Shown here: piece by piece, positions 1-64,000 of the stretch
Layout of the letters: every line of letters begins with the position of its first letter
Numbering within the stretch: position 1 is the first letter of the stretch
Notes under the pieces: model-generated
The model's database searches: none
What the model was told of the DNA's origin: nothing
The model's input: the letters and a program-made list of their open reading frames with translations, nothing else
Virus record (IMG/VR): IMGVR_UViG_3300045988_073112
Length of the DNA stretch: 64,000 nucleotides
Source of the DNA: a virus
Direction: 5' to 3' (one strand)
Translations under genes and position numbers: made by a program

Positions 1-45
1 TTCTAAGCTGTCACAATCTGAGTTCGAATCTCAGTAGCCGTACCA
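1..45 (+). tRNA. 3' part of a tRNA truncated by the window edge; positions 1-7 (TTCTAAG) fit the anticodon loop, giving U33-CUA-A37, a candidate amber suppressor tRNA-Sup(CUA)
   Basis: Counting back from CCA (43-45): discriminator A42, acceptor 3' strand TAGCCGT (35-41), T-arm CTGAG-TTCGAAT-CTCAG (18-34), 5-nt variable ACAAT (13-17), anticodon 3' stem CTGTC (8-12), 7-nt loop TTCTAAG (1-7). The 5' half lies outside the window. Confidence 0.5.
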
Positions 46-49
46 ATAT

Positions 50-395
50 GGGGGTATAAAGGTTTCGACGGGGCATTGAGAAGTTAGAACACACGGGTAG
101 GCGACCTTCTTACGGCGCAACAAACAATTAACTGACAACAATTATTTTGATTCTCACATGGCAGCTTGAGCTTTTGCTCGCTGACCATTAACTGTATACC
201 TCTGGTTTCTTTGTTTTCCTTCTAAAAATAAAGTGGTGGATGCGTTGTACTTATAACCGGTACGGCCCTATAGTTTAGTTAGTTTGTTCTTGACTTGTGG
301 CTCTATTCAAAAGCTATAAATAAGGACTATCGTGTAAGAATGTTCTGATTAAGTAGATGTTTCGGACACGGGTTCGACTCCCGTTACCTCCACCA
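50..395 (+). ncRNA. ssrA: tmRNA (SsrA)
   Basis: 5' end GGGGGTATAAAGGTTTCGACGGGG and 3' end TTTCGGACACGGGTTCGACTCCCGTTACCTCCACCA match the tmRNA tRNA-like domain (compare E. coli GGGGCUGAUUCUGGAUUCGACGGG ... GGACGCGGGUUCAACUCCCGCCAGCUCCACCA). An internal tag frame ends ...TATTTTGATTCTCACATGGCAGCTTGA (..YFDSHMAA-stop), parallel to the E. coli ...ALAA-UAA ending. Confidence 0.7.
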
Positions 396-400
396 AACTT

Positions 401-477
401 GTCCGCTTAGCTCAGCTGGCTAGAGCAACCGACTCTTAATCGGTGGGTCCAGAGTTCGAATCTCTGAGCGGGCACCA
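401..477 (+). tRNA. tRNA-Lys (anticodon CUU)
   Basis: Acceptor GTCCGCT/AGCGGGC, D-arm GCTCAGCTGGCTAGAGC, anticodon stem ACCGA/TCGGT with loop CTCTTAA, T-loop GTTCGAATC, 3' CCA. Confidence 0.8.
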
Positions 478-481
478 ATAC

Positions 482-571
482 GCGGGGATGGCCGAGTGGT
501 TGATGGCGCCAGTCTAGAAAACTGGAGGCCCAGTAATGGGTCCGGGAGTTCGAATCTCTCTCCCCGCGCCA
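482..571 (+). tRNA. type II (Ser-like) tRNA whose anticodon loop CTAGAAA parses as anticodon AGA; an atypical A34 variant of a Ser body
   Basis: Acceptor GCGGGGA/TCCCCGC, Ser-like D-arm TGGCCGAGTGGTTGATGGCGCC, perfect 5-bp anticodon stem CCAGT/ACTGG, long variable arm, T-loop TTCGAAT, CCA. Confidence 0.65.
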
Positions 572-574
572 ATA

Positions 575-652
575 TAGTTTGGTAGCTCAGTTGGTTAGAG
601 CACTCGATTGATAATCGAGAGGTCGTGAGTTCAAGTCTCACCCAGACTACCA
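575..652 (+). tRNA. tRNA-Ile (anticodon GAU)
   Basis: Acceptor AGTTTGG/CCAGACT, anticodon stem CTCGA/TCGAG with loop TTGATAA, T-loop TTCAAGT, CCA. Confidence 0.8.
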
Positions 653-714
653 TTTGGAGATATTTCTTTAATTTGATTATCTTTTTCTTTATAGGTATTG
701 AGGAAGGTGATAAA

Positions 715-1575
715 ATGAAGATTTATAATCCAACTAATTATTCCTATATCACAGTTGTAGAAATCCCAAAGGTCGAGATTTCAAAGTTCGATATGGCGCT
801 ATGTCAACAGCCTCGTTAGACTTTGAAAGCCTACTATGATAGTTGCGCTGTTAAGCCTTCTATCGTTTCCAATGGTGGTTTCTTCAGCATGACTGATGGT
901 TCAACAGCCTTTAACTATACCGATGAAGGTATAATCATTAGTTCTAATTCTCTTTACAAAGAAGGATTTGGAACTGTCAATGGAGAGTTAAAGTACGGTG
1001 TAATTGGTCAAGAGAAGTTTGAGGACTTCGTAAGTGGCTATCCAGTCTTAATTAAGGCGGGCGCCGCAGTCCCTATTACTATTGCTTCCGAGATTAACTA
1101 CAAGGCTAGAAGAACTATTCTGGCTTATAATAAAGAAAATATTTTTATTGTAGCTATTGAATCTCCGGGCATGAACTTCTCACAAATGCAATCTTTCTTG
1201 CGGACTCTCAAGGTTGACTACGCTATTAACCTTGATGGAGGGGGAAGTACCAAGATATTGCATGATGGCAAGTGTATCACAAAGGCGCTTGCTAATCGTC
1301 CTGTTGATAATATAATGGCTGTTTATCTAAAGCCAAAAGTTATTTACAGAGTATAGCTTGGTGCATTTAGCAAGAAAGCTAATGCAGATGCATTTTTAGC
1401 TAAAATCAAGGCTCTTCCTGATACTATCAATGCAGGATATAAGAATGCTTATGTTCGCAAGGTTGGTAGTTATTGGAAGGTTCAAATTGGTGCGTTCTCT
1501 GTGAAAGCTAACGCAACACGAGTTGTAAATGATCTAAAGAGTAAGGGCTATAATGCCTTCATTACGACAACTTGA
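715..1575 (+). CDS. secreted cell-wall enzyme-like protein: phosphodiester glycosidase (NAGPA-like, NLDGGGST motif) fused to two C-terminal SPOR repeats; two in-frame TAG codons (817, 1357) read through
   Basis: RBS GAGGAAGG before the ATG at 715. Track ORFs 625..819 and 823..1356 are in the same frame and are separated only by TAG. After the second TAG the frame continues as LGAFSKKANADAFLAKIK...YWKVQIGAFSVKANATRVVNDLKSKGYNAFI, i.e. SPOR repeats, with the TAG falling on the conserved YRV[Q]xGAF glutamine. It ends at TGA 1573-1575. Confidence 0.6.
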
Positions 1576-1766
1576 TTTTCTAAAAATATTTTGTTATAAT
1601 ATTTATAGAAGATAAGAGAAGACGCTTGCCGCAACCACTACTATTGTAATAGTCAAAAGGTTAAGACATTTCTCTACAAAAGAAACAATTTGGGTTCGAT
1701 TCCCAATTACACAAAAGGCGTCTTGTTATGGTCAGCCCGTAAGACCTTAAATGGCGGGACACCTAT

Positions 1767-1842
1767 CCGGGTGTAGCGCAGTTGGTAGCGCGCCTGATTT
1801 GGGTTCAGGAGGCCCAGAGTTCGAATCTCTGCACTCGGACCA
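1767..1842 (+). tRNA. tRNA-Pro (anticodon UGG)
   Basis: Acceptor CCGGGTG/CACTCGG, anticodon stem CCTGA/TCAGG with loop TTTGGGT, T-loop TTCGAAT, CCA. Confidence 0.8.
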
Positions 1843-2040
1843 ATCCCCATTTGGTGGGGACTATGTATCACTCCTTTCCTATGTTATATAAAGACCTATA
1901 CAGCAAATCTTTCTTTACTAATAGAAGAAGATATAATGATTAGCAAGTCATTGCTGCCAGACGTCGAGATAGCTCTTTAGAACGAAGACAGGCGAGAGCT
2001 ATGGAGTCATAAGTCTAAGTTTTCGTGGGTCTTGAAATGT

Positions 2041-2092
2041 TATAATATTTTTGTTATAATATTTATAGAAAGTTAAGAAAGGAAGTAAATGG
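2041..2092 (+). promoter_or_regulatory. conserved sigma-70-like promoter plus leader (TGTTATAAT extended -10, then ATTTATAGAAAGTTAAGAAAGGAAG leader/RBS)
   Basis: Near-identical copies precede genes at about 14319, 18236, 21049, 25413, 27919, 29321, 41671, 43188, 46393, 48860 and 56294. A variant at 1588-1620 faces the tRNA genes. Confidence 0.55.
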
Positions 2093-2093
2093 T

Positions 2094-2279
2094 ATGAAGA
2101 AAATTGATATGGGTTGCTACTACTTTTCCGACAAGGGTTTGGTTCGTACAGTTGCCAGAGCAACAGATATGGAGACGAAGAAGTCGATGATTATGTTCGT
2201 TAACATTGAATCTGGCGGGTGTGCAAGTCAGCCTCTTTTAATTTCTGAGGAGAAGTTTGCGGCGACTTACATCAGGTAA
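2094..2279 (+). CDS. small hypothetical protein (61 aa)
   Basis: ORF directly downstream of the conserved promoter/leader with RBS AAGGAAG; no recognisable domain. Confidence 0.3.
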   Translation: MKKIDMGCYYFSDKGLVRTVARATDMETKKSMIMFVNIESGGCASQPLLISEEKFAATYIR

Positions 2280-2286
2280 GTCGTAT

Positions 2287-2363
2287 GCGGGATTAGCTCA
2301 GCAGGTTAGAGCATTTGCCTTACAAGCAAGGGGTCACAGGTTCGAGTCCTGTATCCCGTACCA
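2287..2363 (+). tRNA. tRNA-Val (anticodon UAC)
   Basis: Acceptor GCGGGAT/ATCCCGT, anticodon stem TTTGC/GCAAG with loop CTTACAA, T-loop TTCGAGT, CCA. Confidence 0.8.
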
Positions 2364-2635
2364 GCGTTGGGAGCGCTACAGTGGTCACACACAAAAACTG
2401 CCTTAGAACAAATAAACAAAAGCTAAGGTGAGGAATTTAACCGCCTAAATGAAGGGTTATGATTTATAATAAGACGCTAGCCAGCAATTTTATTTTCTAT
2501 AAAGAAAGTTTATACAGAGGATTGTGAAGAATCATCTATGATCGCCGTTTGGCTAGTTCTCCTGGGGTAAGAGAGAGTTAATTGACAGAAGAGCGAATGT
2601 AAATTGATTAAAACTCTTTAGCGTCTTGATTATTT

Positions 2636-2711
2636 AGCGGTGTTGCGAAGTGGTTAACGCGCATGGCTTTGACCCATGTATTCGAAGGTTCGAACCCTTC
2701 CACCGCTGCCA
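2636..2711 (+). tRNA. tRNA-Gln (anticodon UUG)
   Basis: Acceptor AGCGGTG/CACCGCT, anticodon stem CATGG/CCATG with loop CTTTGAC, T-loop TTCGAAC, CCA. Confidence 0.75.
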
Positions 2712-2951
2712 AAATCTACTAACCGGCATAAATCAATTTAACTGGTTGATAAGCCCCGTTTGTGGGGAGAAACGCAAGCAGCTCTTAAATGAGCGACACT
2801 CTGAGTCGGCAGAGCAAGAGTAGAGAACTGGAAGGTTGCAGCTCGAATACTGAATCCTCTAAAGAGTGGGACTTAGCGCGCGGAAGAACCCTTTGGCGTG
2901 GAACGCACACCAGTAAGGTTTGTAGTCAACCTTTATCAAAACTACATTTCG

Positions 2952-3074
2952 GGAGCTAGCTCAATTGGTAGAGCGCGTGTAATAATCCAGGTCTAGTAAA
3001 TAGACCACGACAGCAGCCACTATGATTTTCTAGGGACACGAGGTTGTAGGTTCAAATCCTGCGCTCCTGGCCAT
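2952..3074 (+). tRNA. tRNA-like gene with a roughly 48-55 nt insertion inside the anticodon arm (intron-like); the 3' side of the insertion would present loop TTCTAGG, i.e. a second possible CUA anticodon
   Basis: Acceptor CGGGAGC pairs with GCTCCTG+G+CCA at the 3' end. D-arm GCTCAATTGGTAGAGC. Anticodon stem CGTGT (2978-2982) pairs with ACACG about 60 nt downstream. The insert contains a perfect hairpin GGTCTAGTAAATAGACC. Variable AGGTT and T-arm GTAGG-TTCAAAT-CCTGC are canonical. Total 123 nt. Confidence 0.4.
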
Positions 3075-3095
3075 CTTTTCTAAAGGAGTGAATTT

Positions 3096-3521
3096 ATGTC
3101 GCAATACTTATATTTCTTTGCACGGCACGATAAAGAATTTATTCTTATCGCTGACTATTCTCGGAGCACTCAGGTATATAGCGAAGTAAATGCTCCTTAT
3201 GAGAAGATTAGAAAGATTGATGAAACAGAGTTGAGAAGTGTAGCAGAGAGACTGCGGGCTGGCAAAAATTTTGCCAAATCTCAGATCGAAGCCCTTAACC
3301 GCAAGTTAGAGCTTATTTCTAGCGCGAATAATTCTCTTGAAGAGAAGTTAGACGTGATCAACTCTGAATTAGAAATCATTGAAGAGTATGAAGATGACAT
3401 TCAAACTCTTGACAGATATGCCATAGAACTCGATTTTATCGCTAATATGGCTTGTGACAACGATATTTTCGTAGGTTTCGAAATCAGTTGCCCAACCGAA
3501 AAAGATATTGTTGACTGTTAA
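3096..3521 (+). CDS. hypothetical protein (141 aa, predicted coiled-coil)
   Basis: RBS AAAGGAG 7 nt before the ATG; TAA stop; sits between tRNA genes. Confidence 0.5.
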   Translation: MSQYLYFFARHDKEFILIADYSRSTQVYSEVNAPYEKIRKIDETELRSVAERLRAGKNFAKSQIEALNRKLELISSANNSLEEKLDVINSELEIIEEYEDDIQTLDRYAIELDFIANMACDNDIFVGFEISCPTEKDIVDC

Positions 3522-3526
3522 CACCT

Positions 3527-3611
3527 GCCGGGGTGGCAGAACTGGTATATGCAGCGGACTTAAAATCCGCCGCCGTAAGGATTGGGGGTTCGAGTCCCCT
3601 CCCCGGCACCA
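3527..3611 (+). tRNA. tRNA-Leu (anticodon UAA), type II
   Basis: Acceptor GCCGGGG/CCCCGGC, anticodon stem GCGGA/TCCGC with loop CTTAAAA, long variable arm, T-loop TTCGAGT, CCA. Confidence 0.8.
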
Positions 3612-3878
3612 CCCGTGTCCGCAAGAATCAAAGACTTAAAAAGTTGGTGGCTCTTCTTAGTAGAGTTTTTGAGGAAGAAAAGTGGCTCTAGATGACAGCG
3701 GATAAACCTCACGGGACCATTCCCTTTTGTTAATAGGTGGTCTGGGTTAAACAATTAACATAAAAGACGTATACAGCAATTACACATATTGTGTATTATC
3801 GGTTCGAGTCCGATTCTATTCGCCAATAATAGGATAGCTTAACAGGTTAAGCAACAAGAAAAATGCGTCTTGTTTTAT

Positions 3879-3952
3879 ACCGGCTTCGTATAATGGGAGT
3901 ACAAAAGACTCTGACTCTTTTGGTGGTAGTTCGATTCTATCAGCCGGTGCCA
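3879..3952 (+). tRNA. tRNA-Gln (anticodon CUG)
   Basis: Acceptor ACCGGCT/AGCCGGT, anticodon stem AAAGA/TCTTT with loop CTCTGAC, T-loop TTCGATT, CCA. Confidence 0.7.
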
Positions 3953-4040
3953 AGGCAATTCCAGAAGCCCTTTCGAGAAACCTTACTCGATAAAACAAGG
4001 AGATGGAGGAGTTTACGGTTACTTCTACTTAACCGTATAT

Positions 4041-4126
4041 GGGTCAGTGAGCGGAATTGGTAACGCAGCGGACTGTAAATCCGTGGCTTTCGAGCATTGT
4101 TGGTTCAAGTCCAACCTGGCCCACCA
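4041..4126 (+). tRNA. tRNA-Tyr (anticodon GUA), type II
   Basis: Acceptor GGGTCAG/CTGGCCC, anticodon stem GCGGA/TCCGT with loop CTGTAAA, long variable arm, T-loop TTCAAGT, CCA. Confidence 0.8.
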
Positions 4127-4302
4127 AGTCTTATCATACAGACTTAAAATAAATGAGTACCCTAGATAATGCTAAACTAGGTATCCGAGTATCGGGAGAA
4201 TTAGTCTGGCAGCCGATGAAGCGACGATACTACGTGATCAGACGAAAGGACGACTGAAGTCGTTAGCCACGGGTAAACAGGCTGATAGCCGCGTGGTAAT
4301 AT

Positions 4303-4379
4303 GGATCTTTAGCTCAGTTGGTTAGAGCACGCGGCTCATAACCGCACGGTCCTGGGTTCGATTCCCCGAAGATCCACCA
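4303..4379 (+). tRNA. tRNA-Met (anticodon CAU); G1-C72 is paired, so an elongator or Ile2-type rather than an initiator
   Basis: Acceptor GGATCTT/AAGATCC, anticodon loop CTCATAA, T-loop TTCGATT, CCA. Confidence 0.75.
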
Positions 4380-4382
4380 TAT

Positions 4383-4455
4383 GCGGGGCTAGGTTAAAGG
4401 TAGACCATCAGCGTTAAAAGGCTGAAAAAGCGGTTCGAATCCGCAGCCCCGCGCC
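4383..4455 (+). tRNA. atypical tRNA whose anticodon arm parses with an 8-nt loop (GTTAAAAG); identity undetermined
   Basis: Acceptor GCGGGGC/GCCCCGC+G+CCA, D-arm GGTT-AAAGGTA-GACC, anticodon stem TCAGC/GCTGA enclosing 8 nt, T-loop TTCGAAT. I could not find any 7-nt loop register. Confidence 0.4.
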
Positions 4456-4481
4456 AATATGTATTGAAAGGACGTAAAGGA

Positions 4482-5600
4482 ATGAACATAGTAAACGCAG
4501 GTTCTCGTTATCAAGTCTATGGCGAAGATGTAAAGACTTATAAGGAGCTTCCTATTGCTACTTACTCGGTTGGATTTAATCCAATGATGGGTTTTTGGCT
4601 TATTAAGCATGATGACCTTGCTATCAACGAGGATACAATCTACGGCAATCATGCTCGTCGCGCAGAAAAGATTCTAAAATCTTTTGCTGTAAGTGAGAGA
4701 AACTTCGGTGTCATTCTCTCCGGTAAGAAGGGTATTGGTAAATCTCTGCTTGCTCGCATGATTGCGGAAGAGTCTATTAAGGCCGATATGCCAGTCATTA
4801 TCGTTGACACCGCTATTCCCGGCATCAGCAATTTTCTTGCCTCTATTCAGCAAGAGGTAACGATTATCTTTGACGAGTTTGAAAAGACTTTCGCCAAGAC
4901 CGAGAAGGACGATCCGCAGGTTGAGATGCTTAGTCTGTTCGATGGTATGGATAACGGTAAGAAGCTGTTTGTCATTACCTGTAACGATCCTCGTCAGTTG
5001 AACGAATTTCTTATTAACCGACCTGGCCGCTTCCATTATCATTTTGAGATTACCTGTCCCTCTCCTGACGAAGTTCGTGCTTATATGGTTGATAAGCTTG
5101 GTACTGGTTGGGAAGAGGATATTGAAAAGGTTGTTAAGCTGTCTCAAGTAGCTGATATTACTTTTGATTGTCTGCGCGCAATCGCTTTCGATCTAAAGCA
5201 GGGCTATCCTCTGGAAGAGACCCTCATGGATTTGAACATCAATTATGAGCGCAATAGCTCTTATGATGTTACCGTTAGATTGTCTAATGGGTGGGTCACT
5301 ACAGCTTATTACAAGAAGATTGATCTCTACTCTAAGGATGAGTATAACATTTCTTTTGAGAAAGATAAAGTCCGTTATTGGATTACTTTCTCTCCCTCTA
5401 ATGTCACGGTTGCTGATGGTGCTTTAACCATCAACCCGCAGAAGATTAAGTTGACTGTGGCTTATGATGCTTTTGAGGAGTCAATGTCTGACGAGGACGC
5501 AGAAATTGCTCGTAGACAGTGGATGAAAAATACGACTGTTGAGTCTTGTACTCTAACAAAAGTAAACATCTCCATGGTAAATAAGTTCGATAATTTTTAA
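4482..5600 (+). CDS. AAA+ family ATPase
   Basis: Walker A GKKGIGKS, Walker B IIFDEFE, sensor motif NRPGRFHYHF. ATG 4482 with RBS GAAAGGA preferred over the TTG 4464 used in the track. Confidence 0.7.
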   Translation: MNIVNAGSRYQVYGEDVKTYKELPIATYSVGFNPMMGFWLIKHDDLAINEDTIYGNHARRAEKILKSFAVSERNFGVILSGKKGIGKSLLARMIAEESIKADMPVIIVDTAIPGISNFLASIQQEVTIIFDEFEKTFAKTEKDDPQVEMLSLFDGMDNGKKLFVITCNDPRQLNEFLINRPGRFHYHFEITCPSPDEVRAYMVDKLGTGWEEDIEKVVKLSQVADITFDCLRAIAFDLKQGYPLEETLMDLNINYERNSSYDVTVRLSNGWVTTAYYKKIDLYSKDEYNISFEKDKVRYWITFSPSNVTVADGALTINPQKIKLTVAYDAFEESMSDEDAEIARRQWMKNTTVESCTLTKVNISMVNKFDNF

Positions 5601-5626
5601 AAATAGCCCTCGTAAGAGGGCTATAT

Positions 5627-5702
5627 GCCAGCTAGGTCAAATGGTTAAGATGCCGCCTTCATACGGCGAGAGGACTGAGTTCGACTCTCAGAGTTGGCAC
5701 CA
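5627..5702 (+). tRNA. second CAU-anticodon tRNA (Met or Ile2-lysidine type)
   Basis: Acceptor GCCAGCT/AGTTGGC, anticodon loop TTCATAC, T-loop TTCGACT, CCA. Confidence 0.7.
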
Positions 5703-5778
5703 ATTCATTGTTGCAGCAATGTTTATCATATATATGAGAAAACCGAGAGAGCTTAACACCTGCAAGTGTTCTGCCTAA

Positions 5779-5809
5779 CCCCTGTCATTCGTGACAGGGG
5801 TTTCTTTTT
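5779..5809 (+). terminator. rho-independent terminator
   Basis: CCCCTGTCATTCGTGACAGGGG hairpin followed by TTTCTTTTT. Confidence 0.6.
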
Positions 5810-5934
5810 GTATATGAGCAAGACTGGACCGCGCTCGGTGCAAACGCAAAGTGGCTCTAGAATTTTTCAGGCCAAATATGGCAAAATGATTTGCATTAGT
5901 TTTTATATCTATGTGAGAGGAGGGATTTGTAAGA

Positions 5935-6150
5935 ATGGCTGAATTAGTAGTTCTTAAAGGTTCTTTTGCCAATCTCAATAATATTCCAATTAAAGAAGGT
6001 TAGTTGATCTTTACAACAGACGAGGATAATCGTTTGATTTTTTTAGATACTGATGACAGTACCAGAGTATAGATAACTTCTCCAGCAATTGAGAATACTG
6101 ATACAATCATTTTAGATGCTGGCGGCGCTCCTGCAACAATAGGAGGTTAA
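5935..6150 (+). CDS. small tail-fibre-like protein (71 aa) with the conserved fibre N-terminal motif; two in-frame TAG codons
   Basis: RBS GAGAGGAGGGA. Reads MAELVVLKGSFANLNNIPIKEG[TAG]LIFTTDE..STRV[TAG]ITSP. The first TAG sits where fibre N-termini carry the E/Q of the L-x-E-G-E/Q-L-x-F-x-T-D motif. Confidence 0.5.
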
Positions 6151-6155
6151 AATAT

Positions 6156-6668
6156 ATGGCTATTAAAACATTTGAAGTTGTTTTTAAGTTACGCCGCGAC
6201 AATGATTACAATTACGAGAAGGTAAAAGATAGTTTTATTCCCAAAAAAGGAGAAATCTGTTTAGTAGATACTGCTAGACAAGGTCTTTGCGTAATTGTTG
6301 GTGATGGTGTATCAACTTATGGAAGTCTTGAGTATGAGAATACTATCTTCCAACGCGTTTATTTCATTGGCGGAAAGATTTTCAAGGATGCTGATGGTAT
6401 TTAGGAAATCACTCCTAATGAAAATAAAATTTATATTGATGCCAATAACACCAACGACTTGTATTATTACAATGGCGTTGAGTTTGTTTTAATTGGGCCG
6501 GGTTCGCTTCCGACCGCGTCAGCGGAAACCGCAGGTATTATGAAACTTTACTCTACCACTGGAGAGAATGTGGATGGTACAATGACGCAAAAAGCGATTA
6601 CAGATGAACTGAACACTAAGGTTAGTGCTTCAGTTAATTTAGAAGATGAAACTGTCGTCTTCAAATAA
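6156..6668 (+). CDS. tail-fibre / head-fibre-like protein (170 aa); one in-frame TAG at 6403
   Basis: RBS AGGAGG. N-terminal KKGEICLVDTARQG fibre motif. Track ORFs 6156..6404 and 6459..6668 are the same frame joined by TAG. The downstream part SAETAGIMKLYSTTGEN..TQKAITDEL is a classic fibre motif. Confidence 0.55.
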
Positions 6669-6691
6669 TCTATTTAGGAGGAAATCTAATT

Positions 6692-7909
6692 ATGCCTATT
6701 TTTGATCCTAAGAATATCCCTGTGATTTCTAAGCTTACAATCGGTGATAAGACTTATTACTTAAAGGATGCCGAGGCTCGTGAGCTACTTAAGACTCTTG
6801 GCACCGCTGCTAAGAAGGATGTCGCCGCTGGTGTTGGCGCTGATGAGCAGGGCCTTGTTACTGGTGCTCAGGTTCAGGCTGCTATTGCTGGCATTTCTGG
6901 TTCCATGCACTTCCGTGGTGTGTTCACTTCAACTGCAGAAGTTACTGACCCAGCTGCTGGCGATGTAATTATTGTTGGTGTTAAGGAGTATGTGTATGGC
7001 GGAGATCCTGCTGATTGGCACGAGCTTGGCGATGAGACCCTTTATGCTCTGAAGACTATCACCATTGGTACTCAGAATCTTTCTGCTAATATCAATCTTG
7101 ATACTCTTGCTAAGGATATGGGTCTTGGTGCTCTTTCCAAGAAAGATAGCGCGACTGGTACAGTTGCAGGCCAGACCATTACTGGCTTGAAGGCCAAGGG
7201 TAACGCTGCTGGCTCTATTGCTGTTGAGCTGACTCAGACTTCTACTGCTGCTACCTTAACTAAGAGTGACTATACTCCCTCCGGTGATGTAACGGGTTCT
7301 GTTACCGCTGCTGGTACTGTTTCTATTGCTAAGGATGCCGAGAATGGTACTCAGATCTCTGGTTCTGTTTCTGCTCCTAAAGTGACTGTTACTCCTGCTA
7401 CCGACACTATTAAGAAGGTTACTTCTGTTGGTACTCTGCCTACCAAGGCTGCTGATACCTTTACTCCAAATGGTGATGATACCTTTACCGCTGGTTCTCA
7501 GGCTGCTTGGAGTGCTAATGTTGATGAAAAGAGCGAGACTCTGAGCTTCTCCTTTACCGCTAATGCTCTTCCCACCTTTACTCAGGGCGCTAAGGCTTCT
7601 TACACAGAAGGCGCTTTCGATGGTGGTACGCTTCCTGAACTGGCTGCTACTGGTACTACTGTTGTTACTGGTATTACTAAGGCCGAGGCTTCTGCTCCTA
7701 CCTTTACTGGTGATAAGTTTGCTGCTTCCTTCACTGGAGCTTCTGCCGATATTACTGCTACCTTTGCTGGTGAAAAGACTTCTGTTGTTTCTGGTGTTAA
7801 CTATGATAAGGCTGGTGTTGATGCCGATAAGACCAAGTTTACTGCTGGTGCAATTGAACTTGCTGTTGATGATGTCGTTGTTACTGAGAAGGAAGTTACC
7901 GTACAGTAA
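6692..7909 (+). CDS. fibre-like structural protein (405 aa), Thr/Ala/Gly-rich, N-terminal YYLKDAEAR motif
   Basis: RBS TAGGAGG; long low-complexity T/A/G/S-rich ORF typical of phage fibres and decoration proteins; TAA stop. Confidence 0.65.
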   Translation: MPIFDPKNIPVISKLTIGDKTYYLKDAEARELLKTLGTAAKKDVAAGVGADEQGLVTGAQVQAAIAGISGSMHFRGVFTSTAEVTDPAAGDVIIVGVKEYVYGGDPADWHELGDETLYALKTITIGTQNLSANINLDTLAKDMGLGALSKKDSATGTVAGQTITGLKAKGNAAGSIAVELTQTSTAATLTKSDYTPSGDVTGSVTAAGTVSIAKDAENGTQISGSVSAPKVTVTPATDTIKKVTSVGTLPTKAADTFTPNGDDTFTAGSQAAWSANVDEKSETLSFSFTANALPTFTQGAKASYTEGAFDGGTLPELAATGTTVVTGITKAEASAPTFTGDKFAASFTGASADITATFAGEKTSVVSGVNYDKAGVDADKTKFTAGAIELAVDDVVVTEKEVTVQ

Positions 7910-7962
7910 TCTAGCACTAGCGAGCTAAATGCTCGTTTATGAAAATAAAGGATGGTGAGTAA

Positions 7963-8433
7963 ATGGCGAATAAGTACATTTCTAATGTAGAACTCGGCAG
8001 TACCATTTACTCCCTTAAAGATGAAGAGGCAAGAGCCGCGGTCAATGCCTTGCAAACCGCGGTTTCTTCTTCTTTAGTCTTTAAAGGTGTCGTCTCTAGT
8101 GCTGCCGATCTTACCGGTCTAAAGGATTATAAAGTCGGTTGGACATATAAAGCCAATGCATCTTTCGAAATTGCTTCCCTGGGCAAGCTCGAAGTAGGTG
8201 ATATGATTATATGTATCAGCGATTATAGTTCTAGCTATAAAGCAAGTGACTGGACAGTAGTTCAAAACAATGTAGATACTATGACTGGGGCTTCCTCTAC
8301 GGCCGCGGGCACGAGAGGTCTAGTACCAGCACCTCAAGCTAATGATAACGAGAAGTATCTTCGAGGCGATGGAACATGGGGTTCTCCCGTCGCTGATGTT
8401 GCTTGGGGAAATTTCAATGATTTAATAGGATAA
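7963..8433 (+). CDS. tail-fibre-like protein (156 aa)
   Basis: N-terminal YSLKDEEARAAV motif shared with 6692..7909. C-terminal GLVPAPQANDNEKYLRGDGTW matches the phage tail-fibre ...KFLRGDGTW motif. Confidence 0.65.
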   Translation: MANKYISNVELGSTIYSLKDEEARAAVNALQTAVSSSLVFKGVVSSAADLTGLKDYKVGWTYKANASFEIASLGKLEVGDMIICISDYSSSYKASDWTVVQNNVDTMTGASSTAAGTRGLVPAPQANDNEKYLRGDGTWGSPVADVAWGNFNDLIG

Positions 8434-8461
8434 GCCAAATGGCTTATCCTATTTTTTTTTG
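8427..8461 (+). terminator. rho-independent terminator
   Basis: GATAAGCCAAATGGCTTATC hairpin plus a T9 run. Confidence 0.6.
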
Positions 8462-8601
8462 CATTTTTTCAAAATATATTGTATTATATGTATATAAGAT
8501 AAAAGAGGAAAGACCTTTTCCCAAAATAAAAGCACAGTTTGAAAATAATTAAAAATTATATTATAATATATATAGTAAATGAGAAAAAGGAGTTATAAGT
8601 T

Positions 8602-8934
8602 ATGTATCCGATTGAGAAGTATAAGTTTTATACCAATGGTTCTCGCGTAATTGCAGTTTCTACCTATGCAGGCAAGACTGTGCGAGGTGTTGCAGTTTGC
8701 CACGCTGGTGATACATTCTCTCTGGAAAAGGGTAAGAAGCTCGCTGCTCTGCGGTGCGCAGAGAAGATTGCCAAGAAGCGTGTTGCCCGTGCCAATCAAA
8801 AGGTTGACGAGGCCTATTGGGCGTATGTCGATGCGGAGGCTTATCTCGATAAGATGGTCGATTATAAGGACGATGCCCTCTATGAGTTGAACGAGGTCAT
8901 CGCTGCCAAGAACGATATGCTTGACAGTCTGTAA
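8602..8934 (+). CDS. hypothetical protein (110 aa); paralogue of 32932..33396
   Basis: RBS AAAAAGGAG; shares the G.TV.G.AVCHAGD.FS..KGK..A..RA..K core with the 32932 gene. Confidence 0.55.
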   Translation: MYPIEKYKFYTNGSRVIAVSTYAGKTVRGVAVCHAGDTFSLEKGKKLAALRCAEKIAKKRVARANQKVDEAYWAYVDAEAYLDKMVDYKDDALYELNEVIAAKNDMLDSL

Positions 8935-8971
8935 GAAAGTATCCTGAGCAAGATATAAAACTGCTCTATTC

Positions 8972-9065
8972 GGAGGATTAACCCTAATTGGCAAGGGAGC
9001 GGTCCTGAAAACCGCCAGTAACCGTGAACAACGGCGTAAGAGTTCGAGTCTCTTATCCTCCGCCA
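8972..9065 (+). tRNA. tRNA-Ser (anticodon UGA), type II
   Basis: Acceptor GGAGGAT/ATCCTCC, 3-bp D-stem CCC/GGG, anticodon stem GCGGT/ACCGC with loop CCTGAAA, long variable arm, T-loop TTCGAGT, CCA. Confidence 0.65.
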
Positions 9066-9095
9066 ACGAATTAGACGAGAAATAGGAGGTAAAAG

Positions 9096-9452
9096 ATGGA
9101 CGCTTTAGAATTTCTAAAGGAGCGCAAAAGAATGTGCAGTTACTACAAGGAGTGCGACGGGTGCGAACTTAAAGGGGTCAAATGTAGCATTGGCAACTTC
9201 GTAACTGATGAACATTACAGTAAAATCATTGCTACCGTTGAACAATGGTCGAAGGATCACCCGTGCAAAACGCGACAGAGTATATTTCTGAAGCAGTTCC
9301 CAAATGTCAAGTTTGACTCAAAGGGAATAATTGACATTTCACCGTGCCAAGTGGACCAGAAGCAATATCCACTCAATGGCAAGGATCGCTGTAAATTTCA
9401 GTCTTGCTTCGACTGCCGCCGTGAGTTCTGGATGCAGGAGGTGGAGGAATGA
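9096..9452 (+). CDS. Cys-rich small protein (118 aa)
   Basis: RBS AGGAGG; multiple CxxC pairs; locally elevated GC. Confidence 0.5.
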   Translation: MDALEFLKERKRMCSYYKECDGCELKGVKCSIGNFVTDEHYSKIIATVEQWSKDHPCKTRQSIFLKQFPNVKFDSKGIIDISPCQVDQKQYPLNGKDRCKFQSCFDCRREFWMQEVEE

Positions 9453-9799
9453 AAGATACAAACCTCGTAAGTGCGATAACAGGTAACACGGGTGACAGCG
9501 GATGGAAAGATATGATCCCGCAGGTGGATAGCTCGGACTTCCCTGCACAGTGGATGCCGTCAGCACTTGAGTGCAGCATCATTGATGCGCAGGCAAAAGA
9601 GATCGAGAGGCTGCGGGCGCAGGCGCCCACGGTGCGGCATGGGCGGTGGGACGGAAATGATTGTACCGTATGCAAACTTCCGTGGAATTATAACATGGTG
9701 CAAAATGCAGATGATTGGGGGTATTTTGACCCTATGCCTGACTACTGTCCCAACTGCGGGGCAAAGATGGACGGAGGTGCTGACAATGCCTGCTTGTAA
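9449..9799 (+). CDS. Cys-rich small protein (116 aa)
   Basis: RBS GGAGGTGGAGG; ATGA overlap with the upstream gene; CTVCK...CPNCG motifs. Confidence 0.45.
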   Translation: MKDTNLVSAITGNTGDSGWKDMIPQVDSSDFPAQWMPSALECSIIDAQAKEIERLRAQAPTVRHGRWDGNDCTVCKLPWNYNMVQNADDWGYFDPMPDYCPNCGAKMDGGADNACL

Positions 9800-10028
9800 A
9801 GCCTGTGGTGAGTGGTTTGCCAAAACCAATCCACATGAAGAACTTTGTTTCAAATGCGAGTATTCGTTGCATAGGTTGTCCAGCTATGTTGCCCGTGTGG
9901 TACGGTGCAAGGACTGCATCCATTGCACACACACAACAGATCGTGACGACTCTGGGCTATTTTGCGGAGGATGGCATCGGGTGCAACCCGATGACTTTTG
10001 CAGTTACGGCAAGAAAAAGAATGACTAA
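9786..10028 (+). CDS. Cys-rich zinc-ribbon protein (80 aa)
   Basis: RBS GGAGGTG before ATG 9786; CKACGEW..CFKCEY..CKDCIHC motifs. The track ORF 9567..10028 is an over-extension of this gene. Confidence 0.4.
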   Translation: MPACKACGEWFAKTNPHEELCFKCEYSLHRLSSYVARVVRCKDCIHCTHTTDRDDSGLFCGGWHRVQPDDFCSYGKKKND

Positions 10029-10137
10029 GTAGTTCTGGACTATTTACAATGGAAGCAAGAACTGAGAAATTTGCAAAAATATAAATATTATGATATAATA
10101 TTTATATAAAGTAAGGGAAGAACTTCTTCTCTTATAT

Positions 10138-10224
10138 GCCCAAGTAGAAGAACTGGTATATTCAGCAGGCTCAAACCCTGCCGGTCATTGACCACTGTGG
10201 GTTCGAATCCCACCTTGGGTACCA
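10138..10224 (+). tRNA. tRNA-Leu (anticodon CAA), type II
   Basis: Acceptor GCCCAAG/CTTGGGT, anticodon stem GCAGG/CCTGC with loop CTCAAAC, long variable arm, T-loop TTCGAAT, CCA. Confidence 0.8.
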
Positions 10225-10320
10225 GTGGCGCCGGCTATCGCGTAATACCGGATAATCAAAGAGGTATCGGTTGAAGATGGTTCGAAACATCCAGATCTTA
10301 TGGCCTCCGCCATGCCAAAT

Positions 10321-10407
10321 GCGAACGTAGTCAAGTGGTTTAAGACCCCGGCCTGCAAAGCCGTGTGACCCGTAAGGGCGTGAGTTCGAATCTCACCGTT
10401 CGCTCCA
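10321..10407 (+). tRNA. type II (Ser-like body) tRNA with anticodon loop CTGCAAA (anticodon GCA, a Cys codon reader on a long-variable-arm scaffold)
   Basis: Acceptor GCGAACG/CGTTCGC, 3-bp D-stem GTC/GAC, long variable arm GTGACCCGTAAGGGC, T-loop TTCGAAT, CCA. It differs from the Ser-GCU loop CUGCUAA only at position 36. Confidence 0.55.
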
Positions 10408-10427
10408 TAAGACCTTAACAGCAAAGA

Positions 10428-10488
10428 TAAAATGGACTGTAAATCCGTCGCTTATGCTACGCAGGTTCGAATCCTGCCCTCCCCACCA
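10428..10488 (+). tRNA. 3' two-thirds of a Tyr-like tRNA (anticodon arm to CCA) with no matching 5' acceptor strand upstream; fragment or pseudo-tRNA
   Basis: Anticodon arm ATGGA-CTGTAAA-TCCGT is nearly identical to the Tyr(GUA) tRNA at 4041. T-arm GCAGG-TTCGAAT-CCTGC, acceptor 3' strand CCTCCCC+A+CCA. A GCGGAGG plus Ser-type D-arm (TAGGGAAGTGGTTAAACCC) lies downstream at 10495-10520. Confidence 0.3.
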
Positions 10489-10602
10489 CTATATGGCGGA
10501 GGTAGGGAAGTGGTTAAACCCAACGGAACCGAAAAGATAAGGTCTAGAATCTAATCTCCCTTGTCCAAGGGAGCAACTAAAAATCAAAAGGAGATTGATA
10601 CG

Positions 10603-12093
10603 ATGAATACTTTTATGAACGCTATGAAGCAAGATACCAACTTTACCTTGACTGAGAATGGCGCAGTTACCCATAAGTCCACTCTGAATGGTCTTATGGA
10701 TTTGTTTGCGCTCGGTGGAGCATACCGCACTCGTTCTGATGCGGATTGCATCACTCTGTTCAAGGCAGCGTTTGACGAGGATGAAGCCCATGCTCTGAAG
10801 TGCCTGTTCTACCTGCGCGATGTGCGCGGCGGTCAGGGCGAGCGTCGTTTCTTCCGCGTTGTGACCAACTGGCTCGCTTCTCACGAGACTGAGGCTATGC
10901 GTCGTAACCTCCAGTTTGTGCCTGAGTACGGTCGCTGGGACGATCTGTATATCTTTGTTGGCACTCCTCTGGAGAAGGATGCTTTCAATCTGATGCGCCA
11001 TCAGCTGGCTTTGGATGTCTCTTGCAAGACTCCTTCTCTGCTTGCTAAGTGGTTGAAGTCTGAGAATACCAGCTCTAATGAATCTCGCCATCTGGCGGTG
11101 ATTACCCGCAATCACTTCGGCATGACTGCTAAGCAGTACCGTAAGACTCTCTCTACTCTGCGTGAGCGTATCCGCATTGTCGAGCGCCTCATGTCTGAGA
11201 ATCGTTGGGACGAGATTGAGTTCGACAAGATTCCTTCTCGCGCCGGCGTAATCTATCGCAATGCGTTCGCTCGCCGCGATATGATTAAGGCTAAGTATGA
11301 GGCTTTCGCTAAGGATACTGAGACTAAGGTTAACGCCAGCGCTCTTTATCCTCACGACATCGCACATCGTGCCTTTGAAGCCAATCGTAAGGGATTGGGC
11401 GATCCCGACCGTCTGATGCTTCAGAAGTATTGGGAGAACCTTCCTAACTACTACGGTGATAATGTCGAGAATGGCATTGCTGTTGTCGATGTTTCTGGCT
11501 CTATGGCCGGTGTTCCTATGGAGGCTGCGGTTTCCATGGGTGCGTACATCGCTGACAAGGCTCATGGCCCCTTCGCTAACCACTTCATTACCTTCTCTGG
11601 TAACCCTGAATTAGTGAAGTTCGAGGGCGCAGATATCACCGATAAGTTGTGCCGCTGCATCGGCGCAGATTGGAGTATGAACACTAATGTCGAAGCTGTC
11701 TTCGATATGCTGCTCAACACCGCAATGAAGCAGGGCGTAAAGCCTGAGGATATGCCCACTCGCGTCTATATCTTCTCTGATATGGAGTTTGACCACTGTG
11801 TTACCAGTAACTCTGCTGGTCAGCGTGGCTGGGGTTACGGTATGCGCAGCGATGCTATTCAGACTCTCTTTGAGGCTATGAAGGCTAAGTGGGCACGCTA
11901 CGGTTACAAGATGCCTAGCTGCATCTTCTGGAACCTGAACGCCCGCAATAACAACATTCCTGCGATTGGTGATGGCTTTAGCTACGTAAGCGGCTTTAGC
12001 CCTGTCATGATTCAGCAGATTCTCAGCGGCAAGGACGGACTCGATCTGATTCTTGAGAAGCTGGACAGCGAGCGTTACGCTCAGATTCACTAA
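10603..12093 (+). CDS. von Willebrand factor A (vWA) domain protein with a TROVE/DUF2828-like N-terminal region
   Basis: MIDAS motif VVDVSGSMAG. ATG 10603 with RBS AAAGGAG preferred over the upstream TTG in the track. Confidence 0.7.
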   Translation: MNTFMNAMKQDTNFTLTENGAVTHKSTLNGLMDLFALGGAYRTRSDADCITLFKAAFDEDEAHALKCLFYLRDVRGGQGERRFFRVVTNWLASHETEAMRRNLQFVPEYGRWDDLYIFVGTPLEKDAFNLMRHQLALDVSCKTPSLLAKWLKSENTSSNESRHLAVITRNHFGMTAKQYRKTLSTLRERIRIVERLMSENRWDEIEFDKIPSRAGVIYRNAFARRDMIKAKYEAFAKDTETKVNASALYPHDIAHRAFEANRKGLGDPDRLMLQKYWENLPNYYGDNVENGIAVVDVSGSMAGVPMEAAVSMGAYIADKAHGPFANHFITFSGNPELVKFEGADITDKLCRCIGADWSMNTNVEAVFDMLLNTAMKQGVKPEDMPTRVYIFSDMEFDHCVTSNSAGQRGWGYGMRSDAIQTLFEAMKAKWARYGYKMPSCIFWNLNARNNNIPAIGDGFSYVSGFSPVMIQQILSGKDGLDLILEKLDSERYAQIH

Positions 12094-12103
12094 ACCCTCT
12101 CAA

Positions 12104-12145
12104 ACGGGGAAATGGCAAGAAAATTGTCATTTCCCCGTCTTTTCT
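12104..12145 (+). terminator. rho-independent terminator
   Basis: ACGGGGAAATGGCAAGAAAATTGTCATTTCCCCGT hairpin followed by CTTTTCT. Confidence 0.6.
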
Positions 12146-12212
12146 ATTTATTGAAAAATAATTTAATTTATGATATAATAAATATATAAGGTAAGGAAAG
12201 GAAGTTACATAG

Positions 12213-13100
12213 ATGAATCCATTTGAAATGCCATTTCCAAGTTGGCTTACATCTTCGTTTGAAGCACCAGCGCAATCTGCCTCTGATTATTCTCTATATC
12301 GAGAGGACTTTGGTAGTATTTACAGCTTACTGAATACTATCAATAACCGTGAAAACAATAGCTTCATGCGTAATGAGGATTCATCTCAGGAGCATGGAAA
12401 TGAAGAGTGGAGTGGTACCAATTCTTATGAAGAGGCTCAGTCTCTCTTGATTCATGGCTACGAAGATCCGGTTAAAAGCATCAAGAGCAGTTTGGCTAAG
12501 AATAAGAAACTAACAAGCAAAATCTACAGTTCGATTCCGAAGCCTATTGCTCAGAACAGAGTGGTAGGATTTGTCCCTAATGTACCTAATGCTCTTAGAG
12601 GACTGCCGGAATCTATGATTACAATGGAGAAACTCCATAAAAAGAGAAAGACTATCTCTATTATCTACGCTACGGGCGGCAGTTGTGGCGTAGAAAGTGA
12701 TGTTCTAGCATCTGCGGGAGCGGCGCTTGTATCCGCCGTTAACCTTATTGAATTGTCTGGTGTGCAAACTGAACTGTCGATTGGTTTCATGCCTACGAAA
12801 GAAACTAAACAGATTATCTTCCCGACTGTGAAGATTAAAAGCTATGGTGAGCGTTTCAGCTTACAGAAAATCTGCTTTCCGATGATTCACCCCGCAATGT
12901 TTAGACGAATTGGCTTTAAGTATCTCGAAACCTGTCCCGGCATGGTGGAAGACTTCTCTCATGGCTATGGTCGTCCACCTGAGCTTGATGTTTTGAAAAC
13001 TCTTATCAAAGATAAAAATACCTATGTGATTAACCGTGAATGGATTACTCAACATGAAAATAACATTGAAGAAATTCTTAAATACATGGAGGTTTGCTGA
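12213..13100 (+). CDS. hypothetical protein (295 aa)
   Basis: RBS AAGGAAAGGAAG; lies between the vWA and MoxR genes. Confidence 0.55.
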   Translation: MNPFEMPFPSWLTSSFEAPAQSASDYSLYREDFGSIYSLLNTINNRENNSFMRNEDSSQEHGNEEWSGTNSYEEAQSLLIHGYEDPVKSIKSSLAKNKKLTSKIYSSIPKPIAQNRVVGFVPNVPNALRGLPESMITMEKLHKKRKTISIIYATGGSCGVESDVLASAGAALVSAVNLIELSGVQTELSIGFMPTKETKQIIFPTVKIKSYGERFSLQKICFPMIHPAMFRRIGFKYLETCPGMVEDFSHGYGRPPELDVLKTLIKDKNTYVINREWITQHENNIEEILKYMEVC

Positions 13101-13101
13101 T

Positions 13102-14061
13102 ATGAATAGAGATAAAATGCTCGAAGCGATGATGAAGGCGGTGACTGATGCAGTTGTCGATGTCAACGTGGATGAAATCCTGTCGAAAGTATATCCTCAG
13201 ATTGACGAGAAAATCCACGAAACTTATGGTTTCCTGCCGGAGATTCATGAAGTGCGGACGCCGACTGCAACCCATAAGATTTGCGGCACCACGCATGAGA
13301 AGTTTGACGAGGTTCTCAATATTGTCAATCTGGATATCCCCGTTTATCTGACCGGCAAAGCGGGCACCGGCAAGAACGTCATTTGTCAGCAGGTTGCGGA
13401 AGCTCTGGGTCTGGATTTTTACTTCACCAACGCCGTTACGCAGGAGTACAAGCTGACTGGCTTCATCGATGCCAACGGCAATTATCAGGAAACCCAGTTT
13501 TATAAAGCTTTTACGAAGGGCGGTCTGTTCTTCTTGGACGAGATGGATGCATCTATTCCTGAGACTTTGATTATTTTGAACGCGGCCATCGCGAATAGAT
13601 ACTTCGACTTCCCCAACGGCAAAGTTAGTGCGAACCCTAACTTTAGAGTCATCGCTGCTGGTAATACGGTTGGTACCGGTGCAGATAATAACTACACTGG
13701 TCGCTATTGCTTGGATAGAGCAAGTCTTGACCGTTTTGCTATGGTGAACATCGACTACTCTGAAAAGATTGAGATGGCTATGGCAGATAACAATAAGAAT
13801 CTGGTATCTTTCTGCCATCGTTTTAGAGAGATTACCGATAAGGCTGGCATTGAGTGTTTGTTTTCTTATCGTACTATTGATAGGATTGCAAAACTCGAAA
13901 CGGTAATCAATAATCTGTCCGAGGTTCTGTCTATCTCGCTACTTAAGGGCATGGACGAAGATACTTTGTCTATTCTTAAGAACGAGCTGTCTGAAGCTAA
14001 GGATATGACAAATAACAAGTATGCGAAAGCTATTATCAATGGTAATAGCTGGGATTTTTAA
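13102..14061 (+). CDS. MoxR/CbbQ-like AAA+ ATPase (AAA_5)
   Basis: Walker A LTGKAGTGKN, Walker B FFLDEMD, and the NFRVIAAGNT..G sensor region typical of MoxR-type ATPases. ATG 13102 overlaps the upstream stop and has RBS GGAGG. Confidence 0.7.
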   Translation: MNRDKMLEAMMKAVTDAVVDVNVDEILSKVYPQIDEKIHETYGFLPEIHEVRTPTATHKICGTTHEKFDEVLNIVNLDIPVYLTGKAGTGKNVICQQVAEALGLDFYFTNAVTQEYKLTGFIDANGNYQETQFYKAFTKGGLFFLDEMDASIPETLIILNAAIANRYFDFPNGKVSANPNFRVIAAGNTVGTGADNNYTGRYCLDRASLDRFAMVNIDYSEKIEMAMADNNKNLVSFCHRFREITDKAGIECLFSYRTIDRIAKLETVINNLSEVLSISLLKGMDEDTLSILKNELSEAKDMTNNKYAKAIINGNSWDF

Positions 14062-14073
14062 GGAGGTAAATCA

Positions 14074-14280
14074 ATGATGATGGAAGGGTGGCTTTGCCCT
14101 CGGTGTCATAAGGTAAATGCACCTTGGGTATCACAATGTTCCTGTGAGGATTTTTGGCGTGATAAGATTACTTGCAATCCATGTACTACAGGAGCATATC
14201 CGAGAGACAACTGGTCTGTTACTACAGCCACTAATACCGATGTAAGCAGCGACTCTATGAAGGCTGTGCCCTCGGTATAA
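14074..14280 (+). CDS. zinc-ribbon small protein (68 aa)
   Basis: RBS AAGGAGG; CPRCH...CSC motifs. Confidence 0.5.
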   Translation: MMMEGWLCPRCHKVNAPWVSQCSCEDFWRDKITCNPCTTGAYPRDNWSVTTATNTDVSSDSMKAVPSV

Positions 14281-14286
14281 GAATAA

Positions 14287-14320
14287 GGGGAGCTATCTAT
14301 ATAGCTCCCCTTTATTTTTT
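14287..14320 (+). terminator. rho-independent terminator
   Basis: GGGGAGCTATCTATATAGCTCCCC hairpin plus TTTATTTTTTT. Confidence 0.7.
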
Positions 14321-14374
14321 TGAAAAATTATAATATAATATATATAGAAAGTTAAGAAAGAGGGTTTGTGATAA

Positions 14375-14953
14375 ATGTTTGTTATTCTGTGGATTAAAGA
14401 AAATAAATATTATGCTTACACCAAGGAGAATCACTGGACTGATAATATTGAAGCTGCCGGCAGGTTTAATACCTTAGAAGCGGCTCAGAAATACGCCAAG
14501 AATGGACTTAAAGATAAGCTGCATGAATTGCAGTATCTTACTCTTGATGGCAAGGAAGTAAGCGAAGATCCCATTCCTACTTTAACAAAAGAAGAGGCTG
14601 AGGCTGCTTATGAAGAACTGCGGCAGGCAGTAGAAATCTTCGGTAAAGCTGCTGAGAAGATTCCTGCTATCACGAAATATTATGCAACTATACAATCTGA
14701 GCAGGATAGGCTGCAAGAAGATTTGCTCCATAAGTTTGAGTTTACCTCTCCCGGAAACATCATTTTCGTCAAACTGGGACGTATGCTTAAGGCTTGCCGA
14801 ATCAAAAGAAGAGAGGCTAAAGATCGTCTTGGTTATATGATTGCTATTGGCGATGCTAAGGGCAAGAACATTCTTGCCGCACATAACAATCATAATCGCC
14901 TGATTGAAACTCGCAACTATAACCCGCGAGTTGCGCCTGAACTGTTTAACTAA
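14375..14953 (+). CDS. hypothetical protein (192 aa)
   Basis: Follows the conserved promoter/leader; RBS AAGAAAGAGGG. Confidence 0.55.
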   Translation: MFVILWIKENKYYAYTKENHWTDNIEAAGRFNTLEAAQKYAKNGLKDKLHELQYLTLDGKEVSEDPIPTLTKEEAEAAYEELRQAVEIFGKAAEKIPAITKYYATIQSEQDRLQEDLLHKFEFTSPGNIIFVKLGRMLKACRIKRREAKDRLGYMIAIGDAKGKNILAAHNNHNRLIETRNYNPRVAPELFN

Positions 14954-14968
14954 GAAAGAAGGTATACG

Positions 14969-15280
14969 ATGAAACTATGGATTGATGACCTGCGGCCGGC
15001 GCCGAGCGGATATATCTGGGCTAAAAGTGTAAAAGCAGCTAAAACAGCGATCTGGCAGTATGAACATAACATGATAGATGATAATATCTTGATTGACCTT
15101 GACCATGATGCTGGTGACTATGCGTCTGAAGGTGGGGACTATATTAAGTTACTCGATTGGCTAGAAGCTAAAAACATTGTAGACACAGGATATAGCTTTC
15201 ATCTCCATAGTATGAATCCTGTCGGCGTTCAGAATATGAGAGCAATCATTGAGAAGAATGGATGGGAGGAAATTAGATAA
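14969..15280 (+). CDS. hypothetical protein (103 aa)
   Basis: RBS GAAAGAAGG; TAA stop. Confidence 0.5.
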   Translation: MKLWIDDLRPAPSGYIWAKSVKAAKTAIWQYEHNMIDDNILIDLDHDAGDYASEGGDYIKLLDWLEAKNIVDTGYSFHLHSMNPVGVQNMRAIIEKNGWEEIR

Positions 15281-15457
15281 TGGTCAAAACTTGGGTACAA
15301 TTATATGACAGATTGGGACGACAACCATTATCTAAAACGAAAGAATCCCGTATCGTCCTCAAGAATGAGGATGGAACTTTCACACCTTTAATGCTTGTAT
15401 TTGATAGCAACGGAGCAAATTGGTGGCTTGAGAAAAGAAAGGAAGGAAAAGATTAAA
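15281..15457 (+). CDS. small hypothetical protein (58 aa)
   Basis: ATG overlaps the upstream TAA; RBS GGGAGGA. Below the 60-aa cut-off of the ORF track. Confidence 0.4.
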
Positions 15458-15687
15458 TGGGTAAGTTTTCAGAACTCGATCTAAAATGGTATGAAGAGGA
15501 AGATTTGGAAGACCTCGAAGCCGAATATCCGGGTCTTTTCGATAAATCAAGAGAAGAACTAGACAAGTTTGCAACCCAGCTATACTGGAAAGCGCAGAAT
15601 CTAATCGAGGAAGCAAATAGCCTTGAGAGTAAGGCTGATGTTATTCGAACCTATCTGGGTGCGACAGAAAGAGAGGAAGTGTTGTAA
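15457..15687 (+). CDS. hypothetical protein (76 aa)
   Basis: TAAATG overlap with the upstream gene; RBS AAAGGAAGGAAAAG. Confidence 0.5.
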   Translation: MGKFSELDLKWYEEEDLEDLEAEYPGLFDKSREELDKFATQLYWKAQNLIEEANSLESKADVIRTYLGATEREEVL

Positions 15688-15689
15688 TA

Positions 15690-15992
15690 ATGGGAAAAAT
15701 TACTCGTCATAGCAAAGAGCGCATTGTTCAGAGGACTGAGGGATGTGAGAGTTTCGCAGAAGCTAAGAAGTTAGCTAAGCAAGCTAAGCGATCTGGTGCA
15801 ACTATAAATCAGTTTCAGAAGTTCCCTAAGTTCTTCTCGTATCTTCAGAACAAGAGAAACCAGACTAATACCTGTTCTATTAGAGTTTATCGAGGCAACA
15901 TTTATATCTGGCGTGGCAAAGATACATTGATTACCGCGCATCCTATCCCCGAAAGATATATTAAAGAAATGGAGGCTATTGGCGATGACTGA
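15690..15992 (+). CDS. hypothetical protein (100 aa)
   Basis: RBS GAGAGGAAG; TGA stop. Confidence 0.5.
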   Translation: MGKITRHSKERIVQRTEGCESFAEAKKLAKQAKRSGATINQFQKFPKFFSYLQNKRNQTNTCSIRVYRGNIYIWRGKDTLITAHPIPERYIKEMEAIGDD

Positions 15993-16782
15993 TGTTATGA
16001 GTAGAGTCCATGACCATCTCGATGAAAGTTTGCAGAGGTTTGACGAATCAAGAATCGTCGGTATCTTCTTGCAAGGCTCTCAGAACTATGGTCTTGAAAC
16101 TCCTAAGAGCGATGTTGATACGAAGCTGATTGTTACTCCTACTTTTGATGAAGTGGTTCTTAACAAGAAGCCTATCAGCACCACTCATGTAAGAGCAAAC
16201 AACGAGCATACCGATCTGAAGGATATTCGATTGATGCTCGCCACCTTCCGCAAACAGAATCTCAACTTCATTGAAATTCTCTTTACCCCTTATGCTTGGG
16301 TAAACCCTCTTTTTGAAAGTGAATGGGGTCGTCTGACTGCGGCGCGCGAGCAGATTGCTCACTACTCTCCATATGGCGCAGTTAAGACCATGAAGGGTAT
16401 CGCTATGGAGAAATATCATGCTATGGAGCATGAATATCCTAGCAAATTGGAAGTACTAGCCGAGTATGGCTACGATCCAAAACAGCTCCATCATCTCCTG
16501 CGGGTTCAGGAGTATATCCATAGATACATCAGCGGTGAATCCTATGAAGCGTGCCTGCATCCTAAGCGTCCTGAGTTTCTTGTAGCTGTTAAACAGGGGT
16601 ATTTTAACCTTGAGCAGGCCCGCACTTCCGCGGATGCGGCTATTGCTGACGTAATTGAAACTGCGGACGCCTTCTGTGAAAAAGTTGGTAAGACTTTCGA
16701 TACAGAAGTTGACGAATTGCTTGACGATGTGCAGTATAACATCGTTAAAAGTGCATTGAAAGGAGAAATCTTGAGTGATTAA
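15985..16782 (+). CDS. Pol-beta-superfamily nucleotidyltransferase
   Basis: GS-x9-13-D-x-D signature GSQNYGLETPKSDVD. ATG 15985 preferred over the TTG 15979 used in the track. Confidence 0.55.
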   Translation: MTDVMSRVHDHLDESLQRFDESRIVGIFLQGSQNYGLETPKSDVDTKLIVTPTFDEVVLNKKPISTTHVRANNEHTDLKDIRLMLATFRKQNLNFIEILFTPYAWVNPLFESEWGRLTAAREQIAHYSPYGAVKTMKGIAMEKYHAMEHEYPSKLEVLAEYGYDPKQLHHLLRVQEYIHRYISGESYEACLHPKRPEFLVAVKQGYFNLEQARTSADAAIADVIETADAFCEKVGKTFDTEVDELLDDVQYNIVKSALKGEILSD

Positions 16783-17569
16783 GAATTGGCTTGTCACAGG
16801 AGATACCCACGGTCAAGTCCTTGAAAGACTTAGTCACATTGAGTATCCTCCTGATGAAACTGCGTTGATTATCCTTGGCGATATGGGTCTTAATTTCTAT
16901 CTAAATAAGACCGACCGGAAGAACAAGAGGAATGTCAATGCAACCGGATTCCGCATTTACGCGGTTCGTGGAAACCATGAAGAGCGTCCAGAAAACCTTT
17001 CCATGGAGCAAATGTATGACGAAGACGTCGATGGCGGCGTCTATTATGAGCCAGAATTTCCGAATATCAGATACCTTTTTGACGGAGAGAGCTACAACAT
17101 TCATGACTACTCTGTACTTGTTATCGGCGGGGCGTATTCCGTAGATAAGTGGTATCGACTTAGAGGCCGTCCAGAAGATACAGATAGCTGGACCGGTTGG
17201 TTCAAGGACGAACAGCTAACCAAAAAGGAAATGGATGAAATTGGCGCATGGGTTGAGGGTAAGCGTTACGATTTTGTCCTAACCCATACTTGTCCCATTT
17301 CTTGGGAGCCAAGAGATTTGTTTCTCTCTGGTCTTGACCAATCAAAAGTAGATAAGAGTATGGAACTTTGGCTTGAGGATATCAAAAGCAAAGTTGATTG
17401 GGAAGTCTGGCTCTGTGGCCATTACCATGACGATCGGTTAATCCGGCCGGGCGCAGAAATGTATTTCCATGACATTGAATCTCTTGATACAATTTGGGAG
17501 CGTTGGCAAGACCCTGAGAACATCGACTGGTGGTTAAAGAAGGATCCAAACTACTATATGGGTAAATAA
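16775..17569 (+). CDS. calcineurin-like metallophosphoesterase
   Basis: Motifs GDTHG, GDMG, GNHE. GTG start 16775 with RBS AAGGAG. Confidence 0.7.
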   Translation: MIKNWLVTGDTHGQVLERLSHIEYPPDETALIILGDMGLNFYLNKTDRKNKRNVNATGFRIYAVRGNHEERPENLSMEQMYDEDVDGGVYYEPEFPNIRYLFDGESYNIHDYSVLVIGGAYSVDKWYRLRGRPEDTDSWTGWFKDEQLTKKEMDEIGAWVEGKRYDFVLTHTCPISWEPRDLFLSGLDQSKVDKSMELWLEDIKSKVDWEVWLCGHYHDDRLIRPGAEMYFHDIESLDTIWERWQDPENIDWWLKKDPNYYMGK

Positions 17570-17577
17570 AAAAATAA

Positions 17578-17612
17578 AGGGTCGAAGTATTTAATACTTC
17601 GACCCTTTTAAT
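17578..17612. terminator. bidirectional rho-independent terminator between convergent genes
   Basis: AGGGTCGAAGTATTTAATACTTCGACCCT palindrome flanked by A/T runs on both sides. Confidence 0.65.
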
Positions 17613-17869
17613 TAAAAGTCATGCCATTCAATTTTCTGCGGACTTCCAGTTCCACCGATCTTTTGATAGCCATTTGCTGCGGTATATTGCAAGATGGCAT
17701 CTTCTACAAAGTAGATTTTGCCTTCTTCGCCCACCTCAGGAAGCTCAGAACGTTGTGTTACTTCAATGCTTCCACCATTTTTAATCTGTTCCTTAACCCA
17801 TTCTTTGAGTTTTGTATCATAATGAGATAAAAGGTTAAGGTCAATAAGCTTTTCTAATGCAACTGCCAT
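17612..17869 (-). CDS. hypothetical protein (85 aa), minus strand
   Basis: Minus-strand RBS AAGGAGTG before the ATG at 17869. One of only two leftward genes in the window. Confidence 0.5.
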   Translation of the reverse strand: MAVALEKLIDLNLLSHYDTKLKEWVKEQIKNGGSIEVTQRSELPEVGEEGKIYFVEDAILQYTAANGYQKIGGTGSPQKIEWHDF

Positions 17870-17882
17870 TAGGAATCACTCC

Positions 17883-18146
17883 TTAACCAAATAATTTATC
17901 AATGTCTGCAATGTCGGCTAAGCTGCCTTCAACGACAACTGTCCCACCGCCTCCGCCGCCACTTGACTTTTGTTTAATCCATTGACCCTGGTTGTTCAAT
18001 CTATAAGTGCTAGAAGTTGCGACAACCTCGCAAGTGCTGCCAGGGGTAAAGTGGGTAGGAAGGGTGGCAATTTCGTCTTCGGTATCAACTAGTAGACGAA
18101 CTAGATAGGGAGTGATTTTCTCCCCACTCATCATCTGAGAATACAT
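17883..18146 (-). CDS. hypothetical protein with a poly-Gly tract (about 87 aa), minus strand
   Basis: Minus-strand ATG 18146 with RBS AAAGGGG. The track starts at TTG 18152. GGGGGG linker. Confidence 0.45.
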   Translation of the reverse strand: MYSQMMSGEKITPYLVRLLVDTEDEIATLPTHFTPGSTCEVVATSSTYRLNNQGQWIKQKSSGGGGGGTVVVEGSLADIADIDKLFG

Positions 18147-18292
18147 AGACAATCTGCCCCTTTCATTATTTTCTCTATTGTTATCTAAAAAATGATAATG
18201 AGTGTATATCAGCTTTTGGCCAAAATAAATACCTATTTGAAAAATGTTATAAAATATATTATAATATATATAGAAAGTTAAGGAAGAAAGAA

Positions 18293-18697
18293 GTGATAAC
18301 CATTCGTATCTGGCATCAAAAACTTATTCCCTATCTTGACCGTCAGCGTCTCTTAGGTCAGCATCGAGAATGTGCGGCTCTGAGAGGAAAAGGCTGGGGC
18401 AAGAAGCACGCAACTGTAGACTACGCTTTTACACATGATCCTGCTCTACTTGTCGCTTATCATTATCTGATTATGGACGAGATGGAGAAGCGTGGCTACC
18501 ATCCAGATAAGATTTGGAAGAATCCTAACTGGCGAGGAAGTACATTAGGTGAGGATACATGGATTTCTGATTCTAAGTATGAAGAGATTTATGAATCTGC
18601 TAAGCAGGGTAATATGATTTATCCTGAACACGATGATGCTTATTTGCAGGAGTGTATCAATATCCTGCATGAAAAAGGTATCGACATTACGATGTAA
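18293..18697 (+). CDS. pyrimidine-dimer DNA glycosylase (T4 endonuclease V / DenV-like)
   Basis: N-terminus ITIRIWHQKLIPYLDRQRLLGQHRECAALR resembles the T4 DenV N-terminus ([28 protein letters not shown]). GTG start with RBS AAGGAAG. Confidence 0.5.
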   Translation: MITIRIWHQKLIPYLDRQRLLGQHRECAALRGKGWGKKHATVDYAFTHDPALLVAYHYLIMDEMEKRGYHPDKIWKNPNWRGSTLGEDTWISDSKYEEIYESAKQGNMIYPEHDDAYLQECINILHEKGIDITM

Positions 18698-18716
18698 CAA
18701 GAGAGGAGATAGCTAT

Positions 18717-18887
18717 ATGATGCCCTATGTTTGTGATGGAACTATCGTAAGAGTGAGAGACGGTCGCACTGGTAGAGTCATCTGCGTTGATAGAAACACC
18801 AAGATTGCAGTAGTCTATACTGGTAAGGCATCTATCTCCACAAAGATTGAAAATCTTGAGGTCATTTCCTACAAGGAGGTTAAGTAA
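18717..18887 (+). CDS. small hypothetical protein (56 aa)
   Basis: RBS GAGAGGAG before ATG 18717; the track ORF 18633 is over-extended. Confidence 0.4.
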   Translation: MMPYVCDGTIVRVRDGRTGRVICVDRNTKIAVVYTGKASISTKIENLEVISYKEVK

Positions 18888-19181
18888 ATGCCCGGAAGAG
18901 TAAGAGTTCATCGCCCTTCTCCCGAAAAAGAGGGAGAATACAAGATGCGTATTCTTAGCATCTTGAATGAGTCCGAGGAAGCCATGACGATTGATGAAAT
19001 CAAAAGCCAAGATATGATTCTTCAGCCGTTGACTTCTCAGAAAATGGCAAGACTTATCGGCAATCTGATTGAAATGGGACTTGTGCGGAAGGGCAAGTCT
19101 AAGAGCCTCGGACGCATGGTTTATAAGGCTGTAGCAGTCATGATTAGTCAAGGCTACGATGTGAATGAAGAGGAGGAGTAA
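18888..19181 (+). CDS. winged-helix DNA-binding protein (97 aa)
   Basis: RBS CAAGGAGG; helix-turn-helix-like LTSQKMARLIGNLIEMGLVRK. Confidence 0.45.
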   Translation: MPGRVRVHRPSPEKEGEYKMRILSILNESEEAMTIDEIKSQDMILQPLTSQKMARLIGNLIEMGLVRKGKSKSLGRMVYKAVAVMISQGYDVNEEEE

Positions 19182-19184
19182 GAT

Positions 19185-20453
19185 ATGGCGTATTTTGGTT
19201 TGGTAACTAAATTGCAGAACTGTCGTAAGGACGAGAACTCTGATCGTCTGTATCTGGCAGATTGCTTCAATGAGGGCGTTATCGTCGGCCCCGATATGAA
19301 GACCGGCGATCTGGTTCTGTACCTGCCGACCGATGGTCAGGTCGATCATTGGTTTGGCGATAAGTTTACCTTGTTCCGCAAGAATGAGGACGGTACTGAG
19401 CAGGGTGGATACTTGGAAAACAATGGTCACGTGCGGGCTATTAAGCTCCGCGGTAACGAGAGTTCTGGTATCGTTATCTCTCTTGAACGTGTCTATGAAA
19501 TTTTCGGCAATCAGCATTGGAAGAACGGAGATAAGGTAAATACCATCAATGGCAAGGAGTTCTGCCGCAAGTATATCCCTAAGCGCAAGACTCCGAGCAC
19601 TACTCCTAAGACTTCCTACAAGGGCCGTAAGGCAGAGGGTATTACCTATCCTGAGTTTGCGATGCATACTGACACTGAGCAGCTTGCATACAATCTGGAT
19701 AAGTTCCGTCCCGGCGACGAGTTGAACATGACCCTCAAGATGCATGGCACTTCTCAGCGTTCTATGAATACCTTTGCTGAGCTGCCCAATGGCTTCTTCC
19801 GTCGCCTGTTCCATATGAAGAAGCGTCTGAAGCAGGCTTATGTTCTCGGTACTCGCCGCTGTGTTGTAACTGAGAACTCTCAGGGTTACTACGGTAACGA
19901 TCTGTTCCGTATGTCTCACCATGAAGCGCTGAAGCCTCATCTTGATCCCGGTATGGAGGTCTTCTACGAGGTAGTAGGTTACTACGGCCCCTCTGAGGGT
20001 GATACCATCATGCCTATCGGCGATAACTCCAAGCTGAAAGATAAGGCTTTTCAGAAGCTATTCGGTAAGAAGTCTATCTTCTCCTACGGCTGCAAACCCG
20101 GTGAGTCTCATATGTGGATTTACCGCATCACTTCCGAGAATGGCCAGCGCGAGTGGACTCCTGACGAGATTACTGCTTGGTGCGAGAAGCACGGCTTTAA
20201 TCGTGTCCCTGTAATCGAGAACTTTAAGTTCACTACCGCTGAGGATCTGCAGGACCGCATCAACAAGTATTTCGAGGACTTGGTTGACCCTATCGGCAAG
20301 ACTCATGTTAAAGAGGGCGTTGTGGTTCGTATCGTCAACCGCCGCACCTTCACCGCTTTCAAGTCTAAGACTTACGAGTTCAAAGTGCTTGAGGGCATCA
20401 TCAAAGAGACTGAAACCGCGCCGGATATGGAGGAGGCACAGGACGAGGTATGA
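19185..20453 (+). CDS. RNA ligase, Rnl2-like nucleotidyltransferase
   Basis: Motif I lysine in LKMHGTS (T4 Rnl2 KIHGTN); an N-terminal OB-like region; RBS AGGAGGAG. Confidence 0.6.
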   Translation: MAYFGLVTKLQNCRKDENSDRLYLADCFNEGVIVGPDMKTGDLVLYLPTDGQVDHWFGDKFTLFRKNEDGTEQGGYLENNGHVRAIKLRGNESSGIVISLERVYEIFGNQHWKNGDKVNTINGKEFCRKYIPKRKTPSTTPKTSYKGRKAEGITYPEFAMHTDTEQLAYNLDKFRPGDELNMTLKMHGTSQRSMNTFAELPNGFFRRLFHMKKRLKQAYVLGTRRCVVTENSQGYYGNDLFRMSHHEALKPHLDPGMEVFYEVVGYYGPSEGDTIMPIGDNSKLKDKAFQKLFGKKSIFSYGCKPGESHMWIYRITSENGQREWTPDEITAWCEKHGFNRVPVIENFKFTTAEDLQDRINKYFEDLVDPIGKTHVKEGVVVRIVNRRTFTAFKSKTYEFKVLEGIIKETETAPDMEEAQDEV

Positions 20454-20606
20454 AAATTATCTTCTTTAGTCTGTGGCTGATTACTATTGTTGCTGGCTCT
20501 ATTTTAGGAACAATAGTTCCTCCTTCAGCCGTCTATCTCACTGGATTTACTGCCGGTAGTCTGGCTTTAACGTTCTTACGGCTTGCCTCTCAATTTAAGG
20601 ATTAAG
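20451..20606 (+). CDS. small membrane protein (51 aa)
   Basis: ATGA overlap with the upstream gene; hydrophobic MKIIFFSLWLITIVAGSILG. Below the track cut-off. Confidence 0.35.
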
Positions 20607-20617
20607 GAGTATAGATT

Positions 20618-21004
20618 ATGCTTTACTGGGGTATCGTTCTTTTCATTTGCATCGTCGTTTTTGTTGTCTCGTTGAAGGCGCTCAATAAGAGCTGCTGGGA
20701 CAGTACACTCTATCTTGTAAGCACACTTCTTACTGCAATAGTAGCACTTATTATTGCATTGGCAATGCTTTTAACTACCTGCGAGTATAGAAGCTTTTTG
20801 GCTTCCTTTGAAACTCAACGCACAATTATTACGCAAATGTCACAGTCACACCAATTTAACGATAATACGCTTATCTATGTAGCAGATATGATTGACGCTA
20901 ATCAGAAGCTAGCTGAAATTCAAGGTAGTAAGAAAGCTTGGGGCGGATGGAGTATGTATCCAGATAGTGTCATGGATGTTGTCCCTATCGGACTAGAAAA
21001 CTAA
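20618..21004 (+). CDS. membrane protein (128 aa, 2-3 TM helices)
   Basis: RBS AAGGAG; TAA stop. Confidence 0.55.
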   Translation: MLYWGIVLFICIVVFVVSLKALNKSCWDSTLYLVSTLLTAIVALIIALAMLLTTCEYRSFLASFETQRTIITQMSQSHQFNDNTLIYVADMIDANQKLAEIQGSKKAWGGWSMYPDSVMDVVPIGLEN

Positions 21005-21008
21005 ATAC

Positions 21009-21048
21009 AAGAGACTCTTACCTAGTTGGTAAGAGTCTCTTTATTTTT
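21009..21048 (+). terminator. rho-independent terminator
   Basis: AGAGACTCTTACCTAGTTGGTAAGAGTCTCT hairpin plus TTATTTTTAT. Confidence 0.7.
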
Positions 21049-21102
21049 ATAATAATATATTATATAATATATATAAAGAATGAGGAAAGGAGTTTTCTAT
21101 AT

Positions 21103-21627
21103 ATGCAGAAAATTCTAATTGTAGTTGATATGCAGAACGACTTCGTAACAGGACCTCTCGGTTCTGAAGCCGCACAGGTGGCTGCGAAGAATATTGCTGC
21201 ACATATCAATGAATATGACACGGTAATTTTCACCCGTGATACCCACGGCCCAGATTATCTGGATACATTAGAAGGAAAGTTCCTACCAGTTCCGCATTGT
21301 ATCAAGGATACTGAAGGATGGGAGATTATCCCTGAACTCGTTAATGAAGTTTCCAAGGTGAAGAATCTCTACGTCGTCGATAAGGATACCTTTGGCACTT
21401 TCATTTGGGGAAGTATGTCTGTAAATATGTCAGTAGATGAAGATACTACCATTGAAATTTGCGGCGTATGCACCGACATTTGTGTAGTGTCCAATGCTCT
21501 TATCATGCGGACTTTTCGTCCTAACCAGAAGATCGAGTGTCATAAAGACTGGTGCGCTGGTACGAGTATTGCAGCACATGAAGCAGCTCTTAAAGTTATG
21601 GAATCTTGCCAGATTGAAGTTATTTAA
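21103..21627 (+). CDS. isochorismatase-family hydrolase, probably a nicotinamidase (PncA-like)
   Basis: Catalytic triad context VVDMQNDF..K..CGVCTDICV. Confidence 0.7.
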   Translation: MQKILIVVDMQNDFVTGPLGSEAAQVAAKNIAAHINEYDTVIFTRDTHGPDYLDTLEGKFLPVPHCIKDTEGWEIIPELVNEVSKVKNLYVVDKDTFGTFIWGSMSVNMSVDEDTTIEICGVCTDICVVSNALIMRTFRPNQKIECHKDWCAGTSIAAHEAALKVMESCQIEVI

Positions 21628-21638
21628 GGAGGCTTAAT

Positions 21639-22472
21639 ATGCTATTTGTTCGCTCTAGAATGGGTTTTGAGGATAAAACCTGGATGCCAGTTAGTCAAGA
21701 TCGATTTCCAGATGGAACGCTGCACATGACTGCTCCTAAAGATTCCTTATTTAAGAACTCTAATGTCGATATCTACTGGAAGTATAACAATGATGCAGAA
21801 TTGTTCTCGCTAATTTGCTTGCGGAAACACTACGCTGATTGTAAAAATGTCACACTTTATATGCCCTATTGTCCGCACGCCCGCATGGATAGGGTTAAGG
21901 GCACAACCGATGTATTCACTCTCAAGAGTTTTGCAGATGTTATCAACTCTCTTGATTTCACCAAGGTGGTTATCTATGATGCCCATAGTAATGTAACACC
22001 TGCGCTAATTGATAGAGTGGAAAATCGTCCGAATACTATGTTCGTTGAACGCACTTTACTCGATATCGGAGACGATAATCTTGTCATGTATTATCCCGAC
22101 GAAGGGGCTATGAAGAGATATTCTGAGAATTGCCAGCGCCCTTATAGCTTTGGCATGAAGCGCAGAAATTGGGAGACTGGCAAAATCCTCGGCGTAGATA
22201 TTATCAATAGAGAGATTGTGAAAGACAAGAATATTCTCATCGTTGATGATATTTGCTCTAAGGGTGGAACATTCTATCATTCTGCGCAGGCTCTAAAAGA
22301 CGCGGGCGCCGCAGATATTTACCTCTTTATCACTCACTGCGAGGATTCTATTTTCAAAGGTAGCCTACTCGAAAGTGGCTTGATTAAGCACATCTACACC
22401 ACTGATTCGTTGGGTCATGACATTCTCTTTAACAAGCAAATTACGGTTTACAAACTACAAGAAATCATTTAA
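21639..22472 (+). CDS. ribose-phosphate pyrophosphokinase family protein (divergent Prs; could be an ADP-ribose pyrophosphate synthetase of the NARP1 type)
   Basis: YMPYCPHARMDR resembles Prs IPYFGYARQDRR. PRPP-binding ILIVDDICSKGGTF. RBS AAGGAGG. Confidence 0.7.
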   Translation: MLFVRSRMGFEDKTWMPVSQDRFPDGTLHMTAPKDSLFKNSNVDIYWKYNNDAELFSLICLRKHYADCKNVTLYMPYCPHARMDRVKGTTDVFTLKSFADVINSLDFTKVVIYDAHSNVTPALIDRVENRPNTMFVERTLLDIGDDNLVMYYPDEGAMKRYSENCQRPYSFGMKRRNWETGKILGVDIINREIVKDKNILIVDDICSKGGTFYHSAQALKDAGAADIYLFITHCEDSIFKGSLLESGLIKHIYTTDSLGHDILFNKQITVYKLQEII

Positions 22473-22489
22473 GGAAAGGAATTGATACA

Positions 22490-24211
22490 ATGTTTAATCC
22501 TCTTTTGATGATTGACTTTTATAAGAGTACCCATCATGAGCAGTATCCCGTGGGACTAACCAAGATGGTTAGCTACTATACTCCTCGTATGAGCCGCCTT
22601 AAAGATGTAGACAAGGTAACTTTGTTCGGTTTACAGGCTTTTATTAAGGAGTATCTCATTGAGGGTTTTAACGATAACTTCTTTAATCGTCCAGAGGAGG
22701 AAGTCGTCGCAGAATATGAGCGAGTTCTCAACGCTACTCTCGGTCCAGGTGCATTTCAGTCTGAGAAAATTAGAGACTTGCATCGACTGGGCTATCTTCC
22801 TCTGGAAATCTCTGCTGTCCCTGAAGGCACTAGAACTACGATCGGCGTCCCGCAGATCGAGATTACCAACACTCACCCCAACTTCGTTTGGTTGGTGAAT
22901 ACTATTGAGACCCTTCTGTCTGCCACCATGTGGCATACGCAGGTATCTGCGGAAGTCGGCTATCGGTATCGTCAGATTGTGCAGAAATATCACGATATAA
23001 GCTGCGATGATAATGTTCCTGTAGCTCGATTGCTTGGCGACTTCTCTATGCGTGGTCAGCAGTCTGCGGAATCCGCAATTAAGAGTTCTGCGGGCTGGTG
23101 TCTATCTTTCCTGAACACCGCGACTGTTCCTGCAATTATGTGGCTTGAGAAGAACTATAATTGCGACTGCGCTAAGGAACCTGTTGCTTACGGCGCAATC
23201 TCTACCGAGCATAGTGTTATGTGCTCTAACTACGCGATTGATGGTAACGAAATTACCCACATCCGCAGACTTCTGACAGAGATTTATCCTCACCACAATT
23301 TTTCTATGGTGTCTGATAGTTACGACTATTGGAATCTCGTAGAGAAAATTCTCCCGCACTTGAAAGATGAAATCATGGCACATGACGGTTGTCTTTCTAT
23401 CCGTGGTGATAGCGGCGACCCTGTTGAGATTATCGCAGGTAAGGAAATCATCTATCTCGACGAGCAGGAGTGGGAGAACCTAAAAGATGATCCAAGTGAG
23501 TTCATTGCTGAGTTCTTTGAGCGGGACTTGGATAAGGATACTCAGCAGATTTTCTCTTACAATGGAGAATATGCTCTCGCTGACATTACAGTCGAATGGA
23601 CTAATGAGCGCGGCGCTTGGACTGATTGCAAATATTGGTACATTGAGGGTTATAATGTCAAACTGATTGAAAACTATGAGCTTACTTCCGAGGATAAGGG
23701 AACTGTCTGGTGCCTGTGGGACATTTTCGGTGGAACCATCAATAGCAAAGGTTATAGGGTCCTTGATCCTCACATTAAAGCTATCTATGGTGACAGTATT
23801 ACTCCTCAGCGTTGCGCTCGTATTTATCAACGCCTTGAGAATAATGGATTTGCTATTAACAATGTTTCCCTTGGTGTTGGCTCTTTCTCCTTTATGTGTC
23901 TTGAGGAAGATGGCAGCTTCAATCCTTACACTCGTGATACCTTTGGTATTGCTGTTAAGGCAACTTACGCGGAAGATGCAAATGGTAAGCCTATTATGAT
24001 TTACAAGCAACCCAAGGCTCTTAGTTGGAAGAAGTCTCAAAAAGGTTGCTGTCGAGTAGCTCTTGATGGTCAGAGTTATGAAGATGAACTAACTTGGGCA
24101 GATCATCTTGGTGAAGATAATCTGCTTCAACCTGTATTCCGTGATGGCAACATGATTAAAGAGGACACTTTGCACGATATCCGTGCACGGTTGTATAAGG
24201 AGGGTTTCTAA
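22490..24211 (+). CDS. nadV: nicotinamide phosphoribosyltransferase family protein (Nampt/NadV-like; could be a Namat-type enzyme)
   Basis: N-terminus MFNPLLMIDFYKSTHHEQYP resembles the Nampt ..DSYKVTHYKQYP; 573 aa; RBS AAGGAAAGGAA. Confidence 0.75.
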   Translation: MFNPLLMIDFYKSTHHEQYPVGLTKMVSYYTPRMSRLKDVDKVTLFGLQAFIKEYLIEGFNDNFFNRPEEEVVAEYERVLNATLGPGAFQSEKIRDLHRLGYLPLEISAVPEGTRTTIGVPQIEITNTHPNFVWLVNTIETLLSATMWHTQVSAEVGYRYRQIVQKYHDISCDDNVPVARLLGDFSMRGQQSAESAIKSSAGWCLSFLNTATVPAIMWLEKNYNCDCAKEPVAYGAISTEHSVMCSNYAIDGNEITHIRRLLTEIYPHHNFSMVSDSYDYWNLVEKILPHLKDEIMAHDGCLSIRGDSGDPVEIIAGKEIIYLDEQEWENLKDDPSEFIAEFFERDLDKDTQQIFSYNGEYALADITVEWTNERGAWTDCKYWYIEGYNVKLIENYELTSEDKGTVWCLWDIFGGTINSKGYRVLDPHIKAIYGDSITPQRCARIYQRLENNGFAINNVSLGVGSFSFMCLEEDGSFNPYTRDTFGIAVKATYAEDANGKPIMIYKQPKALSWKKSQKGCCRVALDGQSYEDELTWADHLGEDNLLQPVFRDGNMIKEDTLHDIRARLYKEGF

Positions 24212-24636
24212 TGAACGATCCATTCCTTGATATCAATAGAGTAGTTGATAGACTCTATAATGAATATAAGCGATATGGTGATATTATTATCGCCTTCGAC
24301 TTTGATTACACGGTTCATAACTTCCGTGATGAAGATTATACCTATGAGCGTGTAAGTGAAATGTTGCGGAAGTGGCAGCCTTACGCCAAACTCGTGGTAT
24401 TTAGTGCCTCTCAGGAGGAGCGGTATCCCTATATCGCAGATTATCTCAATCAGAATAACATTCCTTTTGATGCAATCAATGAGGATGTCCTGACTGAGAA
24501 GCGTAAACCAACGAGAAAGCTGTACTACAATATTCTGCTTGATGATAGAGCAGGACTTGGTAGTGCTTATGCGGCTCTAGATATGTTATATAATAGACTA
24601 GAAGCAGAAGGAGAACTGAAAACATGGAGAACGTAA
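24211..24636 (+). CDS. HAD-like phosphatase (141 aa)
   Basis: DxDxT motif in AFDFDYTV; ATG overlaps the upstream TAA. Confidence 0.4.
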   Translation: MNDPFLDINRVVDRLYNEYKRYGDIIIAFDFDYTVHNFRDEDYTYERVSEMLRKWQPYAKLVVFSASQEERYPYIADYLNQNNIPFDAINEDVLTEKRKPTRKLYYNILLDDRAGLGSAYAALDMLYNRLEAEGELKTWRT

Positions 24637-25385
24637 TTACCAATATCACTAATTGGATTAAGGATTACTTCGTAAATAATGGTCCAGATTGCAAAGCTAT
24701 CATTGGTATTTCTGGTGGCAAAGATAGCACTGTAACTGCGGCTCTGCTTGTTAAAGCGCTCGGAAAGAATAGGGTTATTGGTGTAAAAATGCCGCAGGGT
24801 AATCAGCATGACATTGATGTTGCCAATAAAGTAATTGACTATCTCGGTATTGATAGTTATGAGGTTGATATCGACGAAGTTTGCAAATCTCTGTATAATG
24901 CTATCGACATTGGCTATAATTTTGAAGGCTCGGTCGAAAGCATTCCACAGATTGCCTCTAATTCCCCAGCCCGCATCCGCATGGCCGTTCTTTATGCGAT
25001 CGCCGCACGTGAACATGGTCGGGTAGCAAACACTTGCAATAGGAGCGAGGATTTTATTGGCTATTCCACTAAGTTCGGAGACGCTGCTGGTGATTTCTCC
25101 GTGCTGTCTGAATATACAGTTTCAGAAGTGCGGCAGATTGGTAAAGCCCTTGGTATCCCTAACGAGTTTATCTTTAAAGCGCCAGAAGATGGTCTTAGTG
25201 GCAAGACAGATGAAGATAATCTTGGATTTACCTATGATGAACTCGATAACTTCCTACTGCAAGGACATTATCCATCTTATGATGTTTATAAGAACATCGA
25301 AGAACGACATAAGCGTAATCTTCATAAGATAAATCCAATGCCTTCTTGCCCTAGATATTATTCAACCTGCGATTACGTTGTATAA
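24624..25385 (+). CDS. nadE: NH3-dependent NAD+ synthetase
   Basis: PP-loop GISGGKDS; typical length 253 aa. Confidence 0.8.
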   Translation: MENVITNITNWIKDYFVNNGPDCKAIIGISGGKDSTVTAALLVKALGKNRVIGVKMPQGNQHDIDVANKVIDYLGIDSYEVDIDEVCKSLYNAIDIGYNFEGSVESIPQIASNSPARIRMAVLYAIAAREHGRVANTCNRSEDFIGYSTKFGDAAGDFSVLSEYTVSEVRQIGKALGIPNEFIFKAPEDGLSGKTDEDNLGFTYDELDNFLLQGHYPSYDVYKNIEERHKRNLHKINPMPSCPRYYSTCDYVV

Positions 25386-25414
25386 AGAGAGCCTTACGGC
25401 TCTCTTTATTTTTT
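25385..25414 (+). terminator. rho-independent terminator
   Basis: AGAGAGCCTTACGGCTCTCT hairpin plus TTATTTTTT. Confidence 0.7.
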
Positions 25415-25460
25415 ATAAAATATATTATATAATATATGTATAAGAGAGGGGAGAAAGAGT

Positions 25461-25706
25461 ATGAAAGAAATGTTCCATAACATTAAGAATGGTGAATTGC
25501 CTGTGCCTGGTAGTAAGGTGTTTATCCGTCTCGATGAAGAGACTACTCGTGGATATGCTTATCCTGAAGCCTCTATTGTTTCTGTGCAGACTTGGCGTGA
25601 TGGACATATCCATTTTATCGAAGATTCTGGCGAACAGTACATGGAGTTTTTCCCTCAGTATATCAAAGATTGGTGCTATCTTTCTGATTTGATGAAGTTA
25701 CACTAA
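25461..25706 (+). CDS. hypothetical protein (81 aa)
   Basis: Follows the conserved promoter/leader; RBS GAGAGGGGAGAAAGAG. Confidence 0.5.
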   Translation: MKEMFHNIKNGELPVPGSKVFIRLDEETTRGYAYPEASIVSVQTWRDGHIHFIEDSGEQYMEFFPQYIKDWCYLSDLMKLH

Positions 25707-25718
25707 AGGAGGTATATA

Positions 25719-25859
25719 ATGGATTTATTTTCACTACTTGAGAATCTCAAGCTTGATCTTGAATGGGCAGAAGCTAATGAGTGGGTAGCTCCAATTTGTC
25801 TTGCTGACGATTTGCAAGAAACTATTAAAATCATTGAAAAGGAGATGGAAGAATAATGG
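25719..25859 (+). CDS. small hypothetical protein (46 aa)
   Basis: RBS AAGGAGG; ends in ATAATG overlap with the next gene. Confidence 0.3.
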
Positions 25860-26599
25860 CTACATATGCGTGCTCTGATTTGCACGGTAGATTGGATCTA
25901 CTGAAGCAGATTCAGGATTTCTTACAACCCGATGATACGGTTTATTTTCTCGGCGATGCCGGAGATAGAGGCCCTGAGCCTTGGGAAACTATCAAAGCAG
26001 TCGCTCAGGATAAGCGTTTCATTTATCTAAAAGGCAACCATGAAGATATGCTGGTAAAAGCCATGGAAGATGAAGTGCGGAGAGAAGGATGCGGAGTACT
26101 TGGGAAAAACTTTGCTTTGCTTTCTCAAAATGGCGGTGGAGAAACTTTCCTTGACTGGCTTTTAGAGCCAATGAAAACTGGATGGTGGAATTATCTCAAG
26201 AAACTACCAACCTATAAGAAATATGTAAATGAACAGGGAATCACTATTCATCTCTGTCATGCTGGCTTTAATCCAATGCAGAACGATGCTATCCCTAATG
26301 ACGATGATCTACTTTGGGATAGATGCCATTGGCACTCTAAGGAGCCTATTTTTGATGATAAAGAGATTTGCGTGCATGGCCATACTCCTATTCCATATCT
26401 GTTAAAACGAAATAATTGGAGCGATGAAATTCCAGATTGGGATGGTGGAGCTTGGTGGTATGCACAAGACCATAAAGTTGATTTGGACTGTGCAAGCTGG
26501 TATACTGGTTATACTGTGTTGTTAGATTTAGACAGCTTTGATGAACATATCTTTAGTGCTACCGACGCAATTGACCTTTCTAAGAAGGAGGAATGGTGA
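25856..26599 (+). CDS. Ser/Thr-phosphatase-like metallophosphoesterase
   Basis: DLHGR, GDAGDRGP, GNHE motifs. Confidence 0.65.
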   Translation: MATYACSDLHGRLDLLKQIQDFLQPDDTVYFLGDAGDRGPEPWETIKAVAQDKRFIYLKGNHEDMLVKAMEDEVRREGCGVLGKNFALLSQNGGGETFLDWLLEPMKTGWWNYLKKLPTYKKYVNEQGITIHLCHAGFNPMQNDAIPNDDDLLWDRCHWHSKEPIFDDKEICVHGHTPIPYLLKRNNWSDEIPDWDGGAWWYAQDHKVDLDCASWYTGYTVLLDLDSFDEHIFSATDAIDLSKKEEW

Positions 26600-36390: not shown

Positions 36391-36713
36391 TGACTCGTCA
36401 AACAAGAGGGAAAAGAAGACACAACTAGAAGAGAGAATTTTCTAAACAACTTATTTGCGATATTCGCTCTTTATTGTGGATTGTAACTATCTCTGGTATT
36501 GCTCTTGCTTTCTATTGCGTACATCTCGGTTATTTAGGCACTCTTCCATGGATTAGTGCATTAGTAGGATTGCCATGGTCTGCGCATGGTATTGTTTGCT
36601 CTTTTTACTTAAACATGAGTAAATCCGATCACCGCAAGGGTGGGATTACTTATGATTTAGCTATGTGTGAGAAACAATAGCAGCAAGTAGTCGAGGATGA
36701 AGCAACCATTTAA
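36390..36713 (+). CDS. holin-like two-TM membrane protein with a charged C-terminus; two in-frame TAG codons (36426, 36678)
   Basis: ATG overlaps the endolysin TAA (TAATG). Two TM segments (LLWIVTISGIALAFYCVHLGYL; LPWISALVGLPWSAHGIVCSFYL). The C-terminus reads ..CEKQ[TAG]QQVVEDEATI to TAA 36711. Track ORF 36474..36680 is the TTG-start, TAG-stop sub-fragment. Confidence 0.5.
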
Positions 36714-36720
36714 TATTAAA

Positions 36721-36760
36721 GGCTTAGTAGACTTAATAGTCTACTAAGCCTTTTCTTATT
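36721..36760 (+). terminator. rho-independent terminator
   Basis: GGCTTAGTAGACTTAATAGTCTACTAAGCC hairpin plus TTTTCTTATTTT. Confidence 0.7.
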
Positions 36761-36853
36761 TTAAGCTTGATTTTTCATAAAATATATGGTATTATATATT
36801 CAGAAATAAAAAAGGAGAACTTAAAAATAAATGAAGTATTTGAGGTATAGCGA

Positions 36854-37357
36854 ATGATAGTGATATATACAGACGGCTCAACCTTAAAAAATGGCGCGAA
36901 AGATGCAAAAGGTGGTTTTGGAGTTGTAGTTTGTGAAGCTGAACCACACCAAGACCCGTCAACCTATAAAGTTGTCGCGGCGTATTCTGAACGCGCAGAT
37001 GGCACCACAAACAATAGAATGGAAATGTCCGCAATCTTGTGGGCATTAACCCATTATGGCGCGAAAGACGGTGACTTCTTCATTCCTATTGTTTATAGTG
37101 ATTCTATGTATTGCGTAAATAGCTTCACTAATTGGATTAAGAATTGGAAGGCAAATGGCTGGGTTCGTGCCGGTAATAAACCCTTAGAGAATAAGGACTT
37201 AATTCTCGAATATGATAGATTAACCACTAAAGAAGGATTACAGGTTGATTTAAGATATGTAAAAGGGCATAATGGAACGCTGTTTAATGAGCTTGCTGAT
37301 CAGTTAGCAACAGGCAAGATTACAGAACAGCAAGTATTAGATATGTATGGAGGTTAA
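36854..37357 (+). CDS. rnhA: ribonuclease H (RNase HI)
   Basis: MIVIYTDGSTLKNG...GGFGVVV..NRMEMSA RNase H fold motifs. Preceded by an 8-codon upstream ORF (36831-36857) with a strong RBS that overlaps the start. Confidence 0.8.
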   Translation: MIVIYTDGSTLKNGAKDAKGGFGVVVCEAEPHQDPSTYKVVAAYSERADGTTNNRMEMSAILWALTHYGAKDGDFFIPIVYSDSMYCVNSFTNWIKNWKANGWVRAGNKPLENKDLILEYDRLTTKEGLQVDLRYVKGHNGTLFNELADQLATGKITEQQVLDMYGG

Positions 37358-37359
37358 AT

Positions 37360-39258
37360 ATGGGAAAACTATATGACGAGAAATCAATCGAGTCACTTTC
37401 TCCATTAGAGTTTACAAGACTGCGGCCTGGCGTTTACGTCGGTAGCACTGAGTATTCTACTCAGCTATTGATTGAGATTGTATCTAACGCGGTCGATGAA
37501 TTTAAAGCAGGTCATGGTAATAAGATTATTGTTACCATTAAGAATGATAATACGATTATCGTAGAAGATAACGGTCAGGGATTTATTCCTAATGCTAAGC
37601 GCGACGATGGTAAGACTGTACTTGAAGCATCCTTTAGTGTGCTGAATACTTCTGGTAAGTATTCTGACGATGGCGTTTATGAGGGTACTGCTCTCGGTCT
37701 GAATGGTATCGGTAGTAAGCTGACGACTTATCTATCTCATTGGCTTGAGGTAATTACTCATCGAAATGGTAGATATGAGCATATCTGGTTCAAGGAGGGT
37801 GTCTTTGACAAGCGAGACGTCGGTGTATGGGCTAATAAGGATCATCCTTCTGGTACTTTAGTCCAGTGGCAACCTAATGAAGAGTTCTTCACGCATCCAG
37901 AAGTAGATATGCCAGTTATTATCAATCTTTTCAAGGTAATTGCGTGCCTGTGTCCCGGTTTGACTATCGAGTTGAATAGAGAGGGACAACCGCAGGTTAT
38001 CTTCGCTTCTAAGAATGGTCTTATGGACTTAGTAGATGAAGCAGTTAAAGGTAAGGAAATCTTGAAGAACCGCTTAAACTTCAATTTTTCTGATGGCAAG
38101 AACAAGTTGGATTTAGTTCTGACCTATACAAATGCTTATTCTGCGACCATTGTTCCTTATGTAAATACCGGTCTTACAGATTCAGGTCCGCATATTACGC
38201 AAATTAAGACCATCCTCACAAGAGAAATGAATAAGTTCTTCCGTGAAAAAGGGTGGCTAAAAGATAAGGATGAAAACCTTACTGGTGAGGACTGCCAGGA
38301 AGGTATGTATATTGCCTTCAATGTGACCGCTCCAGGCGTCGCGTATGATGCTCAGACCAAGAGTAGAGTTGTTAAGTTGGATATGAAACCTTTTACCGCG
38401 GCGATCGCTGAGGAACTCCAGTATTGGTTTGCCGCAAACGAGAAAGATATTAAGGGAATCGCAGATAAGGCGCTTAATGCTCGTAAAGCTAGAGAAGCTG
38501 CTCGTAAGGCAAGAGACGCGGCTCGTGGAGTAAAAGCGAAAAAGGAAACTGGTCTTAAGGCGAAAATGCAAATCAGTAACAAGTTTATTGATTGCACGAA
38601 TAAGAATCCTAAAAATCGTAACCTTCTTCTTGTAGAGGGCTTGTCAGCAGGTGCATCTGCGGTGGAGGCCCGCAATCCTAAGACTGACTGCATCTATATG
38701 TTGCGAGGAAAGATTGTCTCTCCGCTGAAAACTGCGGTAGACAAGATTCTTGCGAATCAAGAGATGTCAGATATTGTGCGTGTAATTGGCGCTGGATTTG
38801 ATTCTTCTTTTGATGTCAACAAGATGAATTTTGACAAGATTGTCATTACTTCCGATGCAGATAGTGATGGCGCAGACATTGAGCTTCTGCTTATCACTTT
38901 CTTCTATACCTATATGCGGCCTCTCGTGGAAGCGGGTAAGCTATACAGGGCTGTAACTCCATTGTATATTATTCGTCAAAAGGGAAAAGAGTATTACTGT
39001 TATTCCGAAGATGAATTAACAGAGTGGAAGAATAGTCATAGCGGTTCGTATGATTTACTGCGTGCTAAGGGTCTTGGCGAGTTGAATCCTGAAGATTTGC
39101 AGAAGGTCTGCTTTATGAATGAGAGATATAAGCGTATTTCTATCTCTGACGCAGAGAAAACCACAGAATTGCTTAATATTCTGATGGGTAGCGCAGTTGA
39201 ACCTCGCAAGCAGTATATCTACGATAATGCTAACGAACTCGGTTTCAATTTTGAGTAA
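37360..39258 (+). CDS. type II DNA topoisomerase, ATPase/TOPRIM subunit (GyrB / T4 gp39-like)
   Basis: GHKL ATPase motifs (EIVSNAVDE, GLNGIGSK), TOPRIM EGLSAGASA and PLRGKIVSP; 632 aa. Confidence 0.85.
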   Translation: MGKLYDEKSIESLSPLEFTRLRPGVYVGSTEYSTQLLIEIVSNAVDEFKAGHGNKIIVTIKNDNTIIVEDNGQGFIPNAKRDDGKTVLEASFSVLNTSGKYSDDGVYEGTALGLNGIGSKLTTYLSHWLEVITHRNGRYEHIWFKEGVFDKRDVGVWANKDHPSGTLVQWQPNEEFFTHPEVDMPVIINLFKVIACLCPGLTIELNREGQPQVIFASKNGLMDLVDEAVKGKEILKNRLNFNFSDGKNKLDLVLTYTNAYSATIVPYVNTGLTDSGPHITQIKTILTREMNKFFREKGWLKDKDENLTGEDCQEGMYIAFNVTAPGVAYDAQTKSRVVKLDMKPFTAAIAEELQYWFAANEKDIKGIADKALNARKAREAARKARDAARGVKAKKETGLKAKMQISNKFIDCTNKNPKNRNLLLVEGLSAGASAVEARNPKTDCIYMLRGKIVSPLKTAVDKILANQEMSDIVRVIGAGFDSSFDVNKMNFDKIVITSDADSDGADIELLLITFFYTYMRPLVEAGKLYRAVTPLYIIRQKGKEYYCYSEDELTEWKNSHSGSYDLLRAKGLGELNPEDLQKVCFMNERYKRISISDAEKTTELLNILMGSAVEPRKQYIYDNANELGFNFE

Positions 39259-39272
39259 TAAGGAGTGATTTT

Positions 39273-41636
39273 ATGAGTTTGATTACAGAAGTTGATATTC
39301 TTGATGAAGCTAAAGATAACTTTCTAACTTATGCAGAAGAAGTTCTAACCGATCGTGCGATTCCTGCCGCGGAAGATGGTCTCCTTAGTGCTCAGCGAAA
39401 GATTCTTTGGACTATGGAAAGTTATCTAAAGATGGATAACAAGAGCAAGACTAAAAAGTGTAATGCCATTATTGGTTCTACTCTGGCAACCTCTTACTTC
39501 CATGGTGATATTGCCTGCTATGGTGTTCTGCGGAAGATGGCGCAAGAGTTCCTTATGCGCTATCCTCTTGTAACTGGACAAGGACAGTTGGGCACGCAGG
39601 AAAATAATGATATGTTCTCATCTTCCCGTTATACTGAAGCTAAACCTTCTAAGTTTACCGATTTGATGATGAATGACTTTAGTAAGAATGTCGTTCCTAC
39701 TAAAGAGACTTATAATGGTGAGTTCCAAGAGCCTATCATTCTTCCCTCACTATTCCCTAACGCAATCTGTAACGGTCGTCAGGCAATCGGCATCTCTATG
39801 GCGCATAACTCTGCTCCACATAATCTAACAGAGGTATGTAATGCTGCTATTGCTTTGATTGAGAAGGGTGACCTAACTATTGATGAAGTCTTGTCTTATA
39901 TCCCTGGTCCAGACTTTCCTCTCGGTGGTACAGTTCTTAATATTAAAGATGTGCGGGCGGCTTTTGCGTCCGGTAAGTCTAACATCTCTCTAAAAATCCA
40001 GGGGGATTATGAGATTGATGGACAAGACATTATTTTTACCAGTATTCCTTATCGCACCTACCGCAATAAGATTAAGGAACAAATTGAGAAGAACATTGAT
40101 GTTCTGAGTGAACTGATTGATGACTTCGACGATGAATCTAATATCGGCCAAAACAAGCTGGTATTCCATGTAAAGGATGGAGTATCTGTGTCTAAAGCAT
40201 TGAATAAATTATTCTTGCTGACAGATTTACAGTCTACTTTATCCTATAATATGAATTATATCGTTAATGGTACTCCTAAGCTATGCTCTATGGTTGACTT
40301 ACTCCATGCTTATGTCAACCATCAAGAAGATGTTCTTGTCAATGCCACAACTTTTGATAAAGAGAAAGCCGAAGCAAGAGCACATATCCTTGAAGGTCTG
40401 ATCGCCGCGGTTGATAAGATTGATGAAGTAATTGCATTGATTAAGCAGTCTGCGGGACGTGCTGATGCGAGAATCAAGCTAATGGACTTCCTCTCTGTTG
40501 ACGAAGTGCAAGCAAACGCAATCCTCGATATGAAGCTCGGCAAATTAACTCGTATTGATAAAGAAGAATTAGTCAATGAGTTAAAAGAAAAGAAAGAGTT
40601 TATTGCTAAGTGTATTGAAATCTTAACTAATAAGGAAGTAAGAAATAAAGTCTTAATCTCTAAGATTACTCAGTTAAGAGACACTTATGGCGATGCTCGT
40701 AGAACTAAGCTACTTAATACAGACATTCCTAAGCAAGAGAAAGAAGTAGTCGTTGTTGAGCCGAAAGATTGCGTAGTTGTAGTGACTAAAAAGAACACTA
40801 TTAAGCGTATTGATGCTAAGAATTTCAAGGCTCAAAAGCGTAATACTACTGGTGTTAAAACCGGTGATATTGTTCTCTTCTCGCAAAAAACTAATACACA
40901 AGATACCTTGATGGTATTCTCCTCTAAGGGCAAGATGTATCGTGTATTAGTGGATAATATTCCAGAAGGGACAAATGCGTCTAACGGAACGCCTATCTCC
41001 ACTCTAATTGAGTTTGAGAATGGCGAGAAACCTATGGCATTTACAACAATGACCAGAGATACTGACAAGAAGTTTATCTTCTTTGCCACAAAGAATGGTA
41101 CTATCAAGAAGGTTCCCCTTGATGAATATGATAAGATGAAGCGTACGGGTATTATCGCTATCAGTTTTAAAGATGGTGATGAACTTGCAGATGCTACATT
41201 TATCAATCAAGAGCAGATGTTATTGGTAACAAAGAATGGCATGGCTATTCGATTTGGAACCGCGGAAATGCCTATCTCTTCGCGCACAGCGCAAGGTGTT
41301 AAGGGCATGAAACTAAATGATGGCGACAGCGTAATCGCGGCATTGCCGATCGTAGATCCCGCAGATTATCTCGCTATTGTTTCCAAAAATGGCTTAGGTA
41401 AGAAAATGCAGATTGATGAACTTACTTTGCAGAATCGTGGAGGCAAGGGATTACTCTGCTATAAGGGAGAAATCGCCGGAGCGGAGATTATCAAAGAAAG
41501 TGATAATCTCCTTATCAATGGCGACAAGTCTTCTATTGTTATTAGCGGTAAAGATATTCCCACTCTTGGGCGAGTTTCCATGGGCAATATCATGCTGAAG
41601 AACAACGAACAAGTGATTTCTATTACGCAAGTATAA
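39273..41636 (+). CDS. type II DNA topoisomerase, DNA breakage-reunion subunit (GyrA/ParC / T4 gp52-like)
   Basis: DRAIPAAEDGLLSAQRKILW, active-site region and C-terminal beta-pinwheel repeats; 787 aa. Confidence 0.85.
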   Translation: MSLITEVDILDEAKDNFLTYAEEVLTDRAIPAAEDGLLSAQRKILWTMESYLKMDNKSKTKKCNAIIGSTLATSYFHGDIACYGVLRKMAQEFLMRYPLVTGQGQLGTQENNDMFSSSRYTEAKPSKFTDLMMNDFSKNVVPTKETYNGEFQEPIILPSLFPNAICNGRQAIGISMAHNSAPHNLTEVCNAAIALIEKGDLTIDEVLSYIPGPDFPLGGTVLNIKDVRAAFASGKSNISLKIQGDYEIDGQDIIFTSIPYRTYRNKIKEQIEKNIDVLSELIDDFDDESNIGQNKLVFHVKDGVSVSKALNKLFLLTDLQSTLSYNMNYIVNGTPKLCSMVDLLHAYVNHQEDVLVNATTFDKEKAEARAHILEGLIAAVDKIDEVIALIKQSAGRADARIKLMDFLSVDEVQANAILDMKLGKLTRIDKEELVNELKEKKEFIAKCIEILTNKEVRNKVLISKITQLRDTYGDARRTKLLNTDIPKQEKEVVVVEPKDCVVVVTKKNTIKRIDAKNFKAQKRNTTGVKTGDIVLFSQKTNTQDTLMVFSSKGKMYRVLVDNIPEGTNASNGTPISTLIEFENGEKPMAFTTMTRDTDKKFIFFATKNGTIKKVPLDEYDKMKRTGIIAISFKDGDELADATFINQEQMLLVTKNGMAIRFGTAEMPISSRTAQGVKGMKLNDGDSVIAALPIVDPADYLAIVSKNGLGKKMQIDELTLQNRGGKGLLCYKGEIAGAEIIKESDNLLINGDKSSIVISGKDIPTLGRVSMGNIMLKNNEQVISITQV

Positions 41637-41667
41637 GAGAAAGAATGGGTATACCCATTCTTTCTCT
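41637..41667 (+). terminator. rho-independent terminator
   Basis: GAGAAAGAATGGGTATACCCATTCTTTCTC hairpin. Confidence 0.6.
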
Positions 41668-41670
41668 TAG

Positions 41671-41731
41671 TTGACTTTTCTTTTTAATTATTATAATATA
41701 TTTATATAAGAAGAAAGGATTTAATTATTAT
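41671..41731 (+). promoter_or_regulatory. sigma-70-type promoter (TTGACT -35, TATAAT -10) plus AT-rich leader
   Basis: TTGACTTTTCTTTTTAATTATTATAATAT, followed by RBS GAAAGGA. Confidence 0.55.
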
Positions 41732-41965
41732 ATGAGTGCATTTTTAGTTGGACTAATTACTGTAGTAGCATTTGTATTGCGTGAGATAGTAAGAATTGGA
41801 TGTATAGCTTTAAGTATAAGTATTGTTATGCAACTTATAAACCTTCCCGACGAGGAAAAATCCGCCCAATGGTCTAGGATATTTTGGATAGAATTTACCA
41901 TAAGTTCTATTTGTACTCTTGGCATTTTTGCTTGTGCCGGTTTAATGTCACTGCTCGCGGGATAA
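41732..41965 (+). CDS. small membrane protein (77 aa)
   Basis: Two TM helices; RBS GAAAGGA. Confidence 0.5.
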   Translation: MSAFLVGLITVVAFVLREIVRIGCIALSISIVMQLINLPDEEKSAQWSRIFWIEFTISSICTLGIFACAGLMSLLAG

Positions 41966-41979
41966 GGAGTTTGCAATAA

Positions 41980-43191
41980 ATGAGTTTTGATAAAAGTAAG
42001 ATACATGAGTTGTATCCTGAAGCAGAAAACTTAATGATTGAGCCAATGCTTATTTGGAAGTTGCCTGCGGGAAAGGAATCTATGCTCTCTGAAGTATGTT
42101 CTAATGGGGAATATTTCCTTGAGGAGAAAATTGATGGAGCATTTTATCAGTTTGTAAAAACTGAAAACCATTCTTATCTTTTTGGTCGCACAGTAAGTAA
42201 ACTATCTGGTATCCTTACAGAAAAAAGTGACAATGTACCTCACTTAAAAGAGGCATTGAACTGTCTTCCCGCAGGAACAATTCTCATTGGAGAAATTTAT
42301 GTTCCCGGTGGTACATCGAAAGATACTGTAAGTATTATGGGATGTTTACCTGCTCTTGCTATCAAGAGACAAGAGAAGGAACCAATCCATTATTATGTGC
42401 ATGATATTATTGCATATGATACAGTCAATCTTATTGACTCACCTGCGGATTTGCGCTATAAAATTCTTGCGGCAATCTGGAAGAAACATGATCTCAACCA
42501 GTATAGTTTCTTAAGACTTGCCACTCGCGTCGATGAAGATATGGAGGCTGAAATCTCTCGTATCTTAAAATCTGGCGGCGAAGGCGCGGTCTTAAAGAAG
42601 AAAGATTATCCATATACTCCCGGTAAAAGACCTGCATGGTCTACAATCAAAGTTAAACAGATGGATTCTATTGATTTAATTTGCACTGGATTTTGTGATG
42701 CTACAAAGGAGTATACCGGTAAAGAGTTGGCCTCTTGGGAATATTGGGAAGAGACAGAACCCTCATTCTATGATTGCTTTGAGGAAGATCATTGCTTTGG
42801 CGGATGGTGTAATCCTCGCTTGGTTGAGGGTAATCTATATGCGAAGTATCTCAATAATCCTCCAGTTAATGGTTTTAGCTGGTTGGATGAAACGGATAGA
42901 TTTTATACTCCTGTAACTAAACCTTATTTTCTTGGCTGGAAAACCGCAATTAGGATTGGTGCGTACAATGATAAGGGTGAACTTGTTGACTTAGGTACAG
43001 TTAGCTCTGGATTAACTGATGATAACAAAAGAGAAATGACTGAGAATCCCGATTTGTGGCTTGGTCATGTTGTAGCTCTTGATTGTATGCAAATTGATAA
43101 GAAAGAGCATACTTTGCGACATCCTGTCTTCAAGTGTAAAAGAGACGACAAGGATGCAAAAGATTGCGTAATATCAGAAATTTTTTGTTGA
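41980..43191 (+). CDS. ATP-dependent DNA ligase
   Basis: Adenylation motif I EEKIDGAFYQF (KxDG); OB-fold C-terminal half; RBS AAGGAG. Confidence 0.8.
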   Translation: MSFDKSKIHELYPEAENLMIEPMLIWKLPAGKESMLSEVCSNGEYFLEEKIDGAFYQFVKTENHSYLFGRTVSKLSGILTEKSDNVPHLKEALNCLPAGTILIGEIYVPGGTSKDTVSIMGCLPALAIKRQEKEPIHYYVHDIIAYDTVNLIDSPADLRYKILAAIWKKHDLNQYSFLRLATRVDEDMEAEISRILKSGGEGAVLKKKDYPYTPGKRPAWSTIKVKQMDSIDLICTGFCDATKEYTGKELASWEYWEETEPSFYDCFEEDHCFGGWCNPRLVEGNLYAKYLNNPPVNGFSWLDETDRFYTPVTKPYFLGWKTAIRIGAYNDKGELVDLGTVSSGLTDDNKREMTENPDLWLGHVVALDCMQIDKKEHTLRHPVFKCKRDDKDAKDCVISEIFC

Positions 43192-43216
43192 CTTAAAAAA
43201 TATTTTCTGATATAAT
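43188..43216 (+). promoter_or_regulatory. near-consensus sigma-70 promoter (TTGACT, 17-bp spacer, TG-n-TATAAT)
   Basis: TTGACTTAAAAAATATTTTCTGATATAAT. Confidence 0.6.
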
Positions 43217-43258
43217 ATATATGTAATTCAGAAAAGCAATAGTAAAAGGACAGATTGT

Positions 43259-43459
43259 ATGACCCGTAAACAGATGAAGCGGTTCGCAGATGAAATCTAT
43301 AAATGCGAACTTATTCACCAAGATGAAAATTCCTCAAAAGAGGAAAAAGCCCACGCAGAAGACCGAATTATGCAGTTAACTAACTAGATTATGGCTCTTC
43401 CCGATGGGATAAATGCTTTACTGGAAATTGATGCTTTAATTGCATCGAGAATTAAATAA
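43259..43459 (+). CDS. small hypothetical protein: 66 aa if TAG 43385 is read through, 42 aa if it terminates
   Basis: RBS AAAAGGA 8 nt before the ATG. The frame continues past the TAG as IMALPDGINALLEIDALIASRIK to TAA 43457. Confidence 0.35.
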
Positions 43460-43483
43460 TACATTTTAGAGGAGATTATTACA

Positions 43484-43747
43484 ATGGCTATGAAGGAAAA
43501 TACTCGTAAGGTTTTTGATTATCTAAAGGACAATACTGACAAGGATCTAACTGCCGCTGATGTGGCTGAAGCTCTTGGTCTTGAGAAGCGCCAGGTTGAT
43601 GGTATTTTTACCTCTGCTCTGCAGCGCAAGGACTATGGTGTGCGTGAGCCCGCTGAGGTTGAGCTTGCCGATGGCTCCCATCAGAAAGTTAAGTATCTTC
43701 GCTTGACTGACAAGGGCTTGGCTTTCGATCCTGACGCCCAGGAGTAA
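43484..43747 (+). CDS. hypothetical protein (87 aa)
   Basis: RBS GAGGAG; TAATAA stop; followed by a terminator. Confidence 0.55.
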   Translation: MAMKENTRKVFDYLKDNTDKDLTAADVAEALGLEKRQVDGIFTSALQRKDYGVREPAEVELADGSHQKVKYLRLTDKGLAFDPDAQE

Positions 43748-43754
43748 TAAATTA

Positions 43755-43794
43755 GATCGGTAAGAGGATTATGCCTCTTACCGATTTCTTTTAC
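43755..43794 (+). terminator. rho-independent terminator
   Basis: ATCGGTAAGAGGATTATGCCTCTTACCGAT hairpin plus TTCTTTT. Confidence 0.65.
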
Positions 43795-43796
43795 TT

Positions 43797-44714
43797 ATGA
43801 TTTATTATATATTATCAGGCTTGGTTATTCTTGCGTTAATAGGATATGTTTTATATCTCCGCAATAATCGGCTTTAGGTAGTATTGATAAATAAAGAAAG
43901 ACAAGAAGAAAATAAGCGTATTGAACAAGATATTGCATTGAAATAGAGAGAATTAGCAAAAGTAAAAGAAGATATTGTATCACATAATGAAATTGTCAAT
44001 TCTTTAAACGATACTGCGAATAAATTGCGGGAAAGCGCTGAATAGCGAGCGAAAGAGAGCGCTAAGGCTCAATTTGAAAAGAAAACTAAAGAGCTTGATG
44101 AAACATATCAAGCTAAAGAAAAATATCATTTAGCAGAACTTCAGTAGATAACTAATCAAATCTCTCATCAGCAAGACAAACTCCACGAATTAGAAGCTAA
44201 ATAGTTGTCTTATATCTAGGCTTAGCAACGCCAAGAAGCGATTGCCGCAGATTAGGACTATTATCGTCTTGCTATTGATGAATTTAGTTTGAATGATATT
44301 ACTCTATTGCGTGATTTGCAAATTCACTTTGTGAAAAAGGAAATCATTGATAAAGTAATATGGGAGACCTATTATCGTCCTGCGTATGATATTCTTATGA
44401 CCCATCTATTTGCCACTAATAAAGGTAAAGTATGCGGTATCTATAAGATTACCGATCTAACAACTGGTTAGGCTTATATTGGTTAGTCTGTTGATATTAA
44501 AGAGCGTTTTAGACAGCACATTAAAACCTCTTTAGCATACGGACCTGCGACTAATAAGTTATATTAGGCGATGCAAAAATCTGGTCAATATAATTTTATA
44601 TTTGAGGTTTTGGAAGAAGTGCCTAGAGATTAGTTAAATGAACGAGAGACTTATTGGATTGAGTTCTATAAGACTAAAGAGCTAGGTATGAATGGAACTC
44701 GTGGAGGTTCATAA
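43797..44714 (+). CDS. GIY-YIG homing-endonuclease-like protein (N-terminal TM helix, coiled coil, C-terminal GIY-YIG domain) containing 14 in-frame TAG codons and no TAA/TGA in 305 codons
   Basis: C-terminal CGIYKITDLTTG[TAG]AYIG[TAG]SVDIKERFR[TAG]HIK...YWIEFYKTKELGMN matches the GIY-x10-YIGQS..R..H..N..E GIY-YIG core, with a TAG at the canonical YIGQS glutamine. Ends at TAA 44712-44714 overlapping the next ATG. No obvious RBS at 43797, so the true start may be internal. Confidence 0.6.
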
Positions 44715-45025
44715 TGTTTAAAGTGATTGCGAGTCGTGGCGCAGGCAAGACAACTAGCTTAATGCGCTATGCAAATGATTTAGCATATAAATATCCTGAT
44801 AAGATGGTGCTCTTTGTTACTCAACATCCTCAACTGATGGTTAAAAAGTTCTTAGAGTTAACAAAAGAGCGTAGTCTACCGCAGAATTTAGGATTTATTA
44901 GCTATGGATATTTTCTAACAAAAGCGAGAGGTATGAAATGTATTGCTGTTATTGATGAACTAGATAGCTGGCTCGATCAATTTAACATTGTAGGATACAC
45001 AAATACTGTGGGAGACGATAACTGA
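44714..45025 (+). CDS. small P-loop NTPase (103 aa)
   Basis: Walker A SRGAGKTT, Walker B-like AVIDELD; RBS GGAGG. Confidence 0.5.
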   Translation: MFKVIASRGAGKTTSLMRYANDLAYKYPDKMVLFVTQHPQLMVKKFLELTKERSLPQNLGFISYGYFLTKARGMKCIAVIDELDSWLDQFNIVGYTNTVGDDN

Positions 45026-45877
45026 ATGAATAAAGCAGATAATTATATGGTTGAAACAATCAACCTTATTCTTGATAATGGATATAAGGATATTAACCCA
45101 AGACCGCATTACGCCGATGGCACTCCCGCGCATACTCTCTCTGTGAATCATAACTTCCGCACTTATGATTTATCCAAAGGAGAATTTCCTATTTGTACCC
45201 TGCGACCAATGGCTTGGAAAACTGGTATTAAGGAAATCTTCACTATTTATCAAAAGCCCACAAATGAAATTGCTAAGATGGAAGAAATGGGAGTTAATTG
45301 GTGGGGTGACTGGGATATTGGCGATGGCACGATTGGTCAACGTTATGGAGCAACAGTAAGTCGATATGATTTAATCAATAATTTGATTAAGGATATTGAA
45401 AATGACCCATATGGTCGCCGCAAGGTGGTTTCTTTATGGCAGGAAGCTGATCTTCGTGAAACTGCGGGATTGGCCCCTTGTGCGTTTCTAACCATCTGGA
45501 ATGTTCGTGGAGAATATCTTGATATGATGCTGGTTCAACGTAGCGGCGATATGCTTACCGCTTCTGGTCCCGGTGGTATCAATGAAATTCAGTATGCAGC
45601 GCTCTTGATGATGATTGCTCGTCATACTGGTTATAAACCTGGAGTATTTAGTCATGTAGTGGCTAATGAACAGATTTATGACCGTCATATGGATGCTGCA
45701 CATGAAATGATTTCAAGATTTTTCAATAGTATGTTCTTTGGCGATGATGCTTGCAAGAATCCTGTATTGCATCTAAATCCTGAGAAAACTAATTTCTATG
45801 ACATGACCATTGATGATTTTACGATAGAGAATTACTCTCCCATGAAACCGCAGTTAAAGTTGGAGTTGGGCATATGA
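45026..45877 (+). CDS. thyA: thymidylate synthase
   Basis: Catalytic Cys in the PCAFLTIWNV context; LVQRSGDM core typical of ThyA; 283 aa. Confidence 0.85.
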   Translation: MNKADNYMVETINLILDNGYKDINPRPHYADGTPAHTLSVNHNFRTYDLSKGEFPICTLRPMAWKTGIKEIFTIYQKPTNEIAKMEEMGVNWWGDWDIGDGTIGQRYGATVSRYDLINNLIKDIENDPYGRRKVVSLWQEADLRETAGLAPCAFLTIWNVRGEYLDMMLVQRSGDMLTASGPGGINEIQYAALLMMIARHTGYKPGVFSHVVANEQIYDRHMDAAHEMISRFFNSMFFGDDACKNPVLHLNPEKTNFYDMTIDDFTIENYSPMKPQLKLELGI

Positions 45878-46392
45878 TTTCTGCTATTGTTGCGGTAGAC
45901 GAGAATTGGGGGATTGGCTATCAAGGTCAACTATTAGAACATATCCCAGCTGATCTAAAACATTTTAAAGAGCTGACCCAATATAATGTTGTAGTAATGG
46001 GGCGTAATACTTGGGAGAGTCTCCCTAAAAAGGATTCTCTACCAAGGCTTCCAGACCGTATCAATATTATTGTTTCTAACTCAATGGTTTCAAATGGGGT
46101 GATTTCTATTCTTGGAAATCTAACTGTTGCAATGCCATTAGAGGGAACTCTTGATTACATTAAGGCTTGTGATATGGATATTTTTGTTATTGGTGGAGGA
46201 CAGATTTACAATGCTCTTCTCCCCTATTGCGATAGAGTTTATGTAACAAAAATCTATGCAAGTCATGATAATATTGATACCTTTTTTCCTAATCTCGATG
46301 AATCAAAAGAATGGAATGCTATTGAGGAAGACTCAATGGCCTCATATAACGACATCAAATATCAATTTTGGCGGTATGATAGGGTCAGTTGA
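45874..46392 (+). CDS. folA: dihydrofolate reductase
   Basis: MISAIVAVDENWGIGYQGQLLEHIPADLKHFKELT..VVMGRNTWESL DHFR signature; overlaps the thyA stop (ATGA). Confidence 0.8.
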   Translation: MISAIVAVDENWGIGYQGQLLEHIPADLKHFKELTQYNVVVMGRNTWESLPKKDSLPRLPDRINIIVSNSMVSNGVISILGNLTVAMPLEGTLDYIKACDMDIFVIGGGQIYNALLPYCDRVYVTKIYASHDNIDTFFPNLDESKEWNAIEEDSMASYNDIKYQFWRYDRVS

Positions 46393-46447
46393 TTTTTCTT
46401 TAATTTTATGTTATTATATATGTATAAAAGGTAAGGAAATGGATTAA

Positions 46448-46828
46448 ATGAATAATAAGTACAAAGCATTTACTGATTACTTCGATTGGCTAGTGCAGAA
46501 TTGCAAGGAGCCAGTTGTACTTCCCGATGAAGTACAAGATGTCTATAATCTCCTCCTTGCGCAGCAAGGTATGGAGAAACCTATGTTCACAGAAAGTGGA
46601 CTTTCAATCCTTGAGTATTTACAAACTTGTGATGCTACAAGTGTGAAAGCAAAAGATATTGCGGCTGGAATGGTTATTTCATCTCGCAAGGTATCTGGAG
46701 CTATTCGTAAACTCGTATCTGATGGGTTTGTAGATAAATATGGCCAGAATCCTGTCATTTATAGCTTGACGGAAAAGGGCAAAAATTTTGATATTAACGC
46801 TTATAAGGAGAATTTGAACAATGAGTAA
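46448..46828 (+). CDS. MarR-like winged-helix transcriptional regulator
   Basis: Helix-turn-helix plus wing: AKDIAAGMVISSRKVSGAIRKLVSDGFVDKYG. Confidence 0.55.
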   Translation: MNNKYKAFTDYFDWLVQNCKEPVVLPDEVQDVYNLLLAQQGMEKPMFTESGLSILEYLQTCDATSVKAKDIAAGMVISSRKVSGAIRKLVSDGFVDKYGQNPVIYSLTEKGKNFDINAYKENLNNE

Positions 46829-47777
46829 GAAAATGAAGAATGAATCCCATGTCGAAGGTTATGTTTACGAGCACAAGCTGGAAATGAAGGAGAGCGGTCC
46901 TAACTCTAAGAATCCCGGTACTGAGTTTATTAGTGGTACTCTTAGCGTGGCAACTGATGACGAGATGCTCAATGTTGTGCAAGTGCATTTCACTTATGTA
47001 ACTGCGGTGACCGCTAAGGGCAAGCCTAATAACACCTTTAATGTTCTGCAATCTATCATTGATGGCAAGATTGGTTCTGTAATGGAACACGGCAAAGAGA
47101 ACGCAGGTAAGGTCCGTATTGATACTGCCATTGGTCTAAATGAGTGGTATGATAAGGATGGTAATCTGGTGTCTGTCCGTCGTAACGAGGGAGGTTTCGT
47201 ACATCAGGTACAGGAACTGTGCGAGCCTAAGAGTCGTGCAACTTTCAACACTGATATGGTGATTACTAATGTCCGTCGTGTTGAGGCCGATGAAGAGAAG
47301 GAAACTCCCGAAAAGGTAATTGTTAAGGGTTGCGTGTTTGACTTCCGCAATGCTCTGCTCCCTGTTGAGTTTAGTGTTTATGAGCCATACGCTCCCGCAA
47401 AAGCTCTCGATTATTTCGAAAATCTCGGCGCTTCCTCTAGTTCTCCTGTCTTCACCAGAGTTCAGGGTATTCAGGTATCCAAAACTATTGTACGCAAGAC
47501 CGAGGAAGAGAGTGCATTTGGTGAAGCTGTTGTAAAGGAAACTCGTACTTCTCAGCGTGACTTTGTGATTAACTGGGCACAGCCTGAGACTTATGAGTGG
47601 GATAGCGAAGATACTTTGTTGGCTTCTGAACTGGGTGAGATGATGACCGCTCGTGAGGTTCATCTTGCTGAGATTAAGAAGCGTCAGGACGAGTATCAGG
47701 CTTCTCGTGGTAACGCGGCTGCGGCCGGTGCTTCTAAAGCAACTGCGGCTCCTGCAAAGGGCGACTACAACTTCTAA
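46821..47777 (+). CDS. putative single-stranded DNA-binding protein (318 aa)
   Basis: Position in the replication module; Gly/Ala-rich flexible C-terminus ending in an SSB-like acidic/aromatic tip (..KGDYNF). Confidence 0.45.
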   Translation: MSKKMKNESHVEGYVYEHKLEMKESGPNSKNPGTEFISGTLSVATDDEMLNVVQVHFTYVTAVTAKGKPNNTFNVLQSIIDGKIGSVMEHGKENAGKVRIDTAIGLNEWYDKDGNLVSVRRNEGGFVHQVQELCEPKSRATFNTDMVITNVRRVEADEEKETPEKVIVKGCVFDFRNALLPVEFSVYEPYAPAKALDYFENLGASSSSPVFTRVQGIQVSKTIVRKTEEESAFGEAVVKETRTSQRDFVINWAQPETYEWDSEDTLLASELGEMMTAREVHLAEIKKRQDEYQASRGNAAAAGASKATAAPAKGDYNF

Positions 47778-47783
47778 TTAAAT

Positions 47784-47812
47784 AAGGGGTAGTTATCTAC
47801 CCCTTTCATTTC
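47784..47812 (+). terminator. rho-independent terminator
   Basis: TAAGGGGTAGTTATCTACCCCTT hairpin plus TCATTT. Confidence 0.6.
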
Positions 47813-47850
47813 CTCATTATAAATAAAATAATTAAAGGAGAAAGATAATT

Positions 47851-48825
47851 ATGAGTTTGCTTGACCTTAAACCACATGAAGTATCAAGAGATTTAAGAGG
47901 ATATTCAGTTTTATTCTATGGCACTCCTAAGTCTGGTAAGACTACGATTGCCAGTAAATTTCCCGGCGCGCTTCTTCTCGCTTTTGAGAAAGGTTATAAC
48001 GCGTTGCCTGGTGTATATGCCCAGCCTATCAATAGCTGGGGCGAATTTAAGAAGCTCTTTACAGAGCTGAAAACTCCAGAAGTACAGGAAAAGTTCCAGA
48101 CCATTGTTATTGACACCGCAGATATTGCTTATAGCTATTGCGAGAAGTATGTCTGCAATCGTGAAGGTGTTGATACCATCGCGGATCTACCCTATGGTAA
48201 GGGTTATTCCATGGTTGGTACCGAATTCGACGAGGCGATCCGCAAGATTCTTCAGTTGAATTATGGTCTGATTTTGATTTCCCACTCTACTGATAAGGTA
48301 TTTAAGGATGAAGAGGGTAACGAGTATAACCAAATCGTTCCTACTCTTGATAAGAGAGGTCGTCTGATTTGCGAGAGAACTTGCGACATTATCGGTTATT
48401 CTACTTCCGTAAATACTGACGAGGGCGTTCAGACTCGTCTCTTTATGAGAGGCACTCCTCGTTATGTAGCTGGTTCTCGTTTCAAGTATATCCCGAACTC
48501 TATTGAGTTTACCTATGATAACTTAGTAAATGCAATTGCGGAAGCTATCGACAAGCAGGCAGAAGAGACTGGTGGTAAGTTTATTTCTAATGAAGCTACT
48601 CAGGTAGTTACAGAAGATGTAACTTATGATTTTGACCGACTAAATGCTCGTTTCCAAGAATTGGTTGGCGAATTGATGTCTGCTAATCAGTCTAATGCCG
48701 GTAAGATTACCGCTATTGTTGATAAGTATCTTGGTAGGGGAAAGAAAGTCGGAGAATGTACTCCTGAGCAAGCTGAACAAATCGACCTTATTGTTCATGA
48801 CTTGGAGCTTCTAATTAAGGGCTAA
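47851..48825 (+). CDS. Sak4-like RecA-fold ATPase (AAA_24 phage NTP-binding protein)
   Basis: Walker A YGTPKSGKTT; LILISH Walker B region. Confidence 0.6.
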   Translation: MSLLDLKPHEVSRDLRGYSVLFYGTPKSGKTTIASKFPGALLLAFEKGYNALPGVYAQPINSWGEFKKLFTELKTPEVQEKFQTIVIDTADIAYSYCEKYVCNREGVDTIADLPYGKGYSMVGTEFDEAIRKILQLNYGLILISHSTDKVFKDEEGNEYNQIVPTLDKRGRLICERTCDIIGYSTSVNTDEGVQTRLFMRGTPRYVAGSRFKYIPNSIEFTYDNLVNAIAEAIDKQAEETGGKFISNEATQVVTEDVTYDFDRLNARFQELVGELMSANQSNAGKITAIVDKYLGRGKKVGECTPEQAEQIDLIVHDLELLIKG

Positions 48826-48921
48826 GATTAAAGGAGGGTATTCTTGTATGAATACTCTCCTTTTGATTTTTTATCATAATTATGGTATAATAGTTATAGA
48901 AAATGTAAAGAAAGGAGCGTA

Positions 48922-49458
48922 ATGATTATGGCAAAACATATGGTGAAGTGTTTGTACTGCGGCCAGATGTTTGATGCTAATACCGAGCCTTTCGTAAAAC
49001 CAAACGCAAGACGATATGCTCATGTAGCTTGTGCGAGGACCGAAGAAGAAAATCAAACTCAAGAAGAAAAAGACAAACGTGAATTAGAAGAATATATCAA
49101 GGAATTATTTGGAGTTAGCACTATCCCAATCAAAATTAGGAAACAGATGGACACCTTTAGAAAAGAAAAAAATTATAGTTATTCTGGAATGAGAAAAACG
49201 CTGAAATTTTTCTTTGAAGTTAAGGGTAATCCGATCGAAAAAGCTAACGGCGGTATCGGTATTATTCCTTGGGTATATGATAAAGCATTTGACTATTGGA
49301 GAGCTTTATGGGAAGCTCAAGAGCGCAATAAGGGAGTAGAAATTCAAAAGTATAATTTGCCTGTGCGGGAGATTCACATTGTTCCTCCTAAGAGAGAGCC
49401 AATGAAGCATACGCGGCAATTATTTACATTCTTAGACGAAGGAGAGGAAGATACATGA
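48922..49458 (+). CDS. zinc-finger protein (178 aa)
   Basis: CLYCGQ..HVAC motif; RBS AAAGGAG. Confidence 0.5.
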   Translation: MIMAKHMVKCLYCGQMFDANTEPFVKPNARRYAHVACARTEEENQTQEEKDKRELEEYIKELFGVSTIPIKIRKQMDTFRKEKNYSYSGMRKTLKFFFEVKGNPIEKANGGIGIIPWVYDKAFDYWRALWEAQERNKGVEIQKYNLPVREIHIVPPKREPMKHTRQLFTFLDEGEEDT

Positions 49459-50996
49459 ATAGTAGTTATGTTGATACTGCTGCTATCACACAGATTATCG
49501 GTTGTGTCTTCAATAATGCCGCGATTCTCGATGACACAGACAAGTATATGATCCACGAAGAGGACTTCGTAGAAGATTTCCATAAGATTGTATTCGGTAG
49601 TATGTATAATATTCATCTGACAGGTAGTCAGGTTAATATCGACGCTATTATTGACTATCTAGCCAATAGACCTAAGTTTGATGCAATCTTTAAGAAGAAT
49701 AAAGGTGTTGAGTATCTATTAGAAGCTTCTCAAAATGCTAGACAAGACACTTTTAATTACTACTATGGTAGATTGAAAAAGTTCACTTTGTTAAGAGCTT
49801 ATGATAGTTATGGAGTAGATGTAAGTGGATTGTATGACGCAGATAATCTTCTTGATACTAAGAAGCGTCAGCAACAAGAGGATTGGTTAGATGCAACTTC
49901 ACTAATTGATATTGCAAATACGATTGATACCAAGATTGATGAAATCAAGAGTAAGTATATTGAAGATGATTTAGGTCTTGGGTATCAAGCGGGTGATGGT
50001 ATCATGGAGTTAATCGAAGACCTTGAGAAGCATCCAGAGGTCGGTATTCCTCTCTATGGACCGCTTATCAATACGGTAACAAGAGGAGCAAGATTGCGGA
50101 AATATTACTTGCGGTCCGCAGCTACTGGTATCGGTAAAACGAGAAGTATGATCGCGGATGCCTGCAATTTTGCGTGTAATCGTATCTACCATGAACAGTT
50201 TGGTTGGATTAAGAATGGCGCGTCTCAACCAACACTCTTTATTGCCACAGAGCAAGATAAAGGTGAAGTTCAAACAATGATGTTGGCTTTTCTTTCTTGC
50301 GTAAATGAGGAGCATATTCTTAACGGTCAGTATCTTGAGGGAGAGCGCGAGCGAGTCGTAGAGGCGGCGAAGATTATTAAAGATAGCCCTATCTGGATTG
50401 AGGAATTACCAGATTTCTCTTTGCAAGATGTTGAGAATAAGATTAAGAAGAATATTCGAGAACATGATGTTAAGTATGTCTTGTTCGACTATATTCAGAC
50501 CTCTTTGAAAATCTTGGAGGAAATTACCAAGAAGACAGGCGGTATCCGCTTGAGAGAGGATAATATCTTGTTTATGCTTTCCGCAAGACTGAAAGATTTG
50601 GCAAATAAATATGGTATTTTTATCATGTCAGCAACTCAGCTGAATGGTGATTATAAAGATAGCGAAACTCCTGACCAGAACTTACTACGTGGTGCTAAGA
50701 GTATTGCCGACCGAGCTGACGTAGGTATGATTTTGCTAGGTGTTTCAGAAGAAGATTTAGCAAAGTTAGAACCAATTCTTGAAGCAAACCCCAATCTTCA
50801 AAGACCAAATATTAAACTCTCTGTTTACAAGAATAGAAGAGGCTCTTATAAGGGCGTGTTTTTATGGTGTACGGCGGATTTAGGTACTTGCCGCATTCAT
50901 CCTCAGTTTTGTACTACTTGGCATCATGAGATGGTTGGCATTGAAGATATTAAGGTTATTGTAGATGATGGACCCAGCGCATGGGATAATAATTAA
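49455..50996 (+). CDS. DnaB-like replicative helicase
   Basis: N-terminal DnaB-like domain; RecA-fold Walker A SAATGIGKTRSM; Walker B VLFDYIQ; 513 aa. Confidence 0.8.
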   Translation: MNSSYVDTAAITQIIGCVFNNAAILDDTDKYMIHEEDFVEDFHKIVFGSMYNIHLTGSQVNIDAIIDYLANRPKFDAIFKKNKGVEYLLEASQNARQDTFNYYYGRLKKFTLLRAYDSYGVDVSGLYDADNLLDTKKRQQQEDWLDATSLIDIANTIDTKIDEIKSKYIEDDLGLGYQAGDGIMELIEDLEKHPEVGIPLYGPLINTVTRGARLRKYYLRSAATGIGKTRSMIADACNFACNRIYHEQFGWIKNGASQPTLFIATEQDKGEVQTMMLAFLSCVNEEHILNGQYLEGERERVVEAAKIIKDSPIWIEELPDFSLQDVENKIKKNIREHDVKYVLFDYIQTSLKILEEITKKTGGIRLREDNILFMLSARLKDLANKYGIFIMSATQLNGDYKDSETPDQNLLRGAKSIADRADVGMILLGVSEEDLAKLEPILEANPNLQRPNIKLSVYKNRRGSYKGVFLWCTADLGTCRIHPQFCTTWHHEMVGIEDIKVIVDDGPSAWDNN

Positions 50997-51008
50997 GGAG
51001 AAGATAAT

Positions 51009-51182
51009 ATGAAGAACTCTAAGGCTATTGATTATCAGATTACTAAGAAGCAGTTTGATGGTATTCTTTCTACTCGTAAGGATGATGAAGCAAAGAAGAA
51101 CCCTTATCAGTATGTAATGAATATCATCAATGAGAGTTATGGTTTGCGTGGTATGGTAACTCATCTCGTTATTATTGAGTAA
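51009..51182 (+). CDS. small hypothetical protein (57 aa)
   Basis: RBS AAGGAGAAG; TAATG overlap with the primase gene. Below the track cut-off. Confidence 0.4.
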   Translation: MKNSKAIDYQITKKQFDGILSTRKDDEAKKNPYQYVMNIINESYGLRGMVTHLVIIE

Positions 51183-52285
51183 TGTCTCGTTATTATGATA
51201 AAGACGAGCTAAAGGAGAAACTAGAACTAGAGCAGATTTATGACTTGGTAGAAGCTTGGGGAGGCGAGCCTGAGTACACAGATGGAGGGCTTATCTCCCA
51301 GACCATTTGTCACAATCTACCTGGCGAAGGTTCCCGCAAGCTTTATTATTACACTAATACTCGATTGTTTAGATGCTATACTGGCTGTATTGACCCTACT
51401 TTTGATATCTTTGACCTATGTATTAAGGTAATGAAAAATCAAAAGCAACTGAAATGGGAAATGTACGATGCTATGGATTATATAGCATCGTACTTTGGCT
51501 TTGATGGTATCGAAAAACAAGATGAACAATCGGAGTTAAAAGACTGGGACATATTTAAGAAACACAATCTGCGGCTTCCAGAAAAGAAACCTATGGTTCA
51601 ACTAAAAGAATATGATCCAGTTATTCTTACTCGCTTTGCTTATCCACGAATCTCTCGCTGGGAGCAAGAAGGAATTAGCGATGAAGTGAGTAAGAAGAAT
51701 CTCATTGGCTACTATCCAGGCGGCGAGCAAATCACAATCCCGCATTTTGATATTGATAATCGTTTGATTGGTATTAGAGGTCGTTCTTTAGCGGCAGATG
51801 AAGCTGAAAGATATGGCAAATATAGACCTCTATTGATTGGTAAGCAGTTATACAATCATCCATTAAGTATGAATCTGTATAACTTAAATAATAGCAAAGA
51901 CAATATCGCTAAAATCCACGCGGCAGTTATCTTTGAGAGTGAGAAGTCTTGCTTAATGTATCAATCCTATTATGGACATGAGAACGATATTTCTGTCGCT
52001 ATTTGCGGAAGTAGCTTATCGAGCTATCAGGTTGATTTGTTGAAACAAGTTGGCGCGAGAGAAATTGTGATTGCTCTTGATAGACAGTTCCAAGAAATTA
52101 GCGATGATGAGTTTAAGCGATTAAAAGCTAAACTTATTCATTTTTATAATAAATATAATAACTCTATAAGAGTAACAGCTATATTCGATAAAGCTATGAT
52201 TTCCCCTTATAAAGCTAGTCCTATTGATCAAGGGCCGCAAGTTTTTGAGAAGTTATTAGCCGAACGAATTATTCCAAAAGGTTAA
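51182..52285 (+). CDS. DNA primase (CHC2 zinc finger plus primase core)
   Basis: CHNLPGEGSRKLYYYTNTRLFRCYTGC zinc finger; placed between the helicase and the RecJ-like gene. Confidence 0.65.
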   Translation: MSRYYDKDELKEKLELEQIYDLVEAWGGEPEYTDGGLISQTICHNLPGEGSRKLYYYTNTRLFRCYTGCIDPTFDIFDLCIKVMKNQKQLKWEMYDAMDYIASYFGFDGIEKQDEQSELKDWDIFKKHNLRLPEKKPMVQLKEYDPVILTRFAYPRISRWEQEGISDEVSKKNLIGYYPGGEQITIPHFDIDNRLIGIRGRSLAADEAERYGKYRPLLIGKQLYNHPLSMNLYNLNNSKDNIAKIHAAVIFESEKSCLMYQSYYGHENDISVAICGSSLSSYQVDLLKQVGAREIVIALDRQFQEISDDEFKRLKAKLIHFYNKYNNSIRVTAIFDKAMISPYKASPIDQGPQVFEKLLAERIIPKG

Positions 52286-52296
52286 GGAGGTAAATC

Positions 52297-54006
52297 ATGG
52301 ATTATTAGCTGATTAAGCCTATTCATGACGGTTACTCCGCTATTGAACAGGTGTTGACAAATAGAGGGATTAAATTTGAAGATATTGACCATTATCTTAA
52401 TGTATCAGAATCAGATAATTTATCACCCCTTTTACTCAAAAATATTGAGAGTGCAGCTAAGATGATTTTTAATCAACTTAGTAAAGATAGTTTTCATATT
52501 CATGTGCAAGTGGATAGCGACTGCGATGGATACACTTCAGCAGCTTTGTTATTGAATTATATCCATGCTGTATTCCCATCTGCTATATCGCATATTTCAT
52601 ATAGTTTTCACGATGGTAAGATTCATGGTATTAACCCTGAGCTGATTCCACCAGAGACAACGTTAGTCATTGCTCCAGATTCAAGCTCTAATGACTATGA
52701 TATTCACAAGGCTCTTCATGATAAGGGTATTGAAGTTCTTGTATTGGATCACCATTAGGCTGAGAGAATTTCAGAATATGCTTGTATCGTGAATAATCAA
52801 CTTTGTGATTATCCTACTAAATCGCTTTCCGGTGTTGGTGTAGTTTATAAGCTATGTCAGTTTATTGATTCTCTGCTTCCCGCAGATCAACAGAAAGCGG
52901 ATCAATTCTTGGATATAGTAGCTATTGGCTTAGTTGGAGATATGATGGATTTGAGAGATTTTGAAACACACTATCTGGTTCAAACTGGATTAAGCCAAAT
53001 TCAAAATCCATTTATCAAAGGTATGGCGGAAAAGAACCATTATCAGTTAGGTGATCACCCTACTCCTATCGGGGTGGCTTTCTACATTGTGCCGCTTATT
53101 AACTCAATTACAAGAGTGGGAACGATGGCTGAAAAGACTCTATTATTTGAGTCGATGCTTAACTGGAAAGCTTTTGATTTAGTTCCTTCAACTAAGAGAG
53201 GATGCTCTGGTCAACAAGAGACAAGGTTGGAACAAAGTCTGCGGACTTGTACTAATGTCAAGAATCGGCAGACTAGAAATCAGGATGCCGCGGTTGAACA
53301 GGTTAAAGCAATCATCGAGGATAATAAACTTCTCGATCATAAGATTTTGTTAATTAAATTAGAACACCCTTCTTTTGATAGAGGTATCACTGGTTTAATT
53401 GCTAACAAACTTATGGCAGAATACCAGCGGCCTGTGGCATTGTTAGTGGAAGTAGAAGAAGATGGGAAAATCGCTTGGAGCGGTTCGGCACGTGGATATG
53501 AGAAATCTAAGCTAAATGATTTCAGAGGCTTTTGTCGAGATAGCGGTTTAGTTTATCTTGCTGAAGGCCATCCTAATGCATTTGGTTTCGGTATCTTGGA
53601 CGAGAATTTTGATGCCTTTCTCGAATATGCCGATAATGCACTCAAGGATATAGAATTTTCACCAAGTTATAAAGTGGATTTTATTCATTCCGTAAACAAC
53701 TTTAATCCTAAAGAAATTCTTGAACTAGGTAACATGAAAAATCTTTGGGGTCAAAATGTTGATGAACCACTTATCGCGGTGGAAAATGTTGCAGTAACAA
53801 AAGACATGATTACACTCATGGCAAGAGATAGGAACCCCACGTTGAAGATCCAATTACCCAACGGAGTTACTTGCATCAAGTTTAAATCAAGCGAAGAGGA
53901 GCTGGATAGTTTGTTCAGCGAAAACGGTTGCGTGACTATTAATCTTGTGGGTAAGGCCGAAGTAAATAAATACTTCAATAGTGTAACACCACAACTTATT
54001 ATCTAG
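52297..54006 (+). CDS. RecJ-like DHH/DHHA1 single-strand exonuclease; in-frame TAG at 52306 and 52756, and TAG at 54004 followed by 14 more in-frame codons
   Basis: RBS AAGGAGG before ATG 52297. Track ORFs 52351..52758 and 52789..54006 are the same frame. DHH motif LVLDHH[TAG]AERI with the TAG on the conserved Gln; DHHA1 SLSGVGVVYKL. Confidence 0.7.
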
Positions 54007-54082
54007 AATTATGAGATTATAAATCGTCAGGAATATTATTTTTAATGATTGCGCGACCTCTTACTAAAGGAGGAACAATCAA

Positions 54083-54847
54083 ATGAGTCGTTTTATTAAA
54101 GTTATCACAAGTTTAATCATTATATTGTCTTTATGCGGATGTGGCTATGGCCTAGTGGTCACTACTCAAGCCTATTCCGTGCCGTATAACGAAACTGTTA
54201 GTTATACTCTTGATGATATGGATATATTGGTTGAGCTTATTGCGGAACAAATCTCGAATATGAACGCCGCACATCAAATGGCTGAAGCTGCTAGATAGCT
54301 AGGCTATAGTGAAGACCATGACGTCATTGTATTAGCAAAACAAGAACACGCTGATGCAAATGCTTTGAGAATGAAATATCAAAGCGTATATGACCAACTC
54401 ATGGAACATTGGCATCAAAAGGAAGAAGAGTACCCAACAGCTACTTATATATGGACCTACTTCAAAGATCTGGGCTACAGTAACCAAGTTTGTGCTGGCA
54501 TTCTTGGTAATATAATGGCTGAAACTGGAGGTAACACATTAGACATTCAAGCCACGATTTCTGGTAACGGATATTATGGTATATGTCAATGGAATAAAGC
54601 CTACTCAAATGTATGGGGAGCCTCGTTAGAAGAGCAATGCGACTATCTGCGAGATACTATTGAGTACGAGTTCGATACATTCGGTTATGTTTATAAGAGA
54701 AACTTTGATTACAATAGTTTCTTAGATTTAACCGACATTAAAAGCGCTGCTCTGGCATTTGCTAAATGCTATGAGAGGTGCGGTTCTGGGAGCTATTATA
54801 CGCGACAGCAAAATGCTATTGCTGCATATAATTACTTCATAAGTTAA
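54083..54847 (+). CDS. secreted lipoprotein with a phage tail-lysozyme-type domain; one in-frame TAG at 54296
   Basis: Lipobox LSLCGCG after a signal peptide. Track ORFs 54083..54298 and 54365..54847 are the same frame. CAGILGNIMAETGGNTLD..GICQWN lysozyme motif (same family as the N-terminus of the 34984 endolysin). Confidence 0.6.
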
Positions 54848-54917
54848 AGTAAAGAATCGACGAACTGGCCGGAACCTAGACGGCCGTTCGCCGAAACTAA
54901 AATAGGGTTTACTATTT

Positions 54918-55145
54918 TTGGAAAGGAAAAGTGGTATGAATATTTTGTATGTAGATATGACTAGCATGAATGTTGAAGAAGTAGCTTCACTGCATGAACA
55001 ACTCTCCTATAAGCTAAATGGAGATTTAATTACACTACCGATGAATACTAGACTGCTCTATGATGTGAGATTGGAAGATTTGTATGATTTAAAAGCTAAA
55101 GTAGATGCAGCGATTAAGGAGAAGGAAAATGGAACTAACACGTAA
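54918..55145 (+). CDS. hypothetical protein (75 aa)
   Basis: RBS GGAAAGGAAAAG. Confidence 0.5.
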   Translation: MERKSGMNILYVDMTSMNVEEVASLHEQLSYKLNGDLITLPMNTRLLYDVRLEDLYDLKAKVDAAIKEKENGTNT

Positions 55146-56289
55146 ACAAGAGGAAGGATTGAGAATCGCGGTAGAGCGATATCACCAAAATGAACCCTAT
55201 ACTGTGATTGCTGGATACGCCGGTACTGGTAAATCAACACTTATTAAGTTCATTATTTCTGCTCTAGATATCAACCCTGAACGAGTAGCCTATATTGCTT
55301 ATACTGGCAAAGCCGCACAGGTGCTAAGAAATAAAGGTTGTCCAACTGCGATGACTGCGCACCGGCTGCTCTATAAATCCTTACAGCGAGCTGATGGCAC
55401 CTTCATTCATATTCCAAGAGAGTCACTCAACTCTGATTGCGACATTGTCGTGGTAGATGAGGTATCTATGCTGCCAAAACAGATGTGGGAGCTATTACTA
55501 TCGCATAATGTTTATGTAATTGCTTGTGGCGACCCAGGTCAGTTGCCTCCTATTGGCGAGGAGAATGGCATCCTCGACCATCCGCATATCTTCCTTGACG
55601 AAATTATGCGTCAGGCCGCAGAAAGTGAGATTATCCGCCTGTCCGCAGACATTCGTGCTGGTAAGATTATTAAACCTTACAAGGGTTCAGAAATTAACGT
55701 CGTTCGACAGAGAGATCTTTGCGATGGTATGTTTACATGGGCTGATCAAATTCTTTGTGGTAAGAATATTACTCGTCACACTATGAATAATTATTATCGC
55801 AATATGCGATATGGCGAAGATATTCCTGCTCCTATTGTTGGAGATAAAGTTATTTGTCTTAAGAATAACTGGGATAAGATTACTGCCACAGGTGATGCTC
55901 TTGTTAATGGGACTATTGGCACAATCGAAGAAATTGCTACCTATCCGAATCCTTGGCTTAATCCTATGTGTATTATTGATTTCGCACCAGAGACTATTGA
56001 CGAAACCGATCCTCGTGATCAGGTGTTCCATGAACTCTTGATGGACTATAAGCTTATCACCACAAAAGAAGCAACTGTAAACAAGGAAAACTTCCGAATG
56101 TTTCCTAAGCAGTTGCGACCAGAGCAATTTGATTATGGTTACTGCATTACCGTTCATAAGAGTCAAGGTAGTGAGTATGATAAAGTATTAGTGCTTGAAG
56201 AGGTGCTTAAAAGAGCAGACCATGCAAGATGGCTATACACGGCTGTAACAAGGGCTTCGCAGAAATTAACCTTGGTACTAAAAGATTGA
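55129..56289 (+). CDS. Dda/RecD-like superfamily 1 DNA helicase
   Basis: Walker A GYAGTGKST, Walker B VVDEVSML, C-terminal CITVHKSQGSEYDKV (UvrD_C_2-like). Confidence 0.8.
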   Translation: MELTRKQEEGLRIAVERYHQNEPYTVIAGYAGTGKSTLIKFIISALDINPERVAYIAYTGKAAQVLRNKGCPTAMTAHRLLYKSLQRADGTFIHIPRESLNSDCDIVVVDEVSMLPKQMWELLLSHNVYVIACGDPGQLPPIGEENGILDHPHIFLDEIMRQAAESEIIRLSADIRAGKIIKPYKGSEINVVRQRDLCDGMFTWADQILCGKNITRHTMNNYYRNMRYGEDIPAPIVGDKVICLKNNWDKITATGDALVNGTIGTIEEIATYPNPWLNPMCIIDFAPETIDETDPRDQVFHELLMDYKLITTKEATVNKENFRMFPKQLRPEQFDYGYCITVHKSQGSEYDKVLVLEEVLKRADHARWLYTAVTRASQKLTLVLKD

Positions 56290-56293
56290 TAAC

Positions 56294-56351
56294 TTGCTTT
56301 TTGTATTTAATTATGCTATAATGTTTATATAAAAGGTAAAGGAGACAGTTT
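56294..56351 (+). promoter_or_regulatory. sigma-70 promoter (TTGCTT, 17-bp spacer, TGcTATAAT) plus leader for the polymerase gene
   Basis: TTGCTTTTTGTATTTAATTATGCTATAAT, then RBS AAAGGAGACA. Confidence 0.55.
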
Positions 56352-59300
56352 ATGAGTTATTTCAACAATCATGCTCATACAGAATACAGCAATCTCCGTC
56401 TTCTCGACTGTATAAATCACCCGGAAGAGTTGATTGACAAAGCTATCGAGCTTGGATTGACAGGAATCGCAATCACAGACCACGAGTCGTTGAGTGCCCA
56501 TATGAGAGTCAACAAGTATGCAAAAAAGCTTCAGGAAACTCATCCTGAGTTTACCGTGGCATTGGGCAACGAAATTTATCTGACCGATACGCGAGAAATG
56601 GGCCAGAAGTATTATCACTTTATTCTTCTCGCAAAGAATGAACATGGCTATAGAGGTCTGAAAGAATTATCCTCTATTGCATGGACGAACGGTTATTATG
56701 ACCGTCGAATGGAAAGAGTGCCTCTCCTCAAATCTGAACTCAAAGAGGTTATGCAGAGATTTAAGGGAGATATTATTGGCACAACCGCTTGTATCGGTGG
56801 AGAATTGGGACAATCCATTCTAAATCTTGATGCTTGCGAAAAAGCTAACGATGAAAATAATGCGCATCGTTACCATGAGCAGATTATCGACTTTATGGAG
56901 TTCGGTATTGATGTCTTTGGTAAAGATGATTTTTATATAGAGTGTGCGCCAGCAGACAATCAAGAGCAGATTATTGCGAACAAGAGAATGCTTAGCATCG
57001 CTAAAGCATTTGATGTAAAGATGTGTGTTGGCACAGATGCTCACTATCTCACTAAGGAAGATAGATATGTGCATAAATCATATCTTAATTCCAAAGGTGG
57101 AGAAAGAGAAGTTGATTCATTTTATGAGTTTACTTATCTTATGTCTGAGCAAGAGGCAACAGATTTACTTTTGTCTAGCTACGACTTAAATACAATTTAT
57201 TGGATCTACGACAATTCCAATGAAATCAAGGATAAGATTGAGTTTTACTCTCTTGAGAAGCATCAGTCTATTCCAGAAGTAGAAGTAACTCATTATGATA
57301 AGTATGATTGGTCACGAGTTCCAGAAGATATGATGGATACTTTCCGTGACGACTATAAGGTACTCACTTCTTTGATTGAATCCGATAATGAGCAAGAGAA
57401 ATATTGGATTCAAGAGTGTATCATTGCGATGCAAGAGAAAGATCTTATCCACAAGAAAGAGTATTGGGAAAGACTTGAAGAAGAAGCAAGAGTAAAGAGA
57501 GTTATCGGTGAAAAGTTGCAGACTTGTATGTTTGCATATCCTAATACATTGAAACACTATGTAGATTTGTTCTGGGATTGCGGCAGTACAGTTGGCGCAG
57601 GTCGTGGTTCTGCGTGTGCAGCTTTGAATCATTATCTCCTTGGTATTACTCAGCTTGACCCTATCGAATGGGATTTACCATTCTGGCGTTATATTAACGA
57701 TGAACGTGTTGAGTTAGGTGATATCGATCTTGACTTAGCACCGTCTAAAATTCAGAAGATTTTCGCCGAAATCCGCAAGGAAAGAGGAGAACTTGGTCTT
57801 ATTCAGGTTTGCACTTTCGGCACAGAAGGTACAAAATCTGCAATCTTGACTGCGTGTAGAGGTTATCGTTCTGAGGAGTATCCAGATGGTATTGATGTTG
57901 ATGAAGCACAATATTTGAGTTCTTTGATTCCTCAAGAGCGTGGTTTCTTGTGGCCTATTGAAGATGTTGTCAATGGCAATCAAGAGAAAGGCAGAAAGCC
58001 TGTTAAAGCATTTGTAACTGCGGTTTCGCAGTATGATGGACTCTTAGACATCATTGTTCGTATTCAAGGTATGGTGAATAAGAGAAGTAGTCACGCATCT
58101 GGTGTTATTCTCTTTGATGAAAATATCTATGATTCTGCCGCAGTCATGCGTACCCCAAAGGGCGCATTGATTACCCAGTGGGATCTACATGACCAGGAAG
58201 CCGCAGGCTCTGTGAAATATGACTTCCTGTTAACAAGCGTACAGGATATTATCATTCAGACTATTGAGCTTCTTCAAGCTGATGGAGTTATTGAGAAAGA
58301 CTTAACTCTTAGAGAGGTTTATAATAAATATCTACATCCATCTGTTCTTCCGCAGGATGATGAAGCTATGTGGACTGCTCTGGCAAATGGTGATGTAATT
58401 GGTTGCTTCCAGTTTGATAGTGCGGTAGGCGCACAAGCAGCTAAGAAAATCCGTCCACATAATCCTCTTGAAATGGCGGACGCCAATGGTCTAATGCGTC
58501 TTATGGCTTCTGAGCCGGGCGCAGAAACTCCGATGGAAAAGTATGTCAGATATAAGAATAACATTTCTTTGTGGTATCAAGAGATGGATAATAATGGTCT
58601 GACGAAACAAGAGCAGAAGACTTTGGAACCTTATTTCTTATCATCTTATGGTGTGCCTCCTTCTCAGGAGCAGTTAATGAAAATGCTGCGGGACCCCGAT
58701 ATTTGCAACTTTAGTCTGGCTGAAGCAAACGCCGCAAGAAAGATTGTTGGTAAGAAGCAGATGAATAAGATTCCAGAACTTCACCAAAAGGTTTTGGATA
58801 CTGCAAAGTCAGAGACATTGGGTAAATATGTCTGGAAGTTTGGCCTCGGCCCGCAGATGGGTTATTCATTCTCTGTAATCCATGCTCTTGCTTATAGCTT
58901 TGTTGGTATGCAAACTCTTTATCTCGCCACTCATTTCAATCCTGTGTATTGGAATACTGCGTACCTAATCGTTAATAGCGGTGCTATTGATGAAGATGAA
59001 GGCGAGCAATCTGACTATACAAAGTTAGCAAAGGCTATTGGTGAAATTCGTAACAAGGGTATTAAGGTATCTCTTGTTGATATTAACCATTCTGCACTTG
59101 GATTTAAACCCGACGCGGAGAATAACCAAATCTTGTTTGGTCTAAAGGGTTTAACTAATGTCAACAATGATTTGATTAAAGAGATTATCGCAAAACGTCC
59201 ATATGTATCTATGGTTGATTTTTATTATAGAGTAACGCCTAATAAGCAAGCTATGATTGCTCTTATTAAGGGTGGTGCTTTTGATCAGTTCTGCGATCGT

Positions 59301-60248
59301 AAAGAAGCTATGGTACAATATTTGTGGATGACTTGCGATAGAAAGAAGCGTTTAACTCTACAGAATATGCCAGGTCTTATCCGCTATGGTCTTTTACCCG
59401 AAAATACAGAAGAACAAGTTCTTGCACGCCGGATCTATGAGTTCAATCGGTATCTAAAAGCAGAATGTAAGTATGATGGGGCTTATTATAAGTTGGATGA
59501 ACGAGCGGTTGACTTCATTTATGAGCTTAGTACGCAAGTCGGGGGCATCGAGGAGAATATCGTGAATGAGAATGATATGTTCCTCTTTAATGTAAAAGAT
59601 TGGGATAATTTTTATCAAAAGGAAATGGATATATTCAGAGATTGGATTAAAGAGAATAAAGATAGTATTCTTGATGAACTGAATACTCGAATCTTCATGC
59701 AAGATTGGGAAAAGTATGCTAAAGGAAATATCTCCTCTTGGGAAATGGAAGTCCTGTGCTTTTATTACCATGACCATGAATTGAGTGATGTAAATACTCA
59801 GAAGTATGGTTTAGTAGACTTCTTCTCTCTACCTGAAGAGCCAATTATTGAAAAGACTTTCAAAAAAGGCGCATCTATTATTCCAATCTATAAGCTCAAT
59901 AGAATTTGCGGAACTTGTATTGCAAAAAATAAGACTAAGAGCGTTGTATATCTACTCACAACAACAGGTGTAGTATCTGTTAAGTTCAGACAGGAGTATT
60001 TCGCTTTGTTCGATAAGCAGACCTTCCGCAAGAATAGTGATGGAACTAAAACCGTCATTGAGAAGTCTTGGTTCAACCGTGGCAATATGATTATGGTGCA
60101 AGGTATCCGCAGAGGCGATGAATTTGTAACTAAGAAGTATGCAAGTTCTAATGGTCACCAGTTATATCATATTGATGAAGTGACTGCTGATGGTTCTCTT
60201 GTTTTAAGAAGTGAGAGAGCAACTGGGGAGGAAGAAGAAGATGAATAA
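56352..60248 (+). CDS. dnaE: DNA polymerase III alpha subunit (DnaE-type, N-terminal PHP domain)
   Basis: PHP motifs HAHTEYSNL..ITDHES; 1298 aa with polymerase palm, fingers and OB-fold regions. Confidence 0.9.
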   Translation: MSYFNNHAHTEYSNLRLLDCINHPEELIDKAIELGLTGIAITDHESLSAHMRVNKYAKKLQETHPEFTVALGNEIYLTDTREMGQKYYHFILLAKNEHGYRGLKELSSIAWTNGYYDRRMERVPLLKSELKEVMQRFKGDIIGTTACIGGELGQSILNLDACEKANDENNAHRYHEQIIDFMEFGIDVFGKDDFYIECAPADNQEQIIANKRMLSIAKAFDVKMCVGTDAHYLTKEDRYVHKSYLNSKGGEREVDSFYEFTYLMSEQEATDLLLSSYDLNTIYWIYDNSNEIKDKIEFYSLEKHQSIPEVEVTHYDKYDWSRVPEDMMDTFRDDYKVLTSLIESDNEQEKYWIQECIIAMQEKDLIHKKEYWERLEEEARVKRVIGEKLQTCMFAYPNTLKHYVDLFWDCGSTVGAGRGSACAALNHYLLGITQLDPIEWDLPFWRYINDERVELGDIDLDLAPSKIQKIFAEIRKERGELGLIQVCTFGTEGTKSAILTACRGYRSEEYPDGIDVDEAQYLSSLIPQERGFLWPIEDVVNGNQEKGRKPVKAFVTAVSQYDGLLDIIVRIQGMVNKRSSHASGVILFDENIYDSAAVMRTPKGALITQWDLHDQEAAGSVKYDFLLTSVQDIIIQTIELLQADGVIEKDLTLREVYNKYLHPSVLPQDDEAMWTALANGDVIGCFQFDSAVGAQAAKKIRPHNPLEMADANGLMRLMASEPGAETPMEKYVRYKNNISLWYQEMDNNGLTKQEQKTLEPYFLSSYGVPPSQEQLMKMLRDPDICNFSLAEANAARKIVGKKQMNKIPELHQKVLDTAKSETLGKYVWKFGLGPQMGYSFSVIHALAYSFVGMQTLYLATHFNPVYWNTAYLIVNSGAIDEDEGEQSDYTKLAKAIGEIRNKGIKVSLVDINHSALGFKPDAENNQILFGLKGLTNVNNDLIKEIIAKRPYVSMVDFYYRVTPNKQAMIALIKGGAFDQFCDRKEAMVQYLWMTCDRKKRLTLQNMPGLIRYGLLPENTEEQVLARRIYEFNRYLKAECKYDGAYYKLDERAVDFIYELSTQVGGIEENIVNENDMFLFNVKDWDNFYQKEMDIFRDWIKENKDSILDELNTRIFMQDWEKYAKGNISSWEMEVLCFYYHDHELSDVNTQKYGLVDFFSLPEEPIIEKTFKKGASIIPIYKLNRICGTCIAKNKTKSVVYLLTTTGVVSVKFRQEYFALFDKQTFRKNSDGTKTVIEKSWFNRGNMIMVQGIRRGDEFVTKKYASSNGHQLYHIDEVTADGSLVLRSERATGEEEEDE

Positions 60249-60795
60249 AGTCAAAGTCATCGCTTTGTTTGGTAAAGCTGGGAGCGGGAAGGATACAATC
60301 CTTCGCGCTCTCGTTAAAGTAGATCCTGATAAATTTAATGAGATTGTGAGCTGTACTACTCGTCCTCCTCGCGAAGGAGAACAAGAGGGAGTAAACTATC
60401 ACTTCTTGACAATTGATCAATTCACAGAGAAAGTCCTTAATGGCGATATGCTAGAAGCAACTGAATTTAATGATTGGCATTATGGAACTGCTTTATCTAG
60501 TTTATTAAAAGATAAAATCAATGTGGGCGTCTTTAACCCTCAAGGTATTAGATGTCTTATGGAAGATAAACTCGTAGACTTAACTGCCTATTATGTGCAG
60601 ACTAGCGATAAAGAACGTCTAATCAGGCAGTTGAATAGAGAAGAGAATCCTGATATTAAGGAGATTATTAGACGATTCTCGACAGATGAACAAGATTTTG
60701 AAGATTTAGAGGATATTGATTATCAAGTAATTAAAAATCAAGATGCAGGCGATTTACTTCGTGCTGTCGATCTTATAACTGGGCAATTTTGTTAA
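60241..60795 (+). CDS. deoxynucleoside monophosphate / guanylate-like kinase
   Basis: P-loop GKAGSGKDT; about 185 aa; ATG 60241 with RBS GAGGAAGAAGAAG. Confidence 0.6.
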   Translation: MNKVKVIALFGKAGSGKDTILRALVKVDPDKFNEIVSCTTRPPREGEQEGVNYHFLTIDQFTEKVLNGDMLEATEFNDWHYGTALSSLLKDKINVGVFNPQGIRCLMEDKLVDLTAYYVQTSDKERLIRQLNREENPDIKEIIRRFSTDEQDFEDLEDIDYQVIKNQDAGDLLRAVDLITGQFC

Positions 60796-60860
60796 ATTTG
60801 CTTATCAAAAACACCAGATATAGTATCCGTTCATAAAAATAATACAAGGGAGTGTTTTGA

Positions 60861-63101
60861 TTGCTACAAGTGAAAAAGAGAAATGGTATCCTTGTACCAT
60901 TTGATAAGCAAAGAATCGTTAATGCCATCAATAAGGCTTTTATCGAAGTTGATGGTACTTTATATGAAGAAGATACAGCAAATGATATTGCTGATGAAAT
61001 TAAGTATAGTGTAAAAACCGCAGATAAAATTATCTCTGTTGAGGAAATTCAAGACATGGTTGAAGACTTCCTCATGCGGTCTGAGCGCAAGGACGTGGCT
61101 AAAACCTACATTCGTTATCGCTATAAGCGAGAAGTTGCGCGCTCCGGTAGAGACGATTTTATTAAGGCTTTCTCTGAGAAGATTAACGGTACAGCCATTG
61201 AGAATTAGAACGCTAATGTCGATGAAATGTCATTCGGCGGTCGAGTTGGCGCAGGTTCTGACTTGCAAATGAAGAGATACGCTCTAGATTACTGCGTCTC
61301 TGATATGGCTCGCCGCAATCACGAGAACAATGAAATTTATATCCATGATCTATCTGCATATGCAGTTGGTATGCACAACTGTCTTTCTATTCCTTTTGAT
61401 GATCTACTTGCAAAAGGCTTCAATACTAGACAGACTGACGTGCGGCCCGCAGGTTCTGTGAATACTGCTTTCCAATTAGTTGCTGTTATTTTCCAGCTTC
61501 AATCCTTACAGCAGTTTGGTGGAGTAAGTGCTACTCATCTTGACTGGACTATGGTTCCTTATGTAAGAAAAAGTTTTAGAAAACACTATATTGAAGGTTT
61601 AAAGTATATTGAGAATATCTCCGATAAAGAGCTTTTTGACCATATCCCAGATACTGCTGGAATTGAAGATAATGAATATATGATTTATGATAAAGCATAT
61701 CAATATGCTCTTGATATGACTGTTAAAGAAGTACATCAAGCTGTAGAAGGTATGTATCATAATCTTAATACTCTCCAGTCTCGCTCTGGTAATCAATTAC
61801 CTTTTACTTCTATCAACTATGGTACTTGTACGTTGCCAGAAGGTAGAATGGTCACGAAAGCATTGCTTGATGTTTCTATTGAGGGACTTGGTAGATTACA
61901 TAAGACTTCTATCTTCCCATGTGGTATCTTCCAGTGCATGAAAGGCGTCAATCAAAAGCCCGGTGATCCAAACTATGATCTGTTTAGACTGGCTCTAAGA
62001 TCTACTGCAACTAGACTTTATCCCAACTATGCTAATGTTGATTGGTCTGGTAATGCGGGATATGACATCAATGACCCCAAGACCTATTTCTCTACTATGG
62101 GCTGCCGCACCGCAAATGGCTGGGATATCAACGGTATGGGTCAAACAAAAGATGGTCGTGGTAATATTTGCCCCGTAACTATTATCATGCCTACTTTAGC
62201 TATGGAGTGTAAGATTAACTTTGATGCAGATGTAAAAGGCCATTATTCTTTTAATGATAGACAAATTTTAATTGACAGATTCCTTTATAAACTTGACCAG
62301 AAGATCCATGAAGCAAAAGATATGCTGATTGAACGCTTTGATTATATCTGCTCTCAACCCGCGGCATCCGCTAAATTCATGTATGAGAACGGCTTAATGG
62401 CAGGATATGATGGTAAGACTACTCGTAGTGCTCTTAGACATGGTACTCTTGCTGTTGGTCAGATCGGTCTAGCTGAGACTCTGCAAATCCTTATCGGTCA
62501 AGACCATACTACTCCAGAAGGTATGGAACTAGCGAAACGAATTGAACAGCTCTTCAAGGATAGATGTGCAGAGTTTAAAGAACAGTATAAGTTAAACTTT
62601 GGTGTATATTATACACCTGCTGAGAATCTTTGCTATACCGCTATGACAAAATTCAAAGAGAAGTATGGAGAGATTCCTAATGTGAGTGACAGAGATTACT
62701 TTACTAACTCTATTCATGTTCCAGTCTGGAAAGAAATGTCTCCGTTCGATAAGATTGATATTGAAAGCCAGTTAACTGGGTATTCTTCTGCTGGTTGCAT
62801 CACTTATGTCGAACTTGATAGCGGTGTCAAAAATAACATTGATGCTTTGGAAACTCTAGTGCATTATGCTATGGAACATGACATTCCTTACTTTGCTATC
62901 AATGTTCCTAATGATACTTGTCTTGAATGTGGTTTCATGGACGAATTTAATGATCACTGCCCTGTTTGTGGAAGCCATCATATCCAGCAGCTTAGACGAG
63001 TGACTGGTTATCTAACTGGTAACTATACGACTGCATTTAATGCAGGTAAAATTGCAGAAACAAATGATAGAGTAAAACACGCTGGTCGATTGGAGGAATG
63101 A
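60861..63101 (+). CDS. nrdD: anaerobic ribonucleoside-triphosphate reductase NrdD (ATP-cone plus glycyl-radical domain) with one in-frame TAG at 61206
   Basis: Track ORFs 60861..61208 and 61227..63101 are the same frame. N-terminal ATP-cone KKRNGILVPFDKQRIVNAI; C-terminal Zn ribbon CLECG..CPVCG and glycyl-radical motif RVTGYL. TTG start with RBS AAGGGAG. Confidence 0.85.
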
Positions 63102-63599
63102 CCTATTCGTTACGCAGGAATTATTTATAATGACTTTTCTTCAGCGCCGGGTGTGTGCCTATCATTCTTTACTCAGGGGTGCCCCTTCCATTGTGAGGGG
63201 TGCCACAACCCTGAGACTTGGGATTTTGATGGCGGAAGAGAGTTTACACAAGATACTTTGCAATCAATCATTACTGGATTGCAAGCTAATGGGATACATA
63301 GAAATCTATGTGTCATGGGTGGAGAACCTTTATGCCAGAATAACTCATTCCTTACTCGCTTGATTGTAACAACAGTAAAGAAAGAGCTACCGGATACTAA
63401 AATCTACATTTGGACAGGTAATAAATATGAAGAACTTCTTCATTCTTCTGATACCAATATGCGGGAAATCCTTAAGACTGCGGATGTCTTGATTGATGGC
63501 CCTTATATTCAAGCTGAACGAGATATTACCTTGCCTATGCGCGGTAGCCGCAATCAGCGCATTATTAACTTACGCGAGGTTTACCATGAAAAAGCGTGA
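63102..63599 (+). CDS. nrdG: anaerobic RNR activating protein NrdG (radical SAM). The N-terminus is encoded in frame with, and immediately after, the nrdD TGA; the start codon is unclear
   Basis: The conserved N-terminus PIRYAGIIYNDFSSAPGVCLSFFTQGCPFHCEGCHN (CxxxCxxC radical-SAM motif) begins at 63102. The first canonical in-frame start is GTG 63153, which would remove the conserved Gly-rich segment. ATT codons at 63105 and 63120 follow RBS GGAGGA. ATG 63098 is in a different frame. Confidence 0.7.
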   Translation, partial: PIRYAGIIYNDFSSAPGVCLSFFTQGCPFHCEGCHNPETWDFDGGREFTQDTLQSIITGLQANGIHRNLCVMGGEPLCQNNSFLTRLIVTTVKKELPDTKIYIWTGNKYEELLHSSDTNMREILKTADVLIDGPYIQAERDITLPMRGSRNQRIINLREVYHEKA

Positions 63600-63624
63600 A
63601 TTGATTAAAAAGGGAATTACTCTT

Positions 63625-64000
63625 ATGAATGATAAGATTTAGGCTGGAGTAGAATCTAGTCTAAATCGAATTGTTCAACAAGTTATTGCATATAGCAATG
63701 CTTTAGAAGAATCAAAGACTCTATTAGATAAAACTCAACAATTATTCTACGATTCTCTCACTTAGACTTATAGCATTACTTCAAATGAATTAAAATAGAT
63801 TTATTCTAGAACGAAAGATTTTGAAGTTAGCGATATATTATCTCTCACCTACAATAAAGACAATAAAACTTTAAATGAAAGAATCGCTGACCACTGGTAT
63901 AAAGCAGCATCATATGCAGATAAACAAGCAATGCGGGTATATTTAATTGACAAATATGATAGGTTGCTAAGAAATGAAACCTAGATTATTAAAAATACAG
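63625..64000 (+). CDS. 5' part of a gene with four in-frame TAGs and no TAA/TGA in about 125 codons (runs off the window end)
   Basis: RBS AAAAAGGG before ATG 63625. TAGs at 63640, 63775, 63811 and 63982; the remaining codons give a low-complexity-free, balanced protein sequence. Confidence 0.4.

What the first reader, a model, noticed from the sequence alone, without database searches (positions are those of the whole stretch)
50..395. Phage-encoded tmRNA next to the suppressor tRNA
The tmRNA has canonical tRNA-like ends and an internal tag frame terminating in TGA, not TAG. It would rescue ribosomes stalled at unsuppressed amber codons. Its co-location with the Sup-tRNA suggests a coordinated translation-control module in a recoded phage.
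Basis: partly seen in the sequence, partly recalled or inferred. Interest (0 to 1): 0.6.

Follow-up and report, generated by a model that had tools for sequence, protein, structure and literature searches.

The report
Phage tmRNA inside a tRNA island
A phage that reads the TAG stop codon as glutamine carries its own complete ribosome-rescue RNA (tmRNA) inside a large block of tRNA genes; this is a new example of a known kind of phage gene, and its neighbour is an ordinary arginine tRNA, not a suppressor tRNA.

Summary
Window 50-395 (+) is a full-length one-piece tmRNA. Rfam RF00023 scores 97.5 bits against a threshold of 47. ARAGORN predicts the tag DNNYFDSHMAA with a TGA stop. Relatives in about 20 metagenomic phage contigs keep the fold: 61 pairs, 97.6% paired, 19 pairs with compensatory changes. 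They also keep a D-x-x-Y-F...[LMI]-A-A tag frame, so the gene is under selection.

The real amber suppressor lies about 2.7 kb upstream in relatives, outside the window.
- TAG does align with Gln in a subset of genes.
- At least nine suppressor-bearing relatives show no tmRNA near the marker gene.
- tmRNAs are already known in about 2.3% of phage genomes.
- Nothing supports rescue at "unsuppressed amber codons".

Most likely the RNA runs ordinary trans-translation on host factors, as part of a translation-support island. A weaker, testable link to recoding is the clean-up of ribosomes that read through TAG terminators.

All 13 phage tag variants stop at TGA. I cannot explain that. This is a new member of a known kind, of low to moderate interest.

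The parts
1..45 (+). 3' part of tRNA-Arg(UCU), cut by the window edge.
   Evidence: Identical over its whole length to the tRNA-Arg(tct) that sits 4 nt upstream of the tmRNA in L002 and L005. The anticodon loop reads C-U-UCU-A-A.
50..395 (+). One-piece tmRNA, 346 nt
   Evidence: ARAGORN. Rfam RF00023: 97.5 bits, E = 8e-37. Homologues in about 20 phage contigs. Structure counts.
50..56 (+). Acceptor stem, 5' strand (GGGGGUA). It pairs with 385-391 and includes G3.U70. ACCA follows at 392-395.
   Evidence: G3.U70 is invariant in 9 of 9 sequences. Pairs 5-7 co-vary as CG, AU and GC types (helices 1-2).
69..95 (+). Helix H2, 5' strands (69-77, 82-91, 92-95). They pair with 356-364, 341-350 and 331-334.
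   Evidence: 23 pairs, 9 of them with compensatory changes, 99-100% of cells paired (helices 3-5).
96..118 (+). Pseudoknot PK1. Stem a is 96-98 with 107-109. Stem b is 101-102 and 105-106 with 114-115 and 117-118.
   Evidence: The second pair of stem b (tmRNA positions 53:68) reads C-G, U.G, G-C, U-A or A-U in different lineages (helices 6-7). In the window itself stem a is weakened: GGU pairs with UUC, giving 2 pairs.
134..169 (+). Tag reading frame: GAC AAC AAT TAT TTT GAT TCT CAC ATG GCA GCT TGA, encoding (A)DNNYFDSHMAA*
   Evidence: ARAGORN. The frame and the motif D-x-x-Y-F...[LMI]-A-A are kept in 13 variants, with synonymous changes such as TTT/TTC, GAT/GAG/GAA and GCA/GCG/GCT.
162..183 (+). 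Helix H5, the hairpin that holds the stop codon
   Evidence: 8 pairs, 97% of cells paired, one pair with A-U to G-C changes (helix 8).
209..266 (+). Part of the post-tag structured domain. It comprises hairpin 209-216/226-233, the invariant UGGUGGA at 234-240, and hairpin 244-251/259-266 whose loop ACC (256-258) can pair with GGU (235-237).
   Evidence: Hairpin 1 has 8 pairs, 2 of them with compensatory changes (helix 9). GGU/ACC is 96% paired (helix 10). Hairpin 2 appears in the MFE fold, and I see changes on both sides in L010, L016 and L047 by eye. The rest of the domain (267-330) is not resolved.
368..384 (+). T-arm of the tRNA-like domain
   Evidence: 5 pairs, 100% paired, 2 with compensatory changes (helix 11).
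401..652 (+). tRNA-Lys(CUU), tRNA-Ser(AGA) and tRNA-Ile(GAU), packed 4-5 nt apart directly downstream
   Evidence: ARAGORN and Rfam. The spacing suggests the tmRNA is one unit of a polycistronic tRNA precursor; that is an inference.

Best explanation
Window 50-395 encodes a functional one-piece tmRNA that belongs to the phage. It sits in a run of tRNA genes separated by 4-5 nt, each with its CCA encoded. I infer that it is transcribed with them and cut out by the host's tRNA-processing enzymes. Its G3.U70/A73 acceptor end should be charged with alanine by the host AlaRS. No phage SmpB was found, so I infer that host SmpB and EF-Tu deliver it to ribosomes stuck at the 3' ends of broken or stop-less mRNAs. 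Translation would then resume on GAC and add (A)DNNYFDSHMAA. The invariant Ala-Ala C-terminus resembles the protease-recognition end of bacterial tags. The likely benefit is general. The tmRNA would keep ribosomes free during an infection that damages host mRNA, and it would dispose of the truncated products. It sits in a translation-support island with more than 40 tRNAs, a Thg1-like enzyme and an RlaP-type RNA-repair enzyme. Shown here: the identity of the RNA, its conserved fold, selection on the tag frame, and its vertical persistence in a phage family. Inferred: expression, charging, dependence on host SmpB, and the physiological benefit.
For: Identity. Fold under selection: 61 pairs, 97.6% of cells paired against 39-47% when partners are slid; 19 pairs with changes on both sides; 0 of 500 shuffles reach this. 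RNAalifold finds 17 compensatory pairs. Tag under selection: 13 tag variants keep the frame, the resume codon (GAC in 12 of the 13 phage variants, GCA in L043; GAC also in the Clostridiales relative), an A at position -4, the Y-F core and the terminal A-A through synonymous codon changes. Persistence: tmRNA is present in about 20 related phage contigs whose neighbouring ATPase is 46-98% identical, and the tmRNAs have diverged to 45% identity. No similar sequence exists in 50,697 GenBank phage records, so it is not a recent capture. Context: tight tRNA packing; Thg1-like, RlaP and AAA/vWA-type genes nearby. Precedent: 402 of 18,146 phage genomes carry tmRNA genes (PMC9004378), and huge phages carry tmRNA with or without SmpB (PMC7162821).
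Against: There is no expression or tagging data. PK1 stem a is reduced to 2 pairs in this copy. The fold of positions 267-330 is unresolved. The MFE z-score is only -1.9. The SmpB search covered only the 64-kb window and partial relatives, and used a query sequence written from memory. One sister lineage (L015, L021) has no tmRNA at the same position, so the gene is dispensable for some relatives.
Confidence: 0.72

Rival explanations
1. The tmRNA is the clean-up partner of the amber suppressor. Once the phage tRNA-Gln(CUA) is expressed, ribosomes read through the TAG terminators of host and early phage genes. Some then run to the mRNA 3' end and become stop-less complexes. The phage tmRNA supplies extra rescue capacity. 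Its own tag ends in UGA, which only RF2 reads, so tag termination is independent of whatever happens to UAG and RF1.
For: Read-through caused by nonsense-suppressor tRNAs is an established source of trans-translation substrates (Ueda et al. 2002, as cited in PMC3985003). Of the tmRNA-positive contigs with at least 12 kb fetched, all but one (L031) also show a tRNA(CUA) in the fetched DNA. All 13 phage tag variants stop at TGA, although phage genes here use TAA over TGA by 41 to 9. The one bacterial relative found uses TAA.
Against: The co-occurrence is confounded by shared ancestry, because all these phages form one family. At least 9 related contigs have tRNA(CUA) but no detectable tmRNA within 10 kb of the marker gene. 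tmRNAs also occur in many phages without recoding (PMC9004378). The two genes are not adjacent and their relative position differs between clades. UAA would also be read by RF2, so UGA is not required by this model.
Confidence: 0.2
2. One reading: the tmRNA rescues ribosomes stalled at amber codons that the suppressor has failed to decode.
For: In E. coli lacking RF1, unassigned UAG codons are resolved partly by tmRNA tagging (PMC6207430). The phage does carry in-frame TAGs.
Against: A host with RF1 terminates at UAG rather than stalling. No RF1 inhibitor or release-factor gene was found. The claimed adjacency to the suppressor is wrong. In the E. coli study, tagging at UAG destroyed the UAG-containing proteins and blocked phage growth, so this activity would harm rather than help a recoded phage.
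Confidence: 0.06
3. The tmRNA is used for selective tagging or as a regulatory sensor. It might mark host proteins for degradation to recycle amino acids, or couple the lysis or lysogeny decision to the load of stalled ribosomes.
For: Both ideas have been proposed for phage or host tmRNAs (PMC9004378; PMC7162821, which cites Janssen and Hayes 2012). The phage tag differs from the one bacterial relative found: DNNYFDSHMAA against DEDNIYGELKAA.
Against: Nothing in the sequence gives the tmRNA substrate selectivity. No repressor or integrase context was found near it. The tag keeps the generic Ala-Ala terminus.
Confidence: 0.08
4. The tmRNA is a passenger: a host ssrA gene, or the 3' fragment that temperate phages carry as an attachment site, with no function in the phage.
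For: ssrA is a common integration site, and phages often carry ssrA fragments (PMC9004378).
Against: The gene is full length, not a 3' fragment. It has been kept while diverging to 45% identity, with compensatory changes and a conserved tag frame. The strict motif scan of 185,579 species genomes returned only one candidate bacterial relative, 48% identical.
Confidence: 0.03

Closest known systems
Bacterial one-piece tmRNA (SsrA, Rfam RF00023)
   Same: It has a tRNA-Ala-like domain with G3.U70 and an encoded CCA, a long helix H2, PK1 upstream of the resume codon, and an 11-codon tag ending in Ala-Ala. The stop codon sits in hairpin H5, and structured elements follow it.
   Different: It is encoded by a phage inside a tRNA array. 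The resume codon is GAC (Asp) rather than the usual GCN. The tag (DNNYFDSHMAA) is unusual and ends in M-A-A. The post-tag domain is rearranged relative to the nearest bacterial relative: the invariant UGGUGGA lies at position 185 instead of about 241. PK1 stem a is weakened.
Previously reported phage-encoded tmRNAs (about 2.3% of sequenced phages, PMC9004378; huge phages, PMC7162821; from memory, cluster C mycobacteriophages)
   Same: A complete tmRNA carried by a large phage that is rich in tRNA and translation genes. Its proposed role is to maintain the hijacked translation machinery.
   Different: No sequence relative exists among 50,697 GenBank phage records beyond 38 nt of the 3' end. This lineage is confined to a family of uncultivated, TAG-to-Gln recoded phages, probably of Bacillota. 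No SmpB was found alongside it.
tmRNA of Clostridiales bacterium Firm_05 (LVAK01000142.1, locus L057 391-742)
   Same: It is the closest bacterial sequence found. It shares the CACGGGYA PK1 entry, the resume codon GAC, the UGGUGGA motif, the H2 3' strand CUAUCGUGUAAG and the Ala-Ala end.
   Different: It is only 48% identical. Its tag is DEDNIYGELKAA with a TAA stop. It has no flanking tRNAs, sits in G+C-rich DNA, and is followed by genes typical of an integrated element.
Stop-codon-recoded gut phages with suppressor tRNAs (Borges et al., bioRxiv 10.1101/2021.08.26.457843; code 15 validated in PMC9523058)
   Same: A tRNA(CUA) is present in relatives (outside the window here). In-frame TAGs are concentrated in a subset of genes, including lysis-type genes (NAGPA-SPOR at 715-1575 and a likely endolysin at 35059-36390). 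TAG aligns with Gln.
   Different: That preprint does not mention tmRNA (0 occurrences). In the close relatives of this phage the suppressor is a Gln-like tRNA with an added long variable arm, 91 nt in all.

Membership tests
tmRNA (RF00023), one-piece | Covariance-model score above the curated threshold over the full model | tested here: met
   97.5 bits against 47, model positions 1-374, E = 8e-37. ARAGORN agrees.
tmRNA (RF00023), one-piece | tRNA-Ala-like domain: 7-bp acceptor stem with G3.U70, discriminator A, CCA, and a T-arm | tested here: met
   G3.U70 in 9 of 9 sequences. The acceptor and T stems co-vary (helices 1, 2, 11). ACCA lies at 392-395.
tmRNA (RF00023), one-piece | Long helix H2 joining the tRNA-like domain to the mRNA-like domain | tested here: met
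   23 pairs, 9 with compensatory changes, 99-100% paired (helices 3-5).
tmRNA (RF00023), one-piece | Pseudoknot PK1 just upstream of the resume codon | tested here: met
   Both stems are present across the family, with five pair types at position 53:68. In the window copy stem a has only 2 pairs.
tmRNA (RF00023), one-piece | Short internal reading frame that encodes a degradation tag ending in hydrophobic-Ala-Ala, followed by a stop codon in hairpin H5 | tested here: met
   DNNYFDSHMAA* at 134-169. The frame and motif are conserved in 13 variants. H5 is supported (helix 8).
tmRNA (RF00023), one-piece | Pseudoknots PK2-PK4 downstream of the tag | tested here: inconclusive
   Two hairpins and one loop-to-flank pairing are supported. 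Positions 267-330 are not resolved, and the Rfam alignment has low posterior probability there.
tmRNA (RF00023), one-piece | Alanylation, SmpB and EF-Tu binding, and trans-translation activity | not testable with these tools
   These require biochemistry or genetics.
   The neighbour is tRNA-Arg(UCU). The suppressor is 2.7-3.3 kb or about 10 kb away in relatives, with variable relative position.
   L021, L025, L032 and six other contigs have tRNA(CUA) but no tmRNA in the 20 kb fetched. Whole genomes were not available, so a tmRNA elsewhere in those genomes cannot be excluded.
ssrA 3' fragment carried as a phage attachment site | Only the 3' part of ssrA is present, next to an integrase | tested here: not met
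   The gene is full length. No integrase lies nearby among the ORFs scanned.

The most novel reading that the evidence does not exclude
In this family of TAG-to-Gln recoded phages, the tmRNA has co-evolved with the amber suppressor as its clean-up partner. It would rescue ribosomes that the suppressor drives through TAG terminators to mRNA ends. Its tag would be deliberately terminated by UGA (13 of 13 variants) so that release depends only on RF2 and is insulated from the contest at UAG.
Probability: 0.15. Interest if true: 0.6.

Novelty: new member of a known kind. Interest (0 to 1): 0.3.

Why it matters
Why some phages carry their own tmRNA is still unanswered. Here the gene has been kept under selection through long divergence in a family of recoded gut-type phages. 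That argues that trans-translation capacity matters to the phage and is not a hitch-hiking host gene. If the link to stop-codon read-through is real, it would add a quality-control component to the known toolkit of recoded phages (suppressor tRNA, release factors). It would also give a direct test: where on the proteome does the phage tag land? Otherwise this is one more entry in the list of phage tmRNAs.

Tried and rejected
1. Metagenome scan with TTCGACRGG-N(18-24)-ACRCGGGYA, meant to sample bacterial relatives and their tag stop codons. The pattern was too loose. The rest were chance matches. No bacterial baseline for stop-codon use was obtained.
2. Genome scan with CTATCGYGTAAG...GGAC...TCCACCA. 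It gave 4 hits: one phage contig binned in an Oscillospiraceae MAG (L056), one probable bacterial ssrA (L057), one 641-bp fragment and one chance match. This gave a host hint but only a single comparator.
3. ORF-coverage gain with TAG read as sense, intended as a per-locus recoding score. It was too noisy in tRNA-rich DNA to use.
4. Long-range pairings proposed by RNAalifold between the PK1 region and the invariant GGUGG or ACCGGU. I rejected these because the partner is invariant, so there is no true covariation, and because they compete with the canonical H2d and PK1 pairings.
5. tblastn with SmpB, RF1 and RF2 queries found nothing below E = 0.3.
6. A second tmRNA in the window: the 12-bit hit at 10447-10488 and the permuted-tmRNA hits are below threshold and overlap tRNAs. 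I rejected them.
7. An ochre-suppressor reading of the 8-nt-loop tRNA at 4383-4456, as an explanation for the UGA stop. I rejected it because 41 of 50 phage ORFs end in TAA.

Full report
**The observation**

ARAGORN reports a tmRNA at window 50-395 on the + strand. Its tag is DNNYFDSHMAA*, encoded at 134-169. The Rfam tmRNA model RF00023 matches the same coordinates over its full length: 97.5 bits against a threshold of 47, E = 8e-37.

The sequence itself shows the expected ends:
- acceptor stem GGGGGUA/UACCUCC, with the G3.U70 pair that marks alanine acceptors;
- discriminator A followed by an encoded CCA;
- T-arm ACGGG-UUCGACU-CCCGU;
- tag frame GAC AAC AAT TAT TTT GAT TCT CAC ATG GCA GCT TGA.

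**The neighbour is not a suppressor tRNA**

The window opens inside a tRNA (bases 1-45). An exact 24-mer from the tmRNA's 5' end found five IMG/VR phage contigs. In these a complete tRNA-Arg(UCU) lies 4 nt upstream of the tmRNA, and window 1-49 is identical to it.

A real tRNA(CUA) does exist in the close relatives. It lies 2.7-3.3 kb upstream of the tmRNA, separated from it by 11-12 other tRNAs, which places it outside this window. In a sister clade a different, 75-nt tRNA(CUA) lies about 10 kb downstream.

**What the element is**

The window encodes:
- a YorL-type DNA polymerase III alpha, about 40% identical to those of Enterococcus and Bacillus SPbeta-like phages;
- both subunits of topoisomerase II;
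- a DnaB helicase;
- PhoH;
- a nicotinamide phosphoribosyltransferase.

Relatives are contigs of 100-150 kb with up to 36 tRNAs in 21 kb.

TAG is read as sense in some genes. There are 28 in-frame TAGs in 45 ORFs. They are concentrated in a few genes:
- the NAGPA-SPOR protein at 715-1575;
- a likely endolysin at 35059-36390;
- a GIY-YIG ORF at 43797-44714, which has 12.

Where relatives differ at aligned positions they mostly have Gln. The "recoded phage" premise is therefore sound.

Three host hints point to Bacillota, probably Clostridia. The polymerase relatives infect Bacillota. A family member is binned in an Oscillospiraceae MAG (L056). The closest bacterial tmRNA found is in a Clostridiales MAG.

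**Is the tmRNA maintained by selection?**

I fetched loci around homologues of the neighbouring AAA ATPase. I screened them with ARAGORN, Rfam and an nhmmer profile. This found tmRNAs in about 20 related phage contigs. ARAGORN missed several of them. The tmRNAs have diverged to as little as 45% identity with the window copy.

I tested an explicit structure on nine distinct sequences. It covers the acceptor stem, H2, PK1, H5, a downstream hairpin, one loop-to-flank pairing and the T-arm.
- 97.6% of 545 cells pair, against 39-47% when partners are slid by 1-3 columns.
- 19 of 61 pairs show changes on both sides.
- No shuffle out of 500 reaches the observed values.
- RNAalifold independently finds 17 compensatory pairs.

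In PK1, the second pair of stem b is C-G, U.G, G-C, U-A or A-U in different lineages.

The tag frame is kept in 13 variants:

| Tag | Locus |
|---|---|
| DNNYFDSHMAA | window, L012 |
| DNDYFDSHMAA | L011 |
| DNDYFDSYMAA | L010, L013 |
| DNNYFDSYMAA | L115 |
| DNDYFENYLAA | L018, L020 |
| DNAYFENHLAA | L056 |
| DNSYFENHLAA | L047 |
| DEDYFENYLAA | L017, L022 |
| DNDYFSSNIAA | L016, L019 |
| DNYFEDRLAA | L036 |
| DDYFEELLAA | L138 |
| DEDFDYCELQAA | L031 |
| ARYQYQMAA | L043 |

Synonymous codon changes occur throughout, and the Ala-Ala end is invariant. This pattern fits a translated, functional tag. It does not fit a decaying passenger gene.

Some caveats apply.
- In the window copy PK1 stem a is reduced to two pairs.
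- Positions 267-330 could not be folded with confidence.
- The single-sequence MFE z-score is only -1.9.

**How it probably works**

The tmRNA sits in a string of tRNAs separated by 4-5 nt, each with an encoded CCA. I infer that it is made from the same precursor and matured by the host's tRNA-processing enzymes.

I found no SmpB, RF1 or RF2 in the window or in the fetched relatives. The RNA most likely uses host AlaRS, SmpB and EF-Tu.

Nearby genes include a Thg1-like enzyme, an RlaP-type RNA-repair nucleotidyltransferase and AAA/vWA-type proteins. The simplest reading is a translation-maintenance island. tmRNA's share of the work would be to free ribosomes trapped on damaged or stop-less mRNAs during infection.

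Phage tmRNAs are not new. They occur in 402 of 18,146 phage genomes (PMC9004378) and in huge phages (PMC7162821).

**The link to recoding**

It requires ribosomes to stall at UAG, which happens when RF1 is missing (PMC6207430). Nothing here indicates loss of RF1. In that study, tagging at UAG destroyed the proteins and blocked phage growth.

A better-founded link runs the other way. Suppressor tRNAs make ribosomes read through natural terminators, and this creates trans-translation substrates (Ueda et al. 2002, cited in PMC3985003). A phage that floods the cell with tRNA-Gln(CUA) could therefore raise the demand for tmRNA.

- For this idea: almost every tmRNA-positive contig also shows a tRNA(CUA).
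- Against it: these phages are one family, so the co-occurrence may only reflect ancestry. At least nine related contigs have the suppressor but no tmRNA within the 20 kb fetched. The two genes keep no fixed arrangement. Many non-recoded phages carry tmRNAs.

I give this model about 0.2.

**An unexplained detail**

All 13 phage tag variants stop at TGA. In several lineages the codon sits in a hairpin loop, where a change to TAA would cost no base pair. The phage's own ORFs prefer TAA by 41 to 9. The one probable bacterial relative uses TAA. Shared ancestry may explain this. Insulating tag termination from RF1 is a speculative alternative. I could not obtain a bacterial baseline, because the metagenome pattern was too loose.

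**Comparison with known systems and verdict**

This RNA meets every sequence-level criterion of tmRNA that I could test, except a full account of PK2-PK4. It has no relative among 50,697 GenBank phage records beyond 38 nt of the 3' end. A strict motif scan of 185,579 species genomes found only one probable bacterial relative, at 48% identity. It therefore represents a distinct tmRNA lineage propagated in phages.

It is a new member of a known kind. Interest is low to moderate.

Noticed in passing
window 2950-3073 (+); also L056 3472-3587, L047 12602-12714, L026 11129-11241, L029 9305-9963 (three copies), L027 9866-9980, L025 13230-13375: A tRNA is interrupted by an insert of about 50 nt in the anticodon loop. 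Rfam scores it 46.5 bits as a tRNA over 121 nt, and ARAGORN in intron mode calls a 50-nt intron at position 32. Over-long tRNA hits recur in relatives. The insert is far too short for a group I intron.
   Followed up: partly
window 4383-4456 (+): A tRNA has an 8-nt anticodon loop, GUUAAAAG; ARAGORN reports the anticodon as 'taaa' (Leu or Phe). It is conserved in at least eight relatives, and L014 has the variant 'taga'. It could decode four bases or cause frameshifts, or it could be an odd Leu tRNA.
   Followed up: no
window 1642-1715 (+): A tRNA-like gene is called Cys(ACA). It has 30% G+C, no CCA and mismatches in the acceptor stem, yet it is conserved at the same position in relatives. A34 is unusual. 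Its function is unclear.
   Followed up: no
L006 394-484, L011 3215-3305, L021 2999-3089, L047 19029-19119 (outside the window): The amber suppressor of the close relatives is 91 nt long. Its ends (U1.U72, G73), D-arm and anticodon stem match those of the 75-nt Gln-type tRNA(CUA) of the sister clade, but it carries an added long variable arm. Which synthetase charges it is an open question, although TAG aligns with Gln.
   Followed up: partly
L019 8185-8780, L031 14061-14650, L032 13421-14012, L043 13947-14571; L025 12797-12909: ROOL RNA (RF03087, 277-350 bits) sits in the tRNA islands of several relatives, and RAGATH-33 in one. Neither is present in the window.
   Followed up: no
window 43797-44714 (+): A GIY-YIG homing-endonuclease-like ORF contains 12 in-frame TAG codons, by far the highest density in the window.
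   Followed up: no
window 10603-14061 and 15985-16782, 27964-28794: A cluster of possible RNA-handling genes lies near the tRNA island: a DUF2828/DUF7788 protein (PHROG 'RNA-binding protein'), DUF7192 with an AAA_5 ATPase, an RlaP RNA-repair nucleotidyltransferase, and a Thg1-like tRNA-His guanylyltransferase.
   Followed up: partly
L010 4707-5047, L013, L016, L017, L019, L022 (relatives): ARAGORN failed to call the tmRNA in six relatives where Rfam scores 71-77 bits. Surveys of phage tmRNAs that rely on ARAGORN alone may undercount them.
   Followed up: yes

Follow-up and report, generated by a model that had tools for sequence, protein, structure and literature searches.

A five-gene NARP1-kind phage operon that may rebuild NAD+ from ADP-ribose and nicotinamide via NaAD

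A gut phage carries a compact five-gene operon of the NARP1 kind that, in our favored reading, rebuilds NAD+ from ADP-ribose (ADPR) and nicotinamide, most likely via NaAD; we hold this reading with moderate confidence. It builds on direct observations of gene content, family membership, residue switches, co-occurrence and phylogeny.

Operon structure and genomic context

The window, that is, the whole 64-kb stretch of DNA analyzed here, is phage DNA, and around the operon it encodes topoisomerase II, DNA polymerase, a DnaB-like helicase, primase, and NrdD, as well as a tRNA array and RNA-repair genes. Five predicted ORFs, all on the plus strand, were verified at positions 21103-25385. Successive genes are separated by 11 and 17 nt and then overlap by 1 and 13 nt, and together they form a single tight operon between terminator-like hairpins:

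21009..21041, plus strand: terminator-like hairpin (14-bp stem and T-run) that closes the upstream unit; 5' boundary of the operon
21026..21053, plus strand: candidate sigma-70-like promoter TTGGTA-16-TATAAT, a consensus match at 10 of 12 positions; the first start codon is 50 nt downstream
21103..21627, plus strand: PncA-like nicotinamidase, 174 aa (Isochorismatase PF00857, E 9e-22)
21639..22472, plus strand: Adps-type Prs homolog, 277 aa (similar to SPbetaL1 Adps; phrog_619)
22490..24211, plus strand: Namat-family transferase of the "A/S type", 573 aa (NAMPT_N and NAPRTase domains; phrog_448)
24211..24636, plus strand: small capless HAD-superfamily phosphatase, 141 aa (AF2 model, Foldseek, HAD motifs)
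24624..25385, plus strand: single-domain NH3-dependent NAD synthetase NadE, 253 aa (PF02540, TIGR00552)
25382..25409, plus strand: terminator-like hairpin (12-bp stem and TTTTTT), overlapping with the stop codon of NadE; 3' operon boundary

The first-pass annotation had described five contiguous genes of these families, and this description is confirmed by the ORF coordinates, by domain matches and, for the HAD protein, by a structural model and motifs.

The Prs-like and Nampt-like proteins

The NARP1 pathway comprises Adps and Namat (Osterman et al., 2024, bioRxiv 10.1101/2024.02.11.579819), and structures of the latter are available (9W5X/9W5W; PMC12774641). The Prs-like protein of the window has Pribosyl_synth/Pribosyltran domains, matches phrog_619 (E 5e-72), and is 38.6% identical to SPbetaL1 Adps (tblastn, E 2e-41). 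In BLASTP, this biochemically characterized Adps scores 157 bits versus 60 bits for E. coli Prs, and none of the NCBIfam Prs models reaches its cut-off with the protein. The active-site lysine is kept, the invariant K174 of the window protein corresponding to K162 of SPbetaL1. The predicted reaction is ADPR + ATP -> ADPR-PP + AMP. Adps homologs occur in 1,532 of 50,697 phage records.

The Nampt-like protein (phrog_448, E 2e-160) shows the same affinity. In phmmer searches it scores 405 bits against the SPbetaL1 Namat structures, compared with 335 bits for H. ducreyi NadV, 147 for Xanthomonas Nampt, and about 127 for human or mouse Nampt; it is ~47% identical to SPbetaL1 Namat and matches its fold with a TM-score of 0.92. 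A neighbor-joining tree rooted with NARP2-type NadV (KVP40-like phi-pp2, and RB16) places it inside the Adps-linked Namat clade, away from the NARP2 enzymes (100/100 bootstrap for the outgroup split). The catalytic core is invariant (in SPbetaL1 numbering, D13, Y15, F189, R192, H245, R306, D308, G360, D361, G390, S391, T398, R399, and D400), and the SCL stacking arginine is conserved (R40 in SPbetaL1, R36 in the window). Two additions set the protein apart. Residues ~319-402 form an insertion domain of ~85 aa, and the adenine-clamp (SCH) helix motif at residues 467-479 contains a 9-aa insertion, as it does in 84/86 clade members.

These comparisons support assignment of the pair to the NARP1 Adps/Namat lineage rather than to housekeeping Prs/Nampt. 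The first-pass annotation had suggested such a pair, with phylogenetic placement as the check, and the suggestion is supported by the phmmer ranking, the rooted tree, the BLASTP margin, the failed Prs models, and the retained lysine. It is very improbable that the operon encodes an ordinary auxiliary metabolic salvage of the Prs/Nampt type, NARP2-like or housekeeping, unconnected to NADase defenses. Pfam, PHROG, and GenBank labels do read ribose-phosphate pyrophosphokinase and nicotinamide/nicotinate phosphoribosyltransferase, and the Namat-like protein passes NCBIfam NF006629 ("nicotinate phosphoribosyltransferase") with 438 bits (cut-off 405). However, the same annotations proved wrong for NARP1. 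NARP2 Nampts, besides their separate position in the tree, carry Asp-Ala-Arg at the three marker sites together with the motif GMGGGLLQ, which is non-aromatic, and no NMNAT partner was found in the 64-kb window or in loci L001-L166.

A switched pocket and its partner genes

In SPbetaL1 Namat, Asp215 hydrogen-bonds nicotinamide and Ala242 lines the same pocket (PMC12774641); the mutation D215A cuts nicotinamide-dependent NAD+ synthesis 8.1-fold. Both positions are changed in the window enzyme, to Ala211 and Ser238, respectively. Amide recognition likewise depends on Asp219 in human Nampt and Asp203 in Xanthomonas Nampt, and nicotinate phosphoribosyltransferases have Ser there (PMC4442680, PMC7096376, PMC10907753). 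In an alignment of 167 Namats, the A/S pair is found in 86/86 members of one group and in 0/79 aligned members of the other.

This division coincides with gene content across 247 loci, namely 86 viral or GenBank A/S-type loci, 81 D/E-type loci, and 80 from bacterial genomes or MAGs. NadE, PncA, and Adps accompany the A/S type in 86/86, 80/86, and 83/86 loci, and the D/E type in 0/81, 0/81, and 77/81 loci; the 80 bacterial genome and MAG loci are all of the A/S type, again with PncA, Adps, and NadE. The gene set is retained across at least nine gene orders. The code-15 phage Phass-1 has the same five-gene order despite divergence down to 33-46% identity, and Adps-PncA-Namat(A/S) is present in four Clostridium isolate genomes. 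The adenine-clamp motif is fully canonical in C. zeae, and both C. zeae and Phass-1 combine a canonical aromatic clamp with the A/S pocket. Because of the 9-aa insertion in its clamp, use of ADPR-PP is less certain for the window enzyme than for these Phass-1 and Clostridium relatives. The main A/S clade is monophyletic (99-100/100, a value that covers the main clade and not the placement of Phass-1). One or two evolutionary events may lie behind the association of the A/S switch, PncA, and NadE, and hence Fisher p-values overstate independence.

A conceivable but distinctly less probable explanation is canonical NARP1 with two independent helpers. The Namat-like enzyme would make NAD+ from nicotinamide and ADPR-PP, or take both bases, while PncA and NadE feed the host Preiss-Handler pathway (host PncB and NadD) in parallel. 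The intact catalytic core and SCL arginine are compatible with this, as is the D215A variant of SPbetaL1 Namat, whose 8.1-fold loss leaves some activity. NadE can also be useful alone, since cyanophages, pelagiphages, and other phages that have no NARP1 carry it too. Two helpers, however, would not account for the distribution of Asp215->Ala and Ala242->Ser, which are present in 166/166 PncA/NadE-linked loci and in 0/81 others. A phage nicotinamidase and a nicotinamide-using Namat would also be rivals for one substrate, and PncA is rare, with homologs in only 13 of 50,697 phage records (NadE homologs occur in 50). The 13 are Phass-1, uncultured human-faecal phage contigs, and fragmentary contigs whose labels name Listeria, Staphylococcus, or Enterococcus phages; the module itself was confirmed among them only in Phass-1 and MT835544.

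PncA and NadE are probably obligate partners of the A/S enzyme and not bystanders, and the window enzyme is, judging from its residues, probably not a canonical nicotinamide-using Namat. Replacement of Asp by Ala would lift a charge repulsion; alone it would be no proof of nicotinate binding, and the human NaPRTase study calls for further determinants beyond this position. Of the NARP1 pathway suggested in the first-pass annotation, lineage membership is supported, but the published nicotinamide chemistry probably does not carry over: given the pocket switch and the PncA/NadE partners, the chemistry is probably a NARP1 variant.

Entry, exit, and the missing middle enzymes

The closest PDB entries to the PncA-like protein are nicotinamidases/pyrazinamidases (1IM5, 3S2S, 3PL1, 2H0R, 3O90). 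Conservation across 80 loci is 97% or higher both for the catalytic residues (D9/K94/C123) and for the metal site (D46/H48/H65); the predicted reaction is nicotinamide + H2O -> nicotinate + NH3. At the other end of the pathway, NadE matches NAD_synthase PF02540 (E 8e-49) and TIGR00552 (166 bits, cut-off 64), and its PP-loop S30-G-G-K-D-S35 is conserved (85 loci). Its predicted reaction is NaAD + ATP + NH3 -> NAD+ + AMP + PPi.

Bacillus phage G encodes the full Preiss-Handler set of PncA, PncB, NadD, and NadE, showing that phages can encode both middle enzymes. Searches with phage G PncB and NadD (tblastn) gave no match in the 64-kb window (of a genome of ~145 kb) or in loci L001-L166, and a scan for NMNAT motifs, for which phage G NadD served as validation, found none in the same set. 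The lack of PncB and NadD near the operon suggests that Adps and the A/S enzyme take their place, and it also speaks against the two-helper explanation.

The PDB matches of NadE are NH3-dependent NadE enzymes, the best being 3FIU, which we take to be the NMN synthetase of Francisella, an enzyme with a preference for NaMN over NaAD. This raises a deamidated route that would run on PRPP and not recycle ADPR, which we regard as improbable: the Prs-like protein would supply PRPP, nicotinate and PRPP would yield NaMN, NadE would convert NaMN to NMN as in Francisella, and a host NMN adenylyltransferase would finish. An NMN-synthetase-type NadE of Francisella has been described (PMC3376133), SPbetaL1 Namat can use PRPP when ADPR-PP is absent, and the SCH insertion could weaken adenine recognition by the window enzyme. 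However, 3FIU leads Pyrococcus NadE only narrowly (116 vs 107 bits), and a short archaeal-type NadE has proved to be a genuine NAD synthetase that lacks NMN synthetase activity. The Prs-like protein fails all Prs family cut-offs and groups with the characterized Adps, which itself gives no product in ribose-5-phosphate/PRPP chemistry. Other arguments against this route are the negative NMNAT scan, the canonical clamp that Phass-1 and C. zeae combine with the A/S pocket, and its roundabout nature, as Nampt reaches NMN in one step.

The HAD phosphatase

A Pfam search with the 141-aa protein gave no match. Its AF2 model (pLDDT 92.9) has the capless HAD phosphatase BT_0820 (2OBB) as the best Foldseek match, and 47 homologs all retain the HAD motifs D30-x-D32-x-T34, K103, and D111-D112 unchanged. 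The slot between Namat and NadE holds a Macro-domain gene in 70/86 A/S-type loci; HAD replaces it in the window, in 10 other A/S-type loci, and in 11 D/E-type loci. HAD also adjoins bacterial and crAss-like NARP1. It is a recurrent NARP1 accessory that alternates with a Macro-domain phosphatase at the same operon position.

Proposed deamidated route

The favored NaAD route would start from the two products of defense NADases, ADPR and nicotinamide. Its substrates and products are predicted from residues and gene neighborhood, and the anti-defense role is likewise putative. PncA would hydrolyze nicotinamide to nicotinate and ammonia, and Adps would convert ADPR to ADPR-PP with ATP as the pyrophosphate donor. 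The Namat-family enzyme, with Ala211 in place of the amide-binding Asp and with an acquired Ser238 in its pyridine pocket, would then join nicotinate and ADPR-PP into NaAD with release of PPi, and this direct formation of NaAD would bypass PncB and NadD. Finally, NadE would amidate NaAD to NAD+, and the ammonia of the first step could in principle be re-used. The HAD phosphatase probably recycles phosphorylated ADPR species to ADPR, with ADPR-1''-phosphate or a breakdown product of ADPR-PP as candidate substrates, by analogy with the Macro-domain Adpp of NARP1-AP. The route would cost one ATP more than canonical NARP1, a cost with no explained selective advantage.

A literature search returned no paper on this nicotinic-acid NARP1 variant, and PncA and NadE are absent from the NARP1 papers searched; the deamidated route is probably not yet described.

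Comparison with known NAD+ restoration systems

The closest known system is NARP1, with which the operon shares adjacent co-directional Prs-like and Nampt-like genes, the Adps lysine, the Namat catalytic core and SCL arginine, and the position in the Adps-linked clade. It differs in the Ala/Ser pair replacing Asp215/Ala242, in the SCH insertion and extra domain, in the constant presence of NadE and nearly constant presence of PncA beside the A/S pair, and in the predicted transferase product, NaAD instead of NAD+. NARP1-AP adds to NARP1 the Macro-domain ADPR-1''-phosphate phosphatase Adpp (bioRxiv 10.64898/2026.01.28.702374). In both cases a phosphatase gene within the operon extends the NARP1 core, but the capless HAD of the window is unrelated to the Macro domain, and NARP1-AP as described has neither PncA nor NadE.

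The Preiss-Handler salvage of phage G has the same nicotinamidase entry and NH3-dependent NAD synthetase exit. The window operon lacks the middle enzymes PncB and NadD and has Adps and the Namat-family enzyme in their place, and the ribosyl-adenylate part would derive from ADPR rather than from PRPP and ATP. NARP2 (Nampt/NadV and Nmnat, as in KVP40) and NARP3 (PnuC and NadR; PMC13464706) are also phage-encoded means of NAD+ restoration, and NARP2 likewise includes a Nampt-family enzyme. However, NARP2 Nampts form the outgroup of the tree, keep the amide-binding Asp, have no aromatic clamp, and depend on an NMN adenylyltransferase, whereas the NARP3 proteins are unrelated to those of the window operon.

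Operon Organization and Genomic Context

The first-pass annotation had outlined a contiguous NAD+ salvage cluster, and its five open reading frames were recovered at exactly the coordinates proposed, all on the plus strand. They are tightly packed: two of the junctions are gaps, of 11 and 17 nt, and the other two are overlaps, of 1 and 13 nt. Four of the family assignments (isochorismatase-type hydrolase, Prs-like, Nampt-family, and single-domain NAD synthetase) were upheld by Pfam, PHROG, and NCBIfam scans.

Features of the operon and its flanks
21009-21041, + strand, terminator-like hairpin with a 14-bp stem, just 5' of the operon
21026-21053, + strand, sigma-70-like site, 10/12 match, just 5' of the operon
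21103-21627, + strand, PncA-like protein
21639-22472, + strand, Adps-type Prs homolog
22490-24211, + strand, Namat homolog
24211-24636, + strand, HAD protein
24624-25385, + strand, NadE
25382-25409, + strand, hairpin with a T-run and a 12-bp stem, overlapping the last stop codon

Elsewhere, the window consists of a large phage's replication and early region. The genes around the operon encode topoisomerase II, DNA polymerase, a DnaB-like helicase, primase, ligase, and anaerobic RNR; a tRNA array, a tmRNA, and RNA-repair genes are also present. Sixteen tRNA genes (401-10407) lie after the phage tmRNA (50-395, tag peptide DNNYFDSHMAA); for one of them (4383-4456), the anticodon was called as four-base 'taaa'. 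RNA-repair-like genes are scattered round the NAD operon (15979-17569, 19185-20453, 25856-27324, and 27958-28794); they encode an RlaP-like nucleotidyltransferase, three calcineurin-like metallophosphoesterases, an RNA ligase, and a Thg1-like tRNA-His guanylyltransferase, and may counter tRNA-cleaving defenses. Further accessory genes (10561-12093, 31256-32752, 33549-34922, and 18293-18697) specify a DUF2828/DUF7788 protein, an SPFH/flotillin-like protein, a PIN-PhoH fusion, and a DenV-like pyrimidine-dimer glycosylase. Comparison of the cluster with 50,697 phage records by megablast gave no match, and protein-level searches were then used.

Assignment to the Adps/Namat Lineage

The Prs-like protein, for which the first-pass annotation had left the choice between Prs and Adps undecided, groups with Adps rather than with bona fide Prs. 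It is 38.6% identical to the biochemically characterized SPbetaL1 Adps (E 2e-41), and its BLASTP scores are 157 bits against that protein and 165 bits against a Paenibacillus NARP1 Adps, compared with 60 bits against E. coli Prs. It falls under the cut-offs of all 11 NCBIfam Prs models (the top one, TIGR01251, gives 92 vs. 113 bits), and the top Prs match in the PDB has only E 1e-12. The active-site lysine, K162 in SPbetaL1, corresponds to K174 within the GMKRRN motif of the window protein and is invariant in a five-sequence alignment; the K162A mutation inactivates the SPbetaL1 enzyme. The adps gene adjoins the Namat homolog at a distance of 17 nt, where the NARP1 definition asks for a location within 10 genes, and 83 of 86 related loci contain an Adps gene.

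The top solved structures for the Namat-like protein are 9W5X/9W5W (405 bits, E 4e-120), the SPbetaL1 Namat structures (PMC12774641). The second-best match is 9KE8/9KEO (335 bits), followed by the Xanthomonas (147 bits) and mammalian (about 127 bits) Nampts. We considered 9KE8 as another Namat and rejected it, as it corresponds to NadV of H. ducreyi, which is a genuine Nampt. The AF2 model of the window protein (pLDDT 85.7) superimposes best on Namat (TM 0.92, E 4e-47). Because the sequence margin over the nearest Nampt is only moderate (405 vs. 335 bits), we built a neighbor-joining tree rooted with the NARP2-type Nampts of phi-pp2 (KVP40-like) and RB16, and the Namat assignment is based on this tree together with the clamp residues and the linkage to Adps. 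The outgroup is split off with 100/100 bootstrap support, and the window protein lies well inside the Adps-linked Namat clade, whose members include SPbetaL1, a Felixounavirus related to Bas63, and the crAss-like phage DAC15. Thus, placement among characterized sequences, which the first-pass annotation had suggested as a check, nests the protein among Adps-linked Namats and apart from NARP2 Nampts. Clustering of both proteins with housekeeping Prs and Nampt was not observed, which supports the NARP1-type reading. The catalytic core (D13, Y15, F189, R192, H245, R306, D308, G360-D361, G390-S391, and T398-R399-D400 in SPbetaL1 numbering) is invariant in the 86 A/S-type sequences, that is, those with Ala and Ser at SPbetaL1 positions 215 and 242. 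The locus is very probably an NAD+ reconstitution module of the Adps/Namat lineage.

A search with the single Namat-like protein returned only loci of 93-99% identity, and an alignment query was needed for more distant ones; the homologous-protein listing likewise contained only close relatives (65-99% identity) without outgroups. The protein cluster P0001 (90% identity), which holds the window protein, has 1,684 members, many of them 281 aa long on contigs of 140-150 kb. Since the gut phage Phass-1 uses genetic code 15, these short members may reflect stop-codon recoding in close relatives.

Switched Nicotinamide Pocket

In the SPbetaL1 Namat, the nicotinamide pocket consists of Phe189, Arg192, Asp215, Ala242, Arg306, Asp13', and Tyr15', and Asp215 hydrogen-bonds the amide (PMC12774641). 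In the window protein, Asp215 is replaced by Ala211 and Ala242 by Ser238, with the rest of the catalytic core intact; the Namat feature formed by Asp215 and Ala242 is absent from it. The same Ala/Ser pocket occurs in 86/86 viral and GenBank loci and in 80/80 bacterial-genome loci of the A/S type. In an alignment of 167 sequences, where 79 are D/E-type and the other two of the 81 D/E-type loci (L165 and L166) contain a stop codon and aligned as Gln, no named pocket position other than Ala215 and Ser242 is switched in every A/S-type sequence, the distant Phass-1 included. A third switch, Gly356 to Lys or Arg, is found in the phage clade and not in the Clostridium relatives.

The equivalent Asp of related enzymes (Asp219 of human and Asp203 of Xanthomonas Nampt) is reported to recognize the amide and to determine the nicotinamide/nicotinate specificity, and Ser replaces it in nicotinate phosphoribosyltransferases (PMC4442680, PMC7096376, PMC10907753). 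In the SPbetaL1 Namat, the D215A mutation lowers nicotinamide-dependent NAD+ synthesis 8.1-fold (PMC12774641).

A separate Namat subclade (loci L252, L116-L135, and L158) carries Glu for Asp at the amide-binding position and has the gene order Namat-HAD-Adps. Among its members is DAC15 (L252, MT074136.1), a cultured crAss-like phage in which all three genes are annotated as 'hypothetical protein'.

The SCL stacking residue Arg40 is retained as R36 in the window, with Arg in 85 and Lys in one of the A/S-type sequences. The SCH adenine-clamp motif has the consensus GSXΦXΦXΦTRD and reads GSFSF-MCLEEDGSFNP-YTRD in the window (GSFSFMCLEEDGSFNPYTRD). Its aromatic residue at position 3 is kept as F466, and a 9-aa insertion, modeled as a beta-hairpin (pLDDT about 73-77), displaces position 7. 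This insertion, found in 84 of 86 members of the window's clade, makes the predicted use of ADPR-PP by the window protein less certain. A canonical clamp together with the A/S pocket is observed in Phass-1 (GAYTYQYVTRD) and C. zeae (GSYTYQYNTRD).

The Namat-like protein also contains an insertion of about 85 aa (residues about 319-402), modeled as two helices plus a beta-sheet subdomain (pLDDT about 93-95) and found only in part of the A/S clade. Homologs of about 570 aa from Tsamsa-like Bacillus phages may share it, judging from their end-to-end alignment in one piece.

Co-occurrence with PncA and NadE

From IMG/VR, the nearest 80 loci were collected for the window protein and likewise for the SPbetaL1 Namat, and GenBank relatives were added. 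The pocket residue was scored for each locus, and neighbors within 10 kb were identified by tblastn.

Genes found within 10 kb of Namat homologs, by pocket type
A/S-type (Ala/Ser), 86 loci: NadE in 86, PncA in 80, Adps in 83
D/E-type (Asp or Glu), 81 loci: NadE in 0, PncA in 0, Adps in 77

Among the six A/S-type loci without PncA, four lack the upstream flank, and two (L043 and L080) have a full 10-kb flank. Linkage to PncA and NadE as a general trait of NARP1 is ruled out, as either gene occurs in 0/81 D/E-type loci. Both genes are rare in phages: the 50,697 phage records contain NadE in 50 cases and PncA in 13, compared with 1,532 for Adps.

When bacterial genomes were scanned, one for each species, 80 further loci were obtained; all are A/S-type, again accompanied by PncA, Adps, and NadE. 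Most come from metagenome-assembled genomes of gut or rumen Clostridia (Lachnospiraceae, Oscillospiraceae, and Ruminococcus), which suggests the host range. The combination of Adps, PncA, and an A/S-type Namat was also found in four Clostridium isolate assemblies, in two of them on megabase-sized contigs. The isolates are C. zeae (L234), C. folliculivorans (L247), Clostridium sp. LS (L197), and C. tagluense (L178); the C. tagluense locus additionally has NadE and a HAD-like match, the latter by tblastn match only.

The module occurs in at least nine gene orders with its content kept. Phass-1 retains the window's order, PncA-Adps-Namat-HAD-NadE, at a divergence down to 33-46% identity. The main A/S clade and the Clostridium group together are monophyletic (99/100), so much of the association could trace to one event; the Fisher p-values of about 1e-40 to 1e-50 are uncorrected for phylogeny. 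In the rooted tree, Phass-1 does not group with that clade (1/100; 36/100 in an earlier tree). Its placement could reflect a second, convergent origin of the A/S pocket, or it could be a result of long-branch attraction. The retention of the rare NadE and PncA genes in the A/S lineage through deep divergence and repeated rearrangement is solid.

A Proposed Deamidated Route

The nicotinamidase-like gene of the first-pass annotation has the D9/K94/C123 triad and the D46/H48/H65 metal site of this family, and its nearest structures are nicotinamidases. These six residues are at least 97% conserved in the 80 loci. The protein scores 27 bits against the NCBIfam equivalog model (cut-off 174) and is thus a divergent member. 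The NadE assignment was confirmed by TIGR00552 (166 bits vs. a cut-off of 64) and a PP-loop, S30-GGKD-S35; the 253-aa protein has one synthetase domain and lacks a glutaminase domain. Its top PDB match is 3FIU (116 bits), with Pyrococcus NadE at 107 bits, a small margin. We take 3FIU to be the Francisella enzyme with NaMN, in place of NaAD, as its amidation substrate. A Francisella NaMN-amidating enzyme has been described (PMC3376133), and a short NadE of archaeal type acts as a genuine NAD synthetase.

PncA and NadE, both present in the operon, are the first and the last enzymes of the Preiss-Handler route. Searches for PncB and NadD by tblastn with phage G queries gave no match in the 64-kb window or in loci L001-L166. 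A scan for the NMNAT nucleotidyltransferase motif, with a pattern that does detect phage G NadD, was negative in the same sequences. Hence, Adps and the A/S-type enzyme would stand in the place of PncB and NadD. The altered pocket, together with the obligate partner genes, points to nicotinate/NaAD chemistry as the candidate activity.

In the proposed pathway, PncA would convert nicotinamide to nicotinate, and Adps would convert ADPR to ADPR-PP. The A/S-type Namat would then join nicotinate and ADPR-PP to form NaAD and PPi, and NadE would amidate NaAD to NAD+; ammonia set free by PncA would balance that used by NadE. We infer all of these steps, and rebuilding of NAD+ via NaAD in this way is slightly more likely than not. 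The deamidated route would cost the phage one extra ATP. In return, diffusible nicotinamide may be trapped as an anion, the phage may be adapted to hosts that deamidate nicotinamide fast, or the pathway may be made irreversible.

The broader interpretation combines a nicotinate ADP-ribose transferase in a host-independent 'deamidated NARP1' with its spread, a possible double switch, and the HAD protein as a second phosphatase; taken jointly, these have about an even chance of being correct. With thousands of metagenomic sequences, the system would then be widespread among the phages of Clostridia from gut and rumen; it would also occur on Clostridium chromosomes, and the switch may have occurred twice, in the main clade and in Phass-1.

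HAD Protein and the Macro-Domain Slot

The HAD phosphatase of the first-pass annotation was borne out in its motifs and fold. The 141-aa protein was placed by fold search only, as a Pfam scan gave no match and a PDB sequence search no significant one. For its AF2 model (pLDDT 92.9), the best Foldseek match is 2OBB, the capless HAD phosphatase BT_0820 (probability 1.00, TM 0.56/0.64), followed by SCP/CTD, lipin, and T4 PNKP phosphatase domains. The motifs D30-x-D32-x-T34, K103, and D111-D112 are invariant in 47 homologs. The match to the NCBIfam BT0820 family is weak (22 bits vs. a cut-off of 165). The label of PHROG 1238, phosphoheptose isomerase, is ruled out by the HAD motifs and fold.

The slot between Namat and NadE is occupied by the HAD gene in the window and by a Macro-domain gene (PF01661) in 70 of 86 sister loci, for example in L001. 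The two genes almost never co-occur, and no Macro-domain match was found within the window's operon. The Macro-domain protein of NARP1 operons is Adpp, an ADPR-1''-phosphate phosphatase by which NARP1 overcomes aRES (bioRxiv 10.64898/2026.01.28.702374). D/E-type NARP1 has the HAD protein as well, in 11 of 81 loci; one example is gene DAC15_102 of Bacteroides phage DAC15 (36% identity). It is also encoded in a Paenibacillus psychroresistens operon with the order NrtR-HAD-Adps-Namat-PnuC-kinase. This locus (L167, CP034235, 2794813-2807217), with its NUDIX/NrtR-like regulator, PnuC-like transporter, and AAA_28 kinase-like protein, is a bacterial NARP1 within an apparent NAD-salvage operon. We infer that the HAD protein is a second phosphatase family serving NARP1, unrelated to Macro; by analogy with Adpp, it would feed phosphorylated ADPR species back into NARP1.

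Comparison with Known Systems

Few bacterial anti-phage strategies are as common as NAD+ depletion, to which NARP1 is the chief metabolic counter-measure known. The NARP1 literature examined does not mention NadE, nicotinamidase, or nicotinic acid, and full-text searches for NARP1 with any of these terms gave no linking paper among the matches listed. In the literature searched, we found no description of a PncA/NadE-linked A/S module, of the HAD accessory, or of the reaction of nicotinate and ADPR-PP to NaAD and PPi. If correct, the proposed route adds an enzymatic reaction in which NaAD is made directly from ADPR-PP, accounts for the tie between NARP1 and a rare pair of phage genes, nicotinamidase and NAD synthetase, across a large gut-phage group, and provides a two-residue signature (Asp to Ala, Ala to Ser) predicting base specificity in the Nampt/Namat family. 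The HAD phosphatase is flagged as a second NARP1 accessory that also occurs in cultivable systems (DAC15, Paenibacillus, and possibly C. tagluense). Automated labels such as 'Prs', 'Nampt', and 'hypothetical' mask such functions.

NARP3 (PnuC and NadR) is unrelated to the window module. In NARP2, the outgroup Nampts have D/A/R at the marker positions and a non-aromatic equivalent of the SCH motif, GMGGGLLQ, whereas the window protein has Ala at the amide-binding position; the NARP2 partner, an NMN adenylyltransferase, was not found in the 64-kb window or in L001-L166. The Preiss-Handler route is represented in the window operon by PncA and NadE, and PncB and NadD were not found there. In contrast, Bacillus phage G encodes the whole route, with PncA-like, PncB, NadD, and NadE proteins. 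The phage G set (L168, NC_023719.1, 200-208 kb) has an isochorismatase-type PncA and is accompanied by a NUDIX hydrolase and a KptA-like RNA 2'-phosphotransferase. NARP1-AP has the Macro-domain Adpp in its operon, whereas the window has a HAD-fold protein in that slot. With NARP1 itself, the nicotinamide pocket of Namat is not shared, whereas the Adps/Namat pair, the catalytic core, and the SCL Arg are, and the locus, lacking this one defining Namat feature, is best classed as a NARP1 variant.
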